A DNA stretch of 64,000 nt from a candidate division WS6 bacterium GW2011_GWF2_39_15 (GTDB lineage: Bacteria; Patescibacteriota; Dojkabacteria; SC72): positions 300,208 through 364,207 of the forward strand of contig LBWK01000001.1 in assembly GCA_000993565.1 (NCBI GenBank), given 5' to 3'. Each line of letters begins with the position of its first letter. Position 1 is the stretch's first letter. This document shows, piece by piece, positions 1 to 64,000 of this stretch. The position numbers and the translations under genes were made by a program. Under the pieces are notes generated by a model. The model saw nothing but the letters and a program-made list of their open reading frames with translations, was not told the origin of the DNA and searched no databases.

Positions 1-972
1 TCTTCTCGTCCACAGGAATAATCAAAGATAATATCTCCTCCTTTGATATAGAAGGATTAAACTGTCTTAACCAATTTATAATATAACTGACAGATTCTTT
101 GATCGGAGTGAGTCTATCACCTTGAGTCATTAGTATACGGGGCATAACACTCGGTTTACCGGGATACTTATCCTTTCTTCCCAATTCTTTGCACTTTGCA
201 ACAAAAGACTTCCAGTTAAGGGATTGCTCTTCACCATGAACATCAAGAAACGGGCTTACAAACTTCCCAACATATACTCCGGTAATACCTTTTGCAAAGC
301 TATATACAACTTTTGGTAGTATGTTTACAAATCTATCTCCAACGCCATTGAGTATATTAATTGCTGTAAATGTATTAATACCCCTTTCTTTAACAGCAGG
401 ATTAGATGCGTATACCTTATATCCCTCTTGGCACAAACTCAACGCAGCCTCTGCCCCTGAAGAGTGACCAACTATAACTGTCTTTTCGGGAGCCCCCCCC
501 ATATACTTGAGCACTATTTTCATCAATTTCTGATACTCCTCACTGCTGACATTTTCCTCACTGGCAGATCCTTCTTTTAGATTGGATCCCCCGAATCCGG
601 GGCAGTCCAGACCTAATGCAAGCCATTTCTTGCTAACCGGCTCAAGGTTTTTACCCAAGCTCGATACGAAAGAATTACCTGAGTCCCACGTCTTGCGATT
701 GGAGGCTAATCCTCCAGCAAGGACAAAACCGCATTCATTAAAAGATTCCTGAATCTCTCCGCTATCTCCCTCCGTCTTTCCCCATGCGTGCAGAGTTAAA
801 CCTTCATATTTATTCAGAAATTCCTTTTCTTCAGTAGGGAGAGGGGCATTCTCCGTATTTATCTTTAGGCTCCATTCTCGAAGACCATCTTTCCTCTGTT
901 TATCTTTTATTTCTTCCACCTCTATTCCGCGATCCTTCCAGGATAGATTTTCTAATGGGATATCTGGATTCA
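1..972 (-). CDS. alpha/beta-hydrolase fold protein (partial, C-terminus beyond window start); paralog of the N-terminal half of the 2107..3984 product
   Basis: Reverse-strand translation from the ATG at 970-972 gives MNPDIPLENLSWKDRGIEVEEIKDK...GLDCPGFGGS...VGHSSGAEA (a GxSxG nucleophile elbow). It is collinear and ~50% identical to the N-terminus of the 2107..3984 protein. Confidence 0.6.
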
Positions 973-1073
973 TATAACGGTATTATACATAAATATTCAG
1001 GATCTTCCATCAGTGTCTCATTTATCCTTTCAAACGATTTATGATACTCTATGTATAATTAGCGTTCATAAAA

Positions 1074-1430
1074 ATGACAAAACCAAAAGAGAATAGTAAC
1101 AATCTCAAGACATTGATAATTGTCGCCGCTATTGTTGTAATAGTCCCCGTTCTTGCCTTAGGGGGGTTGTATCTATACTCCCAATTTCAAATGAATAGAT
1201 TAAAGTCCAATGGTAATTCGAACACTACAGATTTCTGTGCCAGTGTATGGATGCCCTTTGTTACATGTAAAGAAGGGTATACACAAGGATGCGTATACAA
1301 AGACTGCAAATGTGATGACCAAAGAGAGCTAAAAAATATACGTGTAGATGGATGTATTAAAGAGAATGATACCAATACACAGTATTCACTAGATGGAGTG
1401 TGTAAGAAAGCCTGCAAACAAACGGAGTAA
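1074..1430 (+). CDS. small membrane-anchored Cys-rich protein (N-terminal TM helix, 8 Cys in the C-terminal ~60 aa)
   Basis: The ORF has a hydrophobic segment LKTLIIVAAIVVIVPVLALGGLYLY followed by a C-rich domain; no recognisable family. Confidence 0.4.
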   Translation: MTKPKENSNNLKTLIIVAAIVVIVPVLALGGLYLYSQFQMNRLKSNGNSNTTDFCASVWMPFVTCKEGYTQGCVYKDCKCDDQRELKNIRVDGCIKENDTNTQYSLDGVCKKACKQTE

Positions 1431-1503
1431 TGTTTTTTGTAGAAACCTTCCCCTTATATCCTGTATACTTCTAAGACGTTATGTAAAATAAACAAACTTA
1501 AAT

Positions 1504-2100
1504 ATGCTCAAGCAGAAAACACTCGTACTTTTCAAACCTGATGTTGTACAAAGACAAATAGTAGGGGAGATCCTTACAAGATTTGAACGGAAGGGCTTTA
1601 AAATAGTTGGAATGAAGATGGTACTCCCTACGGAGAGTCTTGCAAAAGAACACTACGAAACTACAGATGAACAGATAATTGGAATGGGAAATAAAACAAT
1701 TGTACTTGCTCAGGAACACGGAGAAGATACAAGCAAAATGGATGCACGGGAGATAGGTCTAAAGGTATGGCAAAGAAATGTTGACTATCTAAGCTGCGGC
1801 CCAATATTAGCTATAGTGATGCAAGGACCGCACATAATAGAGTCAGTGAGGAAAATGATTGGAGTTACGAATCCGTTTATGGCTGATGTAGGGACAATTA
1901 GAGCTGATTATTCACCTGATTCAATTACACTCTCATCAAGTAGCGATAGAACAACAAGGACTATGCTACATGCATCAGACAGCGAAAAAAGTGCTCAGAG
2001 AGAAATAGCTCTCTGGTTTAAAAAGGGAGAGATTTTCGAGTACGAGACGGCAATTGAGAAGGTTCTTTTTGATGTAAGCTGGAGTTTGAAGCGTAAATAA
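1504..2100 (+). CDS. ndk: nucleoside diphosphate kinase with a ~50-aa internal insertion
   Basis: N-terminal LVLFKPDVVQR..GEILTRFERKGFKIVGMK and the C-terminal active-site region TMLHASDSEKSAQREIALWF match the NDK signature (catalytic His in 'HASDS'). It is 198 aa against the usual ~140-150. Confidence 0.85.
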   Translation: MLKQKTLVLFKPDVVQRQIVGEILTRFERKGFKIVGMKMVLPTESLAKEHYETTDEQIIGMGNKTIVLAQEHGEDTSKMDAREIGLKVWQRNVDYLSCGPILAIVMQGPHIIESVRKMIGVTNPFMADVGTIRADYSPDSITLSSSSDRTTRTMLHASDSEKSAQREIALWFKKGEIFEYETAIEKVLFDVSWSLKRK

Positions 2101-2106
2101 AGCTTA

Positions 2107-3984
2107 TTATTTGCTATATCTTGATTGCATTAATTTGTTTTTAGCCTCTGCTACTTGAGCAATCTGCTGAAAACCAACGGCTGTACAGATCTTCAAATCT
2201 TCTTTCGCACTTATAAAGCTATCGAAGAACTTACTAAATTTGAAAGATGTTAAATGATGTGCATACATAACAACTAACTGCATAACAATCTCATCTCTTA
2301 CTTTCAAGAAAAAGCTATCTACTAAATCGTCAGTCGGTTCCATTCCTTCTTTCTTCCCAATTACTTTCAATGTGCCTTCTTTGGCCAACTCCGCAAATAT
2401 GGGATGAAGCGAAGTCGCCAAAAAGGTACTTTCACCATCAAAATCGGCACTATAACGGTCAAAAAACCGGACAATGTTTTTCATCTCATTTGCGACAAAC
2501 TCAGGTTCATTTCCAACCTCCACTTTATTTCTTTCGAGTAAGAAAGGGTGAGCTAATACTCTAGTAATTATTGGTTCGATAGCACTCGTAGGGAGCGTTA
2601 CTAAATAGTCATCAAATTGCGGATCTCCGCTATGGGAAGGTATCAGAACCTTATCAAGTTTAGAAAGCTCTTCAGACAAATTAGCAAATGTCTCTAGAGA
2701 GTATGTGATGAATCCGAGCTCCTTAATTCTACTGTTTGAATATTTTATCTCATCCAGTACTCTCTCGTTAAGTTTCAATCCTTGTGCATAATCATCAAGA
2801 AGTGAACTTATTAATCCATTAGAAGCCAAAACAGGGACTTTAAAGTCTTTTTTACCTTTCTTTAAAGCTACATAATCAGTCATACTTCCGGTAACCGCTT
2901 CCGCCACATTATCATCCTCATACATCCCATTATGCCCAACACTCTTTGATAACTCTTCGCTTATCGGGATAATCGTTCTCAAGATTCTCTCCTTTAGACT
3001 ATTACTATCCGTAAACCTGGAAAACCAATCACATATAACGGGGATTGACTCAACAATCGGAGTTAGTTTATCGCCCTGGGCTAGAAGTAAAGTAGGTTCT
3101 ACTGTCGGAGCAATTTTAAGAGGAGAATCGATAAGTTCCAACTCTTTTGATTTATAAACAAACGCCTTCCAAAAAAGCTTTTCCTGTCTAGAGTGAATTC
3201 CTAGCATTTCACCACCAAATTTCCCTAAATACAAAGCAGTGATTCCCACAGCAAAAGGATGAACAATAATAGAAGCGGCAGGAATTCTTTGAACACTATC
3301 ACCAATACCATTTAAAGCATTAATATTTTTGAATGCATTTTCTTCAGAATTTTTAACGGCCGGGTTACACGAAAACACTTTATATCCTTTGGTGCTAAAT
3401 GGCAGCACCGCTTCCGCTCCTGAGGAGTGACCTACTAGAACCGTACTCTTATCATCTGGATTTAAAACTTTTAAAGCTATTGATATTAGCTTTTGATAAT
3501 CTTCACTACTTACATTTTCTACACTTTCTAACCCCTTTTTAAGTGCTGAGCCGCCGAATCCCGGGCAGTCAATTGCAACTCCCATCCACTTTCCGGCAAT
3601 TGGATCAAGTTTTCTTCCTAATCTTGTTACGAACGAGTTTTTCTTTGTATCCCACACTTCATAGTTTGAAGCCAGTCCACCGGCAAAAAGAAGTCCGCAA
3701 TTCATAAAAGCCTCATGCATTTCTTCTATTCCACCTTCAACATTGCCCCAGGCATGAAAGGATAAATCGTCATACTTCTTAAGAAATTCTCTTTCTTCTT
3801 CACTTAAATTAGAGTTCTCAGCATCTATCCTTAGTTTCCATTCTTGTAGACCATCACTTCTTTCTTTATCTTTTATTTCCTCCACAATTAATCCGCGAGC
3901 TTTCCACACAGGGACATTTGAACCCTCAAAGTTTGATGATGAACTGGCTGGATAAATAGAATCTTGTGAATTGTTTTCAGTCAT
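2107..3984 (-). CDS. alpha/beta-hydrolase (esterase/lipase-like, GHSSG motif) with a ~320-aa C-terminal domain of unknown function
   Basis: GLDxPGFGGS and VGHSSGAEA motifs are present; paralogous to the 1..972 product. Confidence 0.6.
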   Translation of the reverse strand: MTENNSQDSIYPASSSSNFEGSNVPVWKARGLIVEEIKDKERSDGLQEWKLRIDAENSNLSEEEREFLKKYDDLSFHAWGNVEGGIEEMHEAFMNCGLLFAGGLASNYEVWDTKKNSFVTRLGRKLDPIAGKWMGVAIDCPGFGGSALKKGLESVENVSSEDYQKLISIALKVLNPDDKSTVLVGHSSGAEAVLPFSTKGYKVFSCNPAVKNSEENAFKNINALNGIGDSVQRIPAASIIVHPFAVGITALYLGKFGGEMLGIHSRQEKLFWKAFVYKSKELELIDSPLKIAPTVEPTLLLAQGDKLTPIVESIPVICDWFSRFTDSNSLKERILRTIIPISEELSKSVGHNGMYEDDNVAEAVTGSMTDYVALKKGKKDFKVPVLASNGLISSLLDDYAQGLKLNERVLDEIKYSNSRIKELGFITYSLETFANLSEELSKLDKVLIPSHSGDPQFDDYLVTLPTSAIEPIITRVLAHPFLLERNKVEVGNEPEFVANEMKNIVRFFDRYSADFDGESTFLATSLHPIFAELAKEGTLKVIGKKEGMEPTDDLVDSFFLKVRDEIVMQLVVMYAHHLTSFKFSKFFDSFISAKEDLKICTAVGFQQIAQVAEAKNKLMQSRYSK

Positions 3985-4116
3985 ATGTAATACGGATTCT
4001 GTGTATTTCTATCTTGATTATACACAATGACTTTAAAGCCACAAGGGAGAGTTATTATCAGCTATTTAAGTTTCACCATAGAGTAGGGGAGTTTCATACA
4101 TCATCTTTAGTAATAG

Positions 4117-4200
4117 ATTGGAATGGAAAATAAAACTATTATACTTGCACAGGGATATGGAGAAGATACTTCCAAAATGAATGCAACAGAAACCGCTGAT
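4117..4200 (+). pseudogene. decayed ndk fragment (remnant of the duplicated insertion-region segment of ndk)
   Basis: Nucleotides 4117-4200 (ggaatggaaaataaaactattatacttgcacagggatatggagaagatac...) align at ~75% with ndk 1678-1760. The encoded MENKTIILAQGYGEDTSKMNATE matches MGNKTIVLAQEHGEDTSKMDARE; the ORF track extends it in-frame to a stop at 4317 (64 aa), but only the first ~23 aa match ndk, so no intact ndk is encoded. Confidence 0.55.
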
Positions 4201-4498
4201 CATCTATTACTTAAAGGGCATCATATTTCGATTAGGTATTTAACTCGACTCCTGGAGAATTTTCTGAAGTATCACTATTTAGCCAAAGCGTTTTACACAG
4301 AAATGAGACCGTCGTAATCTCGCTATCACTCTTTGCAAAAGTGAAAGAGGCGGTATCATCTAAATATATCTGGTCGAAAAGCATCCCACTTTCATCATAC
4401 ACCCTATTTACTGCGTAGTTACTTTCTTCCTCAACTTCTATAATTCCATGGACTATAATATATCTATCTCCATCCCATACCATCGTAGCATATGAATA

Positions 4499-4720
4499 TT
4501 ATTTACCAACGTTAATATAACCCCGGGACTCCATATTAAAGGCACAAACTTCAGGTGATTCAGTGGGCTGAACTCTCAAGTCTTGATTTGTTGAAGACTT
4601 GCACCCTGAAAGAGCCAGACCTAAAATAAGAAATGGAATCGCAAACTGTTTTTTCATAGCGCATATTATATCATAGTTTATTCCAAAATCCTGTTCTACA
4701 AAGCAAAAAATAGCTAACAA
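4499..4720 (-). CDS. small lipoprotein (signal peptide + lipobox LSGC)
   Basis: MKKQFAIPFLILGLALSGCKSS has the n-h-c regions and Cys of a type II signal peptide. Confidence 0.4.
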   Translation of the reverse strand: MLAIFCFVEQDFGINYDIICAMKKQFAIPFLILGLALSGCKSSTNQDLRVQPTESPEVCAFNMESRGYINVGK

Positions 4721-4839
4721 AAAGCAAAGAAATGGGTGTAGTGATTAGAAGCCGTTTCACAAAGCGGAGGAGGTTTCATAATGCTTTATGTTTAACAGTC
4801 TTGGAGTTATACTAAGCGATAATTTATATACAAAACACT

Positions 4840-5316
4840 ATGGATAGCCAGGAATTAAAGTCACTTGTATCAAACTACCTCTCAACTCAGAAACTCATGT
4901 CACTTGCTACTTTTTCCGATACTCCATGGATCGCAAATCTATATTATGTTCATGATAGTGATTTAAATCTATACTTTGTGAGCAAAGCATGGAGAGAACA
5001 CTCAAAAGCTATAGATATCAATCCTAATGTTGCAGTCGCAATTGCAGATTCACATCAGCCTATATATCTCCCTCAGAAAGGAATTCAGTTGCATGGAACG
5101 GCCCAAAAGATTAAAAGTATTAAAAAACTGGAGTGGATGTTTAATATGTGGAATAAGCTGATAACGGAAGGGCAGGGCGAGAAGATGGAAGATCCTAAGA
5201 AGTTCATAGACGCAGCCGTTTCAAATGTATATAAGATCTCACCTAAAAGAATAAAGTTCTTCAACACACAGCTATGGCCGAAAGAGCAGTTTCAGATATT
5301 GGATTTAGCTGATTAA
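4840..5316 (+). CDS. pyridoxamine 5'-phosphate oxidase-like FMN-binding family protein (general stress protein 26-like)
   Basis: Size and the N-terminal pattern ..LMSLATFSDTPWIANLYYVHD..LYFVS are typical of the PNPOx-like split-barrel family; weak. Confidence 0.4.
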   Translation: MDSQELKSLVSNYLSTQKLMSLATFSDTPWIANLYYVHDSDLNLYFVSKAWREHSKAIDINPNVAVAIADSHQPIYLPQKGIQLHGTAQKIKSIKKLEWMFNMWNKLITEGQGEKMEDPKKFIDAAVSNVYKISPKRIKFFNTQLWPKEQFQILDLAD

Positions 5317-5373
5317 TTTCTATATTCTCTCCTTAAAAAAAACATTTCATTTAAATGTTAGAATGTCAATGAG

Positions 5374-5970
5374 ATGCAGATTACAGACACAAATCAAAAA
5401 TCATTCACACTTCCGACACGACTATCATCAAAAGCTCGCGCCCGCTCTTTAACCACCACCATTATCGCTGTCATCGTGCTTATACTCGCATACTCTTTTA
5501 ATATCACCAATCCGGAAAGCCAGCCCGGTGTAAAATCCGCACAAGATTTCAGTATTGATGAGAACAAGTTCTACGAGGTAACAAAGGTAGTAGACGGAGA
5601 TACAATAAAAGTATCTGAATTAGGAACTTTAAGAATGATCGGGATTGATACGCCAGAGATTGTAGATCCGCGAAAACCTGTTGAATGTTTTGGTAGGGAG
5701 GCCTCAGATAAAGCCAAGGATCTTTTATTAGGTAAGAAAGTAAGGTTGGAAGTAGATAATTCACAGGAGAGAATAGACAGGTATGACAGACTGCTTGTTT
5801 ATGTCTATACAAAAGACGGGCTTTTCTTCAATCAGGAGATGATCAGACAGGGGTATGCACACGAATATACGTATTCAGTACCCTACAAATACCAGATTGA
5901 TTTCAGAAATGCACAAAGAGATGCACAGGAGAATAATAGGGGCTTGTGGGGAGCAAAGTGCAATAATTGA
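5374..5970 (+). CDS. thermonuclease (staphylococcal nuclease-like), membrane-anchored/secreted
   Basis: VVDGDTIKV...LRMIGIDTPE...ERIDRYDRLLVYV...GLW is the SNase motif set; an N-terminal TM helix is present. Confidence 0.75.
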   Translation: MQITDTNQKSFTLPTRLSSKARARSLTTTIIAVIVLILAYSFNITNPESQPGVKSAQDFSIDENKFYEVTKVVDGDTIKVSELGTLRMIGIDTPEIVDPRKPVECFGREASDKAKDLLLGKKVRLEVDNSQERIDRYDRLLVYVYTKDGLFFNQEMIRQGYAHEYTYSVPYKYQIDFRNAQRDAQENNRGLWGAKCNN

Positions 5971-6064
5971 ACCGTAACATTTGCCTTCCCCGTATCATGA
6001 TAGTAGAATGTATTAGCGATATAAAACATAGGCTTTAGATATATAAATTATTATCTAAAAACAT

Positions 6065-6538
6065 ATGCTACTTAACAGTCCTTCAATTATTCACGATAGT
6101 GAGATCCCACCCCAATACACTTGTGATGGAGAGAACATCAACCCGCCTTTTACAATCTCCTATGTACCGCAAAATGCACAAAGCCTGGTCTTTCTTGTCG
6201 AAGACCCGGATGCCCCTGCAGGACTATGGGTACACTGGATGATATGGAATATGGATCCTAAAATGACAGAGATAAGAGAAGGTGAAGTACCAAAAGGAGC
6301 TGTCGGAATGAACTCGGGAATGACCAATGACTGGTATCCTATATGCCCTCCAGAAGGAGAACATCGATATCACTTCAAACTCTTCGCTTTAGATACAATG
6401 CTGGAACTGGATGAGAAAACCGTAACAAGAGAAGACCTTCTTGCTGCAATGGAAGATCATATTGTTGCAAAAGCAGAGTTAGTTGGGAGATATACGAAAG
6501 CTGAAAATAAAGTTACTTTGGAACAGCCCACGACCTAG
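6065..6538 (+). CDS. YbhB/YbcL-family phosphatidylethanolamine-binding protein (PEBP)
   Basis: The HRYHFKLFALD motif and the DPDAP motif are present. Confidence 0.75.
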   Translation: MLLNSPSIIHDSEIPPQYTCDGENINPPFTISYVPQNAQSLVFLVEDPDAPAGLWVHWMIWNMDPKMTEIREGEVPKGAVGMNSGMTNDWYPICPPEGEHRYHFKLFALDTMLELDEKTVTREDLLAAMEDHIVAKAELVGRYTKAENKVTLEQPTT

Positions 6539-6611
6539 TCCTTACTCTGTAGCGACAAACTGTAGATATTTTAGTGCTATACTTTGTATAGTAATATCAT
6601 TTTGAACTTGT

Positions 6612-7184
6612 TTGGAAACTGAAAATCCTCAATATATACTACTCATGAAAGCCGGCCCATACTGCGGATACACTCTCCCTGAGATTATTGAGATAAAGCA
6701 GAAAGAAGAGAAGAAGACCGGAAAATTCTTCTGGGGATATAGCGGAGTTTTTTGTCATCCAAAAACACTGCAAAACTTTGTTCTTCAATCTATATCAAAT
6801 AGCAAAAAGGTATATATCCTGCTCACCGAAACGAAGTCCTCATTTGAAACTCCAAAGGTTGAACAGTTCACAAAGTATTCTACAGATACTAACCACTGGT
6901 TAAATCTACCTGAAGAAATCCTCCTGGTTGGCAATAAATCCAGACCTCACTTTGCAATAACGGGAAACAAATTACATGCTGTAGAGATGAATCTGGATAT
7001 AAGCCAATACTGTCTGTTGAATGGTTTACTAATAAACAAGGACCGATATCTAAACAACTACTTTAAATACAGAGTAGACAAAGCCTGCGGTTACTATTCC
7101 CCAAGAGAAGACTATACAGAAAAGATAATAAAAGTGAACTATCTAGCAGAACTGGTTTCTCCATACTCAATCTATATAAAGTGA
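6612..7184 (+). CDS. hypothetical protein
   Basis: Long ORF in coding-like context; no recognisable motifs. Confidence 0.35.
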   Translation: METENPQYILLMKAGPYCGYTLPEIIEIKQKEEKKTGKFFWGYSGVFCHPKTLQNFVLQSISNSKKVYILLTETKSSFETPKVEQFTKYSTDTNHWLNLPEEILLVGNKSRPHFAITGNKLHAVEMNLDISQYCLLNGLLINKDRYLNNYFKYRVDKACGYYSPREDYTEKIIKVNYLAELVSPYSIYIK

Positions 7185-7289
7185 GGTGAATCAACATTTG
7201 GGTGGTTTTTGATCTTTACCCACAACTCCTCTACTCTCACAAGATATTGCCCTACTTCTAATTGATCCCTTTTATCCTTCGGAGTATAA

Positions 7290-7721
7290 TTGCATATTTC
7301 ACTGCCAATAAATTATAAAACAAGTCAAATGGCGGATACCTCACAGGTCGCAATACAAGACCACGAAGGAACTAGCGAAAGCCCTGCAGTCGCAGAGGCA
7401 AAAAAGGCTCTTAGAAAGTGGGGCGTAGAATTAGAAGAGACTGAAATAACCATACAGACTGTTGGTGATGTAAATGCTCTAAACCAAGGAGAGTTCTTCT
7501 TCAGCTCTAGTTCATACAGAAATTTAGTCCTTGCTTTAAAAGAAGGCCCAGATGGTATATCCGTGATAATCGGTGACCCAACACAATATGATCAGGGAGT
7601 GGCAGTACTCCCTTTTAGTGTATTCATAAACTTTATTATGTCGGGAGATATTCTCGTTGAGTGTGGGACGAGTTTTAATGACGTAAACCTAAAAGAATTA
7701 TATCCTACCGTCTATCAATAG
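7290..7721 (+). CDS. hypothetical protein
   Basis: ORF only; no recognisable motifs. Confidence 0.3.
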   Translation: MHISLPINYKTSQMADTSQVAIQDHEGTSESPAVAEAKKALRKWGVELEETEITIQTVGDVNALNQGEFFFSSSSYRNLVLALKEGPDGISVIIGDPTQYDQGVAVLPFSVFINFIMSGDILVECGTSFNDVNLKELYPTVYQ

Positions 7722-7740
7722 ATATCTGACACGATATTAA

Positions 7741-9729
<1,989 letters not shown>

Positions 9730-9766
9730 CCTTTATATTCTTTCCTTACAGGCTTATAATCCCAGT

Positions 9767-10753
9767 ATGCTTCTAACAATACCCGCTACATATCCTGAAC
9801 AGACTGTAATCAAGTACTATCAAACTGTTCAATCTCCTCTGTTTGTAGGTCTGGACTCAGCCGTTCTACTTAAATCCACTGAGAAATACCTCGACACTGT
9901 TAAGCCCTCAGGAATAATACTGCTGGGTAACAATATTGAGAATTATGAACAGACTAAAAAATTGATCTCAGATATAAAAAAATATGCACAGAAAAAAGGT
10001 ATTAGTATAGAGATCTCCATCGATGAAGAAGGAGGGCTTGTTTCAAGATTAAAAAATTTAAACGGATATCCCAGAGACTTTACGGGAATCAGCGATTACA
10101 ATTCGAAAACCGCCTCCAAACAGGCTGACTATATGAAGCAGATTGGAATAAACCTAAACTTAGCACCCGTTGCTGACATCGCGTACAAAAACTCTGTGAT
10201 GACAACCAGAAGTGCAGGAGAGACCTCGGTTAAAGTATCTGAGGTTATTTCATCATATATAGATATTCTTCACGCAAATAATATTGAGAGCTCTGTAAAG
10301 CACTTTCCCGGTCTCGGAAGAACCACCTCTGACACGCATTTCTCTCAAACTACGGTGGGAATAAACTACAGGCAGTGGTTAGTTACAGACTCAATCCCTT
10401 TTAAGACTGCCGTCGATAACGGGACAGATTATGTAATGACAGGACATGTTATTTACAACCAAATAGACTCACTTCCTGCGAGTATATCTCCAAAATGGAC
10501 CGAGATATTAAGAAACGAGCTTCACTTTGAAGGCAGGATTATAACCGACGATTTAAAGATGGTAGGGGTAGGGGAGTATGGAAACACCTATCTATGTAAT
10601 AACAAAAAGAAAGTTTCAGGGAAAGATAAGTATGCTGTCATAATAAAGAAGGCTTTAGATGCAGGAACCAACAACCCTTTGCTCATTCTTAACCAGCAGG
10701 ATACTATCAATGCTACAAAAGATTGGATACTCATTGAAAAAGAGTGTATATAA
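9767..10753 (+). CDS. glycoside hydrolase family 3 N-terminal domain protein (beta-N-acetylhexosaminidase NagZ-like)
   Basis: KHFPGLGRTTSDTHF matches the KHFPGHG motif, with an upstream DEEGG.V.R motif. Confidence 0.7.
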   Translation: MLLTIPATYPEQTVIKYYQTVQSPLFVGLDSAVLLKSTEKYLDTVKPSGIILLGNNIENYEQTKKLISDIKKYAQKKGISIEISIDEEGGLVSRLKNLNGYPRDFTGISDYNSKTASKQADYMKQIGINLNLAPVADIAYKNSVMTTRSAGETSVKVSEVISSYIDILHANNIESSVKHFPGLGRTTSDTHFSQTTVGINYRQWLVTDSIPFKTAVDNGTDYVMTGHVIYNQIDSLPASISPKWTEILRNELHFEGRIITDDLKMVGVGEYGNTYLCNNKKKVSGKDKYAVIIKKALDAGTNNPLLILNQQDTINATKDWILIEKECI

Positions 10754-10789
10754 CAATATAATGAGATATTAATTTGAAAATATCGCACG

Positions 10790-11617
10790 ATGATTAATCT
10801 TGAAAACGCTGTAAAATTCCCCTTTGAGGATAAAGACTGGCTCAAAACAGTCGGGGTATATTTTTTGATCAGTTTAGGACTTGCGATAATAACCTTTGTA
10901 CTTCAGACAACTTTTCAACTTCCTGCAGATATCTTTAATACAATAGCAAAAGAAACTGAGACTGAGTCCTTTAAATATCTTGCAACCAGTACAAACGCCA
11001 TTTCGGCTTTTTTCAATATGATTGTATCTTTGGTTACATTCCCGGTAACCTTGTACCTATCAGGTTATCTCTTTGATGTGGTAGGACATATCATGTATGG
11101 AAAGAAGCCCGAAATCACTCCGCATGGAAATATATGGCAGAGGGTAAAGTTTGGGATTGTGAAGGTGGTAATAGGATTTGTGCTTGGTATGACTTCTCTT
11201 CTGCTCCTTGGATTTCCCATACTTACAGGAGCAGCAGCTGCAATATCGATGGAAAGCATGATTGTAGTGAGCATCCTTTTATGGATTGCGACAGGAGTTC
11301 TTTTCCTTTTATGGCTTTTTACCTGCGTCATAATAGTAAAGTTTGCAATGTACAGCATGGAGTATTTGTATCTATCCGAAGGATTCAAAAATGTCTTTGT
11401 TCTTTCAAAAGTTTCGGCCCTCATTTCCAACAACTGGAAAAAGTATCTTCTCCTTCTTGGGCTTGAGATATTAGGGGCGATAGCAATCTCCCTCTCCTTT
11501 GTCACATGCTGTATGGCCTTCTTTGTATACCCGGCAGTAGCAACCGTTGTAGCATTTGCTTTGGCATACTGTTACGGCACTGTATACAAGGAGATATATA
11601 CCTCTTCTAGGGTTTAA
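10790..11617 (+). CDS. polytopic membrane protein, unknown function
   Basis: Multiple hydrophobic helices. Confidence 0.4.
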   Translation: MINLENAVKFPFEDKDWLKTVGVYFLISLGLAIITFVLQTTFQLPADIFNTIAKETETESFKYLATSTNAISAFFNMIVSLVTFPVTLYLSGYLFDVVGHIMYGKKPEITPHGNIWQRVKFGIVKVVIGFVLGMTSLLLLGFPILTGAAAAISMESMIVVSILLWIATGVLFLLWLFTCVIIVKFAMYSMEYLYLSEGFKNVFVLSKVSALISNNWKKYLLLLGLEILGAIAISLSFVTCCMAFFVYPAVATVVAFALAYCYGTVYKEIYTSSRV

Positions 11618-11680
11618 CAAAACCGCCTTTTTAGGGTATCATGGTTAGACAGGCAACGTATAATTTAGATACTACAAGTT

Positions 11681-14461
11681 ATGAACGACGAGAAGGATAA
11701 GATTGTGAAATTGGCAACAGAACAGGATCCAGAAACAAATACACCAGAAACTCCACCAGTGGTTGAAACAGAATCAGAAGACGGAGGAGATGATGAAGGA
11801 CTTTCATTTAATACAGAGTTCAAACCAGGTGAGATAGCAGACAGTTCCATTTCAGATGAGATGAAGACCCGCTACATCGACTACTCAATGTCCGTAATTG
11901 TTTCAAGAGCACTTCCTGAGGTAAAAGATGGTTTGAAACCGTCGCAGAGAAGAATTCTCGTTGCAATGAACGACATGAACCTGATTCCTTCCGCGCACTA
12001 CAGAAAATCAGCAAAAATAGCGGGTGATACTTCAGGTAACTACCACCCGCATGGAGAGGTCGTTATCTATCCTACAATGGTTAAAATGGCTCAGGATTTT
12101 TCAACCCGATACCCGTTAGTAGACGGGCAGGGAAATTTTGGTTCAGTAGACGGGGACCCTGCGGCTGCAATGAGATACACGGAAGCCAAGATGTCAAAAA
12201 TTACAGTGGAACTCCTTCGAGACCTTGAGAAGGGAACCGTCCCTTTTATTCCTAACTATGACGGTACAAGACTGGAACCCACTGTTCTTCCTGCTGCAAT
12301 TCCACAGCTTCTGGCAAACGGAAGCGATGGTATAGCCGTTGGTATGGCAACAAAAATTCCTCCTCACAACCTCACAGAACTAATTACCGCACTGCGCGAA
12401 ATGATCAAGAGAGGAAACAAGTGGGAAGGAAAAGCTATCTATAACGAGCTCAGACTTGATAGAGAAAAGGGAGAGAGAATCCCTATGACCCTCGACCCCA
12501 GACCAGTTGACTACCTTGGCAACTATATAAATAAATATAGTCTGGAGTATGAAAAGCAGAGAGAAGCAATTGCTCTTCGCATTAAAACCGACGAGCGTCT
12601 GTACCCTGAATTCAAATCTGAAATAACGCCTGAAGAACTCATCAACATAATTCCCGGACCTGACTTTCCCACAGGAGGAACTATTTATGACAGGAATGAG
12701 ATTCTGAATGCATATTCAACCGGTAGAGGAAGGATTCTTCAAAGGGCGAAAGCATCTATTGAAGAGGGAAAGAAAGGCAGATACGAGATAATTGTAACTG
12801 AGATACCTTTCCAGGTTAATAAAGCATACCTGACCGAAAAGATTGCTGATTTGGTGAAAGAGAAGAAGGTTGAAGGTATTGCAGATATCCGTGACGAGTC
12901 TAACAGAGAGGGGATGAGAGTTGTAATAATCCTGAAAAAGGATGTCCAGCCGAAAACAGTCCTAAACAAGCTCTACAAGTTTACAGAGATGCAAAAGGTC
13001 TTCAATGCCAATATGATTGCCCTTGTTGAGCAGGAGCCAAAGACACTTCCTCTAAAACAGATGCTGGAGCTATTTTTAAGCTTCAGAATCTCAGTTGTAA
13101 TTAGAAGATTTGAGTTTGATTTAGCAGAGGCAAGGTATAGAGGACATATACTTGAAGGCCTGCTTAAAGCACTAGATATTCTTGATGACATTATTGCCAC
13201 AATACGAGGTTCAAAAACCCAGGAAGAGGCCAAAACCAACCTTATTTCCAAATTTGACTTTACAGAGGTACAGGCACAGGCCATTCTTGAGATGCAGCTC
13301 AGAAAACTCGCTGCTCTGGAGAGAGAGAAACTGCAGGATGAATATAAAGAATTAGGTGAAAAGATTAAAGAGTATACCTTAACCCTTGCAGACCCAATTA
13401 AGATCCTTGGAGTGATCGACGCAGAATTATCCGAGATCGTTGAGAAACACGGTGACGCAAGAAGATCTAAAGTCATTAAAGGCAAGATTGATGAAATTTC
13501 TGAGGAGGATATGGTCGCGGCTGAAAATACACTAGTAACCTTGAGCCACTCGGGATACATAAAGAGGATTCCTCCTGATACATACAGGACTCAGAATAGA
13601 GGAGGAAAGGGTATTACAGGTGCCACGACAAAGGAAGATGACTGGATCTCGCACGCCATTTTGTGCAATACACATGATGACTTGATGTTCTTCAGCAACA
13701 GGGGAAGAGTATTCAGAATAAGGGCATTTGAGATCCCAGAGTATGGAAGAACAGCTAAAGGCCTTCCGATTGTGAACCTCATCTCTTTGGAACAGGGTGA
13801 ATTGATCACAAGCGTTCTTAATATCAGCAGGAACAGTGACGAATCAGGAGTTACATATAAGTTCCTTTTCATGGCTACGAAAAAAGGGACAGTCAAAAAG
13901 ACTGACATTAAAGACTTCGAAAAGATTAGAGCAACCGGATTAATAGCAGCAAAGCTCGAAGGAAGCGACGAACTGCTCAAAGTGATTCCAACCTCAGGGG
14001 AAAGTGAGATCATTATGGTAACAAGAGAAGGTAAGTCAATCAGGTTTAAAGAGGAGGATGTAAGGCCGACAGGAAGGGCTACGATGGGAGTACGCGGTAT
14101 TAAGTTTGCCAAAGACAATGATGAAGTGATATCCATGGATGTTATGGTATCAGAAGAGGGTAATTTCTTTACCCTTTCTGAAAAAGGCTTTGGAAAGATG
14201 AGTAAATTAAGTGATTACACTCTGCAGGGCAGAGGAGGATCAGGTATCTTTACCTTTAGGGTAACCGATAAGACAGGAAAGTTGGTAGTTGCAAAAATTG
14301 TTGATAATAAAGACGAAAGTGAAATAGTCGTGATATCAGAAAACGGCGTAATTATAAGAACGGAGATGAAAAACCTTCCTATTCTTCAGCGCCAAACCTC
14401 GGGAGTAAAAATTATGAATGTCGCAACAGAGGATAAAGTTTCTGCAATTGCCGTAATTTAG
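11681..14461 (+). CDS. gyrA: DNA gyrase subunit A (with acidic N-terminal extension)
   Basis: [22 protein letters not shown] (catalytic Tyr region) and [23 protein letters not shown] are present, with C-terminal beta-pinwheel repeats; 926 aa. Confidence 0.95.
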
Positions 14462-14482
14462 TTTAATTGTTAACGATTTCAA

Positions 14483-15100
14483 ATGAGACAGTTACTAATT
14501 AATAAGCTGATTACGGATAAGAAGGTATTAAGTCTCCTGACGCTTAACGACTTCGGAACCTGGTCAAGTGCGAGTCTCTCAGGAATTATATTTCCACTCT
14601 TCTCTATATCACAAATTAAAGGTGCTGATCTAACAGATGTTGGACTATCATCCCTAGTATTCTTAGGTGTAAGTGCTGCTCTCAATCTTCCTTTAGGAAA
14701 GGCTATGGATAGGCTTAAAGGGTACGTGGATGAAACCTATATTCTCGTAGCCTCCTCGGTGCTTAGAGGCATTGCCCTAATTCTTCTCGCCTATTCAACT
14801 TCACTCGCAGCATTATACTTCTATCAAATAATACTGGGAATCGCTCGGTCAATGAACTATGTTTCCTGGAGGGTTCTATTTAGCAAGTACCTGGATCCCA
14901 AGCATGTAGGGGAGCAGTGGAGCGTTTATGACTCGGTTATCGCCATTGGCCTTGGTATAGCAACGTTTATAGGCGGCTACATGGGTGATAATTTCCCGTA
15001 TTCATATGTAATTCTTGTTGCAGGTCTAGTCTCTATTGTTGGAGGCGTATTTCCTCTATTTATTGTAAAGGACGTGAAAGAGATTGCTGAAGAGAAATAA
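14483..15100 (+). CDS. membrane protein, unknown function
   Basis: Six predicted hydrophobic segments. Confidence 0.35.
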   Translation: MRQLLINKLITDKKVLSLLTLNDFGTWSSASLSGIIFPLFSISQIKGADLTDVGLSSLVFLGVSAALNLPLGKAMDRLKGYVDETYILVASSVLRGIALILLAYSTSLAALYFYQIILGIARSMNYVSWRVLFSKYLDPKHVGEQWSVYDSVIAIGLGIATFIGGYMGDNFPYSYVILVAGLVSIVGGVFPLFIVKDVKEIAEEK

Positions 15101-15128
15101 ACGGGTAATGAAATGATATACTCAAGTT

Positions 15129-16028
15129 ATGGAAATAACGTTAAACAGAGAGAGTAAAGAGAGAAGGATCGGCATTCTTTTTATTCGTCTTTTTATACCC
15201 CTCCTGTTACTTTTTACTGTCCTTTCTGTAGGGCTATGGAAATATTCATACATCTTTGGACGTTCCAATGAAACAGAGAAGGATGTACCCGTATTAAAAG
15301 TAGGGGAGAGAAATGAAACGAGCCTACTCAAACCTCTTCCAATTCCACAACCTTCTATCAAGAAAATTGTCGTGCCTGTAGCGCCTAAGAGTGCCGGAAC
15401 AAGTACCGCAGGCTGGTGGAAATATCCAAACGTGATTAAGGAAACAACTAGGTCAGGTGACGATTTATTAGTGTTAGTGAATAAAGAGTATAGATTACCT
15501 TCTACATACGTTCCTGCAGGTTTGGTTTATGCTAATACTAGCGGGATCAGGGTAACTACAAAAGCAAGCTACATGTTAAGGAGTATTGTAATTGAAGATT
15601 TAAGGGAGCTTAATAATGATGCAAAGAAGGCAGGGTTGAACTTGAGTGTGATATCGGGTTATCGGTCGTATGCAGCTCAATCCGGCACCTATAACTACTG
15701 GGTTAATTACAACGGCGGCAACTATGATGTAGTGGACCAGATATCCGCCAGGCCGGGACACAGCCAGCATCAGCTTGGTACAGCCATGGATTTTTCAAGT
15801 AGTGAGATAGGGGACAGGCTGGGAAGTGAGTTTACAGATACGAAGGCAGGTAAGTGGTTAGCCGCAAATGCATGGAAGTATGGATTTGTGATTTCATATC
15901 CAAAGGGGTGGGAAGCGGTAACAGGGTATACTTATGAGAGCTGGCATTACAGATACATAGGGAGAGAGAATGCCAAAGAGATGGTAGAGAGTGGTATCAT
16001 ATTGGAAGATTATTTAAAAAATAAGTAA
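15129..16028 (+). CDS. peptidase M15 (VanY-like D-alanyl-D-alanine carboxypeptidase family), membrane-anchored
   Basis: SGYRSYAAQ...HSQHQLGTAMDF...ESWHYRYIG are M15B motifs, with an N-terminal TM helix. Confidence 0.7.
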   Translation: MEITLNRESKERRIGILFIRLFIPLLLLFTVLSVGLWKYSYIFGRSNETEKDVPVLKVGERNETSLLKPLPIPQPSIKKIVVPVAPKSAGTSTAGWWKYPNVIKETTRSGDDLLVLVNKEYRLPSTYVPAGLVYANTSGIRVTTKASYMLRSIVIEDLRELNNDAKKAGLNLSVISGYRSYAAQSGTYNYWVNYNGGNYDVVDQISARPGHSQHQLGTAMDFSSSEIGDRLGSEFTDTKAGKWLAANAWKYGFVISYPKGWEAVTGYTYESWHYRYIGRENAKEMVESGIILEDYLKNK

Positions 16029-16031
16029 GAA

Positions 16032-16676
16032 GTGAATAAGAAAAGAGTTTTAAACAAGATCCTTAATTGGTATATACTCGTGGGAGTAGTTATGCTCGTA
16101 GTAGCAACCTTATTTATTCTCTCCCCGATTTATCCTTATATCTGGTTCCAAATAAATAATGATGCTTTAGCCAAAGAGCAAGCAAATGTAGTCACTCTCA
16201 TCAACAATATAGATGAAGAGGAAAGAAGTAATACAGCTCCGGAAACTCCAGATCTACCGTCATTTGATTCATCACTTACATCTACAAACACCCTTTTAAT
16301 TCCCTCCATTGGAGTTGTAGGAGCAATAAATGAAAATTCTATTCCGGAAAACGGACTTTCTAAAGGTGTATGGAGAGTTTCTGAATGGGGAGATCCAATT
16401 AATAACACAAACCCGATTATTCTTGCTTCACATAGATTTGGTTATTTAGCCTGGAGTAACAGTTATAGAAAGAAGAATTCATTTGAGAACCTTCCTAAAA
16501 CTAAAGTAGGGGATACCATAGAGATAATATGGGAACAGAGAAGATTTAGATATAAAATATATAAAGTGGAAGAGAATACTAAGATTGCTGATTATAAAGC
16601 CAACCTCATTCTTTACACTTGTAAAACACTAAACTCAGAGATTAGAGTTTTTAGATATGCTATGAGAGTAGAATAA
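16032..16676 (+). CDS. sortase family transpeptidase
   Basis: N-terminal TM helix, catalytic His in ILASHR and Cys in LILYTCK (TLxTC-like). Confidence 0.7.
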   Translation: MNKKRVLNKILNWYILVGVVMLVVATLFILSPIYPYIWFQINNDALAKEQANVVTLINNIDEEERSNTAPETPDLPSFDSSLTSTNTLLIPSIGVVGAINENSIPENGLSKGVWRVSEWGDPINNTNPIILASHRFGYLAWSNSYRKKNSFENLPKTKVGDTIEIIWEQRRFRYKIYKVEENTKIADYKANLILYTCKTLNSEIRVFRYAMRVE

Positions 16677-16677
16677 A

Positions 16678-17895
16678 CTAAGCAGCAAATGATAAAGGTT
16701 GGGAACTCTTCTCGACTTTCGATCCCTTAGGTATAGAACTTCCGCCAGCAATTATTCCGGCAAGGTCAAACAAACCCCATGGGAGAGGTTGATAAAGAGA
16801 TATAAAATTAGCGGTGAAGTTAGCATTTATTATTTCCTGATTTTGACTTAATTCACCAATCCGAAATCCTTTTCTTCTAATGTAATCTGAGAAGACTGCC
16901 TGAACATATGTAGAGTGAGACTCATTCGCCAACAATGAATGATATTGTTTTCCTAACGCAGTATTAATATCTCTGGACATAATATAACCACCTGCATTTA
17001 CCAAAATAGAGGGAAGTAAATACCATCCATTTACTCCGAAAGCCATAAGAATACTTAATATATCTATCACCTGAAATCTTTTCTGAGTGATTATGAACTC
17101 TCTGGACCTATTCGAGACTTCCGGATATTTATATGCAAACCAACTATGTGCTGCTTCATGTGCGAGAATCTCTGCTGGGGTTAATATCTCACGATATACT
17201 TTATCTGAAAAGAAGGAATTCATAATATGAATCCTATTCCCATCGATCCCCATTCCAGCTCTCAATAATGATGGCCTAAGAATATATTCATACCATTTAA
17301 ATCTCGCAAATACGATTTCCGCATTCGGGATAAGAGAATTAATATCAAGAGTATTCCCATTTGGAGACGTTTGATAAAAACCGACAGTACTTAAATACTT
17401 ATCCGGCGACGACGTTCCTGATTTTAGATCAAATACAATGTCTACATTGTTGTTGCCAGGAATATCATAATTTATCCTTAATAATCCATTAGATACAGCA
17501 CCTTTGAAATCTCCACCCTTCATTGACCTAAACATCGTTTTCAAATTGTCTTCAGTGCTTGTACTTAAGCCATCTCCCGCAATTATATGTGGATCCAATG
17601 TTCCTACATCCTGTAGGGGAGTTTCCCAGAGAAACATGGTCTCATTACCATATTTTTCTCTGAAGAGTTCACCAGGAGCTGTTTTTTCAATTCTTACACC
17701 TTTAAAATATTCAATTACCTCATCAGCTTCCGGAAGATGATCCTTAACAAAATCAGCATCTGTTCCCGGAGGGGTTTGCCAGTTTTCCCTGACTTGTTTT
17801 AATCCAGCAGAGTATGCGTAAGTATTATTCATATCGTAATTATAAACTATTGCATCCAAATTAACTATAGGGTATAATTCTCCCAGATATTTCAT
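16678..17895 (-). CDS. putative zinc metallopeptidase (HEAAH motif)
   Basis: LAHEAAHSWF is an HExxH motif; otherwise unassigned. Confidence 0.4.
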   Translation of the reverse strand: MKYLGELYPIVNLDAIVYNYDMNNTYAYSAGLKQVRENWQTPPGTDADFVKDHLPEADEVIEYFKGVRIEKTAPGELFREKYGNETMFLWETPLQDVGTLDPHIIAGDGLSTSTEDNLKTMFRSMKGGDFKGAVSNGLLRINYDIPGNNNVDIVFDLKSGTSSPDKYLSTVGFYQTSPNGNTLDINSLIPNAEIVFARFKWYEYILRPSLLRAGMGIDGNRIHIMNSFFSDKVYREILTPAEILAHEAAHSWFAYKYPEVSNRSREFIITQKRFQVIDILSILMAFGVNGWYLLPSILVNAGGYIMSRDINTALGKQYHSLLANESHSTYVQAVFSDYIRRKGFRIGELSQNQEIINANFTANFISLYQPLPWGLFDLAGIIAGGSSIPKGSKVEKSSQPLSFAA

Positions 17896-17907
17896 ATATC
17901 ATTAATT

Positions 17908-18159
17908 ATGAGAAATACTAAATTACAATCTATATTTGCAGTTGCCATATTAGCAATGGTTTTCTTTTTTGCTATAAACGGTAATACATTTGCAAGTGGA
18001 TATGGTCCTTACGGGCCTTATGGTCCATACGGTCCTCATAATCCCGTTGATGCAAGTATTGTAAATACAGATGTATTTTCTATAGTTGGTCTTTCTTTGT
18101 ATGGAGCAGGTAGTGCATTAATTGCAAATGCTTCAAAGCTCAAGAAACTTATTAAGTAA
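17908..18159 (+). CDS. small secreted GYGPY-repeat protein with C-terminal hydrophobic segment + basic tail (cell-wall sorting-signal-like)
   Basis: Signal peptide, (GPY)4 repeats, then FSIVGLSLYGAGSALIANA followed by SKLKKLIK. Confidence 0.4.
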   Translation: MRNTKLQSIFAVAILAMVFFFAINGNTFASGYGPYGPYGPYGPHNPVDASIVNTDVFSIVGLSLYGAGSALIANASKLKKLIK

Positions 18160-18252
18160 TACTCATTTCCTGACCTTTCCTTGTTTATTGCCCTTTAACA
18201 ACTGATCTATGTCATTAGTGTAAGTTCGGTTAACTAGAAAAGGAGAACCCCC

Positions 18253-18486
18253 ATGATACTTGATTTGATTTCCCCCATTTTACTGTCACTTTGGTATTTT
18301 GTGATTACCTTGGGAGGCTTCTACGCCTTCTACATTGTGGTCACATCATCCTTAGTGGCAAAGAGTAAGGTGAAGCTAGTATTAATCTTAGCGTGCTTGC
18401 AAAGCGTTGTAATACCGATCATGATATCGGCTACACCCGCTGGGCTACACGCTTTGAGAGATCTTCTCACCCTACTTTTATCTTAA
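18253..18486 (+). CDS. small membrane protein
   Basis: Two hydrophobic helices; weak. Confidence 0.3.
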   Translation: MILDLISPILLSLWYFVITLGGFYAFYIVVTSSLVAKSKVKLVLILACLQSVVIPIMISATPAGLHALRDLLTLLLS

Positions 18487-19160
18487 CCGTCGTGCACTAT
18501 CAGGTGCGTTTTTAGAAATAGAGACGCACCTGCGGTTAATCCTTATATTAATGATATAGACTACATTAACCTATAGTATTTACATTTAAGACAGTATGTA
18601 CTATAATGTAACTAGCAATTTAACAATTAAATAGATTAACTTAAATCTGGTGCGCTTAAATCCTAAAAGGATTTCCAGATATAAATTAGTGATTAAAGAA
18701 ATAAGCGCCACATGTAAAACTGTGGCGCTTTCTTTAATCATTGTAAGTTGGTCAGAAAAATACATATAGAATTACATTTAAGCGAATGTAGTACTAAATG
18801 TTTCTGACCAGCTTAGAATGAAAATATAGAGGATACATAGATTAATGTTAAAAGAATATTTTTACATTAAATATGTCTCTTTTAGAAATAAAAGGACAAG
18901 TTCTTTTAAAAGCCTGATATATGATAATAGTAGTATATTTATATACTCAAATTACATATTTGATGGCAACACTCGTTGAAAAAGAATCGGACGGAAAGAT
19001 GGAAGGTATAGGATGTATAGAGTTACATCTCTTCATCGGATAAAGAGTTTTATTATTAGAATTTTTTATCTGATGAAGAGCACGCAGTGCTCTAGAAAAT
19101 CCTTTGCCACGAGGGGGAAACACCCTTCATACCATCAGGTGGCCAACAAACAACTACCAA
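18487..19160. other. ~670-bp AT-rich non-coding region dense in hairpins and a ~30-nt direct repeat
   Basis: Bulged hairpin at 18487-18545 (ttaaccg..caggtgcgt/acgcacctgcggttaa). A ~19-bp-stem hairpin at 18691-18741 (gattaaagaaataagcgccaca / tgtggcgctttctttaatc). An inverted repeat at 18747-18812 (gttggtcagaaa / tttctgaccagc). Direct repeats at 18578-18610 and 18770-18800 (ttacatttaag...gta.tactaaatg). Confidence 0.5.
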
Positions 19161-19170
19161 GGAGGTAGTG

Positions 19171-19899
19171 ATGAAACCCATGACCGTTATTTCAAGTCTG
19201 GTTCTTTTTGCTGTTCTGCTGACTGCATGCAATATCGGCGCGGTTCAATCCGTTTCTGGCGACGTCTCCGCTTGCGGTGGCGTTGTTTCCATGAACGCTG
19301 ATGGAACCTTTACGGCAGATGTCGGCACGATCGTGTACACGATTGGTGGGATCACCCTTCACTATGAAGATGGAGATCCTCTCAAGCTTAACGCTGGGCA
19401 GTTTGCCACAGTCACTGAGCTTGTGACAATCAATCCCACGGCTGGAACCATCACTGGTAAAGTGATTCCAGGCGTCGGTACACCTCCTGCCTGCGTTGTA
19501 GCAGCTGCAGCTATCGTTCCTGCAACCATGACGCCTCAACCGGTTTCGACCGAGTTGGACTTCGTGCTTGCACACGGGGCGCACTTTGCGGATTACATCA
19601 CACCTGGCCGCGACTACCGCGAGCTGTCCGTGATGGACGTCTACAATGCGCTGAAAGCGTATGGATACGAGGACACCGATTTTCTGGTCATTGCCCACTC
19701 AGATGAAGTGCGCGAATGGCAGGAATCTCGGCTTCTCGCGAAATCCTTCGATGCCGGAAAGGCCCTCATTGCCGTTGGCGAGGTGAAGAACCTTAAATCT
19801 GACAAAGCTTTCATGCTGGTCAGTGCCAATGTGTATGATGGTCCGAATGACATCAATGGGAATCCGCTTGAGGTCTTCGACCCCACGCCCAACGAGTGA
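19171..19899 (+). CDS. lipoprotein of unknown function, GC-rich (horizontally acquired)
   Basis: Strong SD aaggaggt 8 nt upstream of the ATG. MKPMTVISSLVLFAVLLTAC has an LTAC lipobox. By eye GC is >50% against ~37% in the surroundings. Confidence 0.6.
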   Translation: MKPMTVISSLVLFAVLLTACNIGAVQSVSGDVSACGGVVSMNADGTFTADVGTIVYTIGGITLHYEDGDPLKLNAGQFATVTELVTINPTAGTITGKVIPGVGTPPACVVAAAAIVPATMTPQPVSTELDFVLAHGAHFADYITPGRDYRELSVMDVYNALKAYGYEDTDFLVIAHSDEVREWQESRLLAKSFDAGKALIAVGEVKNLKSDKAFMLVSANVYDGPNDINGNPLEVFDPTPNE

Positions 19900-19968
19900 T
19901 CCATATCACCGCTCCCTAACTTATCTCTGAAAGGAGGTTAAAAAATAAGTTTAGGGAGCGGTGGATCA
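19897..19968. terminator. long inverted repeat between convergent genes (possible bidirectional terminator or island boundary)
   Basis: tgatcca(tat)caccgctccctaa ...32-nt loop... ttagggagcggtggatca. Confidence 0.4.
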
Positions 19969-19979
19969 TTCAAAAGAAT

Positions 19980-22832
19980 CTATCTTTTGAAAACCAATCC
20001 CCAAATCCAAAAAGCAAGATACACTAAATATATCCATAACGTAGCAAACAAACCGATCATATAGATAATTTGTGGTATATACACGATTATCAGTGAATCA
20101 TAACTCTCTATATTCTTTACATACCATCCGTTTGCATAGTCGTAAGTTGTAAGTTCCTGGCTACTTAGATCTGTCACAGTTTTATTATTTCTGATACCAA
20201 TAAGTCTCCATTGGGCGTTTTTATTCTGATTAAGCGACACTACATAATTACCGACAGCATCTTTACTCCAACTTACCTGTGAACCCCAAACATAATTTTT
20301 TATCGTAAGATCTAAATTCTTCCCTCTATCAAGATTGATTCCATCTACAACCTGACCAGAGTATGATAGGGGAAGAGTAACGAATCTCACTTCTTTAATA
20401 TCAATTGAAAAAATCTTTTCTTTCTCATCATTCAAATACAGGTAAAGAGACATATCATTTTTATCCTTATACCTGTCGATATTCTTTAGATATACATAGT
20501 CAGTTACATAACCGAAAGATTCTTCACGTCTCGTAATAATCCCGTCACTCTGAGAATCTTCCCCCAATACTCCTGAGAAATAGCAGAAATTATCTTTAAG
20601 CCCAAAGATACAATACCGAATACTCTGGGTAGAATTATTCGAATAGGTTACCTTCAATATTCCTCCCTTACCTATATTACTATTCATCACAGGTTCAAAC
20701 ATACATGTCCTTTGTCCAGCAGATGTAATTCTGATACCTGAGCTCTTTTTTAGCTTTGTTATTTGAATTTCCGATGGTTCTGTATCCTCAGGATCACATG
20801 TATATCGGGAACCGTTATTCCAAACTCCGTTATTAAAGTTGTAATTTGAGATCAGATCATAATGCCCAGACTTTAAATCCAGGCTTTGGGATTCATCTTC
20901 ATTATTGATATAGAGGGAGTCTCCGACTATCGAGAACCCATTGTTCTTCGGCTCTTTGCCACATATAGATGAGTTAGGGAAATATTTGTCAACCGGGAGA
21001 CCAACTCTACACTCATTACTCCCATAGATAATTTTTGAACTAACCTGGATACTATCTTTAGAATGATCATTACATGTATTGCGATATAGAGATAATTGCC
21101 CATATTCGCTCACAAGGTTCCAGCAATCGAAATTGCTAATCAATGCCTTAAATTCATTTAACCGAACTTTAGAGCCGTCACCAGGAAGGTCTATGAAATC
21201 ATTTCGAAGAAGAATCCAATTTGTTTGCGTTCTAAATAAAAAATCATTGAGGGTGGTTGCATTTGGTTCCTGTAAGCTATTCAAAATACTGACAGTTTTG
21301 TTTCCCTGTATCTGATTGTAATACCCGTCTATGTAGTCGACATCTGCAAGTCTATGCATAATATCAGGGCCGGCATAACCCCAATCATAGTATGTATACC
21401 CATAGATATGTTTTGATAAAGGTAGAGGAAGAACTTTTTGCCCTTTGGCATTTTCATTTAAATACTCTGCCATTTCCAGATAGCCATAAGTAATTGGGCT
21501 TATCCAAGCTTCATTAATCGCCCTCCCAGGTATAACATATAGCAAAATCCCAAAGATAAATAAGAAGAAAACTATCTGTACTCTGGTAAATGTATAAACA
21601 AACTTCTCTGAAGTGAACTTGAAAAGCTGCTTGATCTCCAATTTCTGGTTAAACAACAATGCCAGCAAAAGAGACCCAATAAAGAAATACGGCATAGACC
21701 AATATGTCCAGCTGTCCCGGAATAAATCTGAGTATAATGGGATCTTTGATAAAGTTTCTGCAAATATACTGCCAAACGGAGAACCGAATCCATTTGCTAA
21801 AATACCAAAGATTATAAAAATAAATAACAACACCCAACGCTTTTTAAGATTAATCAATCCTGAGATGATCATACAGATGATAGGTACTAACCCTAGTGTC
21901 AGCATGGCTGACTTGGATATATTCCCTAGAATCGGGAAATTATGATCGCCTGGATTAATGGAACTTAAACCATGAGTCCAGGCATATGAGCCAAACCCAG
22001 CCATCGTTTCGACAAGCTTATAATCCTTTGAAAATAGTGTCGCATCATTTCTATAGTATTCCAGTAGACTATTCTGTGCGATATCCGAGTAGTTCAGACG
22101 AGAACCAAAGTAGGAGAGAAAGACCACAGTGTTCAAGAAAAGCGCAACGATAACTATTAAACATACTTCTCTAAGCCGAATTCTGATCGAGATCAGATCC
22201 ATTTTCCCTAATACTAGTACAATAGCTGGGACAAGAATCCAATAAATAAGATATATATTTGCAGTTCGCGATATCGACATCATAACCAAAGCAAATATCC
22301 CAGCTCCAAGATAGGGATTAATCGTTTTATCAAAAGTACGAGCTAGAATATAAACCAGAAGGGGTAAGGAAGCATATGCATATAGGAGATGGGGTTGTGG
22401 AAATTGAAAGCGGAGAAACACATAAACATTGAGCATAAAAAATAAACTCCCAACCCACATTGCAAGTTTGCCAAATTTCAAATAACGAAGAAGCATGAAC
22501 ATAAAGATTCCTGCAAAAGCTCTTAAAACCGTGAAGTATAGGAAGTTGGTTAAAGTTATTGACCTAACAAGCATCTGAATAATTAGCTGAGGGAGAAGAA
22601 GAAATAGTTTACTTACTGCGAAGAACTCCGGAACTCCCAGCGCTTCTCCTGACCATACATAAAGACTTCTTTTAATTTCCAAACCTATATTTATCGGATA
22701 GTCGATATCGCCACCATTTATAAGTTGACCCCACTGTCCTTTGTATGCAATTAAATGAATCGCTAGGCTTATACCTAAAAAAACGGCTAAAGGAGCGAAT
22801 TTCTTTAGCAGATTCAAGATCTTTCTTTTCAT
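19980..22832 (-). CDS. large polytopic membrane protein, GT-C-like (AftD/YfhO/DUF3367-like) glycosyltransferase candidate with a ~450-aa extracytoplasmic C-terminal domain
   Basis: About 12 or more TM helices in the N-terminal 520 aa. N-terminus paralogous to the 24829..26469 product. The start is more likely the internal MKRKILNLL (22832) than the ORF-track start at 23000. Confidence 0.5.
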   Translation of the reverse strand: MKRKILNLLKKFAPLAVFLGISLAIHLIAYKGQWGQLINGGDIDYPINIGLEIKRSLYVWSGEALGVPEFFAVSKLFLLLPQLIIQMLVRSITLTNFLYFTVLRAFAGIFMFMLLRYLKFGKLAMWVGSLFFMLNVYVFLRFQFPQPHLLYAYASLPLLVYILARTFDKTINPYLGAGIFALVMMSISRTANIYLIYWILVPAIVLVLGKMDLISIRIRLREVCLIVIVALFLNTVVFLSYFGSRLNYSDIAQNSLLEYYRNDATLFSKDYKLVETMAGFGSYAWTHGLSSINPGDHNFPILGNISKSAMLTLGLVPIICMIISGLINLKKRWVLLFIFIIFGILANGFGSPFGSIFAETLSKIPLYSDLFRDSWTYWSMPYFFIGSLLLALLFNQKLEIKQLFKFTSEKFVYTFTRVQIVFFLFIFGILLYVIPGRAINEAWISPITYGYLEMAEYLNENAKGQKVLPLPLSKHIYGYTYYDWGYAGPDIMHRLADVDYIDGYYNQIQGNKTVSILNSLQEPNATTLNDFLFRTQTNWILLRNDFIDLPGDGSKVRLNEFKALISNFDCWNLVSEYGQLSLYRNTCNDHSKDSIQVSSKIIYGSNECRVGLPVDKYFPNSSICGKEPKNNGFSIVGDSLYINNEDESQSLDLKSGHYDLISNYNFNNGVWNNGSRYTCDPEDTEPSEIQITKLKKSSGIRITSAGQRTCMFEPVMNSNIGKGGILKVTYSNNSTQSIRYCIFGLKDNFCYFSGVLGEDSQSDGIITRREESFGYVTDYVYLKNIDRYKDKNDMSLYLYLNDEKEKIFSIDIKEVRFVTLPLSYSGQVVDGINLDRGKNLDLTIKNYVWGSQVSWSKDAVGNYVVSLNQNKNAQWRLIGIRNNKTVTDLSSQELTTYDYANGWYVKNIESYDSLIIVYIPQIIYMIGLFATLWIYLVYLAFWIWGLVFKR

Positions 22833-22867
22833 AGCTGTAATTATACGAAATAATGTATAATTTAACC

Positions 22868-24037
22868 ATGAAAATACTTCTAGCTGTCCCAGAATATCCT
22901 CCACATCATATTGGAGGTGGTGGTGAAGTTTACAAACAGCTTGCAACAAACTATCAGCGATTAGGGCATGAGGTAACTGTTTTATATGGATATTATCCAA
23001 ATAGGGGATTAAATTCCAAAATTAAGAGCTACAAGAAAGATAATATAATCTTCTATGAGGTCCCGGAGCTACCATACCCTAAGTCGAAACCATTTCTCAG
23101 AACCGCAATGCCAGCTACCATGAAAGCAAAAAAAGAGCTTCAGGACATTATTAGTTCTGACATTTTTGATGTCGCACACCTTCACGGATATGGTTGGCCT
23201 TTAATAAACACAATTGCAGGGCTTTGTATGAAATTTAATATTCCTTATATTTACACATTACATGGATACCCTGAGAGCCAGAATTCTTCCCCAATTTTAA
23301 GACTTATATGGAATAACTTCATATTACCAACCCAAAATAGATCCCTAAGTCAAGCCCATTCACTAACGGCAATCTCCGACTATGTGGCAAAGGATCCAAG
23401 GAACACTCAACTTAGCAAGACTCATACAATATTCAACGGAATCAATTACAGTTCATTTAGAGAGATCGCAAATGAGGTAGATATAAAGACGGAAAACAAC
23501 ATTTCAGATGATGACTTATTCATATATTCAATAGGTAGGTTGGCAGAAATGAAAGGCTTCCAGAATATCGTTAAGTTGATACCTCAGATAAATAAGCAGG
23601 GAATGAAAGTAAAATACTTAATCGCCGGTGATGATGATGGATATATGAAAGAATTGGAAAAGCTAGTTTCAAACTTAAGGTTAGAGGATCAAGTTAAGCT
23701 TGTAGGTTTTCATGGTGATGATACTAAAAAAATGTTCATAAAACAGTGTAATATATACGCAGTTCCATCGTTATGGGAACCATTTGGTTTAACCGTTCTT
23801 GAAGGAATGGTATTTGAGAAACTGATACTAACAACCGAGGCCGGAGGGATTAAGGAAGTTTTGGAGGGATATAGCAACAAGATTAATATGGATGATAAAG
23901 ATCTGATAAATAAAATCATCAGTAGAAAGCAAAATAGAAGCGAAATGGATTGGAATAGATTTAATTGGGAAACAATATCCAAGAATTATCTTAGTCTTTT
24001 AGAAGAAGCCGCTATTCATACAAAGAGATTAGCCTGA
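22868..24037 (+). CDS. glycosyltransferase family 4 (GT-B, GT1/GT4)
   Basis: N-terminal HIGGGGEVY and C-terminal VPSLWEPFGLTVLEGM (an EX7E-type motif). Confidence 0.75.
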   Translation: MKILLAVPEYPPHHIGGGGEVYKQLATNYQRLGHEVTVLYGYYPNRGLNSKIKSYKKDNIIFYEVPELPYPKSKPFLRTAMPATMKAKKELQDIISSDIFDVAHLHGYGWPLINTIAGLCMKFNIPYIYTLHGYPESQNSSPILRLIWNNFILPTQNRSLSQAHSLTAISDYVAKDPRNTQLSKTHTIFNGINYSSFREIANEVDIKTENNISDDDLFIYSIGRLAEMKGFQNIVKLIPQINKQGMKVKYLIAGDDDGYMKELEKLVSNLRLEDQVKLVGFHGDDTKKMFIKQCNIYAVPSLWEPFGLTVLEGMVFEKLILTTEAGGIKEVLEGYSNKINMDDKDLINKIISRKQNRSEMDWNRFNWETISKNYLSLLEEAAIHTKRLA

Positions 24038-24339
24038 ACGATTTAGCACGACTTAGTGATATTAAAGGTTAAATAGAGTCACATCTCATATTTACTCGAA
24101 GCGAGTAATAGCCTATAATATTTATCTTTTCCTCCATTTTTAGTATAATATATTGTCTAAATAATACATTTAGAAATACTGCTCTTTACAAATATATTTC
24201 TTAAATGCAGGGAGTCATCAAGTAATGATTTATATCGTTATTTGAATATCTCCTTGCTATTCCTCCTAAATGTCATAGTTTGACGATTAGAGCAATACTT
24301 TATTGTTGTAATCGTCAGATTTTGACTATGGAGGTAGTC

Positions 24340-24711
24340 ATGAAAAAAATGATTGAAAAAGTAAAAGCAGCACTGGCCTTGAAAAGTGAAAAAAGGAAAG
24401 CACGATTCTATCTGATCATGCTGGAAATCCTTTTTCTCACAATCATAACACAGGTTCATGGAAATCCTATGAGCCAGTTTCTTGCCGGAAGTGCTGGAGT
24501 GATTGGTTTCTTCGGATATCAGGCACTCATCAGAGGGTTTCGCTCCGAATGGGCTGTATTTGCAGGCTTACTAATGGGAGTTTCAATTTCCCCTCTTAGT
24601 ATGATCATTGCATACAGTTTATTACATTTGGAGGTTACCCAATCATTTACGCTGAGCATGGTAGCATGGTGGTTTATACCATTCATTTCTACCTTGCTCA
24701 ATGAAAGCTGA
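24340..24711 (+). CDS. small polytopic membrane protein
   Basis: SD ggaggt is followed by the ATG at 24340; four hydrophobic helices. A 9-bp inverted repeat (tgacgatta/taatcgtca) lies upstream at ~24278-24320. Confidence 0.4.
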   Translation: MKKMIEKVKAALALKSEKRKARFYLIMLEILFLTIITQVHGNPMSQFLAGSAGVIGFFGYQALIRGFRSEWAVFAGLLMGVSISPLSMIIAYSLLHLEVTQSFTLSMVAWWFIPFISTLLNES

Positions 24712-24714
24712 GGA

Positions 24715-24770
24715 GATAACCGCCCAAGCACGTGAGTGCGTCAAAAACATCTGACGCACTCACGGTTATC
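24715..24770 (+). terminator. GC-rich stem-loop directly after the stop codon (intrinsic terminator-like)
   Basis: gataaccg-cccaagcacgtgagtgcgtca-aaaacatc-tgacgcactcacg-gttatc, a 13-bp inner stem, followed by a T-rich tract. Confidence 0.5.
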
Positions 24771-24828
24771 TATGTATTTAAGAAATATATATTCTCTATC
24801 CAATTATCTTAGAAAAATTGGATAATTT

Positions 24829-26469
24829 GTGAGATACTCTTCTTATATGAAAATCCTAACCTGGTTTAAATCACATTACTATATTATTCTTCCAATCCTT
24901 CTCCTCTCAGTAATCTCTTTAATGAATTTCCATTCCAATCAATTTATAATGGGATTGGATAATATATCTCCATACTTTAATTCAAGAGCAGTGCTAGATA
25001 AGCTATTTGGAAGTGAAACTGGTGCTGTATTCGCGAACCTCCCCTTTCTATTTACACTCCCTATATTTGAACTTCTTAAACTCATTTCAATTCCCATATG
25101 GGCAATCAATCAGCTGTATTTGATGTTCGGACTTTGGATGGGAGTATTAGGAACGGGATACCTCGTATACAGAATCACAAAGTCTAAAAAAGGCTTTCTG
25201 TTTGGATCAGTACTATCTTTGGCAAACCTTGCAACTTTCTGGATCTTTAATCAGCCTAACTACTTCTTTGTAGCCGCATTTGCATCTATACCATGGTTAA
25301 TGGAGTGGGGGATAGGAAAGCCAGAGAAAAACCTTGTCTTAACAATAATCAGGATCACCGCCGTTATACTATTCTTCCAGACGACAATGAATCTAGTGGT
25401 CTTCATCTCATACCTCTTTGCAATTCTTCTAATACAATTTGCTATAAACACTAGCAGAGTGGAATGGAAGAGTAATTTAATAACTCAGACAAAAAGGCTG
25501 GGAATTATTCTATTAATACTTTTAATTGTATGGCAAGCAGGAATATTTCTGACAGGAAAATCCGATTTTGTTGTTTCTAAATTAGTAACATACTACTCAA
25601 GTATCAAAGAGAACCCTCTAACAAAAGCCATTACTAAAGATCTTCAGGCATCAGGAATAATTAATAACAATATTGTCAATAATATTGTTTTCAAAAACTC
25701 ATGGGTTGAAACTCATACAACGGAGGGCATCAGACTATTTCAAAGCTATGATTACTACTCAGGTCCTATATTCCTAATTGGACTTATACCGTTCGTACTA
25801 GCCCTTTCGACCCTTTTCAATAGTGATCGACAAAAGAAAATTCCTTTACACTTTGCTCTCATAGTGGGACTCATACTAATGAGCAGTATTATGTTGAAGG
25901 CAACTCAAGGGGTACCAGTATTAAGTGAGGCTTTCAGGTGGAGTGCAAGTAAGTTCTGGCCCCTTATTATCTTTCCGATTATCCTCCTCGCTACAGACTC
26001 TCTAGTCACGTTAAAAAGGCCTTTGATAACCGGGATCGTCTTCGGTCTGCTCCTCATTTATATCCTCCCAATGTTTACGGGTAATCTCTTTTCCAAAGAA
26101 CTTGTAACAAAGCTACCTGGCGAGTATTTCAAACTGGATAACAATATTAAAAGTGAAACTCTCTATTACTATCTTCCTGCTCCTCAGGATCTATATTTTT
26201 ATACATACAAATTCGGATATTTTGGTTCCGATTTTGTTTCGTATATGACAAAAGGAGACACTCAAAAAACCGGGATTCTCTCATACTTCAATAATGTTGA
26301 GAGGTACAAGAGTATTAGTAAATCCCTCGTAAACTGTGAGTCGAAAATTGAGAATATTAAGATAATCTGGGATTCAAATGTAGAGACAGGGAGTAATATA
26401 ATTAAAAATTGTTTGGACAGCAAATATAATCTAACTTCAAAAGACAGGGGATTATATATATATGAGTAA
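24829..26469 (+). CDS. polytopic membrane protein, paralog of the N-terminal domain of the 19980..22832 product (GT-C-like candidate)
   Basis: Collinear similarity at the N-terminus (NISPYFNSRAVLDKLFG vs DIDYPINIGLEIKRSLY, etc.); at least 10 TM helices. Confidence 0.5.
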   Translation: MRYSSYMKILTWFKSHYYIILPILLLSVISLMNFHSNQFIMGLDNISPYFNSRAVLDKLFGSETGAVFANLPFLFTLPIFELLKLISIPIWAINQLYLMFGLWMGVLGTGYLVYRITKSKKGFLFGSVLSLANLATFWIFNQPNYFFVAAFASIPWLMEWGIGKPEKNLVLTIIRITAVILFFQTTMNLVVFISYLFAILLIQFAINTSRVEWKSNLITQTKRLGIILLILLIVWQAGIFLTGKSDFVVSKLVTYYSSIKENPLTKAITKDLQASGIINNNIVNNIVFKNSWVETHTTEGIRLFQSYDYYSGPIFLIGLIPFVLALSTLFNSDRQKKIPLHFALIVGLILMSSIMLKATQGVPVLSEAFRWSASKFWPLIIFPIILLATDSLVTLKRPLITGIVFGLLLIYILPMFTGNLFSKELVTKLPGEYFKLDNNIKSETLYYYLPAPQDLYFYTYKFGYFGSDFVSYMTKGDTQKTGILSYFNNVERYKSISKSLVNCESKIENIKIIWDSNVETGSNIIKNCLDSKYNLTSKDRGLYIYE

Positions 26470-27691
26470 AGACACAGTACTGGTAATAACCTCATATCCT
26501 TCTAAAGATACTAAACATGATAAAGGAGTGAGCGGACTGGCCTCATTTGCAAAAAACACTGTAGAGTCTATACCTAAAGATAATATTAATATAATTGTTC
26601 TTGCGGAAAAGAAAGACAAGTTTGATGTGTACAAAGAGGGTGATGTACTAGTTAAAAGAATATGGCAGAGAAATACCCTCAGATTATATTTCCAGCTTTT
26701 CAAACAGGCTTGGATCTACAGGAAGGTGTCAAATAAAATACTTCTGGAGTTTGAATACTCTGTCTACGGATCAAACTTTGTAACCGGATTTATGCCAATA
26801 TTCATCATTGCCGCACGAGTACTTGGGTACAAGACGGTATCGGTTATGCACCAGGTCATTAGAAGTAGGGAAATTCTTTCACAAAACTTAGGTCTTGCTC
26901 AAAGAAGTTTTAAGCTGCATATTGTCTACTTTCTGACCCAAATATTTACACGTTTCTTCACATTCGTTTCTTCTCATATTGTGGTGCTTGATGAAGTACA
27001 CAAGCAAAATTTGAAAGATATTACAAACATCAAAAAGGTAACAGTCATACCACACGGAGTAGAGCAGAGAGACGTAGTACAAAAAGAGACTGGAAAGAAA
27101 ATCAACCTTTTATATTTTGGATTCCTTGCTTGGTATAAAGGGGCAGACTGGTTAATAGATTCTTATCTGGAATTCTCTAAACATAACCCGGAACTGGCTG
27201 ATAAATTCCACATAACTATGGCAGGAGGTGAGAGCCCTACACAGTCGGTAAATCCTAAATATAGGGAATATTATGACGGTATGGTAAGGAAGGCCAACGA
27301 GAATAAGAATATAACCATAACAGGGTTTGTTAAGGAAGAGGACTTCGACACTATCTTTGGTAATGCAGATATTCAGATATTGCCTTATAGGGCCATTATG
27401 TCCTCCAGTGGGCCACTGTCATGGGCTTTTACTTATGAAAAACCTGTTTTGTTGTCTAATATTCTAAGCCCTTATCTCGAAACTGAAGATATAAAGGAAG
27501 TTCTAAATGAACTTAAAATAAGCAGCAACCAATTTACTTTCAATTTGGATAAGCCCTTTAAACTTTTTGAAAGACTTCTAGAAATGCCAAAGCCAGATTT
27601 AAACAGATTAAGTGAATTTTCAAGAGAGGTTAAAGGTAAGCGCAATTGGAAATGGCTTGGGGAGAAGTATCTGTCTATTATATTAAGCTAA
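26462..27691 (+). CDS. glycosyltransferase family 4-like (GT-B)
   Basis: Overlaps the upstream gene by 8 nt. C-terminal ILPYRAIMSSSGPLSWAFTYEKPVLLSN resembles the GT4 donor-binding region. Confidence 0.55.
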   Translation: MSKDTVLVITSYPSKDTKHDKGVSGLASFAKNTVESIPKDNINIIVLAEKKDKFDVYKEGDVLVKRIWQRNTLRLYFQLFKQAWIYRKVSNKILLEFEYSVYGSNFVTGFMPIFIIAARVLGYKTVSVMHQVIRSREILSQNLGLAQRSFKLHIVYFLTQIFTRFFTFVSSHIVVLDEVHKQNLKDITNIKKVTVIPHGVEQRDVVQKETGKKINLLYFGFLAWYKGADWLIDSYLEFSKHNPELADKFHITMAGGESPTQSVNPKYREYYDGMVRKANENKNITITGFVKEEDFDTIFGNADIQILPYRAIMSSSGPLSWAFTYEKPVLLSNILSPYLETEDIKEVLNELKISSNQFTFNLDKPFKLFERLLEMPKPDLNRLSEFSREVKGKRNWKWLGEKYLSIILS

Positions 27692-27701
27692 TACAAAGCC
27701 T

Positions 27702-28481
27702 TTAAATCTTATTGTAGTAAATATCAACCTTCTGACGAATCTCATCTTCAGTGAATCTTCCTGTTAACCGTAAAAGGTTTTCAATAACAGATTTGTCAAC
27801 GCCGGACTTTCTCATCCATTTAAAATGATATCCCACAGAGTCAATACTTTGTCTATTGTAACCCTCAACTAATGGTCTCCACACATTATTCATCATCTCT
27901 AAAAGTAGATCCCTATTCATTCGTTCAGGAAAGATACTACGAATACAAACGGCTAGACCTTTAACTAATTCAACTGTTCTAATATCTGAAAGGGTAATGT
28001 AAAATAGCCCGCCATTTGACTCTCGGATACCATGTTCACGACTCAATACATCGTAACGCTGAACAGCAGATACTTCTCTAAACACAACTTCTGCATCCTC
28101 ATTAGGATAAAGCACTACAGAGGTTGTCACATGGGCAATTAATTGCTGCAAAGAAGTTAATACCCGACCATGTATTCGAGCCTCTTCATTTGGGACAGTT
28201 TTCCTCTGGTGTACATATGAAGAAGCAGAAACTATATCTGTCTTGACTACGTTACTCACAGTATACTCCCCTGACTGCTCCATAAAGTACCTTCTAGCTT
28301 GCTCCAGGCTCTGCATAAATGAGACATATTCATCAAAAGTCATGCCTTCCTTAATATTTTCGTAAAATGCTCTCTCTCCTCCTGTTGGAGAGCCAGATCC
28401 TGGTCCTAAATCTGTAGCGACTCCATCAACAATTTCGCCACCATCCTGATCGCGTTTGGGAGTAATTGGGTAATTAGTCAT
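27702..28481 (-). CDS. hypothetical soluble protein co-transcribed with the GT2 gene
   Basis: 8-nt overlap with the 28474..29253 gene; no motifs recognised. Confidence 0.4.
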   Translation of the reverse strand: MTNYPITPKRDQDGGEIVDGVATDLGPGSGSPTGGERAFYENIKEGMTFDEYVSFMQSLEQARRYFMEQSGEYTVSNVVKTDIVSASSYVHQRKTVPNEEARIHGRVLTSLQQLIAHVTTSVVLYPNEDAEVVFREVSAVQRYDVLSREHGIRESNGGLFYITLSDIRTVELVKGLAVCIRSIFPERMNRDLLLEMMNNVWRPLVEGYNRQSIDSVGYHFKWMRKSGVDKSVIENLLRLTGRFTEDEIRQKVDIYYNKI

Positions 28482-29253
28482 TCTTCATACTATTTAAATT
28501 AGCTCTTGAATAATTATATCTGATTTTACTGAAACTCTTCTTTAACTGATACATCTTTAGCTTAGCAAGCTCCAAAGAAACCTCTTTAAAAGCCTTTCTG
28601 AAGTTCAGTTTGGACTCAGCTTTATATATCCATTTGATAGGGAACTCCCTTACTTTAAAACCATTAAACTTACTATCAATGAGTAAGTTTACATCAACCG
28701 TCCACTTATTGGCAACTAATATTTTCATCAGTTTCTTTGCTACATGTCTCTTCATTACCTTTACTGCACACTGAGTATCTGCAAACTTAAGTCCAAACAG
28801 AGTTCTTACTGCAACGTTAAACATTCTTGAAAGAACAAATCTGTAGACTGGCATATCACCGGATATTTCAGACTTTCTCATATATCTGCTACCCATTACC
28901 AGATCAAGCTCCGGATTCTTTTTAAGCATATTAAATCCTTTAACCAAGTCTTTTATTGAAGATGAACCGTCAGCATCCTGATATGCAACGTACTTTCCTT
29001 TACCAATTTTGACACCTCTGGCGATTGCACCACCTTTACCCGTATAACCCTTAATATTCATAACTTTTATGAATTCATAGCTCTTAGCTACCTCTTTGAC
29101 AACATCAACCGTATTGTCTGTGGAATTATTTACAACAACAATTACCTCACATTCAATACTGGACTTTGAGAAGTATTTCCCAAGTTCCATTAGAGTGGGT
29201 CTTATCCTCTTTTCTTCATTGTATGCCGGTATAATTACCGTTAAGTCTTTCAT
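28474..29253 (-). CDS. glycosyltransferase family 2 (dolichyl/polyprenyl-phosphate sugar transferase, DPM1-like)
   Basis: VIIPAYNEE...VVVNNSTDNT...DADGSS are GT2 DxD-type motifs. Confidence 0.8.
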   Translation of the reverse strand: MKDLTVIIPAYNEEKRIRPTLMELGKYFSKSSIECEVIVVVNNSTDNTVDVVKEVAKSYEFIKVMNIKGYTGKGGAIARGVKIGKGKYVAYQDADGSSSIKDLVKGFNMLKKNPELDLVMGSRYMRKSEISGDMPVYRFVLSRMFNVAVRTLFGLKFADTQCAVKVMKRHVAKKLMKILVANKWTVDVNLLIDSKFNGFKVREFPIKWIYKAESKLNFRKAFKEVSLELAKLKMYQLKKSFSKIRYNYSRANLNSMKND

Positions 29254-29414
29254 ATCATAAAGGCTTTATTTATACACTATATTATACCAAATTATCCCAT
29301 AGTATTCCATTCTCTATATTATAACCTTTGATAGGGGATTCTGAGTATTGACAACAATAATCATTCTGTTTACTATGGATAAGAAAGTAATTTATGGGAT
29401 ACTCATATAATTAA

Positions 29415-29906
29415 ATGGAACCTGCCCGACAAAATATCTCTCAGTTAATAGTAAATGATGATGTTACACAGACAAAGTTCAATCAATTTGCAAAGGAACT
29501 TCAGGATTTAGGAGCATCAGAGAAAGAGATTAAAGAGATAGCCATGGGAGTTGCAAAGACTGCATCTAATCAGACGACAGCAAAAATCAGCCTTTTAATG
29601 GACGATAGCGACTGGAGTAAATGGAAAGCCTTTGTAGATTCAACTCCAACACCAAATGTTGCACAACAACTCATTATCATGAACAAATTCCTTGAAGATA
29701 GGACAGGCAAGAGCCTAGAGACATTGCATCTTGAAATTCTTGATTCATTACTTAAAGATACTCTTGATCAGATTCAAAAGAGAAGGGATATGGCTATTAA
29801 AGTATCCAAACTTTCTGACGAACAGATAGATACCGTTAATGAAGCTCTTGATAATGAGGAGTTTGATAAAGCTGATGATATATTAAATTCTACAAGTACT
29901 AATTAA
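29415..29906 (+). CDS. small acidic helical protein preceding the giant protein gene (1-nt spacer)
   Basis: ORF; predicted all-helical and acidic; no family recognised. Confidence 0.4.
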   Translation: MEPARQNISQLIVNDDVTQTKFNQFAKELQDLGASEKEIKEIAMGVAKTASNQTTAKISLLMDDSDWSKWKAFVDSTPTPNVAQQLIIMNKFLEDRTGKSLETLHLEILDSLLKDTLDQIQKRRDMAIKVSKLSDEQIDTVNEALDNEEFDKADDILNSTSTN

Positions 29907-29907
29907 A

Positions 29908-32900
29908 ATGGGACTTAACGCCGGTGGTATGCAAGAAATACATCCTGATATCCAGTCAGATAGAGAGTTAATAACCTCTGGTAAAGTTCCTCAGGGAACT
30001 GCTGAAGCTAATGACAAATTAAATACTCCAGTAGTAGATATTACAAAGACAACTGGTTATTATGGGAATGATTTAACAACCGATCCTCTCCCGCTTACTG
30101 CTGAAGCGACAGCAAAGATACTTAGAAGAGGTCCTGCACAAAATGAAGATAATGGAGAAACAGGCTTGAAAGCCGGCGAGGAAAGACCTAAAACTCAATC
30201 TGCTATTCCTGTAGCCAACGGATCAGCTTATGTCGAATCAGTTAGTCCTTCAACCCCTGCACAGCAGACACCAGACACCGAAGGACTTGATCAACTTAAT
30301 ACCCCCTTATATACGCTTACTGGAGGAGGAGAGACCACTTCGACTAATGTAACTACGCCAAATGCAACAGAAGGTAAAGCAGGTAAAAACGGTACTGATA
30401 CATCAGATGACTTAGTAGCAAAGCTAAGATCAATGTTGTCCCAGGCTGACAAAGATAAGCCTAAAGAACACACTATAGAAACACCTGTAGCCCAGGATCT
30501 CAATCAGGCAGTTACAGCTTTGGCTGCAGAAGTTGCTAAGGAACCTGAAAATAATTCAAAGAAGGAAGAGTTGAACGGCTTAAAGGAATTAAGTCAATCT
30601 GTAACGAACCTCTCACAACAGATAAACCAGGTGAAAATAGAAATCACAAATCAAGTTAATACTCAGGTTGCCCAAATTACTGCAAAGATGGAAGAATCTA
30701 AAGATAAGCTGGCAGGAACGGTAAACCACTATTATATGCAAGGGGGCTCAGTATTTCACGGGACAGTAGGAGCAGGTACACATATAGAAGTTACAAATAC
30801 GGCAAGTAATTTTAATACAGGAGCAGCAGGAATAAGCGTTAGAAATACAGCAGACCACGGAAGTACAATAAACAATGGCAATATTGTAGATGCAGGTGTT
30901 AATCTGGGTATACTAGATTTGAATGCAATGATGGAAGAAGCTGAAAATTTGGACAGGCTTGCAGACGAACCAGAAGCGCCAACTTCTCTAAGTGAGGCGG
31001 CAAGGGACACAGCCGATAAGGCGAGAGAGCTTACAGAGGATATAAAGACAAGAAAAACTGATCGAGTAACAGATCCGGCAGTTACACCTGATTCAAGTTC
31101 AACAACTCATCCACCCGTAATAAAACCTCAACCAAATGTAACACCGAACGATAATCCTCCTACACCTCCACAACCGGCAGTAGCAGTAACAGATGACAGT
31201 AGTGAGCATAAAGACACCGGAGTAACCCCAGAAGAGCAACCTACTTCCGATCCTAAGAAAGCAGCAGAGAATCTAGTAGGGCCATTGACTCCTGAAGAGT
31301 CACAGGAATTTGATAATGCGAATGAAAAGAAAGGTTTTCTCTTCAGCATAAAGAGAATGTTCAGCGGTGAAAACTGGAAGAGATGGGTACCAACAGTGAT
31401 AGGGTCGATCGCAGGTTCATTCGGGGTAAAACTGTTTGCAGGAGCAGCTCTATCAATGGGTCCAATTGGAACCGCATTACTCGGAGGTGCAATGGCTGGT
31501 TTTGCCATATATTCAGGATATAGAGCTATCAAGAACTTAAGTGAGGCAGCCAAGGCGGAAGGTAAATCTGTATGGCAGGTAATGGGCAACTTGGATTTTG
31601 TAAAAGGAGCCTTACTTGGAGGATTAATTTCTGGGGTAGGTAAAGCTTCAGCGAAGTTTATCCCTGGATTCGGTTCGCTTATGGCACTTGGACTTGAAGG
31701 AGGAACTTCGTGGCTATTTGAAAATCACCTTAACAAGAAACAGCAGGAATTAGTTAACAAATACATGGATACATACCAGGCACGCAGGTATGCAAATCTT
31801 AAGGATAAAGGATATGTCATTAGAGGTGCTGAAGGAGCACCTGCTGTAGGAATGGAATCCATACTTAAAGATATGACAAGTGCACCTTCAGAATCAGAAA
31901 AGAAGGTAGCAAAGAGAGCTGCACTTGCTTCCCTTATACATCTCTACAGCATAACTAAGGATGATGCCCATAAATTTGTTGAGTATACGATAAAGGAGAA
32001 CGGTGTCGATAAGGTGATTAAGGTTGATATTACACAAATTGCGATTGATGAAGCAGAAGGAAGTACAGAGAAATACAGAATGCTTCAACTTAAAGATACT
32101 GACAAGATTAATGTCGAGAAATTTATAGATACATTAGATACAGCCAAACTTACATCAGCGATTCAAGATGCATGGAACAAAACCGATGCAACTAAGAGGG
32201 CTGATATGGCTAAGGATCTTGTAAACCTCTTCGTTGGCTTGGAAGGCACAGAAGTAGAGAAGATTATGTCGGAAGAGAGAAAGAGCTATCTCTCATGGAT
32301 CAACTTCACAACTGGGTTACACTTTGGTATGGCGGCAGTAAATGTTGGATCCTCTCTTGCAGGAGCTTACGGAGCATTCAGAGACAATTTTGGTGTCAAT
32401 CATGATGCACAGGGAGTAAACACCTCAGATTCTCAACAAGCAACAGAAGATTATAGAAGTGCCCATCCAGAAGCCCCGCAGGCAGAAGTAGAGAGGGTAG
32501 TAAATGCTGAAGGCCACATAATTGATAAGGTAGATGTAGACGGAGGCGGCGTAGACTACTACGTCGACCAAACTACAAACCAATATGTTGTACTTTCTGG
32601 GACCGGTGCTGAAAGCGTATTTGAAATACAACACCCGGATCTTGGACAGGTAACCGCAACTGAAGTAACTACCCACGGAGATACAGGCATTGTTGCCACT
32701 TTGAGTGATAATGCAGGAAAAGTTGTTGGTGTAACATATGCCGACTCTACTGGACACATTGGAGTTTTGGATATGAACGGCGTAGGTCAGCATCTATTTG
32801 CAGGTGGAGGAGAGAGCCCAATACACGGAGTAACTCTCACTGATATACAGCCAAATGGTGATGCAACATTAGTTTTAGACAATGTAAACCATCAAGTAAA

Positions 32901-35259
32901 TCTAGGAAATCTTAACCTTGAACTTGACGGATCATCAACATCAGAGGTTCAGACACAGATTGGTGTATTGATGCCACAGAGTGGAGATTCAGTAAATAGT
33001 ATGCTTCACCATACAATTGAACAGGCTAAAACTCTGAATCCTAATTTGCAACAATATGACAATCTGGAACTTGAGAGAATGCTTTACCAGGAAGGAAGTG
33101 GTATCCATGCTAATGACGCCGCGATAAGGCAGGAGTTAGGTATCAGGGGAGCACTTGATGTATCAGAGGAATGGAGCTGGAAAGATTCACCTACAATTAT
33201 GTCCTGGCTAACGGAGCTTAACGGTGGGAATACTGTGGAACTAGGTTCACAGACAGTTACAGGCGGAACACCTGGTGTAAACACTTTCTTTGAAGGGCCG
33301 GAAGTTTCCGCATTTGACGTTGCAAATGCAGGATCTGCACCTGGAGAATCAGGTGGCTTTATCAGTGTAATGGATAGAATCGTAGAGCCATCACTTCTTG
33401 CTTTGGTAGGTGGTGTGATGGCAGGTGTATTTGCTTCACAACCTAAGAGTGGCGGTATTTCAAGGCAGAACGATGTAAATACCGCAACGGCAAAAGCCGG
33501 TGATGATAAGACAAAAGATGACAAAGGCAAGGGAGTAAGCAAAGAAACCTCAGTTGAATTAGCAGCAGGAGAAGGAGCTGTTGAAAAGAAAGTCGGAGGG
33601 CCAAAGGATGTAATCGTAAATCAGATACTTAAGAACGTTATACCTAATAAATATGTTGAGATAGCTGGAAAGAAATATATTCAGGTAGAGAGTGCACCTG
33701 GGCAATGGAAAGAAAAAGATGTTAAAGACGCCCAGCCTATATCAGCTGAAGACCTTGCAGATCTACTCTTGAATCAAACGGATAAGAATCTAAGAAGTAA
33801 AGATCTATCTGGAATACTTAATAGTGCGGCCATCAAAGGTGGGGCAACTATAAAATTAACGGAGGAAGATGGTTCTGAGACAACATATAAGAAGTCCGTA
33901 AAAGACAATGAACCAGGAAAGAGGCCTGTCAAATTAGTATCATGGATTAACACAGAGACAAAGAAGAGTAGCGATGTTCTAACTAGCGATGCACTTGCGA
34001 CCAAGATCCTTGATTTGAAGGAAAAGACAGTTACAGTATCAACGCCATCTGGAAGTCCACAAGGAGGACCAAGTGCTGAAGCTGGTGGAGACGAAACAAA
34101 GAAAGAGGGTGAGGTAGATAAGGAAAAAGCTCTGAAAGAAACTTTAAACAATATATTAGAAACTCTTCATATTGATAAAAAGCAAGTTGTTATTAATGGT
34201 GAAAAATACGAATATAACAAGGATGCCAAAATATGGATAAAGTCAGGTGCATTGTTCAACAAGAATCTAATTCAGAAAGGCTCTGATAATCTTAGTGACC
34301 AGCAAGTTGTTGAATCCTGGATTAAACTTGAGTCAAAACAGCTTGGGAAGGATTTGGAAACAACTCTTGGGAACGTCGACAGTGGGAAAAAGATAAATGT
34401 TATTGACGAAATATTTAGTAAGACACCGACCTCAGTATTGAAACAAGCAAATTACAATGGCGATGTTTATACTTATGATTCAGAAAAAGATGTATGGAAT
34501 AAGGATAAAAAGAGTAAAACGGCAAGTCCAAAGAGTATCACAGGATCTGGAATGACAACCTATATAGCGAATGGTACGGCCAACGCACTCCCAAGCAAAA
34601 AAGAAAATCTGATTTGGAAATCAGATACCAGAGCTTTTAATGACAAAGATTTGGCATTAGAAATTGCAAAACTGAGGGTAAGCACTAAGGAAGTAAAGTC
34701 TGAAACAAAATCCGCAGACAGTAATGCAGAAGGGGAAAAGAACAAGGAAGAAAAAGAGAAGAAAGAAAGTAAGGGCAGAAAACTCCTTAAGACAGCGCTT
34801 ATAGTATTAGCCGTAGCAGGAGGTATTACCTCATATGCAGTTGGTGGTTGGCAAGTAGCAGCAATTACATCAGGCATCAGCTGGTTGACGACACTTGGTC
34901 TAAATATCGGAGAAGGTTTGGCACAAAAAGGTATAAGCAAGAGACAAGCCGAAGCCGCTGAACTAGCAGAAAAGCTTAAAAACGAGAAACGAGCACTGAA
35001 GCCTGATGAAGAAAAGTCGTTGGAGGAAAGGAAGAGGAAGGACGAAAGGGCTAGAAATATTATTTATTGGCTCAAATTTGCCAGTAAAGTCACGGGTGCC
35101 CTATCAATATCATCTGGAGCTTCTGCACTGTTAGGTTTAGTGATTGATAAGTTCCAGATTAACATAAAAGGAATAATCGGAGGTGCTTTCAATAGACCAG
35201 AGATAAACCAAGTTCCTTTTGAACAAACAATAGACGAATCACTTAACTTAGGAAAGTAA
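29908..35259 (+). CDS. giant (1783 aa) membrane-anchored protein with low-complexity regions, Gly-rich TM segments and a 55-aa module shared with the 35741..37288 product
   Basis: Continuous ORF. TM-like segments at about aa 490-540, 560-600 and 1640-1720. Shared module at aa 275-330 (YYMQGGSVFHGTVGAGTHIEVTNTASNFNTGAAGISVRNTADHGSTINNGNI). Degenerate G-x-Y-x-Y...W-x-K repeats at about aa 1200-1500. Confidence 0.6.
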   Translation: MGLNAGGMQEIHPDIQSDRELITSGKVPQGTAEANDKLNTPVVDITKTTGYYGNDLTTDPLPLTAEATAKILRRGPAQNEDNGETGLKAGEERPKTQSAIPVANGSAYVESVSPSTPAQQTPDTEGLDQLNTPLYTLTGGGETTSTNVTTPNATEGKAGKNGTDTSDDLVAKLRSMLSQADKDKPKEHTIETPVAQDLNQAVTALAAEVAKEPENNSKKEELNGLKELSQSVTNLSQQINQVKIEITNQVNTQVAQITAKMEESKDKLAGTVNHYYMQGGSVFHGTVGAGTHIEVTNTASNFNTGAAGISVRNTADHGSTINNGNIVDAGVNLGILDLNAMMEEAENLDRLADEPEAPTSLSEAARDTADKARELTEDIKTRKTDRVTDPAVTPDSSSTTHPPVIKPQPNVTPNDNPPTPPQPAVAVTDDSSEHKDTGVTPEEQPTSDPKKAAENLVGPLTPEESQEFDNANEKKGFLFSIKRMFSGENWKRWVPTVIGSIAGSFGVKLFAGAALSMGPIGTALLGGAMAGFAIYSGYRAIKNLSEAAKAEGKSVWQVMGNLDFVKGALLGGLISGVGKASAKFIPGFGSLMALGLEGGTSWLFENHLNKKQQELVNKYMDTYQARRYANLKDKGYVIRGAEGAPAVGMESILKDMTSAPSESEKKVAKRAALASLIHLYSITKDDAHKFVEYTIKENGVDKVIKVDITQIAIDEAEGSTEKYRMLQLKDTDKINVEKFIDTLDTAKLTSAIQDAWNKTDATKRADMAKDLVNLFVGLEGTEVEKIMSEERKSYLSWINFTTGLHFGMAAVNVGSSLAGAYGAFRDNFGVNHDAQGVNTSDSQQATEDYRSAHPEAPQAEVERVVNAEGHIIDKVDVDGGGVDYYVDQTTNQYVVLSGTGAESVFEIQHPDLGQVTATEVTTHGDTGIVATLSDNAGKVVGVTYADSTGHIGVLDMNGVGQHLFAGGGESPIHGVTLTDIQPNGDATLVLDNVNHQVNLGNLNLELDGSSTSEVQTQIGVLMPQSGDSVNSMLHHTIEQAKTLNPNLQQYDNLELERMLYQEGSGIHANDAAIRQELGIRGALDVSEEWSWKDSPTIMSWLTELNGGNTVELGSQTVTGGTPGVNTFFEGPEVSAFDVANAGSAPGESGGFISVMDRIVEPSLLALVGGVMAGVFASQPKSGGISRQNDVNTATAKAGDDKTKDDKGKGVSKETSVELAAGEGAVEKKVGGPKDVIVNQILKNVIPNKYVEIAGKKYIQVESAPGQWKEKDVKDAQPISAEDLADLLLNQTDKNLRSKDLSGILNSAAIKGGATIKLTEEDGSETTYKKSVKDNEPGKRPVKLVSWINTETKKSSDVLTSDALATKILDLKEKTVTVSTPSGSPQGGPSAEAGGDETKKEGEVDKEKALKETLNNILETLHIDKKQVVINGEKYEYNKDAKIWIKSGALFNKNLIQKGSDNLSDQQVVESWIKLESKQLGKDLETTLGNVDSGKKINVIDEIFSKTPTSVLKQANYNGDVYTYDSEKDVWNKDKKSKTASPKSITGSGMTTYIANGTANALPSKKENLIWKSDTRAFNDKDLALEIAKLRVSTKEVKSETKSADSNAEGEKNKEEKEKKESKGRKLLKTALIVLAVAGGITSYAVGGWQVAAITSGISWLTTLGLNIGEGLAQKGISKRQAEAAELAEKLKNEKRALKPDEEKSLEERKRKDERARNIIYWLKFASKVTGALSISSGASALLGLVIDKFQINIKGIIGGAFNRPEINQVPFEQTIDESLNLGK
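30730..30887 (+). repeat. copy A of a ~158-bp inverted repeat (in-frame, inside the giant gene)
   Basis: About 90% nucleotide identity to the reverse complement of 37091-37246. Confidence 0.8.
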
Positions 35260-35285
35260 AAATTAAACTATAAAAGACTTGAGAT

Positions 35286-35729
35286 ATGGTAGAGGAAATT
35301 GCAAAACTAATAGATCAGTTAAAAACTTACGGCCTTGATAATGCAAAACTATCAGCTCTATACCAGTTGGCAGTAGAAGATTTTCTTGAGGAGGTTCAAA
35401 CAGACCTAACAGAAATCTCCGATAGTGACCTAACCGACATAGAGTCATCACTTAAAGACATAACCATTGATAGCTTAGCAGAAGGTAATAATGATCCTTT
35501 CATGACGACTTTACGAAAACTATATGGAGCTCAAGCAGAACCGAGATTCTTGAAATTCCTTAAGGAATACTTTGAAGATGCTGTTAAGCAAGCCCAATCA
35601 GCAAAAGAGCTACTAGAGAAATATAAAGCTAATGATCCTGAAGTTCTAAAGAAGTTAGAGGAAGCAAAAATGAACGAGGATTATGATACGATGGAGGCTA
35701 TTATCAAGAGCCTTAATCCTGGAGAATAG
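35286..35729 (+). CDS. small acidic helical protein following the giant protein gene
   Basis: ORF; pI acidic; no family recognised. Confidence 0.4.
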   Translation: MVEEIAKLIDQLKTYGLDNAKLSALYQLAVEDFLEEVQTDLTEISDSDLTDIESSLKDITIDSLAEGNNDPFMTTLRKLYGAQAEPRFLKFLKEYFEDAVKQAQSAKELLEKYKANDPEVLKKLEEAKMNEDYDTMEAIIKSLNPGE

Positions 35730-35740
35730 TCTTAAAAGAG

Positions 35741-37288
35741 TTATTCTCTAACCCTTACAAACTCACTTTGTGATACAAAATGTATCCCGGTATCTGCTTG
35801 AAACACCTTTCTTCCTTCTTCAAACCACTTACCTTCAGGTGGATTGATCGAAGTCAGAATACCCAAGTATACAAAAGCTAAAAGCTGACATCCTGCCGGA
35901 GATTTATCAAACTTCTGCAACTTTGTATTTACTTTTGCTTTCTGTAATTCATTAAGTTCATCAGTTTCAAGAGGGGAGAGAAGATTGAATGAGCCTTTTT
36001 CTTCAATCATTATTCTAAATACTGAATTGAACTGCATATTCATATTACTAGCCAACCAATGTATTTTTTCTGAAGGTGTAAAATCGTCCCTCCAACCATC
36101 TGGGATTCTATCTTTTCGGATACCACCTTCCATTGGATCCACATAGTGAATTACATATCCTCCAAAGGCTTCATCTTTCACAGGAGTACTCAATATCGCA
36201 CGCGCATGTCCGCCAATATGACGATCCTGGGAAGAATAGTAGATACCAACCGGAATTCCCCATCTGTCTCCAAGCTTTGCCATATCAGTTACATTTATCT
36301 CAGTCTCTCTATTGGCATAGCTATCTAGACGGGGAACATCATCCTGTGCTCTTGGCCAGACATCATGATCAGGAAGTTCATCCGTTGTAATGTGGAATTC
36401 GGCTGGCCTACCAGGTTCCCTTGTTTCATGAACGTTTAGGTCATCGATATAAGGAGGTACAAAACCATGCAAAAGGTACTCTCTAACATCGGAACCTTTC
36501 TGGGACAAGATTTTCCTGAACATATCTTCAAGATAATTCGCAACGGTCAGGTTCCTATTTACCCAATGCTGAACCAGTGAGGCATCCATAATGGGTTCCT
36601 CAAGTAGAACAGCTGGAACCTCAACCATTAACCGGCTATGATCTTCCTGCTCTCGGATTATTAGGATAAATAAAGGGTTTTCTTTAGTATCAGAATCCAG
36701 TTCATCTTCTTTTGTCACAACAATATCAACGACGTCTTCATCCTCTTTTGTTTCAATATCAGGGTAAATACTAACCATGTCTTCAAGGTTTTCACCTAAG
36801 GCTTCAGTGAGTTGCATTTGATTTTTTACAATTTGTATTTGGTCATCAATGCTATCTATTTCCTCGCTTATGTCTAAATCTCCGTGATCTGTACTCGTAT
36901 GTGGAGCTGTTTCTTCTCCTTTTGGTCGCAGCGGCTCATCAGATTTTGAAGGAATTGTGGATACCGGAGTTGCACTGTCTACTTTCTGAGGTTCTGGGGT
37001 TGAGGTCTTCTTTTCTGTATCATCAAAGGTAGCAGCTTCTTCCATTGTAGTATCCTGTGTCAAAGTTTTCAGACTAGTCTTTGTGACGGCAATATTGCCA
37101 TTGTTTATTGTGCTTCCATGGTCTGCTGTATTTCTAACGCCTATTCCGACTGCTCCTGTATTGAAATTACTTGCCATATTTGTAACTTCTATATGGGAAT
37201 CTGATCCTACTGTTCCGTGAAATACTGAGCCCCCATGCATATAATATTCATTTGAAGATTCAACACTTTTCTTCCTTTGACCATTCAT
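35741..37288 (-). CDS. 515-aa protein with the shared N-terminal module (aa 15-70) and an unrelated C-terminal body
   Basis: N-terminal YYMHGGSVFHGTVGSDSHIEVTNMASNFNTGAVGIGVRNTADHGSTINNGNI, followed by an acidic linker and a ~300-aa C-terminal domain. Confidence 0.5.
   Translation of the reverse strand: MNGQRKKSVESSNEYYMHGGSVFHGTVGSDSHIEVTNMASNFNTGAVGIGVRNTADHGSTINNGNIAVTKTSLKTLTQDTTMEEAATFDDTEKKTSTPEPQKVDSATPVSTIPSKSDEPLRPKGEETAPHTSTDHGDLDISEEIDSIDDQIQIVKNQMQLTEALGENLEDMVSIYPDIETKEDEDVVDIVVTKEDELDSDTKENPLFILIIREQEDHSRLMVEVPAVLLEEPIMDASLVQHWVNRNLTVANYLEDMFRKILSQKGSDVREYLLHGFVPPYIDDLNVHETREPGRPAEFHITTDELPDHDVWPRAQDDVPRLDSYANRETEINVTDMAKLGDRWGIPVGIYYSSQDRHIGGHARAILSTPVKDEAFGGYVIHYVDPMEGGIRKDRIPDGWRDDFTPSEKIHWLASNMNMQFNSVFRIMIEEKGSFNLLSPLETDELNELQKAKVNTKLQKFDKSPAGCQLLAFVYLGILTSINPPEGKWFEEGRKVFQADTGIHFVSQSEFVRVRE
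37091..37246 (-). repeat. copy B of the ~158-bp inverted repeat (in-frame, 5' end of the 515-aa gene)
   Basis: Reverse complement aligns to 30730-30887 with ~13 mismatches across ~156-158 nt. Confidence 0.8.
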
Positions 37289-37333
37289 GACTTTATATGT
37301 GTGATGTATTTTTTAAGTATAACATAACGGAGA

Positions 37334-38644
37334 TTATTTCAGCGGATGCTTCTCCTTATGCGTCTCCTGTGCATACTTATCTGATGCATGCACATATCTT
37401 GTTGTTGTATTGAGACTTTCATGACCAAGCAATACCTGTATAGCAGCAGGACTCGCACCATTTTCAGCCAAATATGTTGCAAAACCATGCCTTAAACTAT
37501 GTGCAGAAGTAGGGACTAAAATGCCTAATCTACGCCTATAATTAGCAATACACTCCTGAAAATAGTTTGTAGATAATCGCGCATTTACATGTTTAGCCCT
37601 AGTCCCGCGAAGCGGAGTAAACAGGGCAGGGGAGTCAAACTTATCCAAGTATCTTGATTTCCTATATTCCTCAATGGTTTTCACATACCTCCACCTATCG
37701 TTTGCATCACTTATGAGATCAACAATATCCTTATTATCCTCAGATGTTTCACGATCAAGTATAAAAGCATGTCTCAGCCTTATCTCTAAATATCTATCCA
37801 ACCAATCCATTGCCCGGTCAGTCATATAAACGAACCTCTCTTTCTTTCCTTTACCCTTTATAAACAGCTTCCCGTCAAGGTTTATCTGATCCAGATTGAG
37901 ATTAATAAGCTCCGAGATACGCATACCAGTTGAAAAAAGCAACTCCATCATTGCACGATTACGCACTCCGACATCATGATCGTGCTCAAACTCAACCGGT
38001 GACTCAATCAGTCTAACTAAATCTTCCAACTCAGCCACCTGTGATTTCTTCTTGTCCGCCTTAATTAATTTAATTGCATCAGGAGGAATTGGAACCTCCA
38101 AATCTCTATCAATTCTGAATTTCAAATAACTTCTGATTGCACTCAACATACGATTGACGCTTCGGGCATCCAAACCGGTATCAGATCGACTGGAGACATT
38201 GGCAGGCTTACCGTGTACCCCAAGACTTCCGAACACCTTGCGATATACATCCTCGAGAAATTTTCCTTTAAACTCGGTACTTTCCGTCTCACTCACAGGT
38301 CTCAATACAGTACCCTCAGGCACTTCGACGGTTCTAGACCCCTTGTAGCCCTTTGAGGTATCTTCCTGTGCTGTATCAACCTTTCTTAAGTATTTCTCCC
38401 TTATTTTATCCAAATCCTTCAAATGATCACCATTTCTAAGGTAGCCCTTGTACAAAGTCACCTGTTCTTTATTCAACTTCTCAAAGGAATACGAATTAGC
38501 ATCAAGAAACACTGCAAAAATTGAAAGATCCCGTGCGTAATTAAGTACTGTCTGCATACTATAATTGTTATTCTGAAGCTCTAAAAGAAAGGAGTCCTGA
38601 TCAGGAAGCTTCGGAATTACTGTGTTCATATTTTTAGAAGACAT
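37334..38644 (-). CDS. tyrosine site-specific recombinase (XerC/XerD-like integrase family) with a ~100-aa insertion
   Basis: C-terminal catalytic region AHSLRHGFATYLAENGASPAAIQVLLGHESLNTTTRYVHA (H-x-x-R ... Y) and an N-terminal core-binding-like helix NYARDLSIFAVFL; 436 aa against ~300 for canonical Xer. Confidence 0.8.
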   Translation of the reverse strand: MSSKNMNTVIPKLPDQDSFLLELQNNNYSMQTVLNYARDLSIFAVFLDANSYSFEKLNKEQVTLYKGYLRNGDHLKDLDKIREKYLRKVDTAQEDTSKGYKGSRTVEVPEGTVLRPVSETESTEFKGKFLEDVYRKVFGSLGVHGKPANVSSRSDTGLDARSVNRMLSAIRSYLKFRIDRDLEVPIPPDAIKLIKADKKKSQVAELEDLVRLIESPVEFEHDHDVGVRNRAMMELLFSTGMRISELINLNLDQINLDGKLFIKGKGKKERFVYMTDRAMDWLDRYLEIRLRHAFILDRETSEDNKDIVDLISDANDRWRYVKTIEEYRKSRYLDKFDSPALFTPLRGTRAKHVNARLSTNYFQECIANYRRRLGILVPTSAHSLRHGFATYLAENGASPAAIQVLLGHESLNTTTRYVHASDKYAQETHKEKHPLK

Positions 38645-39082
38645 GGGAGTAGGGGGGTGAAATTTTAGTATTTAGGATAGTAGGGATATAGGAGGTATTA
38701 ATAACATAATTTACTATCTTTCTATCCAGATCTTCATACATAATAAATAATAGCATCTATTGTGAATATATAAAAATAGCTTAAATAGAGCACTTCTCTG
38801 TTCTCCTCTATGCTCTACCGCATATAAGAGCGATTATACTCGGTAGTATATTACCTGATATATACTACTCTGTAAAGGGAAGACCCATCATATTAAAGGT
38901 GTGCACACATTCATATAAATAAATATTAAGACCCTTTATTAATAAGTACTAATAATAAAGATTATTCATTGATAGAAGGAGGTACTACACTGTAAAGATA
39001 TCCACAGATTTACTATAAGATATTAATCACTATGGGATAGCTAGCACTCCCCCTCCCCTTTGCTTATCGTAACATGGAAAAA

Positions 39083-39898
39083 TTAAGAATAATAAATTCC
39101 CAAAATAAACGTAAGGACTAATAGAAACACGTATTGGATCAGATCAAAGTTCCTAACCATATTACGCTGTTTCTTGGTTATGTACTCTAGAGAGATGAAC
39201 CCCCCTACTGTTGGCCCCAAAGCTATAACCTCGTGCCTTTGTGAAACAATCGCCAGTGCTATCACAGAGGTAGAAAGGAAAAGTAACGTTAGAGCGGTAT
39301 ATCCCCCTATCCTCTCCCAGCTTATGTCCATATGCCTTAAGTGGAAAAAGATAAGACCCGTGTAAGTAAGCAACAGAATAGCCATGGTAATAAAGATATT
39401 AAAATTGGCATCCATTATCCCAACAGTTATAAAGAAGGTGCATATAAGAGTTCCAATAAATGAAACCGTTCTTGCCGCCTGAACGAGGGGAATTTCTTTC
39501 TTGATTGTTGAAACGTTAAATATATTAGCCATCAAAAATGACATATATATACCGCCAAACAGAATTGCCAAGATACCAATGAGAATAAGAACTTCATAAA
39601 CCCTACCCACCCTTCTGAAGAAGAAGAGCTCAAGAAAGATCATTTCTGCAAAAATAAAAAGACTCGTCTGCGGAACAATGTATAGAAGAGTGTGTAGCGT
39701 AACCTGGAACCTAAGTGCCCATATTAATCCAATATATGAAAAGATAAAGTACCCTACTCCTCTCAAAATAATCGTGACAGGATTAACAATAACAGATTGC
39801 TGTGTGATTTTAAAAAATAATATGGAGAGTGAGATAACTAATGCAAGAGTCAAGATTCTACCTTTTTTTACATTGTCTATGTTTCCCTGTATTTCCAT
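39083..39898 (-). CDS. polytopic membrane protein, unknown function
   Basis: About 8 hydrophobic helices. Confidence 0.4.
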   Translation of the reverse strand: MEIQGNIDNVKKGRILTLALVISLSILFFKITQQSVIVNPVTIILRGVGYFIFSYIGLIWALRFQVTLHTLLYIVPQTSLFIFAEMIFLELFFFRRVGRVYEVLILIGILAILFGGIYMSFLMANIFNVSTIKKEIPLVQAARTVSFIGTLICTFFITVGIMDANFNIFITMAILLLTYTGLIFFHLRHMDISWERIGGYTALTLLFLSTSVIALAIVSQRHEVIALGPTVGGFISLEYITKKQRNMVRNFDLIQYVFLLVLTFILGIYYS

Positions 39899-39901
39899 GT
39901 T

Positions 39902-40960
39902 TTATATTATAGACGTTAATCCTAGAATCTCAATTGCATGACGCATACCCTTCTCAGTCAATACCCGCCCGCGCGATGTTCTTTGTAACAACCCGCATTT
40001 CATTAAAAACGGCTCGTAAACAGACTCAACAGTATTAAGATCTTCAGATACAGCCGCTGCTAATGTGGAAAGTCCGACTGGACCACCGCCATAGTTATTA
40101 TAAATGGATGCAAGTATCTTTCTATCTATTTCTTCCAGACCCAGATCATCTATACCAAGCAATTCTAGGCCTCTTATAGCCGTTTCTCTGTCAATGAAAG
40201 ACTTAAGTATTTCAGATTCGGCAAAATCCCGAACTCTTTTCAACAGCCTCAAGGCAACTCTCGCTGTACCTCTAGACCTTTTTGCCACCTCTGTTAATGC
40301 ATCACTGTCATATGCAATATCCCAAAGCACTGCAGCACGTTTAAGAATTAGGACCAGGTCTTCTTCACCGAAGTAATCAAGTCTTTGAATCAATCCGAAC
40401 CTGTCTCTCATGGGTGAACTGATCTTTCCAATCTGTGTTGTCGCTCCAATTAGTGTAAAGGGCTCCAGTGTTAAGCGGATTGTTTTAGCCGATGGGCCCT
40501 TACCCATCACAATATCAATAGCCCTGTCTTCCATGGCGGGATAAAGAATCTCTTCAACAACCCTTGGTATTCGATGTATCTCATCTATAAACAAGATATC
40601 GTTGGCTTTAAGATTTGTAAGTATAGCAGCCAAATCCCCCTGCCTTTCAATAGCCGGACCAGAGGTTATTCTCAAAGAGGAGTTGATCTCATTAGCAAGG
40701 GCAATAGCAAAAGTCGTCTTGCCAAGCCCCGGAGGTCCGTAAAAAAGGATATGATCAAGGACCTCTCCCCTCCTCTTGGTTGAACTTATCATCATTCTAA
40801 GTTTCTTCTTCTCAGAATCTCTTCCAACAATTTCATCAATTGTTGACGGTCTGATTGACTGCTCTATTACAGTGGCGACACCACTTGATTCTATTGGTTT
40901 GACCCTCTTCTTTTTACTTATCCCGCTCTTCACCGAAGAGATATGGCTTGATTCTATCAC
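39902..40960 (-). CDS. ruvB: Holliday junction branch migration ATPase RuvB
   Basis: Walker A GPPGLGKTT, Walker B ILFIDEIHR and the C-terminal winged-helix LQRTSRGRVLT. Confidence 0.9.
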   Translation of the reverse strand: MIESSHISSVKSGISKKKRVKPIESSGVATVIEQSIRPSTIDEIVGRDSEKKKLRMMISSTKRRGEVLDHILFYGPPGLGKTTFAIALANEINSSLRITSGPAIERQGDLAAILTNLKANDILFIDEIHRIPRVVEEILYPAMEDRAIDIVMGKGPSAKTIRLTLEPFTLIGATTQIGKISSPMRDRFGLIQRLDYFGEEDLVLILKRAAVLWDIAYDSDALTEVAKRSRGTARVALRLLKRVRDFAESEILKSFIDRETAIRGLELLGIDDLGLEEIDRKILASIYNNYGGGPVGLSTLAAAVSEDLNTVESVYEPFLMKCGLLQRTSRGRVLTEKGMRHAIEILGLTSII

Positions 40961-41556
40961 TCAGACTTTAATACCAATTTAAGAACTTCCTCAATTGAAT
41001 ACTCTTTTCCTTCCATAAGTTTCTGAGCACTTCGCAAGTATTCCTTTAATGGCTCCCCGCTAAAACCTAAGGATCGAAGAGCATTATTCAAATCATGCAT
41101 CACTTCATCTTTCTGTCCTGAAGTGACTTCACCTGCGATTATTCCCATATCGTCAATCTTATTTTTAAGCTCTATTACAATCTTCTGAGCACTTTTCTGA
41201 CCAAGGCCAGGGACTTTGCTCAGTGTTTTGAAATCTTCAGAAAGCAAAACCATATATAGCTGGGAAGGGGTGAACACGGACAGAATTGATATTCCGCTCT
41301 TCGGCCCGATACCGGAAACTGAGATTAACATCTCAAAAAGATCTCTTTCTTCTAACGTTTTGAAACCATAAAGGGTTTGACTGTCTTCACGCACCACCAT
41401 CAGAGTGTGAAATATTGCCTCTTGACCTACAACAAACCGAAGAAGCTTGGAAGTAACAACCCTGTAACCTATTCCATTACCCAAAAGTACATCCACTTCT
41501 TGATATCTATCTTCTGATTTAATGTGCAGAATCTTGCCTTGTAAATACGAAATCAT
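40957..41556 (-). CDS. ruvA: Holliday junction DNA-binding protein RuvA
   Basis: Position between ruvC and ruvB (4-nt overlap); SGIGPKSGISIL and PGLGQKSAQKIVIEL helix-hairpin-helix motifs. Confidence 0.8.
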   Translation of the reverse strand: MISYLQGKILHIKSEDRYQEVDVLLGNGIGYRVVTSKLLRFVVGQEAIFHTLMVVREDSQTLYGFKTLEERDLFEMLISVSGIGPKSGISILSVFTPSQLYMVLLSEDFKTLSKVPGLGQKSAQKIVIELKNKIDDMGIIAGEVTSGQKDEVMHDLNNALRSLGFSGEPLKEYLRSAQKLMEGKEYSIEEVLKLVLKSE

Positions 41557-41573
41557 ATAGTTAAGTATAAAGG

Positions 41574-42062
41574 TTATTTCCCTAATATTCTATCCATTTT
41601 CGCGGAATAATGACAGCATACTGCAGCGGCGATTGCATCTGCTGCATCATCTGGTTTAGGTATGGTTTCGAGGTTTAGCAGCAGTTTAACATTTTCCTGA
41701 ACCTGCCTTTTATCCGCCCTACCGTTTCCCGTTATAGCACGCTTAATTTGGGGGGGTGTATATTGATGTATAGGTAACCCATTCTGCTCAAGGACAAGCA
41801 TACATACCCCTCTCGCCTCACCTACTGCCATAGCGGTTTTTACGTTATTACTGAACAAAAGGATTTCTACAGATGCTAATTCAGGTTTAAACTTTTTGAT
41901 AATATTATGAAGGTCTTCATATATCTCCCCTAACCTCATGCTATTGCGCAAGCCTGCTTTGGTTGATATAACGCCGTAATCGATAGCTTTAAGGTCAGTA
42001 TCTGCATCAATAATAGCCCATCCGGTTGTAGCAAGTCCGGGATCAATACCTAAAATAAGCAT
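41574..42062 (-). CDS. ruvC: crossover junction endodeoxyribonuclease RuvC
   Basis: MLILGIDPGLATTGWAII; 162 aa; synteny. Confidence 0.85.
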   Translation of the reverse strand: MLILGIDPGLATTGWAIIDADTDLKAIDYGVISTKAGLRNSMRLGEIYEDLHNIIKKFKPELASVEILLFSNNVKTAMAVGEARGVCMLVLEQNGLPIHQYTPPQIKRAITGNGRADKRQVQENVKLLLNLETIPKPDDAADAIAAAVCCHYSAKMDRILGK

Positions 42063-42090
42063 ATAAATGAATAAAAGATTAGATCACCCT

Positions 42091-42864
42091 TTACTCCTGA
42101 TCTAGGTCTGTCCAAATTTCTTGAACATCGTCATAATCCTCAAGAGTTTCAATAGCTCCATTTAACTTTTCCAACTCGGCTTCCCCTATCTTCTTGGTCA
42201 TCTTAGGAACTTTAACTAGCTGAGCTTTGAGTACAACGTATCCCATTTTAAGAATTGCATCTCTAACTTTAGCAAGATTCTTGAACTCACAGTATATATC
42301 AAGAGTACGATCTTCGCTTATATCAATATCCTCAATGCCCTCAACATCCATAAACAGCATCATTACCTCTTCAATATTCTCTTCTACGAAATAATCGGGC
42401 TCTCCGAACTTTTCTGATTTAACCATCTTTCCAGGTTTTACGTTTATATACCCTTTAGTATCAAAGTTCCAAGAGACTGAACCGGCTTCTCCGAGATTTC
42501 CTCCGAAGTCCTCAAACATATTTCTCAGTTCTGATACAACTCTATTGGTATTATCAGTAAGAACATCAACAATAATGGCAATTCCTCCCGGGCCGAAACC
42601 CTCGTAGGAGGCCTCTGTGAGCTGGACACCGTCACTGCTGCCAGCACCTTTATCTATTGCTTTTTGTATATTATCCGTTGGGAAACCTTCTTCTTTAGCC
42701 TGTGCCACAAGAAGACGTAAAGAGGGATTCATATTAATATCTCCCCCGCCCTGCCTTGCGGCATGAGTTATAAGCTGAGACAGTTTAGAGAATACTTTCC
42801 CTTTCTTAGCATCGTTTATTGCCTTCTTGTGTTTAATTGTAGACCATTTACTGTGACCTGACAT
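42091..42864 (-). CDS. YebC/PmpR-family DNA-binding transcriptional regulator
   Basis: MSGHSKWSTIKHKKA is the family N-terminus; the likely start is the internal Met rather than the ORF-track start at 42915. Confidence 0.85.
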   Translation of the reverse strand: MSGHSKWSTIKHKKAINDAKKGKVFSKLSQLITHAARQGGGDINMNPSLRLLVAQAKEEGFPTDNIQKAIDKGAGSSDGVQLTEASYEGFGPGGIAIIVDVLTDNTNRVVSELRNMFEDFGGNLGEAGSVSWNFDTKGYINVKPGKMVKSEKFGEPDYFVEENIEEVMMLFMDVEGIEDIDISEDRTLDIYCEFKNLAKVRDAILKMGYVVLKAQLVKVPKMTKKIGEAELEKLNGAIETLEDYDDVQEIWTDLDQE

Positions 42865-43058
42865 CAATAGTATTGTAACACAAGAACATAAAAACTGATA
42901 AGCCTTAGAATACAAACCTCTTATAGTTACCTACGCAGGTCTAATATTTAAATAAAATTTCCAAATGGTTACAAATAGCTCAAACTTATATTTTTCCTAT
43001 CTTCTTTCTCTGCTGTTTTCCTCTAAAATATAGATATCTAACTTAATCGCCAACAATA

Positions 43059-43577
43059 ATGAAAAGGAAGAAAGAGACTACACTTGAGACTCTTGATAGG
43101 AAACTGGACGAGATCTCGGAGAGATTAAAAGACCATGACAGCAGGTTTATATCTATAGACAAAAGGTTTGATAGTGTAGACAATCAATTCATCAGCATAG
43201 CTAAAAAATTTGATAGTATCGACAATCAATTTATCAGCATAGATAAAAGGCTTGACAGTTTCGATAAACAATTCGCTAACATAGACAAAAGGTTTAATAT
43301 AGTGAATAAAAGATTTGATTTAGTAAACGGAAAACTTATAAAAATAGCTCGGGAGCAAACCTCAAACTCCATGTCTCTGTTCTCATTGGGCGACAAGATT
43401 AATAATCTTGAAAGTCTTTACGAAACAGTTAATGATAAACTTGATACATCAATGATTATCTCAAATAAGCTTTTCGCTGAATATTCACAGAAGATTGAAG
43501 TACTGGATTATAAAGTCAATGAAATAAGTCTAAAACTTGCTGACAAGGAGACTAATCAAAAGTACAAGAAAAAATAG
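43059..43577 (+). CDS. small coiled-coil protein built from ~9 near-perfect heptads (hDxxFxS)
   Basis: IDKRFDS/VDNQFIS/IAKKFDS/IDNQFIS/IDKRLDS/FDKQFAN/IDKRFNI/VNKRFDL, i.e. 21-nt tandem repeats at about 43150-43340. Confidence 0.45.
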   Translation: MKRKKETTLETLDRKLDEISERLKDHDSRFISIDKRFDSVDNQFISIAKKFDSIDNQFISIDKRLDSFDKQFANIDKRFNIVNKRFDLVNGKLIKIAREQTSNSMSLFSLGDKINNLESLYETVNDKLDTSMIISNKLFAEYSQKIEVLDYKVNEISLKLADKETNQKYKKK

Positions 43578-43581
43578 ACCT

Positions 43582-46104
43582 CTACTCTTGATCCATATTA
43601 TTCTGAGCCGGAATCACTACAGGTGAACCTATTTCCCCTGCTTTTACAACACTTGGCATCTCCACGTTTGAAGATACTGTCTCTGTTCTTTTTCCATTAT
43701 TTACATTCATTAATGCCCTATTCCCTTTATCACTATACTTCTGTTCACTCCATCTTCTAATCTTGTCTTCTATAACTTCCTGGTCTGCACTATACCTCTC
43801 TCTAGAGTTTTGTATAATCTTCTCTTTATTCCCAAATTTCTCATATCTAAGATCTAGAGATTTGGCGCTGAAAGGTTTTGAAGTCATCCCATCAATACAA
43901 AGCTTCACATAAAGAGAGTGGGATTCAAGAGAGACAAGGTCCTCTGCAGAAAATATTGGAGCAAACTCATTAGAGAGAATCGATGCATCTCCCTGGCTAA
44001 CTACAAATGAAGCCAGTGTTCCCACATTACCAAAAATAGCCTGCCTTACAGTTAAAGGTATCTGATCTATATACTGGTTGGTCATGGTGAGATTAAGTTT
44101 GAACTTTCTGGCTTCTGAAAGAATTTTTGCAAAAGAATCTGTTGCAAAGTTCTGAAACTCATCAACATAGAGATAGAAGTCTCTTCTTTGTGCCATAGGG
44201 ATATCAACTCTCTCCATTGCCGTAGATTGGAGCCTTGTAATTAACATCCCGCCAAGCAGAGCCGAACTTTCCTCTCCGATCTTGCCTTGAGCCAAGTTAA
44301 CTAACAATATTTTGCCCTCATCCATAACATTTCTCAAATTAAAGGAGGACTTCACCTGCCCGACTATATTTCTAATTACAGCAGAAGATATAAACCGGCC
44401 AACCTTGTTCTGAATAGGTGCAACTGCCTCCGAAACCAGCTTAGAGTTCTGCGACATCTGTGCAAACTCCTCCTCCCAGAACTTATATAAGATGGGATCT
44501 TTCACCTGTTTAAGAATAAACTTGCGGTAGTTTCGATCATTAAGAAGCCGCATAACCGAGAGAATTGTTGTTCCCTGAGCTTCAAGAGCAGTTGAAATGG
44601 TGTTAGTAAGGATGTATTGAAGACGTGGCCCCCAAGACTCAAACTGCTTTTTGAAAACTTCCACAACACCATCCGCAACCAGATCCCGCTGTGACGAGTC
44701 ATTCATCTCCAAAAGGTTGAAAGCAATTGGGTGCTTCACGTCTGCAGGGTCAAAATATATGACATCGTTCACTCTTTCAGGGGGAATGAAATCGAGAAGC
44801 TCATCAACCGTCTCACCGTGAGGGTCTATAAAACACGCTCCGTTACCGGCAATCACATCTGAAATGAACATATTCTTGAATACCGTTGATTTACCTACCC
44901 CCGTTTTACCCAATAAATAGACGTGGCGTCTTCTATCGTCCTTCTTAACTCCAAAGGATATTTTCTGCCCCCGATAGTCAGTCTCAGCAAAGGCATTAAC
45001 GTCAGGCTCCCCGGCAAGAGGCAGATCCATTGGAGGTTCAGCTTTCCTTGCCCTGCTCCACAAAATATTCGGCGTCTCCACAGAAATATTTGGCAGATGA
45101 AAAACAGAGGCAAGTTCTTCAATATTCAGAATATCTTCAGGTGTAGAAACCAATTTTCTCTTCAGGAAATCGCCGTATATTGATTGGGCACTCTGGTTAG
45201 GTGCCGAATGGACAAAGCTATTCAGGTGAGCAGTTGTAAACTGCTTGAAACTAGCAACAAGATCTCTAAGTATCTGCTCAGATCTTGGCTGATCGGGAGA
45301 TTTTGTAACAACCCTAATACTCACTTCAAACCCAAGTTTAAGCATTTTGGTTTCAATCTGAGTGAGCTCTTCCTGCTGGCCTGGCGCCAGCTTTACAACC
45401 TCTTTACCTCCACCTTTCTCTGTAGATGTCTGAAGGGATTTCGAGATATCCTTAACCATCTTCATAAGGAGTTCCCCAATACTGTTAATAGAGCTCTTCC
45501 CCTCCTTAATCTCCGTAATATATTTCTTTGAAGCCTCCTGCCAATAATTAGCTATTGGTCTCATGTTGAACTGCACCCAAGCTTCCTCTCCAAGCTTTAG
45601 GCCTGAAATGGCACTTGTAATAGCGGCCAGAGGATCAACTTCAAAGTTCCGAAATGTTTTAATCGGGAATATATAACTCTTATCAAGTTCTACAATTCCG
45701 GTACTCACAAAAACCTGTGATTCTCCACGAGTCGCAGTGTAGTCCTGAACATGCTTAATTTCAGCATTTGGATACTGTGCATAGATCTGTCCCTGAACAA
45801 ACTCGGCAAGATGCGCAGGGATAACGGCATAGAAACGTATCCCATTTTCACCTGAAGACACTATTTCAAACGAAATTAGATCCAACGACTTCTTGGAATC
45901 TCTTAGAATTCCATGCAATGATGCAAACATCTGTTCCGCTGCTAGAGGCGTTTTATCATTCTCTCTAGGCACAAGAATTTGTAAAACCTGAGGATTTCTC
46001 ACCTCTTCAAACACAACAACACTCTTAGGCTTCTGTGCAAAGGTGAAAACAAACAGCACAAAAAATACTGATAGAATGAGTAATATTAGTATTGTCCCTG
46101 TCAT
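43582..46104 (-). CDS. membrane-anchored VirB4/TraC/HerA-like (DUF87/AAA_10-type) P-loop ATPase
   Basis: N-terminal TM helix; Walker A YLLGKTGVGKST followed by CFIDPHGE (the D-P-x-G-E motif typical of HerA/VirB4/TraG ATPases); Walker B YLYVDEFQNF; 840 aa. Confidence 0.6.
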   Translation of the reverse strand: MTGTILILLILSVFFVLFVFTFAQKPKSVVVFEEVRNPQVLQILVPRENDKTPLAAEQMFASLHGILRDSKKSLDLISFEIVSSGENGIRFYAVIPAHLAEFVQGQIYAQYPNAEIKHVQDYTATRGESQVFVSTGIVELDKSYIFPIKTFRNFEVDPLAAITSAISGLKLGEEAWVQFNMRPIANYWQEASKKYITEIKEGKSSINSIGELLMKMVKDISKSLQTSTEKGGGKEVVKLAPGQQEELTQIETKMLKLGFEVSIRVVTKSPDQPRSEQILRDLVASFKQFTTAHLNSFVHSAPNQSAQSIYGDFLKRKLVSTPEDILNIEELASVFHLPNISVETPNILWSRARKAEPPMDLPLAGEPDVNAFAETDYRGQKISFGVKKDDRRRHVYLLGKTGVGKSTVFKNMFISDVIAGNGACFIDPHGETVDELLDFIPPERVNDVIYFDPADVKHPIAFNLLEMNDSSQRDLVADGVVEVFKKQFESWGPRLQYILTNTISTALEAQGTTILSVMRLLNDRNYRKFILKQVKDPILYKFWEEEFAQMSQNSKLVSEAVAPIQNKVGRFISSAVIRNIVGQVKSSFNLRNVMDEGKILLVNLAQGKIGEESSALLGGMLITRLQSTAMERVDIPMAQRRDFYLYVDEFQNFATDSFAKILSEARKFKLNLTMTNQYIDQIPLTVRQAIFGNVGTLASFVVSQGDASILSNEFAPIFSAEDLVSLESHSLYVKLCIDGMTSKPFSAKSLDLRYEKFGNKEKIIQNSRERYSADQEVIEDKIRRWSEQKYSDKGNRALMNVNNGKRTETVSSNVEMPSVVKAGEIGSPVVIPAQNNMDQE

Positions 46105-46142
46105 AGTATTACGATTTTAAACAAAAGAGCTCTCGAGAACAA

Positions 46143-47384
46143 TCATCTCCATCTAAGCTCACTTTCTTTATCTTCACCAAGTATAACAATTATATCACCA
46201 GTTGTAATGAAATCAGGTCTTCCATTAATTATTTCACACTTTCCACAGACCAGGTCTTCCACACTATTAAAAGAGTTTAAAAACTTCTTTTTATCCGAAA
46301 TATATATGGTAGTTTTAGGGAGATTATTCGGTGCATTATCATACCTGACTACTTTCACTCCATAGTTTTGCACCTTTCGTGCATATCTTCCCGCAAGTCC
46401 TGAAACCCCGCTACCATTGTAAACCTCTACTCTTGCCTGCTCTTTCTCTACCAGTCTCGTCCTTATAATGTTAAAGTTCTCTTCAATTTTCCGATCGAAT
46501 TCAGGATAGTTAATAACACTAATGTTTCTACCGTTACTGTCTATGCGTGAGACATACGCCCATTTTTGACTCAAATCTATCATTTTAATCCCACCTGCAT
46601 CAAGCTGCGAGTATCCTCTGTGCAATAGCTTTATAAGGGCTATAGATGTGAGATTGGAATCGACACCGGAAATAAACTTATTCCATACCTCAGATTTAAC
46701 AGCAAGAGTAACTAAGTTGAACCTGCTGTAAAAAGAGTTAATTCCCATACTAGCAGCTGATACATCACGAGATGGATTAAACTTCTCTTTAAAATCATAT
46801 TCACTATACTCGCTAATATCTCCAAACATAGTTGCATACAAACTTAGAGACTTTTCATCCAGCCATATATAGTTCTCAACCGTAAAGCCAGTCATATTTT
46901 CAATCTGCCACACTACATACTCAACAGTACGATTAGGGTTGACCAATTTTGCTGCGTATTCCAAATCCGCAACCTGAATGTGGGCGTTGAAAAGCTGGTT
47001 AGGATCCTCAACATAAACCCCGGGAGGTATATAAATTACTAATGTAGAACCGGTGTTTTCGTTATTAACGATTAACCAACCTCCTGCAAGTCTATTATCA
47101 ACAGGAGACTTAAAGATCACCAATGTAGATGATAAGTCTTTCCGCTCTTTAATGAGATTCAGACGCGATTTGCAGACACTACAGTGAGAATCAGCCGTAA
47201 GAAGATTATTAGCTACCGTAAACGAGCTGTAGACCCCCAGAGTGAGTACTAAGATAATAAGTACCCATCTAATCCATCTAAGTGGGCTTATCTTCCTTTC
47301 ATTTTTTCTAGATTTTAAAAATCCGGAGTTTTGTCTACCACGCTCTATTCTCTTCATATGATACCTCCATCTTACTACAAACAA
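46143..47384 (-). CDS. LytR-CpsA-Psr (LCP) family protein with LytR_C domain
   Basis: N-terminal TM anchor; C-terminal VEVYNGSGVSGLAGRYARKVQNYGVKVV is characteristic of LytR_C. Confidence 0.55.
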   Translation of the reverse strand: MFVVRWRYHMKRIERGRQNSGFLKSRKNERKISPLRWIRWVLIILVLTLGVYSSFTVANNLLTADSHCSVCKSRLNLIKERKDLSSTLVIFKSPVDNRLAGGWLIVNNENTGSTLVIYIPPGVYVEDPNQLFNAHIQVADLEYAAKLVNPNRTVEYVVWQIENMTGFTVENYIWLDEKSLSLYATMFGDISEYSEYDFKEKFNPSRDVSAASMGINSFYSRFNLVTLAVKSEVWNKFISGVDSNLTSIALIKLLHRGYSQLDAGGIKMIDLSQKWAYVSRIDSNGRNISVINYPEFDRKIEENFNIIRTRLVEKEQARVEVYNGSGVSGLAGRYARKVQNYGVKVVRYDNAPNNLPKTTIYISDKKKFLNSFNSVEDLVCGKCEIINGRPDFITTGDIIVILGEDKESELRWR

Positions 47385-47765
47385 GGATAACTCAGTAGTC
47401 CCAATATCCTATCTTTTTGTCGGCCAAAGCACATCCCATAATATACAAGTTACCTGAATTAACACCAATTAACTTCCTACTAAGCCAAAGCCTCCCTCCA
47501 CTCCCCTGTTACACATAGGATACGCAAAAGCGACATAAGCGTGGATATATTCAGCAACCTCGGAATATCTTATCCATTTAAATCTGGGGATGGGTAGCTA
47601 CACTGAAACTCACCAAACGTTAACAATGCTAACGTTCAATTAATTTGTACACCACAACTAACCTTACTACTAAGGTTTCCTCCTATTTGGAATAGTACCC
47701 TGAAAATTAAAGCGATGTGAAAAACTATTTGTATAAAGGAGAAATATAATATCCGATAAATATAA

Positions 47766-48752
47766 TTATACTGTCCAAACACGAAACCCTAGTTGCGGAA
47801 GATTAAGTCCGAGTAGAACCTCCTCCAATTCAAGTTCGTTATGATTTTGCCCGCTGGAAGCTCCGTACATTGTGTCACCAACTATAACAAGATTAAGACT
47901 CTTGAGAGTGGCCCGGATCTGGTGCATCCTGCCCGTCTCTATTTTTATAAGAATTGTTCCATCTGATAAGGGTTTTATATACGTGAGCGAGTATTTATAT
48001 CCGCCGCGGGGAGAGCTGATTAGTTTCATTCTACGTCTATTTCCTACATCCCTCCCTATATATCCTTCCACTTTAATCCATTCTTCTGTGGCACCGTATG
48101 AATTCAACTTAAAACTTTCCATAGCCTCAGAATATGACTCCTTACTCCTCATTAGCTCCATGCCCGACTTCATCGGTTCGACTTTCGCTCTATACACCTT
48201 AACAACGTTGTGAGCCTCAAACTGCTTTACCAAATATACCTGCATACTTCGGGTCTTAGCAATTATCATTAGTCCTGAAACACCTTTATCAAAACGATGA
48301 ACAACACCAGCTCTATCAACCGACTTATCATACTCCCCTTTTCTTTCCAGATATCCTTTAATCGAATTGGCAAGAGTACCCTCCCAATTCCCTACTCCAG
48401 GATGAACAACAACTCCTTTAGGCTTATGTATGACGAGCCAATCATCTGCCTCTTCAATTATATTTAGTGGGACATGCTCCGGTACTATATAGTTCTTCTG
48501 AAGAATACTTTGGTCAATCATCTCCGTTATTACACGAGGATCAAATGTTACTTCGTCACCGATATTTAATCTTTTTCCTTTCTTAACCCTATCTCCGTTC
48601 ACCTGTACGCACTCAACAACAGCTTTGGAAAGAAAAGACCGGGAGAGCATATCTAAGTATTTATTCTCGACAAGCTTTGGAAGATGTTCAAGCAGATAGA
48701 GATCTACTCTCTTACCTTTATCTGTGACGTCTATAAGCTCTCTATACTGCAT
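47766..48752 (-). CDS. rluD: RluA-family 23S rRNA pseudouridine synthase (RluD-like, S4 domain + catalytic domain)
   Basis: HRFDKGVSGLMIIAKT (the HRLD..TSG catalytic Asp motif) and an N-terminal S4-like region. Confidence 0.8.
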   Translation of the reverse strand: MQYRELIDVTDKGKRVDLYLLEHLPKLVENKYLDMLSRSFLSKAVVECVQVNGDRVKKGKRLNIGDEVTFDPRVITEMIDQSILQKNYIVPEHVPLNIIEEADDWLVIHKPKGVVVHPGVGNWEGTLANSIKGYLERKGEYDKSVDRAGVVHRFDKGVSGLMIIAKTRSMQVYLVKQFEAHNVVKVYRAKVEPMKSGMELMRSKESYSEAMESFKLNSYGATEEWIKVEGYIGRDVGNRRRMKLISSPRGGYKYSLTYIKPLSDGTILIKIETGRMHQIRATLKSLNLVIVGDTMYGASSGQNHNELELEEVLLGLNLPQLGFRVWTV

Positions 48753-49594
48753 TACTTTTTACCTTTAGATATTCTTACTGCGCTCCCTATTTTAGGAAGC
48801 CTTGGGGCTTTAATGACCGTATCAACAACTATATTTGTCTTCTGCATATCATAGATATACAGAATGCTCGACAGCAGACAAAAGACAGCGAGCGCGTAGA
48901 GATTATATCTGTCTATCTTGGTAATTTCACTTGAAAGAAGTGAGAAAAGGATATAGATATTTGCTATGACAAAGTATGCAAAGTGAAGGATAAAGATATT
49001 CTTTTCGTAACTATCTCTATTATTCTTCAATGCTTTTTTAAGAAGATAGTGAAGGACTGAATATATTACAAAGATACCAATAATCCCCAGTCCCTGGTTT
49101 CTAACTTGAACATTTTCTCCGTAAAGACCCGTTGCAAACAGTGAAAGACCCAACATTATACTTCCCGAAATACTTATTACCCCCAGCATCTCCCTCCATC
49201 TCCATTTTTTTACAAATGTAGATAAAGCAAATGTTATAGTTGTGAACGCTACATACATACTAATATACAAAAAACCTCCATCCCAGATTTTCAAAAATTT
49301 CCAGGGAAGAAGACGAAAATAATAGATCCCATCGGAATACTTCTCGTAAGGCACTATTGACCATATCAAGCCTTGAAAATCAGCAGGGTTAGCAAGAATA
49401 TATGACACTCTTCCCCAAATAATAGTTATTATAAAAGCAATAATATATAAATCAAAGATGGAGTTACGGTCTTTCCTTGTCGCATGAGCTTCTGCCCAGA
49501 AAATATATATTCCAAGAACAGCAAGAACTACTAATATAGGGATAAAACCTACTCCAAGAAAAAAATTTTGAACGGATTCTAAAGCTTGGTTCAC
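48752..49594 (-). CDS. lgt: prolipoprotein diacylglyceryl transferase
   Basis: GRVSYIL (cf. GGRIGYV) and KIWDGGFLYISMYVAF (cf. RVWDGGMSFHGG); polytopic. Confidence 0.6.
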   Translation of the reverse strand: MNQALESVQNFFLGVGFIPILVVLAVLGIYIFWAEAHATRKDRNSIFDLYIIAFIITIIWGRVSYILANPADFQGLIWSIVPYEKYSDGIYYFRLLPWKFLKIWDGGFLYISMYVAFTTITFALSTFVKKWRWREMLGVISISGSIMLGLSLFATGLYGENVQVRNQGLGIIGIFVIYSVLHYLLKKALKNNRDSYEKNIFILHFAYFVIANIYILFSLLSSEITKIDRYNLYALAVFCLLSSILYIYDMQKTNIVVDTVIKAPRLPKIGSAVRISKGKK

Positions 49595-50235
49595 TTCTGC
49601 TTTTTATTTTTCTTAGATTTCTTTTTGGACTTTTTCGCTTTACTGTTTACGGGGAGTGGTCTAATTTCAGCTTTCATATTGACTCTAGCCTTGTATTCTT
49701 TCATCTGAGTAAATTTGCGGGATACAAATTCCTTGAAGGTCTCATACCTTACAACTTTCTTAACCTGAGGAATAAAAGCACTGTTTATATCTCCGCAAAA
49801 CGGGCAGTTCTCCCATCTTTTATCTATATTTACACCGCAGTTAGAGCATTTAACTTTGACCTCGGTTTTACAATATGGACAGTATACAAATCCCGGTTGA
49901 AGCATATTTCCGCATTTCATACAATCAGTAAGCTCAGCAGTCTCATACATTAGATATCGTCTTTCAAGATCTGACCAATACTGTTCCTGAAGCGTCATTT
50001 TAGGTCTGAGGATCAAGTATATGAGAAGCCCAGGGATATTAAAGATCAGTACACAAAGAGTTGCGAGAATTCTAAGATAAATCTTATCACTTCGCTCGCC
50101 TGAGTCTATCCAAACCCATGCCACTACGACAATCCAAAAAGCAAGAAAAACAAAAGATGAGTACTTAATGACAACATCGAAGTCCACTTTACTCAAGCCA
50201 TCAATGAAGTCGAGGACGGATTTTTCTAGATTCAT
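49591..50235 (-). CDS. membrane protein with double zinc-ribbon (4x CxxC) and polybasic C-terminal tail
   Basis: CMKCGN...CPYCKT...CSNCGV...CPFCGD; two TM helices; ends KKSKKKSKKNKKQK. Confidence 0.45.
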   Translation of the reverse strand: MNLEKSVLDFIDGLSKVDFDVVIKYSSFVFLAFWIVVVAWVWIDSGERSDKIYLRILATLCVLIFNIPGLLIYLILRPKMTLQEQYWSDLERRYLMYETAELTDCMKCGNMLQPGFVYCPYCKTEVKVKCSNCGVNIDKRWENCPFCGDINSAFIPQVKKVVRYETFKEFVSRKFTQMKEYKARVNMKAEIRPLPVNSKAKKSKKKSKKNKKQK

Positions 50236-50264
50236 AAGGAGTGTAGCTAAAAATAATATACCTA

Positions 50265-50348
50265 TGGTCGAGGAGGGAGTTGAACCCTCACGCTATTGCT
50301 AGCATGGGATTTTGAGTCCCACGTGTCTGCCAGTTCCACCACTCGACC
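50265..50348 (-). tRNA. tRNA-Leu (anticodon CAA), type II with long variable arm; CCA not encoded
   Basis: Reverse complement GGTCGAG-TG-GTGG..CAG.CAC-G-TGGGA-CTCAAAA-TCCCA-TGCTAGCAATAGCGT-GAGGG-TTCAACT-CCCTC-CTCGACC-A folds as a cloverleaf. Confidence 0.75.
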
Positions 50349-50375
50349 ACTATGCGAATTATACTATTTACTCGC

Positions 50376-51710
50376 CTATTTGTCCTTCTTTTCACCCCTA
50401 TCTTTATATAGGTTTTTGAAACTGGCTATATTTTTAACAAATGCCAATTCTACATCACCCGTTGGTCCGTTTCTATGCTTCGCAACTATAACGTCTGCAA
50501 TCCCTTTCTTCTCCGAGTCCGGATTATACGTCTCTTCTCTGTCTATAAAGATGACAAGGTCAGCGTCTTGTTCTATACTTCCGCTTTCACGAAGGTCTGA
50601 TAGCTGCGGCCTTCTTGAGGTACGTGACTCAACTGCACGAGAAAGCTGCGACAAGGCTATAACAGGAACATCCAACTCACGAGCCATATTTTTAAGCCCC
50701 TGTGAAATCTCCCCAACTTCCTGAGTTCTTCCCTCTCTGCTGCTTCCGTGTACTAACTGCAAGTAGTCAACAATGATAATATCTATACCTCTTTCAAGAG
50801 CGACACGTCTTGCCTTCGTTCTTAGCTCATTTATGTGCTGGCCTGGAGTATCATCAATAAGTATCTGGGTTTCAGCAAGTTCACCCATTGCAATTGCTAA
50901 CCTTTCAAACATCTCATCATTTAGCTTCCCTGTTCTGGTATCCCAGAACGATACTTCCGCCTGCATACCCAGTAGCCTATCAAGTATCTGTGTATTGGAC
51001 ATTTCGAGAGAGAATATCAGGACTTTTTTCTTTTGGGTCACCCCTGCGTTCCGAGCCATATCCAAAGCAAAAGCAGTTTTACCTACAGATGGTCTTGCTG
51101 CAAGTATAATCAAATCAGATTTCTGAAATCCTCCTATTACATTATCCATATCACGAAATCCTGAGGAAATTCCAAGATATGTCTCTTCTCGCTCCGCCCT
51201 TTCGGCTCTCTCATAAGCATCTTTAAGAAGATCCTTGATATGAACAAAGTTCGTCTTAACACCTGTTTGAGCAACATCAAACAGAAGTTTCTCTGATTGA
51301 TCAACGACATCCTTCAGAGGCATACTCTCATCAAAACTAAGTTCGGTAATTTCAGAGGCAGAAGATATTAGCCCTCTTCGAACAGCATTTTCTTTGACAA
51401 TTTCTCCATACTCTTCGGCATGCGCGGAGGTTGGAACCAAATTAGCAAGATCTGTAAGGTATGCACGTCCTCCTATCTTAGATAACTGTTTTTTTCCTTT
51501 AAGCTTATTTGAAAGAGTCACAATATCTATTGGTTCCCCCTCTTCAAAAAGCTCTAGGATATTACTATATATAATTGAGTGCCTTTCCTCATAAAAGTGC
51601 TCTGCAAGAAGCCAGCCCGCTACATTTATAACCGCTTCCTTATCAAGAAGCATCGCACCTAAAACCGACTGCTCGGCTTCTGCATTTTGCGGTGGTAGTT
51701 TATATGCCAT
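50376..51710 (-). CDS. dnaB: replicative DNA helicase DnaB
   Basis: Walker A ARPSVGKTAFAL, H2 IIVDYLQL and the N-terminal SVLGAMLLD. Confidence 0.9.
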   Translation of the reverse strand: MAYKLPPQNAEAEQSVLGAMLLDKEAVINVAGWLLAEHFYEERHSIIYSNILELFEEGEPIDIVTLSNKLKGKKQLSKIGGRAYLTDLANLVPTSAHAEEYGEIVKENAVRRGLISSASEITELSFDESMPLKDVVDQSEKLLFDVAQTGVKTNFVHIKDLLKDAYERAERAEREETYLGISSGFRDMDNVIGGFQKSDLIILAARPSVGKTAFALDMARNAGVTQKKKVLIFSLEMSNTQILDRLLGMQAEVSFWDTRTGKLNDEMFERLAIAMGELAETQILIDDTPGQHINELRTKARRVALERGIDIIIVDYLQLVHGSSREGRTQEVGEISQGLKNMARELDVPVIALSQLSRAVESRTSRRPQLSDLRESGSIEQDADLVIFIDREETYNPDSEKKGIADVIVAKHRNGPTGDVELAFVKNIASFKNLYKDRGEKKDK

Positions 51711-51719
51711 ATTAATCGA

Positions 51720-52313
51720 TTAGCTTAAAAATACGATCTGCATAGTTCTTTCCTCTGACTCCGGCCTGCTCTCTACTTTAAGAGTCTTCTCTTCCGTGAA
51801 AGTTGAAAATCCGAAGTACTTCAAAAAGTCTTCTTTGGTTTTTCCACCCTCTTCTTTAGTCCCATACGGAACTAGTATCGCAGGTTCAACATTGGAAATT
51901 ATATCCTGAAGGGCTTCATATGCGGGAAAATCCTCTCCATCAGTATATGGGAGAAGAAGCACATCTACATCTCCTAAATCTTTAAGCAGTTTCATATCAA
52001 TATCTTTACTATCTGTTCCGATAAGTACAACCCTGATAAGTTCGTAATCAAGAATGTAGTGATGGGTTCCAAGAGGTCTTTGAATCATGAGACCTGAGAT
52101 CTCATACTCACCTGCACTATTTATCTCGAAAACATCTTTTCTGCTCACCGGTTTAACATCAGAGGCTTTACTACCGGCAGTATTAATTATGACATCTGCT
52201 TCCGAAGGAATCCCCTTTATCCCCTTCTCTTTAGCGAGAACCGGATCGGTAAGGACGGTGAGGTTATCTACTGAGATTGTAAATGATGTATAACCGTTGT
52301 ACTTAATCTTCAT
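51720..52313 (-). CDS. MBL-fold metal-dependent hydrolase-like (UPF0173-like)
   Basis: Size and MKIKYNGYTSFTI...VLTDP resemble Lactamase_B_3 family members; weak. Confidence 0.4.
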   Translation of the reverse strand: MKIKYNGYTSFTISVDNLTVLTDPVLAKEKGIKGIPSEADVIINTAGSKASDVKPVSRKDVFEINSAGEYEISGLMIQRPLGTHHYILDYELIRVVLIGTDSKDIDMKLLKDLGDVDVLLLPYTDGEDFPAYEALQDIISNVEPAILVPYGTKEEGGKTKEDFLKYFGFSTFTEEKTLKVESRPESEERTMQIVFLS

Positions 52314-52364
52314 AGTGTTCCGACATAATTAAAATAGCTGTGTCAGACTAAGTATACCAGAGAG

Positions 52365-52754
52365 TTACTCAATTCTCACTAGGTTTGCAATAATTATTAA
52401 TCTATTCCGAAGTGTTAAGAGTGGCGTACATGTGTAAAGCGTCAGGGTTTCGTTACCCTCCAATCTTTTTTCATATTTGATCTCTTTCTTCTCTACAATC
52501 TCTTTACTATTTACCGTATAAATATACCGATTTCTCCTATACTCCAGATACACAATATCTCCCTTTTCAACCCTATTTAAATAGAAAAAGGGAGGGGGCA
52601 ATATGCTTGCGTATGATATTCTGTGCCCTGCAATAACGACGTTTCCACCGTCACCGGGGAATGGAGTATAAGGAAGGTGCCAGAGATCTAGAGAAAGCTC
52701 CTTTCCGGTATCGACATACTCATTTACCCCTATTACAGGAATGATCAATTTCAA
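52365..52754 (-). CDS. sortase family transpeptidase (catalytic domain; the N-terminal TM helix lies upstream in-frame without a canonical start)
   Basis: GNVVIAGHR (His) and LTLYTCTP (Cys, TLxTC). The ORF as called starts at TTG. In-frame upstream to the stop at 52890-52892 the sequence encodes YFCLVFFLFLVIFLCV (a TM helix) with no ATG/GTG/TTG before it. Confidence 0.6.
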   Translation of the reverse strand: MKLIIPVIGVNEYVDTGKELSLDLWHLPYTPFPGDGGNVVIAGHRISYASILPPPFFYLNRVEKGDIVYLEYRRNRYIYTVNSKEIVEKKEIKYEKRLEGNETLTLYTCTPLLTLRNRLIIIANLVRIE

Positions 52755-52894
52755 GTCATATGAAAACGTATGAACCCTTGGTAACTCAGGATGAGAGTCG
52801 ACCTCTTTACGAATTGGGGTAACACAAAGGAATATAACGAGAAAGAGAAAAAATACTAAGCAAAAATATCTTACTATTTTACCGGAAGATTAAA

Positions 52895-53137
52895 CTATTT
52901 TAGCATTGCCACAACTCCATCGAGTTGTGCGAGAAGAGATTTCTTCATCTCTCCTTTTACTAATTCAAGTTTAGCACTTTGAAGTGAACTAATTATTGCC
53001 TCCATCTGACCAAGTATTTTTTGAGTATCTTCTTTCATTAATATCAATTTTTCGACTCCCCTTAGTTGACCCTCTATCCTATGTAGCCTATCTTGAATGG
53101 TCGACGGACCTTTTTTCGCCATAATTAACCTTTTCAT
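52895..53137 (-). CDS. CsoR/RcnR/FrmR-family (DUF156) protein lacking the canonical Cys/His metal ligands
   Basis: LHRIEGQLRGVEKL matches the family LKRIEGQVRGV helix; no Cys and no His elsewhere. Confidence 0.5.
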   Translation of the reverse strand: MKRLIMAKKGPSTIQDRLHRIEGQLRGVEKLILMKEDTQKILGQMEAIISSLQSAKLELVKGEMKKSLLAQLDGVVAMLK

Positions 53138-53495
53138 AAATTAGCTGTGATAATATTACATACCCGAGTGGGTATATGTCAACAGAGAATTGCCTCTCGA
53201 AATTATAGGCCCGAAATGAAATATTTCATTTCGGATTTAACCTTTTAAGAATATGTATTTAAGTTTAGACTATATTCCGGCTCTACCGCTCCTACCCTAT
53301 TCTCTATCTTATATAGCCAAGCCTTTGATCCACATATTTCAGGATTAATTTGCTGCTAATTTAGACCGGATCGTATTATACAGCCGATAGTTATACCCCA
53401 TGTCGGTATATTCAGATGACCGCGAAAATAACTATATTGATTAAGTTGAAATTTAAAATTATATTGCATAGGTAAATTTAACAATTAAATAAACT

Positions 53496-53903
53496 ATGCC
53501 ACCAAGAGATTCAGTATTTTCTGAGGTTATGGGAATCTGCAGAGGCTCTGTTCAGGATTTTGTACTAACACCTGATAGTCCAGCAGAGTTTGCTCAAAAA
53601 GCAACTGATATACTCTCGCGCCCTGGAGTGCTCCCGCTCCTACCCGAAGTATGCGTAATTGATTGTAAGTTTACACTAGACCCTTTTCGGGAAGGTAATC
53701 CAAACAAGATAGCAGTACGATACACCCTTAATACTGGAGATCCTGATGCAGAGAGAGCTATTGGATCAATAGTAGTAGGTATTGCCTCCAAACAGGGAGC
53801 ACAAATATTAAACCACGGGAGAATAATCAGAAACCCAGAGGGGTCAAGGATAGGGAGAGAAGACCTAATTGTACAGGTAACATCAAATGAGCATCTTTTT
53901 TAA
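53496..53903 (+). CDS. hypothetical protein
   Basis: ORF only. Confidence 0.3.
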   Translation: MPPRDSVFSEVMGICRGSVQDFVLTPDSPAEFAQKATDILSRPGVLPLLPEVCVIDCKFTLDPFREGNPNKIAVRYTLNTGDPDAERAIGSIVVGIASKQGAQILNHGRIIRNPEGSRIGREDLIVQVTSNEHLF

Positions 53904-53973
53904 CAGAGCATCTATTCACATTAGATATACGCTTCTGTATAATGGATTAGTAATTTAAGCTTATCCTCTAAAT

Positions 53974-54459
53974 ATGCCGAGTAATCAACAGGATTTCGGT
54001 AATTCTTCCACTCCGCGAGAGTCCTTAGAACATAAGGCTATCTCCCCAGAAGATGAACCCCACATAACGAGAACAACCGTTCCCTTTGATGGAACCATTC
54101 ACAATCTTGGAGATAATATCGTAGAGCCAGACGAATTTCATTTCGAGAAACTTCTCACATCACAACAATTAGCAGAGTGTATAGCCAGAAGGGTAAAGAC
54201 CGAATCGATTCATCTTGGTGCTGCGGCAGTATTTGCGAGTCTTGGTGGAGTAGCCTTTGGCAAAATCGTTGATAAAATTTTCGAGACTTATATGCAAACC
54301 TCTCATCTGACCTTTAGTTCAATTTTGACTCCTGAAAATGCCGTTGCAGGTGTTCTTGCTTTAAGTGCAATAGCCCTTTCATCTGTTGCCGTAAGAGAAT
54401 ATGGCAGTGAATTCAGGGATAGTGTGTTGGAGCAGGAAGAAATAAAGGGAGAAGCTTAA
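53974..54459 (+). CDS. hypothetical protein with C-terminal hydrophobic segment
   Basis: ORF only. Confidence 0.3.
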   Translation: MPSNQQDFGNSSTPRESLEHKAISPEDEPHITRTTVPFDGTIHNLGDNIVEPDEFHFEKLLTSQQLAECIARRVKTESIHLGAAAVFASLGGVAFGKIVDKIFETYMQTSHLTFSSILTPENAVAGVLALSAIALSSVAVREYGSEFRDSVLEQEEIKGEA

Positions 54460-54476
54460 ATTAATGATAAAGAAAC

Positions 54477-54788
54477 ATGCCTAACTATTTTGATACTCAA
54501 ACAGGACTAATAATTCACCCAAAAGTACTAGAGTTTTTGAACAAAGTTAAAGTTGAGACCACACAGCAGAAAAAAGAGTCCCATACCATGATAACAGCCT
54601 ACATAATAAGTAAGCTGGGAGAGGAGCTTAAAAAGACATCCCTATTCACAAACTTTGATACAAATAACCCTGATAATACCAAACACTTAATAGCTTCCAT
54701 AAAAGGGAATGCAGAAGTCGAGCAGATTATTACAAACTTCTTTGAAACCAAGCTTGATACAGTCCTTAATGAACTTTTAGAGGGATAG
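54477..54788 (+). CDS. hypothetical protein
   Basis: ORF only. Confidence 0.3.
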   Translation: MPNYFDTQTGLIIHPKVLEFLNKVKVETTQQKKESHTMITAYIISKLGEELKKTSLFTNFDTNNPDNTKHLIASIKGNAEVEQIITNFFETKLDTVLNELLEG

Positions 54789-54854
54789 CTTGAAGCCAAT
54801 AGCTACCAAATAATATTGGACACATTTTAACTCTTTTGTTATAATCCCCTTGCA

Positions 54855-55178
54855 ATGAAAAAGAATATACATCCAAAATATAATCACAATGTCAAAGTTA
54901 CCTGCTCATGCGGTAATCAATTTATCACAGGATCCATCCTTGACGAGATAACAACAGAGCTTTGTTCGAATTGTCACCCATTCTATACAGGAGAGCAAAA
55001 GATTGTAGACACTGCAAACTTAGTATCTAAGTATGAGGAAAGACAGAAGAAATCTCAGGCCATGTCTTTTAAGAGCAAGAAGGAGAAGATGGAAGCAAGA
55101 AAAATGAAGGCTAAAAAGGATGAGTCTAAAACAGGCACCCTCACACTTAAAGATATGCTTGCAAGTATATCTAAGTAG
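54855..55178 (+). CDS. rpmE: 50S ribosomal protein L31 (with Lys-rich C-terminal extension)
   Basis: MKKNIHPKY...CSCGNQF...CSNCHPFYTG. Confidence 0.8.
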   Translation: MKKNIHPKYNHNVKVTCSCGNQFITGSILDEITTELCSNCHPFYTGEQKIVDTANLVSKYEERQKKSQAMSFKSKKEKMEARKMKAKKDESKTGTLTLKDMLASISK

Positions 55179-55205
55179 CTAATTCCCAACCAATTCATAG
55201 CTAAT

Positions 55206-56315
55206 ATGGATATAACAACGATAGAGAAAGAGCTGGATTTAAATGGTATTAGAAATAGAAAGGAAGAGCTTGAAAAGTCTATGTCTAATCTCACCTCTCT
55301 TCCAAATGGAACTATTTCACAGATAGCCGCAGAGCTCACCTACTACTCTCAACTCTATACCCAAACCCTTTCACTTTCAAAAAAGATTGAATCGTATAAA
55401 GAGGCCGTGGAGATTATTAAACAGGGAGAGAGCAACGAGCTCTATGAACTTGCCTTAAATGACAAAAGTACCTTAGAACCTCAGATTGAGGAGGAATATA
55501 ACAATAGACTGGCTTTGGAGATTGAACACGAATTAGGAGATCCCGACGATAATAGATCCGTTCTTCTTGAAATACGTGCGGGAGCCGGAGGGGAAGAGGC
55601 TGCTCTTTTTGCGGGAGATCTTTTTAAGATGTACTCTCAATATGGAAAAAATAAAGGCTGGGCTATAGAAATTGTTGATAGCAGTATCAGTGAAAACGGG
55701 GGCTTCAAGGAGGTTATAGCACACATCAAGGGATCGAATGCGTATAAAGCCCTTAAGTATGAGAGCGGGGTACACAGAGTGCAGAGAGTTCCTATCACTG
55801 AAGCCTCAGGCCGTATTCATACATCTACAGCCTCAGTTGCAATAATGCCCGAAGCAAAAGAAATTGATATACAGATCGACCCACAGGATCTTAGAATTGA
55901 TGTAATGCGGGCAACAGGAGCAGGCGGACAAAATGTAAATAGAACTGACTCTGCTGTCCGTATAACTCACATACCTTCAGGTATAGTCGTAAGCTGCCAG
56001 GAGACTAAACATCAGGATCAGAATAAAGAGAAAGCAATGGCTCTGTTACGATCCCGCTTGTATGACAAAAAGAAGCAAGAAGAAGATGAGAAGCGCTCTC
56101 AATTAAGATCTTCTCAGATCGGCAGCTCAATGAGAGCAGAGAAGATAAGAACATACAATTTTCCGCAGACTAGAATTACCGACCATAGGATCAAGAAATC
56201 ATGGTTTAATGTTGATGCCGTTTTAGCTGGTGACATTGACGAAATGTTATCTGATATTACCAAAGAGCTTCAAAAGTTGGAGCTGGAAAAGAGACTCGAA
56301 GAGAAAAATGTTTAA
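55206..56315 (+). CDS. prfA: peptide chain release factor 1
   Basis: GGQ motif ([27 protein letters not shown]) and the RF1-type [13 protein letters not shown] (PxT) motif. Confidence 0.9.
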
Positions 56316-57120
56316 TACGCAGCTCCAAATACTAAAAACCCTCCAGAATGATCTCGAAAATATTGGATATCCGGACTCATACCGTATTGCAAGGGAGATT
56401 TATCAATATTCGGAAGGTGATCCTCAAGTAATTGTTGAGACTATAGCAAGGCTTAGACAAAATACTCCTTGGGAGTATGTGAAAGAATCGAGTGAGTTCA
56501 AAGGCTACGATTTCATAGTAAACCCAAGCGTTTTGATTCCGCGGATCGAAACAGAACAGCTAGTAGATATTGCAGCAAAAATACTTAGAGAAGACACGAA
56601 AATTAACCATATTGTGGATGTGGGGACCGGAAGTGGAGCAATCATATGCAGCTTATTTAAAGAACTTAACAATAAGGCTCTTAAATATACTGCATCAGAT
56701 ATAAGTACAGACGCTTTGAAAACAGCAAAGAAAAATGCCGCCAAACTAGATATAAAGGAGATTAATTTTATAGAAACAAACTTAGCCAAAGATATTAATA
56801 TTGATCAGCATACCTTGGTCATAGCAAACCTACCTTATATACCTACCGATACTTACATGAAGCTAGATCCATCTGTAAAGGATTTTGAGCCTAGAATTGC
56901 ACTGGATGGAGGGAGAAAGGGAGTAGACCAGATTCAAGAACTCTTCAAACAGTTACTGCTATCCCCTGCCCTACCTAAATATATCCTTCTGGAAATAGAC
57001 GCGGAAATTCTTCCTGATGTTAAATTGACAATTAAAAGCAAAACAACCAAGTACAGTATGGAAACTGTAGAAGATTATCGAAAGCAGATCAGGTTTGTTA
57101 TTTGTTCCCTCACTGCCTAA
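56308..57120 (+). CDS. prmC: release factor glutamine N5-methyltransferase PrmC/HemK
   Basis: ATG overlaps the prfA stop (ATGTTTAA). Contains [10 protein letters not shown] (SAM motif I) and IANLPYIP (an NPPY-like motif). Confidence 0.7.
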
Positions 57121-58280
57121 CTCGCCTCTTCAAGCTTCAGCTTTACTTCAACTGTTTTCCCGTCTCTCCAAAGCTTTAAAGTGAGCTCCTCGCCCACCTT
57201 ATAACCTTGAACAACCGTGGCGAGTGATTTACTCATCTTCTCACCATTAATTTCAGTAATAATATCACCCTTCTTTAAACCTGCTTTTGACGCTGGGCTA
57301 TCAGATACCACTCTGACAACCAAAGCACCTGCCACAACATTTCGATAGTACAAAGCAGCCTCTTCTGAGATCATCTGATATTCAACTCCAATATACGGCC
57401 TTATGAATTTACCATACTTCCTGTATTCTTCCAGCCTTGATTTGACTACATTAATCGGCAGTGCAAATGATATGTTATCTGCCCCCGCAGTTGTTGCAAA
57501 GTTAACACCTATAACCTCACCTGAACTATTAATCAAAGGCCCTCCTGAGTTTCCAGGATTAATGGCGGCATCAGTTTGAATAACGTCATAGTATTCCTTC
57601 GTGGTCGTACCAAAGAAATCAGCTTTAGTACTGACAGATCTGTTAAGTCCACTGATTACACCCGTTGTTACGCTACCGGCATAGTCACCAAGTGGAGTAC
57701 CAATTGCAATTACCAGCTGCCCTACCTGAAGATTATCCGAGTTCCCTAATTTGATAGCCGACAGCTTATTTCCTTTGATCTTTAGAATTGCGATATCATT
57801 AACATTATCAACAAGTATCTCATCGACTTTGAATTCTTTTCCCTCCGAAGTAATGACCTTATACTCTTCTGTAGAATCTGAGACTACATGCTGATTAGTG
57901 ACAATAATACCGCTGTTATCTACGATAAAGCCTGTCCCAATGTTGCTGCTTGTATCAACAATCCCCTGCCCCGGCTGAAAATCCATCTGACTAACAGCAA
58001 TACTAACAACAGATGGCTGAGTCTTCTTAACTACATCTATAACCACATTCTCCTCGCTTGTAACAACCGTTTTCAAATTCTCCGTCACCTTTCCTTCTTT
58101 CAAGCCCTCTATCCAATCTGAAACCTTAGGCCTGAGAAGATAGAACGCAATCAGGCACAGGGAAAACACTGTAATAACTAGAACAAATGTAATCAACCCT
58201 TTTACAAATGAAAACCTCTTTTTATTCTTAACTTCTATTTCAGCCATAGTTAGATCTAATAATAATTTATCTAATCTCAT
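57117..58280 (-). CDS. htrA: HtrA/DegP-family serine protease with PDZ domain
   Basis: GNSGGPLINSSGEVIGV (catalytic Ser), TNQHVV (His), a C-terminal PDZ and an N-terminal TM helix. Confidence 0.85.
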   Translation of the reverse strand: MRLDKLLLDLTMAEIEVKNKKRFSFVKGLITFVLVITVFSLCLIAFYLLRPKVSDWIEGLKEGKVTENLKTVVTSEENVVIDVVKKTQPSVVSIAVSQMDFQPGQGIVDTSSNIGTGFIVDNSGIIVTNQHVVSDSTEEYKVITSEGKEFKVDEILVDNVNDIAILKIKGNKLSAIKLGNSDNLQVGQLVIAIGTPLGDYAGSVTTGVISGLNRSVSTKADFFGTTTKEYYDVIQTDAAINPGNSGGPLINSSGEVIGVNFATTAGADNISFALPINVVKSRLEEYRKYGKFIRPYIGVEYQMISEEAALYYRNVVAGALVVRVVSDSPASKAGLKKGDIITEINGEKMSKSLATVVQGYKVGEELTLKLWRDGKTVEVKLKLEEAS

Positions 58281-59529
58281 CTAAAACTGTCTTCACGGCT
58301 TTCTCAAGCTGTGGATCTATACCATTCTTAAAATCCTCATCGGTTAATTCTACAACAGTATTTGGTGTAATAGGATTGTCCCTATTAAGCCATTTCCCAT
58401 CAGGCAAGAGCCACTTAAGCGTAGTCAAATGAAGGCTTGATCCATCAGTGAATGGAAGTACACTCTGAGCAGTACCTTTACCGTAAGTCTTTTCCCCAAT
58501 GACTTTGGCCCTATCATTTTTCTGCAAGGCCCCTGTTAATATCTCGGAAGCAGACGCACTTCCTGCATTAACAAGAACTGTAACAGGAACATTCAAGAGT
58601 CTGCCTTTCCTGCTTACTTTAAACTCTTTAACCTTTCCTAATCTATCTTCCTGTTTAGATATAACTGTGCCCTTTGGAAGAAAATCCTCAGCAGCATATA
58701 CAGCCGCATCAAAGTATCCTCCAGGGTTACCTCTAAGATCAAGAACGATTCCTTTTGTTTTATTTTTGACTAAACTATCCACGGCTTTATCCCAATTATC
58801 TTCCCATTCGCTAAGTGAAGAATCGGTGAAGCGGGAGATTTTCAGCACTCTTACTCTTGAATCATCACTGCTCTTAATTTCGATACTTGGGACTGTAATT
58901 TCACCTCTAATAATTTCTATCTCTTGAGCCTTCAAATCACCTTTGTGTAGAACTGTCAAAACCACTTTGCTCCCTGACTTTCCACGTATCTTCTGCACAA
59001 CATCAAATACATTCTCTGAAGGGGCAATATCCTTACCATCAATTTTCAAGATTGTATCACGAGCCTTAATGCCCGCCTTCTCGGCAGGCGATCCGCTTAT
59101 CGGCGAAATAACGATTATCTGTCCATTCTCGTAACCAAGCTCCGCTCCTATTCCTTCAAACATCTTCCCTTCATTTGACGAGTTAAAAGACTCTGTCTCT
59201 TCAGGATCCAAAAATATTGTTGCAGGATCGTCCAATGAACTCACCAAACCCTTGATACTGCCGTAAAACATCTTCTTGACATCAACGTTCTCTTCATTTA
59301 CATAGTTATCGGCAACTGTATCCCATATATTCCAAAAAAGATCGAAGTCAATTTTAGGAATATTTTTATCTTTGTCCCCGGTTATTATAACGTCATTAGA
59401 CCCGCTTCCTCCTAAACCTTTTCCATCATAAAGCCTTCCTGATACAAACCCTATAGATAAGGTACAGATAACAAGTGCAATAACCCCTATCTGCCTTACA
59501 AACCCTTTACTCTCTCTACTATTCATCAA
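58267..59529 (-). CDS. ctpA: S41-family carboxy-terminal processing protease with PDZ domain
   Basis: PDZ region (GSPAEKAGIKARDTILKIDG) and the S41 catalytic region VLDLRGNPGGY...SASASEI. Confidence 0.8.
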   Translation of the reverse strand: MMNSRESKGFVRQIGVIALVICTLSIGFVSGRLYDGKGLGGSGSNDVIITGDKDKNIPKIDFDLFWNIWDTVADNYVNEENVDVKKMFYGSIKGLVSSLDDPATIFLDPEETESFNSSNEGKMFEGIGAELGYENGQIIVISPISGSPAEKAGIKARDTILKIDGKDIAPSENVFDVVQKIRGKSGSKVVLTVLHKGDLKAQEIEIIRGEITVPSIEIKSSDDSRVRVLKISRFTDSSLSEWEDNWDKAVDSLVKNKTKGIVLDLRGNPGGYFDAAVYAAEDFLPKGTVISKQEDRLGKVKEFKVSRKGRLLNVPVTVLVNAGSASASEILTGALQKNDRAKVIGEKTYGKGTAQSVLPFTDGSSLHLTTLKWLLPDGKWLNRDNPITPNTVVELTDEDFKNGIDPQLEKAVKTVLDEIR

Positions 59530-59593
59530 TTTTCTGCGTAAAGTTAATTATCCATTATATTCAGTCCAGTGAATATGTACAACCCACCTGTAA

Positions 59594-60643
59594 TTAAATA
59601 TGCACAGGAGTTAAAAGATCCTGTGATATAAAGTATCTTTTTCCATCTTCCAGCTCTATTGATACCATATTCTCCTCTTCGTTCAGATCTAAGACTTTGC
59701 CTATTGCCCTGAAATTATCAACATCCATAACTCTTACGTTCATTCCAGGCTTAAGAAAAGAAATAAACCCTGATGGATATTCATGAGGGGCTTTATGCAG
59801 GTATGTACCTTGATCCGGCCATATAACGATATTTTTTTCAAGATCGACACTGACAAAAGAGTTGGTTAAAGATTTGCAGATAGATACATACTCCTTAGGG
59901 TATGGAATATTACCAAATCCCCCTATTATCCCGACGGAGAAATTAAGAGTTGCGAAGTCTTCATAATCCATTGAATACACTATTATGTACTCTGCTCCTC
60001 TCTCATATATCTCACGAAGGAGATCCGGATATGCAAACCGGCCTGCATAAACGATTTTTCCCTTATAATTATCCTTTAGGTCTTTTACAACATACATAGA
60101 GTTTCCCTCTCCCAAAACTTCAAACTCCCCTACCCTTACGTTTTTATACTCATTAGGTCTCTCATGATAGTTATCCGTAAGCATTGGCATAAACCAAACC
60201 ATGGTTTCTACACTCATGCCGTTCGAAAGGTCTACATCAAGAACCTTACCGTGATATTGGGCTGTATACTCGTCATTTTCAGATTCACTTAGTACATCCA
60301 GAAACCCTTTTTCAATTCTTGCCGTACTTAGTATTCCGTCGGAAGAAGCATAAAGTCTTTTCATAGCTAGACCACCTCCTGACATCCTCTCGGCAAGAAT
60401 CTCGCCTTTGAGCACATACTCACCGTTAAGCCTTACCACATAGTCTTGAGCACCCTCAACCTTAACACCTAACTCTTTAGGAATATAAGTGCTTCCTAGA
60501 ATTCTCTTTGATGACTTTGTAAAAAGCATGCTCCCTGGTTTGATTAGTTCTCCCCTTTTAGTCATAACCTCAACACTACCTTCAAAAGGTATTAGCATTC
60601 GATATCTGACCTCTCTATATAGTAGTTTAGACAATTGGAGCAT
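59594..60643 (-). CDS. hypothetical protein
   Basis: ORF overlapping the upstream gene by 17 nt (operon). Confidence 0.35.
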   Translation of the reverse strand: MLQLSKLLYREVRYRMLIPFEGSVEVMTKRGELIKPGSMLFTKSSKRILGSTYIPKELGVKVEGAQDYVVRLNGEYVLKGEILAERMSGGGLAMKRLYASSDGILSTARIEKGFLDVLSESENDEYTAQYHGKVLDVDLSNGMSVETMVWFMPMLTDNYHERPNEYKNVRVGEFEVLGEGNSMYVVKDLKDNYKGKIVYAGRFAYPDLLREIYERGAEYIIVYSMDYEDFATLNFSVGIIGGFGNIPYPKEYVSICKSLTNSFVSVDLEKNIVIWPDQGTYLHKAPHEYPSGFISFLKPGMNVRVMDVDNFRAIGKVLDLNEEENMVSIELEDGKRYFISQDLLTPVHI

Positions 60644-61964
60644 TCATCCACGAACTCATTTTAATGTGATTATCCTTAGGTTCAGGGCCGTAGATAATCG
60701 GGCGGTATCTGCTATCAACGATAACACTGTTATACTTCCTCTTCCCCACAATCAAGCCATATTTGAACTCCGAGTATAAACTGCTTCCTTTTATAAACTC
60801 GCCTTTAATCTCCTGTATATCAACATCCCTATCGACAATTATCTGAGTGATTTCGTTAGATAGAGCGTAAACATTTTTTTCATCACCCTTTTCATTAGTA
60901 ATTTTGGCTGTGAAAAGAACTCGTTTCTTCTCACCCTCATTAGCAACATCCGGAATTACAATCTGATCAAGCCTGGAAATGAAATCCTCTACATGTGTTA
61001 AGAAACCTGTCTTTGAGACTCCACCGGCATATACTTTCCCCAAATTATATGTACTGAATGTATTATCAACTGCAATATCACAGACATCCGTTAATTCCAT
61101 TGCATCAATTAAGGATAACAACATAGTTGAATATTGTAGCGAGGTTGTAATAGATCCCGTAACTAAAACCAATGTACTGTATTTATTCTCACCTATCTTA
61201 TCAAAAGACCCCTTATTATCATTTCTAATTGTCAGAAGCTGAAGAGCCATATACGCACGCAAAAGATCTTTTATAGAACCAACGCTTGACTTACCTTTAT
61301 CTCCCAAAACATAGTTCGCCCATGAATTCTGCAGCCTGGTTTTATTCGTTTCGATCTCCAGAAAGGCTTTTAATCTAGGGCTATTAATATTGTCGATTAC
61401 TTTCCATTCGTTCCCAAGCTCTATCTTCCCATGCTTGAATACATAGGGATGAACATTCGATTCATTTAAAGTTCTACGCCTCTTTTCACGATGCAGTCTA
61501 TACAGATACGTATTATCCAGATTAAGATCGACTAGCACGACATCTTCATATCCCAATTTTTCGGATATTCCCATCAAAAGATCCTGGACATAACCGTTAT
61601 CTATCTGCAGGATTGAGATGTCTTTAGAAACCTCTCTTATTATTTCTACATATTCTTTTCTAGGATATGCCCGAGTGTCCAAAATAAATATTATTGAGTC
61701 CAATCCAAACCCTTCGTCTGCAAATGTCATCATTTCACTTGAATTGTTTCTGAAAAACTCCCAATCGAAGTACTTCTCTAATGCATTTAGGTATTCTACA
61801 AGAAAATCTGCTGTAATTTCTGAAGAATTAATTCTGAGAGTATCACTTCTCACATAATGCCTGGCAATCGTATAGTCGTTATAGACAAGTTTAGCCACTA
61901 TTCTTGTTTGGCTAAGCTCAACCAAAAGGTTTGCTGATTTTTCTAAGTTAGGCAGTTTAATCAC
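60627..61964 (-). CDS. hypothetical protein, possibly a divergent actin/ASKHA-fold ATPase (FtsA/PilM-like)
   Basis: VVLVDLNLDNTYLY resembles a phosphate-1 motif and GKVYAGGVSKTG an adenosine motif; weak. Confidence 0.3.
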   Translation of the reverse strand: MIKLPNLEKSANLLVELSQTRIVAKLVYNDYTIARHYVRSDTLRINSSEITADFLVEYLNALEKYFDWEFFRNNSSEMMTFADEGFGLDSIIFILDTRAYPRKEYVEIIREVSKDISILQIDNGYVQDLLMGISEKLGYEDVVLVDLNLDNTYLYRLHREKRRRTLNESNVHPYVFKHGKIELGNEWKVIDNINSPRLKAFLEIETNKTRLQNSWANYVLGDKGKSSVGSIKDLLRAYMALQLLTIRNDNKGSFDKIGENKYSTLVLVTGSITTSLQYSTMLLSLIDAMELTDVCDIAVDNTFSTYNLGKVYAGGVSKTGFLTHVEDFISRLDQIVIPDVANEGEKKRVLFTAKITNEKGDEKNVYALSNEITQIIVDRDVDIQEIKGEFIKGSSLYSEFKYGLIVGKRKYNSVIVDSRYRPIIYGPEPKDNHIKMSSWMNAPIV

Positions 61965-62029
61965 GACAGTAGTATATAACTAGATACTACATCAATTTAC
62001 ATTATATTGGTGATATTTTCAATTACTCC

Positions 62030-62371
62030 CTACTCTACTGCTACATACGGAAGAAGAGCCATAAATCTTGCTCTTTTTACTGCTGTTGTAAGCTGTCTTT
62101 GGTGCTTATTACATACACCGGATTTTTCTGTAGCAATAATCTTTCCTCTTACGGATGTAAACTTCTTGAGCTGATAAACATCTTTGTATGATACTGTTTT
62201 AACAGCCGATTCACAGAGAGGACACTTAAGATTCAGAACAATTTTTCTTCTTCTTTTTTTATTCTTCTTCCCAAAACCTGTATGTGTCTCTTCCTCTTCA
62301 GAAGTTATACTTCTATCATCAAATACATCATCCAGTGTTGGAGGAACTACTTTTTTCTCAATTTCAGCCAT
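62030..62371 (-). CDS. rpsR: 30S ribosomal protein S18 (with ~40-aa acidic/basic N-terminal extension)
   Basis: YKDVYQLKKFTSVRGKIIATEKSGVCNKHQRQLTTAVKRARFMALLPY. Confidence 0.8.
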   Translation of the reverse strand: MAEIEKKVVPPTLDDVFDDRSITSEEEETHTGFGKKNKKRRRKIVLNLKCPLCESAVKTVSYKDVYQLKKFTSVRGKIIATEKSGVCNKHQRQLTTAVKRARFMALLPYVAVE

Positions 62372-62391
62372 TTCTTAAACTTTCTAATATC

Positions 62392-62892
62392 TTAAAATGG
62401 TAGATCTTCTAGAGGATCTTCATCTACCTTCTCCTCGGTCTTTTCAGGAGCTTCTTCTTTGACCTTCCTGGACTTCTTAGGTTTGTCTTCATCAGGAGCG
62501 TCATTATCATCAGACGCGCCTGCAGCACCGGCACCAGTTCCGATACCTTTTCGACCCTTATCGTCCAAGAGAATCATATCCTCAACTCTAACTTCAGTTT
62601 TATACTTTGTAGATCCACTATCATCCTGCCATGATCTTGTTGTGAGAGAGCCCTGAATATATACTTTCATTCCTTTAGCAAGTAATTGATTACAAATTTC
62701 CGCCATCTTGTTCCACGCAACAATATTGTGAAATTCTGTCAACTCCTCAACTTCCCCTTCCTGATTCTTCCATGATTTGTTTGTAGCAAGTCCGAATGTC
62801 GCAACTGGAGTACCATTCCCCGTATATCTAAGCTCAGGATCTCTAGTCAGATTTCCGATCAACTGGACTAGGTTTAAAGATCTTGCAGACAT
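62392..62892 (-). CDS. ssb: single-stranded DNA-binding protein
   Basis: OB-fold N-terminus LNLVQLIGNLTRDPELRYTGNG; acidic C-terminus ending DEDPLEDLPF. Confidence 0.85.
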   Translation of the reverse strand: MSARSLNLVQLIGNLTRDPELRYTGNGTPVATFGLATNKSWKNQEGEVEELTEFHNIVAWNKMAEICNQLLAKGMKVYIQGSLTTRSWQDDSGSTKYKTEVRVEDMILLDDKGRKGIGTGAGAAGASDDNDAPDEDKPKKSRKVKEEAPEKTEEKVDEDPLEDLPF

Positions 62893-62955
62893 TTTTTATA
62901 TATTAATAATTTATGTTATTTATATTCTACACCATTAACATGAAATCGGAATGAA

Positions 62956-63315
62956 CTAGACCTCTACCTCTAATTCCTTCTTTTTAATTCCTTTTCCGAC
63001 CAATTCTGGATGCTCAACTTCAGAAATCATAAATCTCAAGATTTCGTTTTTAAGTCCAAGCTTTCTTTTAAGCTCAGCAACTGCATCCGCACTCATCTGG
63101 AAATTGTATACTATATAATATCCTTCATCATGGCCTTTAATATTGTAAGCCAGATATCTTTTACCCCATACGTCTACATCTGTAACAACACCATTAGATG
63201 CTTTTACATAATCAGACATCTCTTTGTGAAGAGCTTTTCGAACATCATCAGGGAGAAGAGGTTTTAAAGCAACCATCATCTCGTAATTCTTCATATTTTT
63301 CTCTCGCTTTGCCAT
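62956..63315 (-). CDS. rpsF: 30S ribosomal protein S6
   Basis: YEMMVALKP...YLAYNIKGHDEGYYIVYNF; rpsF-ssb-rpsR synteny. Confidence 0.8.
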   Translation of the reverse strand: MAKREKNMKNYEMMVALKPLLPDDVRKALHKEMSDYVKASNGVVTDVDVWGKRYLAYNIKGHDEGYYIVYNFQMSADAVAELKRKLGLKNEILRFMISEVEHPELVGKGIKKKELEVEV

Positions 63316-63521
63316 TTTCTATCTATATAATATTAATGTATTTACCGAAGGCGGTAGGATTGTATCAAAAAAGGGAGGATTATGGAAGTATTTACTCATA
63401 ATACTTTCCGCCAACATATTTAAAACTCCTCACTTCACTCTTCCCACCTCCACAGTTTCGAATATCTCCTCATTAAGAAGCTTTTTCCCTGATTGTTAGC
63501 GGAGGTCTTTCTAGAAAGAAC

Positions 63522-63935
63522 TTAAGGCTTTAATTTTTTTAAGGCCTCAACAATACCTATATTGTGAAGTTTACCTGCACCAAGAAATGGTAGGAGAATT
63601 TCTGAGACCCTTTTCTGAGATCCAGGGTCACGCATATCTAGTGGCAAAGTTCTTGACGGTTGAACACCTGGTTTCTCTATGAACTCATAAATATTAGAAT
63701 AATCAGCAATAACACCACCTTTCGCATCTATTGAAAGTACAACCCCCCCACTTCCCTCGTTTGCCATCGTTATAAATACAACGCTTCCCGAAGAAACTCT
63801 GGGATTCTCAAATGGTAAAAGGTTCTTTTCAACAATTCCAGTATCAAATCCTATTTCCTCTAATACAGGAAAAAGCTCTTCATCAGAAGCAGATTCGGAA
63901 AATAAACTTTCGTTCGGGAAATTTCGTGATGTCAT
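63522..63935 (-). CDS. hypothetical protein
   Basis: ORF only. Confidence 0.3.
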   Translation of the reverse strand: MTSRNFPNESLFSESASDEELFPVLEEIGFDTGIVEKNLLPFENPRVSSGSVVFITMANEGSGGVVLSIDAKGGVIADYSNIYEFIEKPGVQPSRTLPLDMRDPGSQKRVSEILLPFLGAGKLHNIGIVEALKKLKP

Positions 63936-64000
63936 ATTTATATTACAAATTAAATTAATATAATCAATTATACCATCTACTAACTATAAGCCAGAAGATG

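Follow-up and report, generated by a model that had tools for sequence, protein, structure and literature searches.

In polymorphic toxin loci of the CdiA-CT, Rhs, and MafB types, orphan C-terminal cassettes start with a short copy of the large gene and continue into an unrelated, enzyme-like part. Another way of joining new bodies to existing N termini is provided by gene-altering inversions such as those of hsdS shufflons with PsrA/CreX-type invertases, the R64 shufflon, and the G segment of phage Mu (PMC9881135). According to Milman et al. 2023 (PMC9881135), four sequence attributes are enriched at verified inversion loci: the inverted repeat is long, the two coding sequences or operons lie close together, the genes are arranged tail to tail with the repeats near their 5' ends, and the asymmetry is strong. 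Xer-family enzymes mediate such inversions in small genomes, as is the case for XerC of Ureaplasma (PMC3599477). In Ureaplasma parvum, where mba and UU172 are the genes concerned, chimeric genes are made by inversion, XerC has been shown to bind short inverted repeats, and both orientations have been observed (PMC3047005, PMC3599477).

A locus in a groundwater Dojkabacteria (WS6) genome resembles these systems in part. As in the orphan toxin cassettes, the gene for a 515-aa protein starts with a copied stretch of the adjoining giant gene and has an enzyme-like C-terminal part; it differs from them in that the copy is inverted and derives from the coding region for the N-terminal quarter of the giant protein and that no immunity-like gene follows. 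With the shufflon-type loci it has in common tail-to-tail coding sequences, 5' inverted repeats, an adjacent tyrosine recombinase, and a swap that would be in frame, and here too one partner lacks nearly everything upstream of the repeat. Unlike in those loci, a swap would exchange unrelated bodies (1455 aa of a membrane protein for a 447-aa soluble putative enzyme), the arms are 10% diverged with no identical tract, the Xer is a conserved one with its own dif-like site, and a single orientation is seen in junction-spanning assemblies. The likeness to Ureaplasma parvum lies in the reduced genome, the Xer-family recombinase, and the N-terminal paralog in neighboring genes, whereas the WS6 repeat has no recognizable site and no second orientation. 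The features of the locus are given below by their positions in the window, that is, the whole 64,000-nucleotide stretch of DNA that was analyzed.

29348-29376: best promoter-like site, TTGACA-17-TACTAT, upstream of the 163-aa gene.
29415..29906, plus strand: small acidic protein of 163 aa, encoded by the operon's leading gene, whose stop codon directly adjoins the start of the giant gene; the protein is 44% identical to the 160-aa protein at the same position in the related locus L010.
29908..35259, plus strand: giant 1783-aa membrane protein (ORF, hydropathy, composition).
30723..30886, plus strand: left arm of the repeat, module copy of the 1783-aa protein (aa 273-328); 90% complementary in the repeat search.
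30931..30943, plus strand: exact match of 13 nt in register, ATGGAAGAAGCTG, which lies 44 nt beyond the arm; partner at 37033-37045, minus strand.
35286..35729, plus strand: small acidic protein of 147 aa, downstream of the giant gene and inside the repeat-bounded segment (ORF).
35741..37288, minus strand: chimeric 515-aa protein with a 12-aa leader, the module, an acidic linker (about aa 69-185), and a body of ~330 aa (ORF, alignment with the homologs P0003-P0006).
35741..36733, minus strand: body of the 515-aa protein (alignment of the five-protein family).
Minus strand: invariant body residues His361 (36206-36208), Asp384 (36137-36139), Gln458 (35915-35917), and Cys467 (35888-35890).
37090..37253, minus strand: right arm of the repeat, module copy of the 515-aa protein (aa 13-68) (repeat search, codon comparison).
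37334..38644, minus strand: Xer-type tyrosine recombinase of 436 aa (PF00589 at 2e-33).
38817..38844, minus strand: dif-like 28-bp quasi-palindrome ACCGAGTATAA-TCGCTC-TTATATGCGGT, 170 nt upstream of xer (comparison of 10 related loci).

BLASTP of the 1783-aa ORF against the 515-aa ORF gave one significant match (aa 261-349 and 1-89, 62% identity, E = 3e-29; the runner-up had E = 0.089), and within it the core of the module, aa 273-328 in the first protein and 13-68 in the second, is identical at 46 of 56 positions (82%). These comparisons bear out the sequence-only reading of this DNA, which had described a Gly/Thr/Asn-rich module common to two otherwise unrelated proteins and, after each copy, an acidic linker with the motif MEEA. 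That motif follows either copy after 15 residues, in register, and the 13-mer encoding it occurs at two sites in the 64-kb window (30931, plus strand, and 37033, minus strand). The interval to which the module had been assigned, 35741-37288, is the 515-aa gene alone; it fits one copy, and the partner copy lies outside it, at 30723-30886. At the DNA level the pair consists of a single ungapped inverted repeat, 30723-30886 and 37090-37253, which is 164 nt long, has 16 mismatches (90% identity) and an arm spacing of 6203 nt, and was the sole long inverted repeat returned by a repeat search of the 64-kb window. A tblastn search of the window likewise located these two module copies alone. The host genes of the arms stand tail to tail and adjoin the tyrosine recombinase gene, the codon phase is the same in both arms, and DNA identity beyond the repeat falls to background, about 0.2 to 0.4, at either edge. 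This DNA-level repeat, and what follows from it, had been overlooked when the module was first described.

Searches elsewhere placed the module outside the described families, as had been proposed. No Pfam family matched either copy at E up to 10, no PDB chain matched significantly (best E = 0.95), NCBIfam had nothing relevant for the two full-length host proteins, and PADLOC and PHROGs had nothing for the 515-aa, 1783-aa, or 163-aa proteins or for P0004. An exhaustive phmmer search of 1.84 billion (1.84e9) representatives returned the query itself and one body homolog with no further module copy, a negative that is not absolute, since this library is incomplete and did not return the 1783-aa paralog, for which local phmmer gives E = 4e-22. 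Word-index homology searches with the 515-aa and 1783-aa queries are weak negatives, as they gave the query alone and missed the paralog in the same genome. Peptide-pattern scans found no module relatives in JGI metagenome or IMG/VR contigs, an exact-pattern scan of JGI metagenome contigs gave 0 matches to the repeat core, and the module is absent from the 1739-aa homolog of the giant protein in HGW-Dojkabacteria-1. The term "conserved" that had been applied to the module thus holds between the two copies in one genome but not beyond them. As far as these sequence comparisons reach, the module is not a widespread domain and is local to one groundwater Dojkabacteria (WS6) genome. With regard to the short beta-solenoid unit that had been suggested for the module, an internal periodicity of ~17 aa was not significant (61/300 and 79/300 shuffles), and TRF found nothing.

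Over 56 codons the module copies differ by 9 synonymous and 11 nonsynonymous changes (Nei-Gojobori), which corresponds to a dS of 0.29, a dN of 0.09, and a dN/dS of 0.31 (Fisher p = 0.02). With a dS of 0.29 the copies are therefore not new, in agreement with what had been argued from their silent differences; the accompanying claim of purifying selection on the peptide is upheld in a weaker form, as selection appears modest and, with two copies, the signal is marginal and not assignable to a lineage. The 16 mismatches between the arms are evenly spread, the longest identical run being 22 nt. A template/variable pair of a diversity-generating retroelement was considered and rejected, since the mismatches cover all four bases in both directions and are not adenine specific; no reverse transcriptase was present among the genes called in about 5-64 kb of the window. 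The dS inside the repeat is far below the saturation found just outside it, yet a 13-nt in-register match occurs further out. Given this low dS between saturated flanks, together with the outlying match, the repeat core may have been homogenized by gene conversion or may be constrained at the DNA level, which a purely protein-level account does not predict.

The 1783-aa protein is laid out as a polar arm (aa 1-272), the module, an acidic Pro/Thr linker (aa 329-470), and hydrophobic segments from about aa 497 onward, the first of which is preceded by a Lys/Arg-rich stretch. No Pfam family was found for it; its residues 450-1138 are 36% identical to the 1739-aa protein of HGW-Dojkabacteria-1. 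In that genome the operon (160aa-1739aa-148aa) converges straight on xer, with neither a 515-type gene nor the repeat. The 515-aa gene sits between a conserved giant-protein operon and a conserved xer that abut directly in a relative. The 147-aa gene and the convergent 515-aa gene have their ends 11 nt apart; the 147-aa product has homologs at the same position in the related loci L010 (35%) and L005 (30%) and two marginal PADLOC matches (E = 0.001 and 0.005). Inspection by eye revealed no apparent signal peptide at the N terminus of the 1783-aa or the 515-aa protein, and from these N termini, the positive-inside rule, and hydropathy we infer that both module copies lie on the cytoplasmic side. 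The earlier suggestion that the module might be a tag for targeting or export at the N terminus is unlikely in view of its start at residue 273 of the 1783-aa protein versus residue 13 of the 515-aa protein.

The body of the 515-aa protein belongs to a family of five proteins, all in Dojkabacteria-type genomes or contigs. The other four members (P0003-P0006) are stand-alone proteins of 328-338 aa, each beginning near residue 185 of the 515-aa protein, so that module and linker form an add-on to the body. Three of these homologs were looked up, and their genomic surroundings are unrelated. Homology between the two acidic linkers was not significant (196/1000 shuffles), and about 115 linker codons of the 515-aa gene are not copied from the giant gene. 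Hydropathy indicated no membrane segment in the 515-aa protein except the buried helix that carries Cys467.

On balance, we lean toward the view that the module is a lineage-specific inverted partial gene duplication that probably serves as a common cytoplasmic binding handle. A coding piece of the N-terminal arm of the giant protein is present again, reverse-complemented, at the 5' end of the neighboring gene. The duplicated piece measures at least 164 bp and was probably about 256 bp at first, as the 13-nt match beyond the repeat arm suggests an original duplication of at least about 256 nt. The 515-aa gene would have been made by fusion of a 12-codon leader, the module with an acidic disordered linker of ~115 aa, and the ~330-aa body. 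Since both copies appear to be cytoplasmic and in frame under mild purifying selection, the module is most probably a common binding handle, which may act in binding or assembly on a flexible tether. Such a handle could bring the putative enzyme to the partner or site of the giant protein's N-terminal arm or to the arm itself by like-with-like pairing. The locus would then be a clean case of a new chimeric gene arising in an ORFan-rich, fast-evolving CPR region, and should it be a docking handle, the shared segment connects two proteins whose functions are unknown.

The shared segment could instead be a functionless relic, with a piece of the giant gene left at the 5' end of the 515-aa gene or with the real start of that gene at the internal Met158 or Met171. 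Both methionines lie just upstream of residue 185, from about which the 328- to 338-aa homologs align, the module is confined to one genome lineage, and the evidence of selection, weak at p = 0.02, could stem from the giant-protein copy alone. However, the 185 upstream codons hold 0 stops in frame, compared with 13 and 19 in the other two frames, and about 115 of them are not giant derived; the acidic, Ser/Thr/Pro-rich composition of the 515-aa linker matches that of the giant protein's linker; and the dN/dS of 0.31 stands against roughly 0.5 or more expected if one copy drifts, a difference that is not statistically resolvable. We regard a relic as unlikely. Far less probable still is a genuine wider domain or sorting tag that the searches overlooked. 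The word-index searches did miss even the in-genome paralog, the exhaustive library does lack the 1783-aa protein, and the giant protein of L010 has a module-like, Gly/Asn/Thr-rich patch in the corresponding position. That patch, however, is no better than shuffled sequence (250/500 shuffles score as well) and was rejected; no Pfam, NCBIfam, or significant PDB match appeared at E up to 10, nothing was found in the 1.84e9 representatives, JGI metagenomes, or IMG/VR, and the module sits at residue 273 in one protein versus 13 in the other. An orphan cassette of a polymorphic toxin locus was also set aside: the giant protein has no delivery-family match, and the gene that comes next encodes the 147-aa protein of the convergent operon and is kept together with the giant gene where genomes have no 515-type gene.

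A gene-altering programmed inversion of the shufflon type would have recombination between the arms, by the adjacent Xer or by RecA, flip 30887-37089. After the flip, the 515-aa body would follow on from the promoter, the 163-aa gene, and residues 1 to 272+ of the giant protein, and the giant membrane body would follow on from xer and the 12-aa leader. All four attributes of PMC9881135 are found here: a long inverted repeat, an 11-nt distance, a tail-to-tail arrangement with 5' repeats, and asymmetry, the 515-aa gene having 12 codons before the repeat and the giant gene 272 codons plus an upstream gene and a promoter-like site. A tyrosine recombinase gene lies 45 nt away, the arms are in one frame so that a swap stays in frame, the low dS in the repeat relative to its flanks hints at past exchange between the copies, and Ureaplasma XerC is a precedent for Xer-mediated switches in small genomes (PMC3599477). 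However, the presence of the recombinase may be explained by ruvCAB synteny that is kept in 10 Dojkabacteria genomes without the repeat, and no comparable inverted repeat lies near xer in seven related loci. The Xer has its own conserved dif-like site, whereas the repeat arms have no dif-like motif (PWM -29 versus +49) and no significant dyad core (66/500 shuffles as good), and no other recombinase or reverse transcriptase was called in about 5-64 kb of the window. The even spread of the 16 mismatches, with no identical run above 22 nt, gives no sign of recent exchange and makes for a poor RecA substrate, and whereas known systems swap homologous alternatives, the bodies here are of unrelated sizes and types. 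Furthermore, 6-7 junction-spanning contigs per anchor (the 147-aa gene inside the segment, the 163-aa gene and xer outside it), from at least two sequencing runs, have one arrangement throughout, and the k127 and Logan assemblies run straight through both repeat arms in the same orientation. We consider such an inversion distinctly improbable, and we give a similarly small chance to the 6.2-kb segment sitting at the replication terminus as an invertible element that flips rarely or under certain conditions and that, via Xer on a non-dif site or RecA, exchanges the 272-residue arm, along with its promoter and the 163-aa gene upstream, between the giant protein and the putative thiol hydrolase. 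If the inversion were true, phase-variation-type coding switches would extend to the CPR, and the Candidate Phyla Radiation would have its first described gene-altering inversion, one that swaps unrelated bodies rather than homologous variants.

Under the preferred duplication and fusion, the cargo of the handle would be the 515-aa body, for which an enzymatic, clan-CD-like peptidase role had been tentatively proposed from the order of a His and a later Cys. The catalytic part of that idea gains from the alignment, in which His361 and Cys467, along with Asp384 and Gln458, are invariant across the five family sequences (the 515-aa protein and its four homologs). The assignment to clan CD does not, as no Pfam or PDB profile matched and the His-then-Cys order is a trait common to several clans and not specific to CD. 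Judged from these residues, the body is a putative thiol hydrolase or transferase. The His-before-Cys order is shared with clan CE (Ulp1/SENP, YopJ), the permuted papain-like LRAT/PLAAT proteins, and clan CD, and the order His-Asp-Gln-Cys bears more resemblance to clan CE or to a permuted papain-like fold, which we take as a lead only. The body family differs from all of these in having no Pfam or PDB sequence match, and hhalign gave it a probability of 0.15% against a Ulp1 plus SENP1 profile and of 0.05% against a PLA2G16 profile, in both cases with shallow profiles (5 versus 2 and 5 versus 1 sequences, respectively). The Ulp1, SENP1, and PLA2G16 sequences were verified against PDB chains 1EUV, 2IYC, and 4FA0. 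AlphaFold2 reached a pLDDT of 32.7 for the 515-aa protein from single sequence and of 33.0 for the body with the 5-sequence alignment; in the low-confidence model, the His lies on a strand and the Cys at the start of a hydrophobic helix.

The xer gene lies 45 nt upstream of the 515-aa gene in the same orientation, and its product is matched by XerC/XerD/XerA models at 5e-52 to 6e-41, below their equivalog cutoffs. The gene order yebC-ruvC-ruvA-ruvB-271aa-xer is kept in 10 Dojkabacteria loci. The dif-like site occurs at the same place with 0-3 mismatches in 10/10 related loci, or in 11 Dojkabacteria genomes counting the source, and is unique in the window, where it scores 49 bits with the PWM and the repeat arms score -29; Rfam had no match on 37200-39200. 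In single-recombinase dimer-resolution systems of the XerS/difSL type the site adjoins the recombinase gene. The arrangement here recalls XerS/difSL (PMC2965235) in that a single Xer gene has a conserved 11+6+11 dif-like site nearby, where gene orientation and GC skew switch; this comparison concerns the neighboring recombinase and not the module, and the resolution role is putative here. Just beyond xer, the giant-protein operons differ between genomes, and both the conserved 28-bp dif-like site by Xer and these variable operons may be of broader use.

BLASTP comparison of the 515-aa chimeric protein (UT34_C0001G0335) with the 1783-aa giant membrane protein of the same Dojkabacteria (WS6) genome, GW2011_GWF2_39_15 (G0333), gave one significant match, between residues 261 to 349 of the giant protein and residues 1 to 89 of the shorter one (E = 3e-29), and nothing further under E = 0.09. 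The core of this match (residues 273 to 328 and 13 to 68) is identical at 46 of 56 positions and is followed in both proteins by an acidic Ser/Thr/Pro-rich linker of ~115 to 140 residues, with "MEEA" in register 15 residues past the core. The sequence-only reading, which described a module common to two otherwise unrelated proteins and followed by an acidic linker containing this motif, was therefore correct. It did not notice that the copies also form an inverted repeat at the DNA level. The main features of the locus are as follows.

29348-29376, + strand, promoter-like site
29908-35259, + strand, 1783-aa giant membrane protein
30723-30886 and 37090-37253, arms of the inverted repeat
35741-37288, − strand, 515-aa chimeric protein (C-terminal body at 35741-36733)
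38817-38844, − strand, 28-bp quasi-palindrome

On the + strand the promoter-like site precedes three genes, for a 163-aa protein, the giant protein, and a 147-aa protein, in that order. The − strand carries xer (436 aa) with the 515-aa gene 45 nt downstream. The two gene sets lie tail-to-tail, 11 nt separating the end of the 515-aa gene from the 147-aa gene; upstream of xer are genes for a 271-aa membrane protein, ruvB, ruvA, ruvC, and yebC. Among the genes called in ~5 to 64 kb of the window, xer is the sole recombinase gene and none encodes a reverse transcriptase. The two repeat arms lie on opposite sides of the convergence point.

The repeat is a single ungapped match of 164 nt with 16 mismatches (90% identity), its arms separated by 6203 nt; it is the sole long inverted repeat within the 64 kb, and the window holds only these two copies of the module. 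Identity drops to background beyond both edges. A 13-mer, ATGGAAGAAGCTG, is nevertheless repeated in register 44 nt past the arm, at these two sites of the window only, and the start codon of the 515-aa ORF aligns, still in register, with the Met261 codon of the giant ORF, so that the duplicated piece was probably ~256 nt long originally. Within 30887-30943 and 37033-37089, the 44 nt (15 codons) between the 90% repeat and the exact 13-nt "MEEA" match are ~32% identical without an indel, a sharply more diverged patch inside an apparent single duplicated unit. The 56 core codons show 9 synonymous and 11 nonsynonymous differences (dS 0.29, dN 0.09, ratio 0.31, Fisher p = 0.02). By these values the copies are, as had been claimed, not recent, and the purifying selection claimed along with this amounts to a modest constraint on the peptide. 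Synonymous divergence in the core is much below the near-saturation directly outside it, which suggests either more recent copying or gene conversion confined to the core or a constraint at the DNA level.

A profile search recovered four relatives of the C-terminal body, P0003 to P0006, of 328 to 338 aa. Their counterpart in the 515-aa protein starts at about residue 185, so that only the 515-aa gene carries the N-terminal addition made up of the 12-aa leader, module, and linker. P0004 and P0005, the two with source names, are both from Dojkabacteria, and the gene neighborhoods of P0003, P0004, and P0005 are unrelated. The five proteins form a previously unannotated family without a Pfam match (loci L013 to L016 besides the window), in which the window's member is only 25 to 27% identical to the others. 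His361, Asp384, Gln458, and Cys467 are invariant in all five, upholding the His-before-Cys order first seen in the 515-aa body, as are the motifs GGHA, DPM, NLL, and LQxxD...CQ. A low-confidence AlphaFold2 model places the His on a strand and the Cys where a hydrophobic helix begins. A thiol hydrolase or transferase in which His precedes Cys would fit these features. We take two resemblances as leads: the His-Asp-Gln-Cys order recalls clan CE, and the "NCQ" motif is more reminiscent of permuted papain-like (LRAT/PLAAT) enzymes than of the clan CD peptidases suggested earlier. The family profile matched no PDB sequence and gave probabilities of 0.15% against Ulp1 and SENP1 and 0.05% against PLA2G16, the sequences of which were checked against PDB chains.

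The giant protein has a 1739-aa homolog in HGW-Dojkabacteria-1 (36% identity over residues 450 to 1138), flanked by homologs of the 163-aa and 147-aa proteins. That operon converges straight on xer, with neither a 515-type gene nor the repeat, and a Gly/Asn/Thr-rich patch at a similar place in the N-terminal arm resembles the module no better than shuffled sequence does. In other relatives, xer is followed by giant-protein operons of unrelated kinds. The 515-aa gene therefore looks like a lineage-specific insertion and fusion at a hypervariable spot. The region past xer differs wholly between the four Dojkabacteria genomes compared, three of which encode a giant protein there; homologs of the 163-aa/1783-aa/147-aa operon are recognizable in HGW-Dojkabacteria-1 (L010) only, L005 having just the 147-aa homolog.

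Region just past xer in four related Dojkabacteria loci
L003, 11495-21212: giant protein of 1755 aa, flanked by small proteins
L004, 11370-19728: giant protein of 1171 aa, flanked by small proteins
L010, 11398-17573: giant protein of 1739 aa, flanked by small proteins
L005, 4578-6775: 330-aa membrane protein in place of the giant

The recombinase scores as XerC/XerD/XerA-like, and the yebC-ruvC-ruvA-ruvB-271aa-xer block is kept in all ten Dojkabacteria loci retrieved (52 to 77% identity); none of the seven scanned for repeats has a comparable inverted repeat. The 28-bp quasi-palindrome, ACCGAGTATAA-TCGCTC-TTATATGCGGT, lies ~170 nt upstream of xer, occurs once in the window, and gave no hit in Rfam. 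With 0 to 3 mismatches it is present in 11 of 11 Dojkabacteria genomes, at the same position in L003 to L012, and varies mainly in its central six bases. An 11 + 6 + 11 layout with inner ATAA/TTAT is the architecture of classical dif, and the element is a candidate dif site beside its Xer gene. Gene orientation and cumulative GC skew change sign at the xer locus (~35.7 to 38.8 kb), as in three relatives (L003, L004, and L010, at ~10 to 12 kb), which fits a replication terminus there. The intergenic region 38645-39082 is, at 438 nt, unusually long for a compact genome; besides the dif-like site it holds a G-rich stretch, GGGGAGGGGGAGTGCT, also present in the closest relatives.

A known kind of event, partial duplication with gene fusion at a hypervariable locus, accounts for the feature. 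We propose that an inverted partial duplication would have created the chimeric 515-aa gene and that the module may serve as a shared binding or assembly handle; taken as a whole, we rate this statement slightly above even. The gene layout also carries the textbook signature of an active programmed inversion between the arms that alters both genes: a tyrosine recombinase gene adjoins the locus, and all four attributes enriched at verified gene-altering inversions are present (Milman et al.; PMC9881135). Such inversions are performed in Ureaplasma by Xer-family enzymes (PMC3599477). However, this recombinase belongs to a block that is kept where the repeat is absent and has a dif-like site of its own, whereas the arms contain no dif-like sequence (PWM −29 versus +49), and their dyad elements do not exceed chance. 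Mismatches (16) are distributed evenly along the arms and leave no identical run longer than 22 nt; recent exchange is not apparent, and the substrate for RecA would be poor. The parts that would be swapped are unrelated, one being a multi-pass membrane body of 1455 aa and the other a putative enzyme that is soluble; the inversion systems known to us swap homologous variants. Searches for contigs across the junctions started from one gene within the segment (147 aa) and two beyond it (163-aa gene and xer). They yielded 6 to 7 such contigs from at least two sequencing runs, all in one arrangement, and the k127 and Logan assemblies pass straight through both arms. We consider inversion distinctly unlikely; if true, it would raise the interest of the locus.

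As to the duplicated module itself, the 185-codon extension is free of in-frame stops, whereas the remaining frames have 13 and 19, and ~115 of its codons were not copied from the giant gene; it is therefore very probably translated. Neither N-terminus resembles a signal peptide by eye, and the first hydrophobic segment of the giant protein (~aa 497) follows a Lys/Arg-rich stretch, which by the positive-inside rule would put the N-terminal arm, and with it the module, on the cytoplasmic side. The module is short, rich in Gly/Thr/Asn, and strand-prone, sits on a long acidic tether, and has been kept similar in two neighboring proteins; it is best read as a shared handle, which would bring the putative enzyme to a partner or place reached by the giant protein's arm. 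That the copy is a functionless relic seems rather improbable to us. Membership in a wider domain family missed by the searches is very improbable: neither module copy matched a Pfam family at E values up to 10, the best match of either to a solved chain had E = 0.95, none of Pfam, NCBIfam, PADLOC, and PHROGs gave a relevant match to the full proteins, exhaustive phmmer with the 515-aa query against 1.84 billion representatives returned itself and one body homolog only, and no module relatives turned up when JGI metagenome contigs and IMG/VR were scanned by peptide pattern. The 1783-aa paralog was itself missed for this query by word-index searches and the exhaustive library (local phmmer, E = 4e-22), so that the negatives are strong but not absolute; word-index search also missed the 36% identical HGW-Dojkabacteria-1 homolog, and both kinds of negative need care for short modules and low-complexity giant proteins. 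Of the "novel conserved module" proposed earlier, what stands is a real, undescribed sequence limited to one genome lineage; no evidence supports a conserved domain.

Three short contigs that match the window at 100% identity (L022, 29177-30684; L023, 29262-30681; L024, 29262-30672) all stop 4 to 16 nt short of ATG 30688, the Met261 codon of the giant ORF that aligns with the 515-aa start. Their ends could mark the onset of strain heterogeneity precisely where the duplicated unit begins on its left, or the three could be repeat assemblies of one sample that share a coverage gap.

Follow-up and report, generated by a model that had tools for sequence, protein, structure and literature searches.

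The ORF at 37334-38644 on the minus strand of the window, by which we mean the whole 64-kb (64,000-nucleotide) stretch of DNA analyzed, most likely encodes the chromosome-dimer-resolution Xer of Dojkabacteria, with its recombination site lying immediately upstream. These are tiny uncultured bacteria (WS6, CPR/Patescibacteria). An earlier reading made from the sequence only had left two roles for the gene, that of the chromosomal Xer of a reduced genome and that of a dedicated invertase for a neighboring inverted repeat, the second being the one it thought worth testing. Core-gene synteny, an upstream dif-like site, and a switch of polar motifs at that site all point to the chromosomal role, and the module most likely resembles a single-recombinase Xer/dif system, as a new variant akin to XerS and XerH. 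In the literature searched, we found no description of chromosome dimer resolution in the Candidate Phyla Radiation. The locus would offer a whole class of the CPR a concrete candidate Xer/dif pair, comprising a site, a recombinase gene, and the guide motif GAGTAGGG.

An enlarged Xer-type recombinase in a conserved gene neighborhood

The 436-aa ORF had been described as encoding Xer-like domains, and this description held. The ATG-to-stop frame carries a Phage_integrase catalytic domain (PF00589) at residues 223-422 (E 2.3e-33; 115.9 bits against a Pfam gathering threshold of 27.1) and an N-terminal SAM-like core-binding domain, Phage_int_SAM_1 (PF02899), at residues 18-70 and in one further stretch (37.5 bits against a threshold of 22.3); the pair of domains, both above the Pfam threshold, places the protein in the tyrosine recombinase superfamily. 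The boxes HSLRHGFATY and LLGHESLNTTTRYVH, quoted in the sequence-only reading, were found in the protein. Alignment with XerD assigned R242, K268, H382, R385, H408, and Y417 as the catalytic residues, whose XerD counterparts we take to be R148, K172, H244, R247, H270, and Y279. All six were invariant in two alignments of homologs (16/16 and 64/64). As judged from its domains and these alignments, the ORF is a real Xer-type tyrosine recombinase in which all six catalytic residues are present, and we refer to the gene as xer.

Assignment to a described family was less direct. The top NCBIfam models were those of XerC (TIGR02224, 177.1 bits against a cut-off of 335.15) and XerD (TIGR02225, 176.4 bits against 329.6), each scoring below its cut-off, with the matches broken into two stretches by insertions in the recombinase. 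Scores with the models for XerA (NF040815, 140.8 bits against 220), XerS (NF003462, 91.7 bits against 267), and the integron integrase (TIGR02249, 71.8 bits against 265) also fell short of the cut-offs. The nearest solved structures were those of XerD (1a0p), XerA, and XerH, with XerA at the top of the Foldseek list. Outside the insertions, the protein aligned with normal-size CPR Xers at 55-59% identity, in an alignment of which one row, with wrong coordinates, is disregarded.

The unusual length had been attributed to a single insert of ~100 aa separating the two domains. Aligned with XerD and with normal-size CPR Xers, the protein instead shows two insertions, each inside a domain. Insertion 1 (~80 aa, residues ~70-150) lies within the N-terminal core-binding (SAM-like) domain, flanked by a YKGYL helix before it and a RSVNRMLSAIRSYL helix after it, and insertion 2 (~45 aa, residues ~290-334) lies within the catalytic domain, where it comes after the beta-hairpin and the next helix. 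In the evidence, which included an AF2 model of the recombinase, the insertions consist of conserved helices around variable disordered loops. Recombinase length rose stepwise within the lineage, from ~307 through ~350 to 420-585 aa, with insertions at the two fixed points. The insertions may have a role of their own, and their stepwise growth constitutes a natural experiment in how tyrosine recombinases tolerate or exploit extra modules.

The long form is represented by >100 full-length homologs from Candidatus Dojkabacteria, 415-585 aa in length and 53-77% identical. Species-representative genomes yielded 570 relatives of the recombinase, and no genome was represented twice among the best 80 of these 570; tblastn detected no second integrase in the 64-kb window. 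Gene order around xer is conserved as yebC-ruvC-ruvA-ruvB-membrane protein-xer. In the window, the whole block upstream of xer lies on the xer (minus) strand and spans 39083-42915, comprising the ORF of a 271-aa membrane protein (39083-39898) and those of ruvB (39902-40960), ruvA (40957-41556), ruvC (41574-42062), and yebC (42091-42915), with Pfam labels taken from identical and related contigs. ruvB was just upstream of xer in 70 of the 79 loci having room for it. These genomic comparisons give good support for xer as a core gene of Dojkabacteria, conserved vertically and in synteny, rather than an accessory gene. In most relatives, as in the window, gene orientation converges 1.5-3 kb past xer. 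The window's GC skew mostly tracks the coding strand and for that reason is weak independent evidence of a terminus.

The candidate dif site and its polar motifs

A dif site was among the features that the sequence-only reading had suggested looking for, and the 64-kb window proved to hold a single candidate, at 38817-38844. This 28-bp sequence, ACCGAGTATAA-TCGCTC-TTATATGCGGT, lies on the minus strand, with 172 bp between it and the xer ATG downstream. Its layout is 11-6-11, with near-palindromic 11-bp arms that agree at 9 of 11 positions around an asymmetric 6-bp center; in some lineages the candidate is perfectly palindromic. It carries the ATAA-N6-TTAT core that is typical of dif sites such as E. 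coli dif. The window contains one copy, where none was expected by chance, and the candidate is the sole match above 5 bits to a position-weight matrix in the 64 kb, scoring 46.9 bits. An 11-6-11 architecture is also that of archaeal dif (PMC2958812), and in XerS/difSL and XerH/difH, which work with a single recombinase, linkage between xer and dif is a described hallmark (PMC5357621). The candidate shares two features with such modules, namely two inverted arms of ~11 bp and linkage to xer.

The site has been kept on the same strand in ~120 related loci, almost always adjoining xer. Counting those within 9 mismatches, ~40 GTDB loci have the same site on the same strand, ~200-260 bp upstream of xer and in one copy per locus. 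A search of 241 million metagenome records returned 88 stretches with one copy each; in 78 of the 81 that extended at least 450 bp further downstream, xer followed on the same strand, at a distance of 100-500 bp in 71 of these 78 and mostly at ~200-230 bp. One copy per locus was likewise the rule over ~1.2 Mb of loci. Short-form Dojkabacteria xer loci, one complete genome among them, were without an adjacent site.

An unbiased 7-mer scan of 1.18 Mb recovered the polar motif GAGTAGGG, the most skewed 7-mers being GTAGGGG (318:14), GAGTAGG (330:15), and AGTAGGG (421:21). The orientation of the motif reverses exactly at the candidate dif (283:4 upstream versus 15:130 downstream). The motif is still dif-directed inside ORFs of opposite direction (23:5), so that the coding strand is irrelevant. 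The SRS family of B. subtilis is GAGNAGGG and KOPS is GGGNAGGG (PMC3384302); GAGTAGGG falls in the former and resembles the latter, and is of the same type as the FtsK/SpoIIIE guide motifs. Scored across the compared loci, polar motifs converge at the site, as at a replichore junction. We read the motif switch as the signature of a chromosomal dif. Since the site and motif appear to mark the replichore junction, they could be used to orient metagenome-assembled Dojkabacteria genomes and to check their closure.

Near the site, individual copies of the motif hold fixed positions. A tandem G-rich copy, GGGGAGGGGGAGT, at 39046-39058 (minus strand), is dif-directed and lies on the ruvB side of dif, ~200 bp away; in most relatives it reads GAGTAGGGGAGTAGGG. 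An opposed copy, GGAGTAGGGGGG, at 38646-38657 (plus strand), is antisense and dif-directed directly 5′ of the xer ATG, which is preceded by a conserved block, GCCCCCTACTCC. The third, GGGCAGGG, at 37624-37631 (plus strand), is antisense within xer, again dif-directed, and coincides with the codons of Ser338-Pro339-Ala340. Because the compared loci share phylogeny, counts at these three conserved positions are not independent events: AGTAGGG occurred 150 times on the top strand and 0 times on the bottom strand in bins -500 to -300; the polar motif occurred 0 times on the top strand and 77 times on the bottom strand in bin +100 to +200; and the Ser338-Pro339-Ala340 codons read TCC-CCT-GC[CT] in 71 of 72 loci. 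Of the Ser codons in these genes, TCC accounts for 3.6%, and TCC-CCT-GCC would be expected at ~0.2%. The copy inside xer is, by this measure of codon usage, held by synonymous-codon choice.

The switch also bears on whether the palindrome is a regulatory element. A perfect TATAAT lies inside the left arm, which would allow the palindrome a second use as promoter or operator. Palindromes are typical operators, and the site precedes xer in the sense direction; it could accordingly be imagined as nothing but the xer promoter/operator, autoregulatory or repressor-binding and placed over a TATAAT -10 box, with the real dif elsewhere. However, no conserved -35 element accompanies it, positions 5′ of the arm vary, and a few contigs carry similar palindromes without xer downstream. 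The 11-6-11 geometry and the ATAA/TTAT core fit dif sites, and an operator would leave unexplained why a KOPS/SRS-type motif reverses exactly here, with opposed copies at ~-300 to -500 and +100 to +200 bp. We regard a purely regulatory palindrome as improbable.

Genomic islands classically place an integrase beside an att site at the border of variable DNA, and the region downstream of xer is indeed wholly different between close relatives, with variable giant and ORFan genes. The recombinase might then be the integrase of a mobile element or island, the palindrome its att site, and the downstream genes its cargo. Against this, no second copy of the site was found within 10 kb downstream in any locus compared, and the site had no match in 2.9 million viral contigs. 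In addition, xer and the site keep one chromosomal position, after ruvB, class-wide (the 70 of 79 loci given above), the protein tracks normal CPR Xers at the identity already stated, and a switch of polar motifs such as that at the site belongs to the scale of whole chromosomes. An island integrase is therefore a very improbable identity for this protein, and we retain the assignment of the palindrome as a candidate chromosomal dif.

An alignment of 83 loci revealed a further intergenic element, a CCYRTAGT array with a 17-bp period at 38998-39036 (minus strand). The repeats read CCCATAGT at 39036-39029 and CTTATAGT at 39019-39012, and after them comes the DnaA-box-like TGTGGATA(T/A). An origin of replication, suggested by the DnaA-box-like TGTGGATAA and the iteron-like repeats, was rejected on four grounds: the genes on the ruvB side run into the intergenic region, so that orientation converges instead of diverging; DnaA boxes form no cluster in the window (22 near-matches versus 19.9 expected); CCYRTAGT shows no enrichment in the window; and dnaA and dnaN are absent from the window. 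The DnaA-box-like sequence in the window has one mismatch. A noncoding RNA upstream of xer was rejected as well. No Rfam family reached the gathering threshold there, the one match being a chance-level snoRNA (E 4.4), and for 65 diverse sequences RNAalifold predicted next to no consensus structure, whichever strand was folded.

Relation to known Xer systems and proposed function

XerS of Streptococcus and Lactococcus has 356 aa, versus 298 for XerC/D, and is linked to difSL as a module (PMC5357621); the system depends on FtsK, and its polar guide motifs are specific to the lineage (PMC5357621; PMC3384302). The Dojkabacteria locus resembles it in having an enlarged Xer near its probable site, here at 172 bp and at the polar-motif switch. 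It differs in its 28-bp 11-6-11 site, where difSL has 31 bp with an 11-bp center; in the length of the recombinase (436 aa here and up to 585 in the family) and the placement of its two insertions, which are at other positions than in XerS; and in its polar motif, which is of the G-rich SRS/KOPS type rather than GAAGAAG. In Helicobacter and Campylobacter, the single recombinase XerH has 354-362 aa, difH lies near its gene, and the near-palindromic arms of difH bind the same XerH protein (PMC5357621). XerH is among the best structural matches to our protein, although the two have little sequence similarity (E 4e-10 across a short stretch), and the arms and center of the candidate dif are unrelated in sequence to those of difH.

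Two-recombinase systems offer other likenesses. As in E. coli XerC/XerD-dif (FtsK, KOPS), the site is 28 bp and 11-6-11, has an ATAA...TTAT core, and is the point at which an octamer guide motif converges; as in B. subtilis RipX/CodV-dif (SpoIIIE/SftA, SRS), the guide motif GAGTAGGG fits the GAGNAGGG family. Unlike XerC/XerD, the protein scores far under the equivalog cut-offs and contains two large insertions, and its gene adjoins the site. The near-identical arms of the candidate dif suggest one protein rather than a XerC/XerD pair. Archaeal XerA is a single recombinase acting on an 11-6-11 near-perfect palindrome with conserved flanks (PMC2958812); it is unlinked to dif and FtsK-independent, and its polar sequences are 4-mers. 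The candidate site shares the 11-6-11 near-palindrome, but xer here adjoins its site.

In the mechanism that we propose, two Xer monomers would bind the two near-identical 11-bp arms at 38817-38844. In a chromosome dimer, two such sites would meet at the division septum, and Xer strand exchange over the 6-bp center would restore monomers; GAGTAGGG-type motifs, pointing at the site from both sides, would steer an FtsK/SpoIIIE-type translocase to it. The fold and catalytic residues of the recombinase, the conservation, linkage, and near-uniqueness of the site, the polarity switch of the motif, and the synteny with RuvABC are observed; Xer binding, cleavage, dimer resolution, the use of a single recombinase, the involvement of FtsK, and any role of the insertions are inferred.

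A more elaborate arrangement is conceivable, though we consider it unlikely: the proteins could form a distinct Dojkabacteria Xer family with a compact, hard-wired dif activation zone, in which the insertions contact accessory elements or a noncanonical translocase. One enlarged recombinase may work with a conserved intergenic cassette of ~450 bp, which may consist of the opposed SRS/KOPS-type motifs, the CCYRTAGT array, the DnaA-box-like TGTGGATAA, and the 28-bp dif. If true, such an activation zone would represent a mode of control unseen in XerCD, XerS, XerH, and XerA. A VirD4/CedD-like 840-aa ATPase is syntenic with ruvABC-xer and may be a candidate for the noncanonical translocase. As an FtsK, this ATPase was rejected: it gave weak matches to TrwB, HerA, TraD, and CedD and has neither an FtsK_SpoIIIE nor a gamma domain.

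The inverted repeat downstream of xer

The inverted repeat noted beside the recombinase gene is real. Its arms are 164 nt each and 90% identical; the left arm (30723-30886) falls in a 1783-aa ORF (29908-35259) at residues ~272-326, and the right arm (37090-37253) falls inside a 515-aa ORF at residues 12-66. The 515-aa ORF (35741-37288, minus strand, as xer) is an ORFan directly downstream of xer and outside the Xer system; in a database search its only match was itself.

Were the recombinase dedicated to this repeat, as had been suggested, it would invert the 6.2-kb segment between the arms in the manner of a shufflon, Fim, or Mpi system, and through the inversion the 1783-aa and 515-aa proteins would trade C-terminal parts, resulting in phase or antigenic variation. 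The layout is suggestive. The right arm begins only 81 bp past the xer stop codon, xer shares its strand with the 515-aa ORF, the repeat arms have sharp borders, and they stand in the same codon phase, so that a crossover would yield in-frame chimeras. As with the FimB/FimE and Rci invertases, an inverted repeat lies by a gene of the same superfamily and catalytic chemistry. Among reduced genomes, inversions in Ureaplasma have been proposed to be the work of Xer-like recombinases (PMC3599477).

Every test run nevertheless went against an invertase, whether of conservation, site, orientation, chimeras, or family scores. The recombinase is class-wide, but this genome alone has the repeat, the 54-aa segment, and the 515-aa gene, and a search of close relatives found no inverted repeat by xer. 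With a position-weight matrix run over the 64 kb, neither arm nor its surroundings gave a dif-like site. Two sequencing runs produced three assemblies, which were 100% identical over 18-21 kb and showed one orientation; at the assembly level, the intact 515-aa protein was present in the same arrangement on seven contigs, and no chimera with its C-terminal part was found among 5.8 billion protein clusters. The protein scored 34 and 26.3 bits with models of tyrosine-type DNA invertases, whose cut-offs are 222 and 221. Mismatches between the arms number 16 in 164 positions and are scattered along their length without a homogenized core. The marks of an invertase system, namely family membership, a repeat-borne core site conserved with the recombinase, and (at the assembly level) both orientations, were thus not found, and the repeat differs from those of the Fim and Rci invertases in not being conserved with the gene and in lacking a recognizable site or signs of inversion.

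We judge that the 164-nt repeat is no substrate of the recombinase. Inversion of the 6.2-kb segment by this protein seems extremely improbable, and we give scant credence to phase or antigenic variation arising from an exchange between the two proteins. A false lead is removed by recognizing the repeat as a private feature of one genome, outside any conserved switch. In relatives without the 515-aa gene, a homolog of the 147-aa gene (35286-35729) directly follows xer.

Family, insertions, and lineage of the recombinase

The xer ORF (37334..38644, minus strand; 436 aa from ATG to stop) encodes a tyrosine recombinase in which Pfam places a SAM-like core-binding domain at the N terminus (residues 18-70 and a second stretch) and a Phage_integrase catalytic domain at residues 223-422 (E 2.3e-33). 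Alignment to E. coli XerD (PDB 1a0p) identified the catalytic residues R242, K268, H382, R385, H408, and Y417, all six of which are invariant in homologue sets of 16 and 64 sequences. The XerC and XerD models are the best family matches, with scores falling progressively through XerA, XerS, integron integrase, and tyrosine invertase, and the closest solved structures by sequence and fold are XerD, XerA, IntI4, and XerH. The protein is thus Xer-like, as the sequence-only reading had proposed. Its XerC and XerD score of 177 bits lies far under the equivalog cut-offs of 335 and 330 because insertions split the match; excluding the insertions, it is 55-59% identical to normal-size CPR Xers. None of the curated thresholds for XerC, XerD, XerA, and XerS is passed, and the protein was therefore filed as a separate CPR-specific Xer-type lineage, outside the named Xer families.

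A single insertion between the two domains had been held to explain the length of the protein; alignments instead reveal two, both within domains. Insertion 1 (residues ~70-150) interrupts the core-binding domain at a point where, in normal-size CPR Xers, YKAYL leads almost directly into the SVNRxLSSLR helix. Insertion 2 (residues ~290-334) lies within the catalytic domain. In an AlphaFold2 model (mean pLDDT 71), the insertions contribute conserved helices at residues 73-87, 124-138, and 319-335, and loops 88-123 and 298-313 are of low confidence in the model and variable in sequence among homologues. Any function ascribed to the two insertions is putative.

Among 5.8 billion protein clusters, we found over 100 homologues at full length (415-585 aa, 53-77% identity), those with names belonging to Candidatus Dojkabacteria; the long form thus characterises the lineage and is not peculiar to this gene. 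Other CPR Xers (~307-312 aa) have neither insertion, a second Dojkabacteria group (~350 aa) has a short first insertion, and the clade of the window has both. Xer length thus increased stepwise. In four homologues of 538-585 aa (P0063, P0101, P0102, and P0064) the second insertion, at this same point of the catalytic domain, exceeds 150 aa, and the position seems to be a hot spot that permits expansion.

A dif-like site upstream of xer

Alignment of the intergenic regions 5′ of xer from the window and two relatives located a near-palindrome, ACCGAGTATAA-TCGCTC-TTATATGCGGT, on the minus strand (38817-38844), 172 bp upstream of the xer ATG. Its geometry is of dif type, with 11-bp arms, an asymmetric 6-bp centre, and an ATAA...TTAT core; the 11-6-11 layout is also that described for archaeal dif (PMC2958812). 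The window contains one copy, against zero expected by chance, and this copy (46.9 bits) is the sole match above 5 bits in 64 kb to a position-weight matrix built from 96 distinct sites.

Linkage of the site to xer is widespread. In the best 80 relatives, ~40 of the 80 species-representative loci have the site on the same strand, ~200-260 bp 5′ of xer, and these are essentially the long-form clade with some short-form relatives. A metagenome scan (241 million records) yielded 88 stretches with one copy each; 81 extend at least 450 bp downstream, and in 78 of these a same-strand xer follows 3′ of the site (71 at 100-500 bp, mostly ~200-230 bp). A pattern scan of viral contigs did not find the site. 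Three loci (L084, L125, and L134) have ~650 bp, not ~210 bp, between site and xer start, with an 89-aa ORF inside the extra sequence of L084; small insertions beside dif may account for the longer spacing.

The near-identity of the arms, complete in some lineages, fits one protein acting on both. The perfect palindrome ACCGAGTATAA-N6-TTATACTCGGT is present in five metagenome and GTDB loci of other lineages (L097, L160, L151, L102, and L067). On 3-4 contigs a similar, sometimes perfect, palindrome occurs without xer, and no xer follows it within the available sequence of L102, L151, and L160, so this type of site may extend beyond xer linkage in CPR.

Gene order and motif polarity around the site

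Upstream of xer, yebC, ruvC, ruvA, ruvB, a gene for a ~270-aa membrane protein, and a ~450-bp intergenic region follow one another on one strand. Two close relatives (76-77% identity) keep this order, as do 70 of the 79 loci whose upstream sequence is long enough, and yebC lies ~2 kb upstream even in non-Dojkabacteria CPR loci. On the 3′ side of xer, content varies between loci and gene orientation reverses within 0-3 kb. That xer is an island integrase, a reading to which the variable flank would lend itself, is very improbable beside the conserved RuvABC synteny. Several relatives have a homologue of the 147-aa gene (35286-35729) directly 3′ of xer and convergent with it; the 515-aa ORF (35741..37288, minus strand) is therefore an insertion private to the genome of the window.

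A VirD4/TraD/CedD-like ATPase often lies 5′ of the yebC-xer block. Its counterpart here is an 840-aa P-loop ATPase (43582-46104, minus strand) with weak TrwB/VirD4, HerA, TraD, and CedD matches and a precomputed Pfam assignment to DUF8128, syntenic with yebC-ruvCAB-xer in most Dojkabacteria loci. Neither an FtsK_SpoIIIE nor a gamma domain was found in it, and a role in DNA translocation at dif is speculation.

With 113 non-redundant loci (1.18 Mb) oriented by the site, we counted the copies of every 7-mer that point towards it and away from it. The most skewed (towards:away) were GTAGGGG (318:14), GAGTAGG (330:15), AGTAGGG (421:21), and GGCAGGG (128:6). The top:bottom ratio of AGTAGGG is 283:4 upstream of the site and 15:130 downstream. 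Conserved copies within 500 bp on each side are opposed (150:0 at -500 to -300 bp; 0:77 at +100 to +200 bp), the latter being the block GCCCCCTACTCC directly 5′ of the xer ATG. Because copies inside xer are antisense to the gene, polarity switches at the site and not at the point of gene convergence. As a control for coding-strand bias, copies more than 2.5 kb from the site in ORFs running away from it are still site-directed (23:5). For GTAGGGG in the window alone, counts taken on the plus strand are 9:0 left of the site and 0:2 right of it.

The invariant Ser-Pro-Ala of Xer is encoded as TCC-CCT-GC[CT] in 71 of 72 loci, although just 3.6% of the Ser codons in those genes are TCC; GCAGGGGA is thereby retained on the antisense strand. 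The window has the KOPS-type antisense motif GGGCAGGG (37624-37631, plus strand), which points at the dif-like site. Synonymous sites of xer are thus under a DNA-level constraint preserving this motif, a second control that sets the polarity apart from coding-strand bias. The sequence GAGTAGGG belongs to the B. subtilis SpoIIIE recognition family GAGNAGGG (PMC3384302) and resembles E. coli KOPS, GGGNAGGG (PMC3384302; PMC5357621). SpoIIIE recognition motifs and KOPS converge on dif, ~90% lying on the leading strand near dif (PMC3384302; PMC5357621).

Conservation, RuvABC synteny, the linked dif-like site, and the polarity switch lend good support to the suggestion that xer is the chromosomal Xer, and xer and the site probably constitute a chromosome-dimer-resolution module. 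Xer would bind the 28-bp site at both arms, sister sites would be joined at the septum by a translocase that reads KOPS/SRS, and strand exchange over the 6-bp centre would restore monomers; Xer binding and catalysis at the predicted site, use of a single recombinase, and FtsK dependence are all predictions of this scheme. That the palindrome, 5′ of xer and in places found without it, is an operator and the true dif lies elsewhere is unlikely, given a motif switch at the palindrome itself. The proposed module resembles XerS/difSL and XerH/difH in having one enlarged Xer with an adjacent dif, the hallmark of these single-recombinase systems (PMC5357621), and XerCD/FtsK and SpoIIIE systems in site architecture and guide motif. 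No account of how dif, KOPS, or Xer work in Patescibacteria or Dojkabacteria was found in the literature searched. We consider the Xer/dif result solid and useful.

In three loci, L053, L058 (AP024679.1, a complete genome), and L063, a short-form (~350 aa) Dojkabacteria-type xer lacks an adjacent site and lies where gene orientation and skew switch in a divergent, not a convergent, sense, an arrangement therefore unlike that of the long-form clade. In the window, gyrB, gyrA, and dnaB (7807-14461, plus strand, and 50376-51710, minus strand) read towards the presumed terminus and lie within 15-30 kb of it. In many Firmicutes these genes are near the origin.

A conserved non-coding array occupies 38998-39036 (minus strand): two to three CCYRTAGT copies with a 17-bp period, then TGTGGATAA, then TGCTAAT. 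It recurs in compared loci L002-L170, ~125-260 bp upstream of the dif-like site. TGTGGATAA is the DnaA-box consensus TTATCCACA read in reverse complement; searches of the array for a conserved RNA fold, an Rfam family, and a nearby DnaA-box cluster found none. The array and the Xer insertions leave room for something more unusual.

The inverted repeat beside xer

The inverted repeat noticed in the sequence-only reading is real, with 164-nt arms differing at 16 positions. The left arm (30723-30886) encodes residues ~272-326 of the convergent 1783-aa ORF (29908-35259, plus strand); the right arm (37090-37253) starts 81 bp past the xer stop and encodes residues 12-66 of the 515-aa ORF, on the same strand as xer. 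This proximity had raised the idea that xer is a dedicated invertase of the repeat, which is not supported and is the least probable of the readings considered: the repeat is private, its arms lack the site, and only one orientation is seen. No inverted repeat adjoins xer in close relatives that share the recombinase, the repeated 54-aa segment is present in 0 of ~170 related loci, and the 515-aa protein, by which the genome is recognised as candidate division WS6 bacterium GW2011_GWF2_39_15, has neither a homologue nor a chimeric relative among the 5.8 billion clusters. Over 18-21 kb, two further assemblies of this organism, drawn from two sequencing runs, match the window at 100% and share its orientation, and the intact 515-aa protein is found on seven contigs. 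The position-weight matrix detected no dif-like site in either arm.

The 16 differences are scattered (five synonymous and eight non-synonymous codon differences) and the longest perfect run is 22 nt; the arms are therefore not homogenised. Since they share codon phase, a rare homologous crossover, which may occur, would yield in-frame chimeras; no evidence links such an event with the recombinase. The repeat is most simply read as a local inverted duplication from which a new gene, placed between xer and the 147-aa gene, took its N terminus. Pfam gave no domain for either the 1783-aa or the 515-aa protein; they have in common only the 54-aa segment, and partial homologues of the 1783-aa protein occur in loci L009 and L010.
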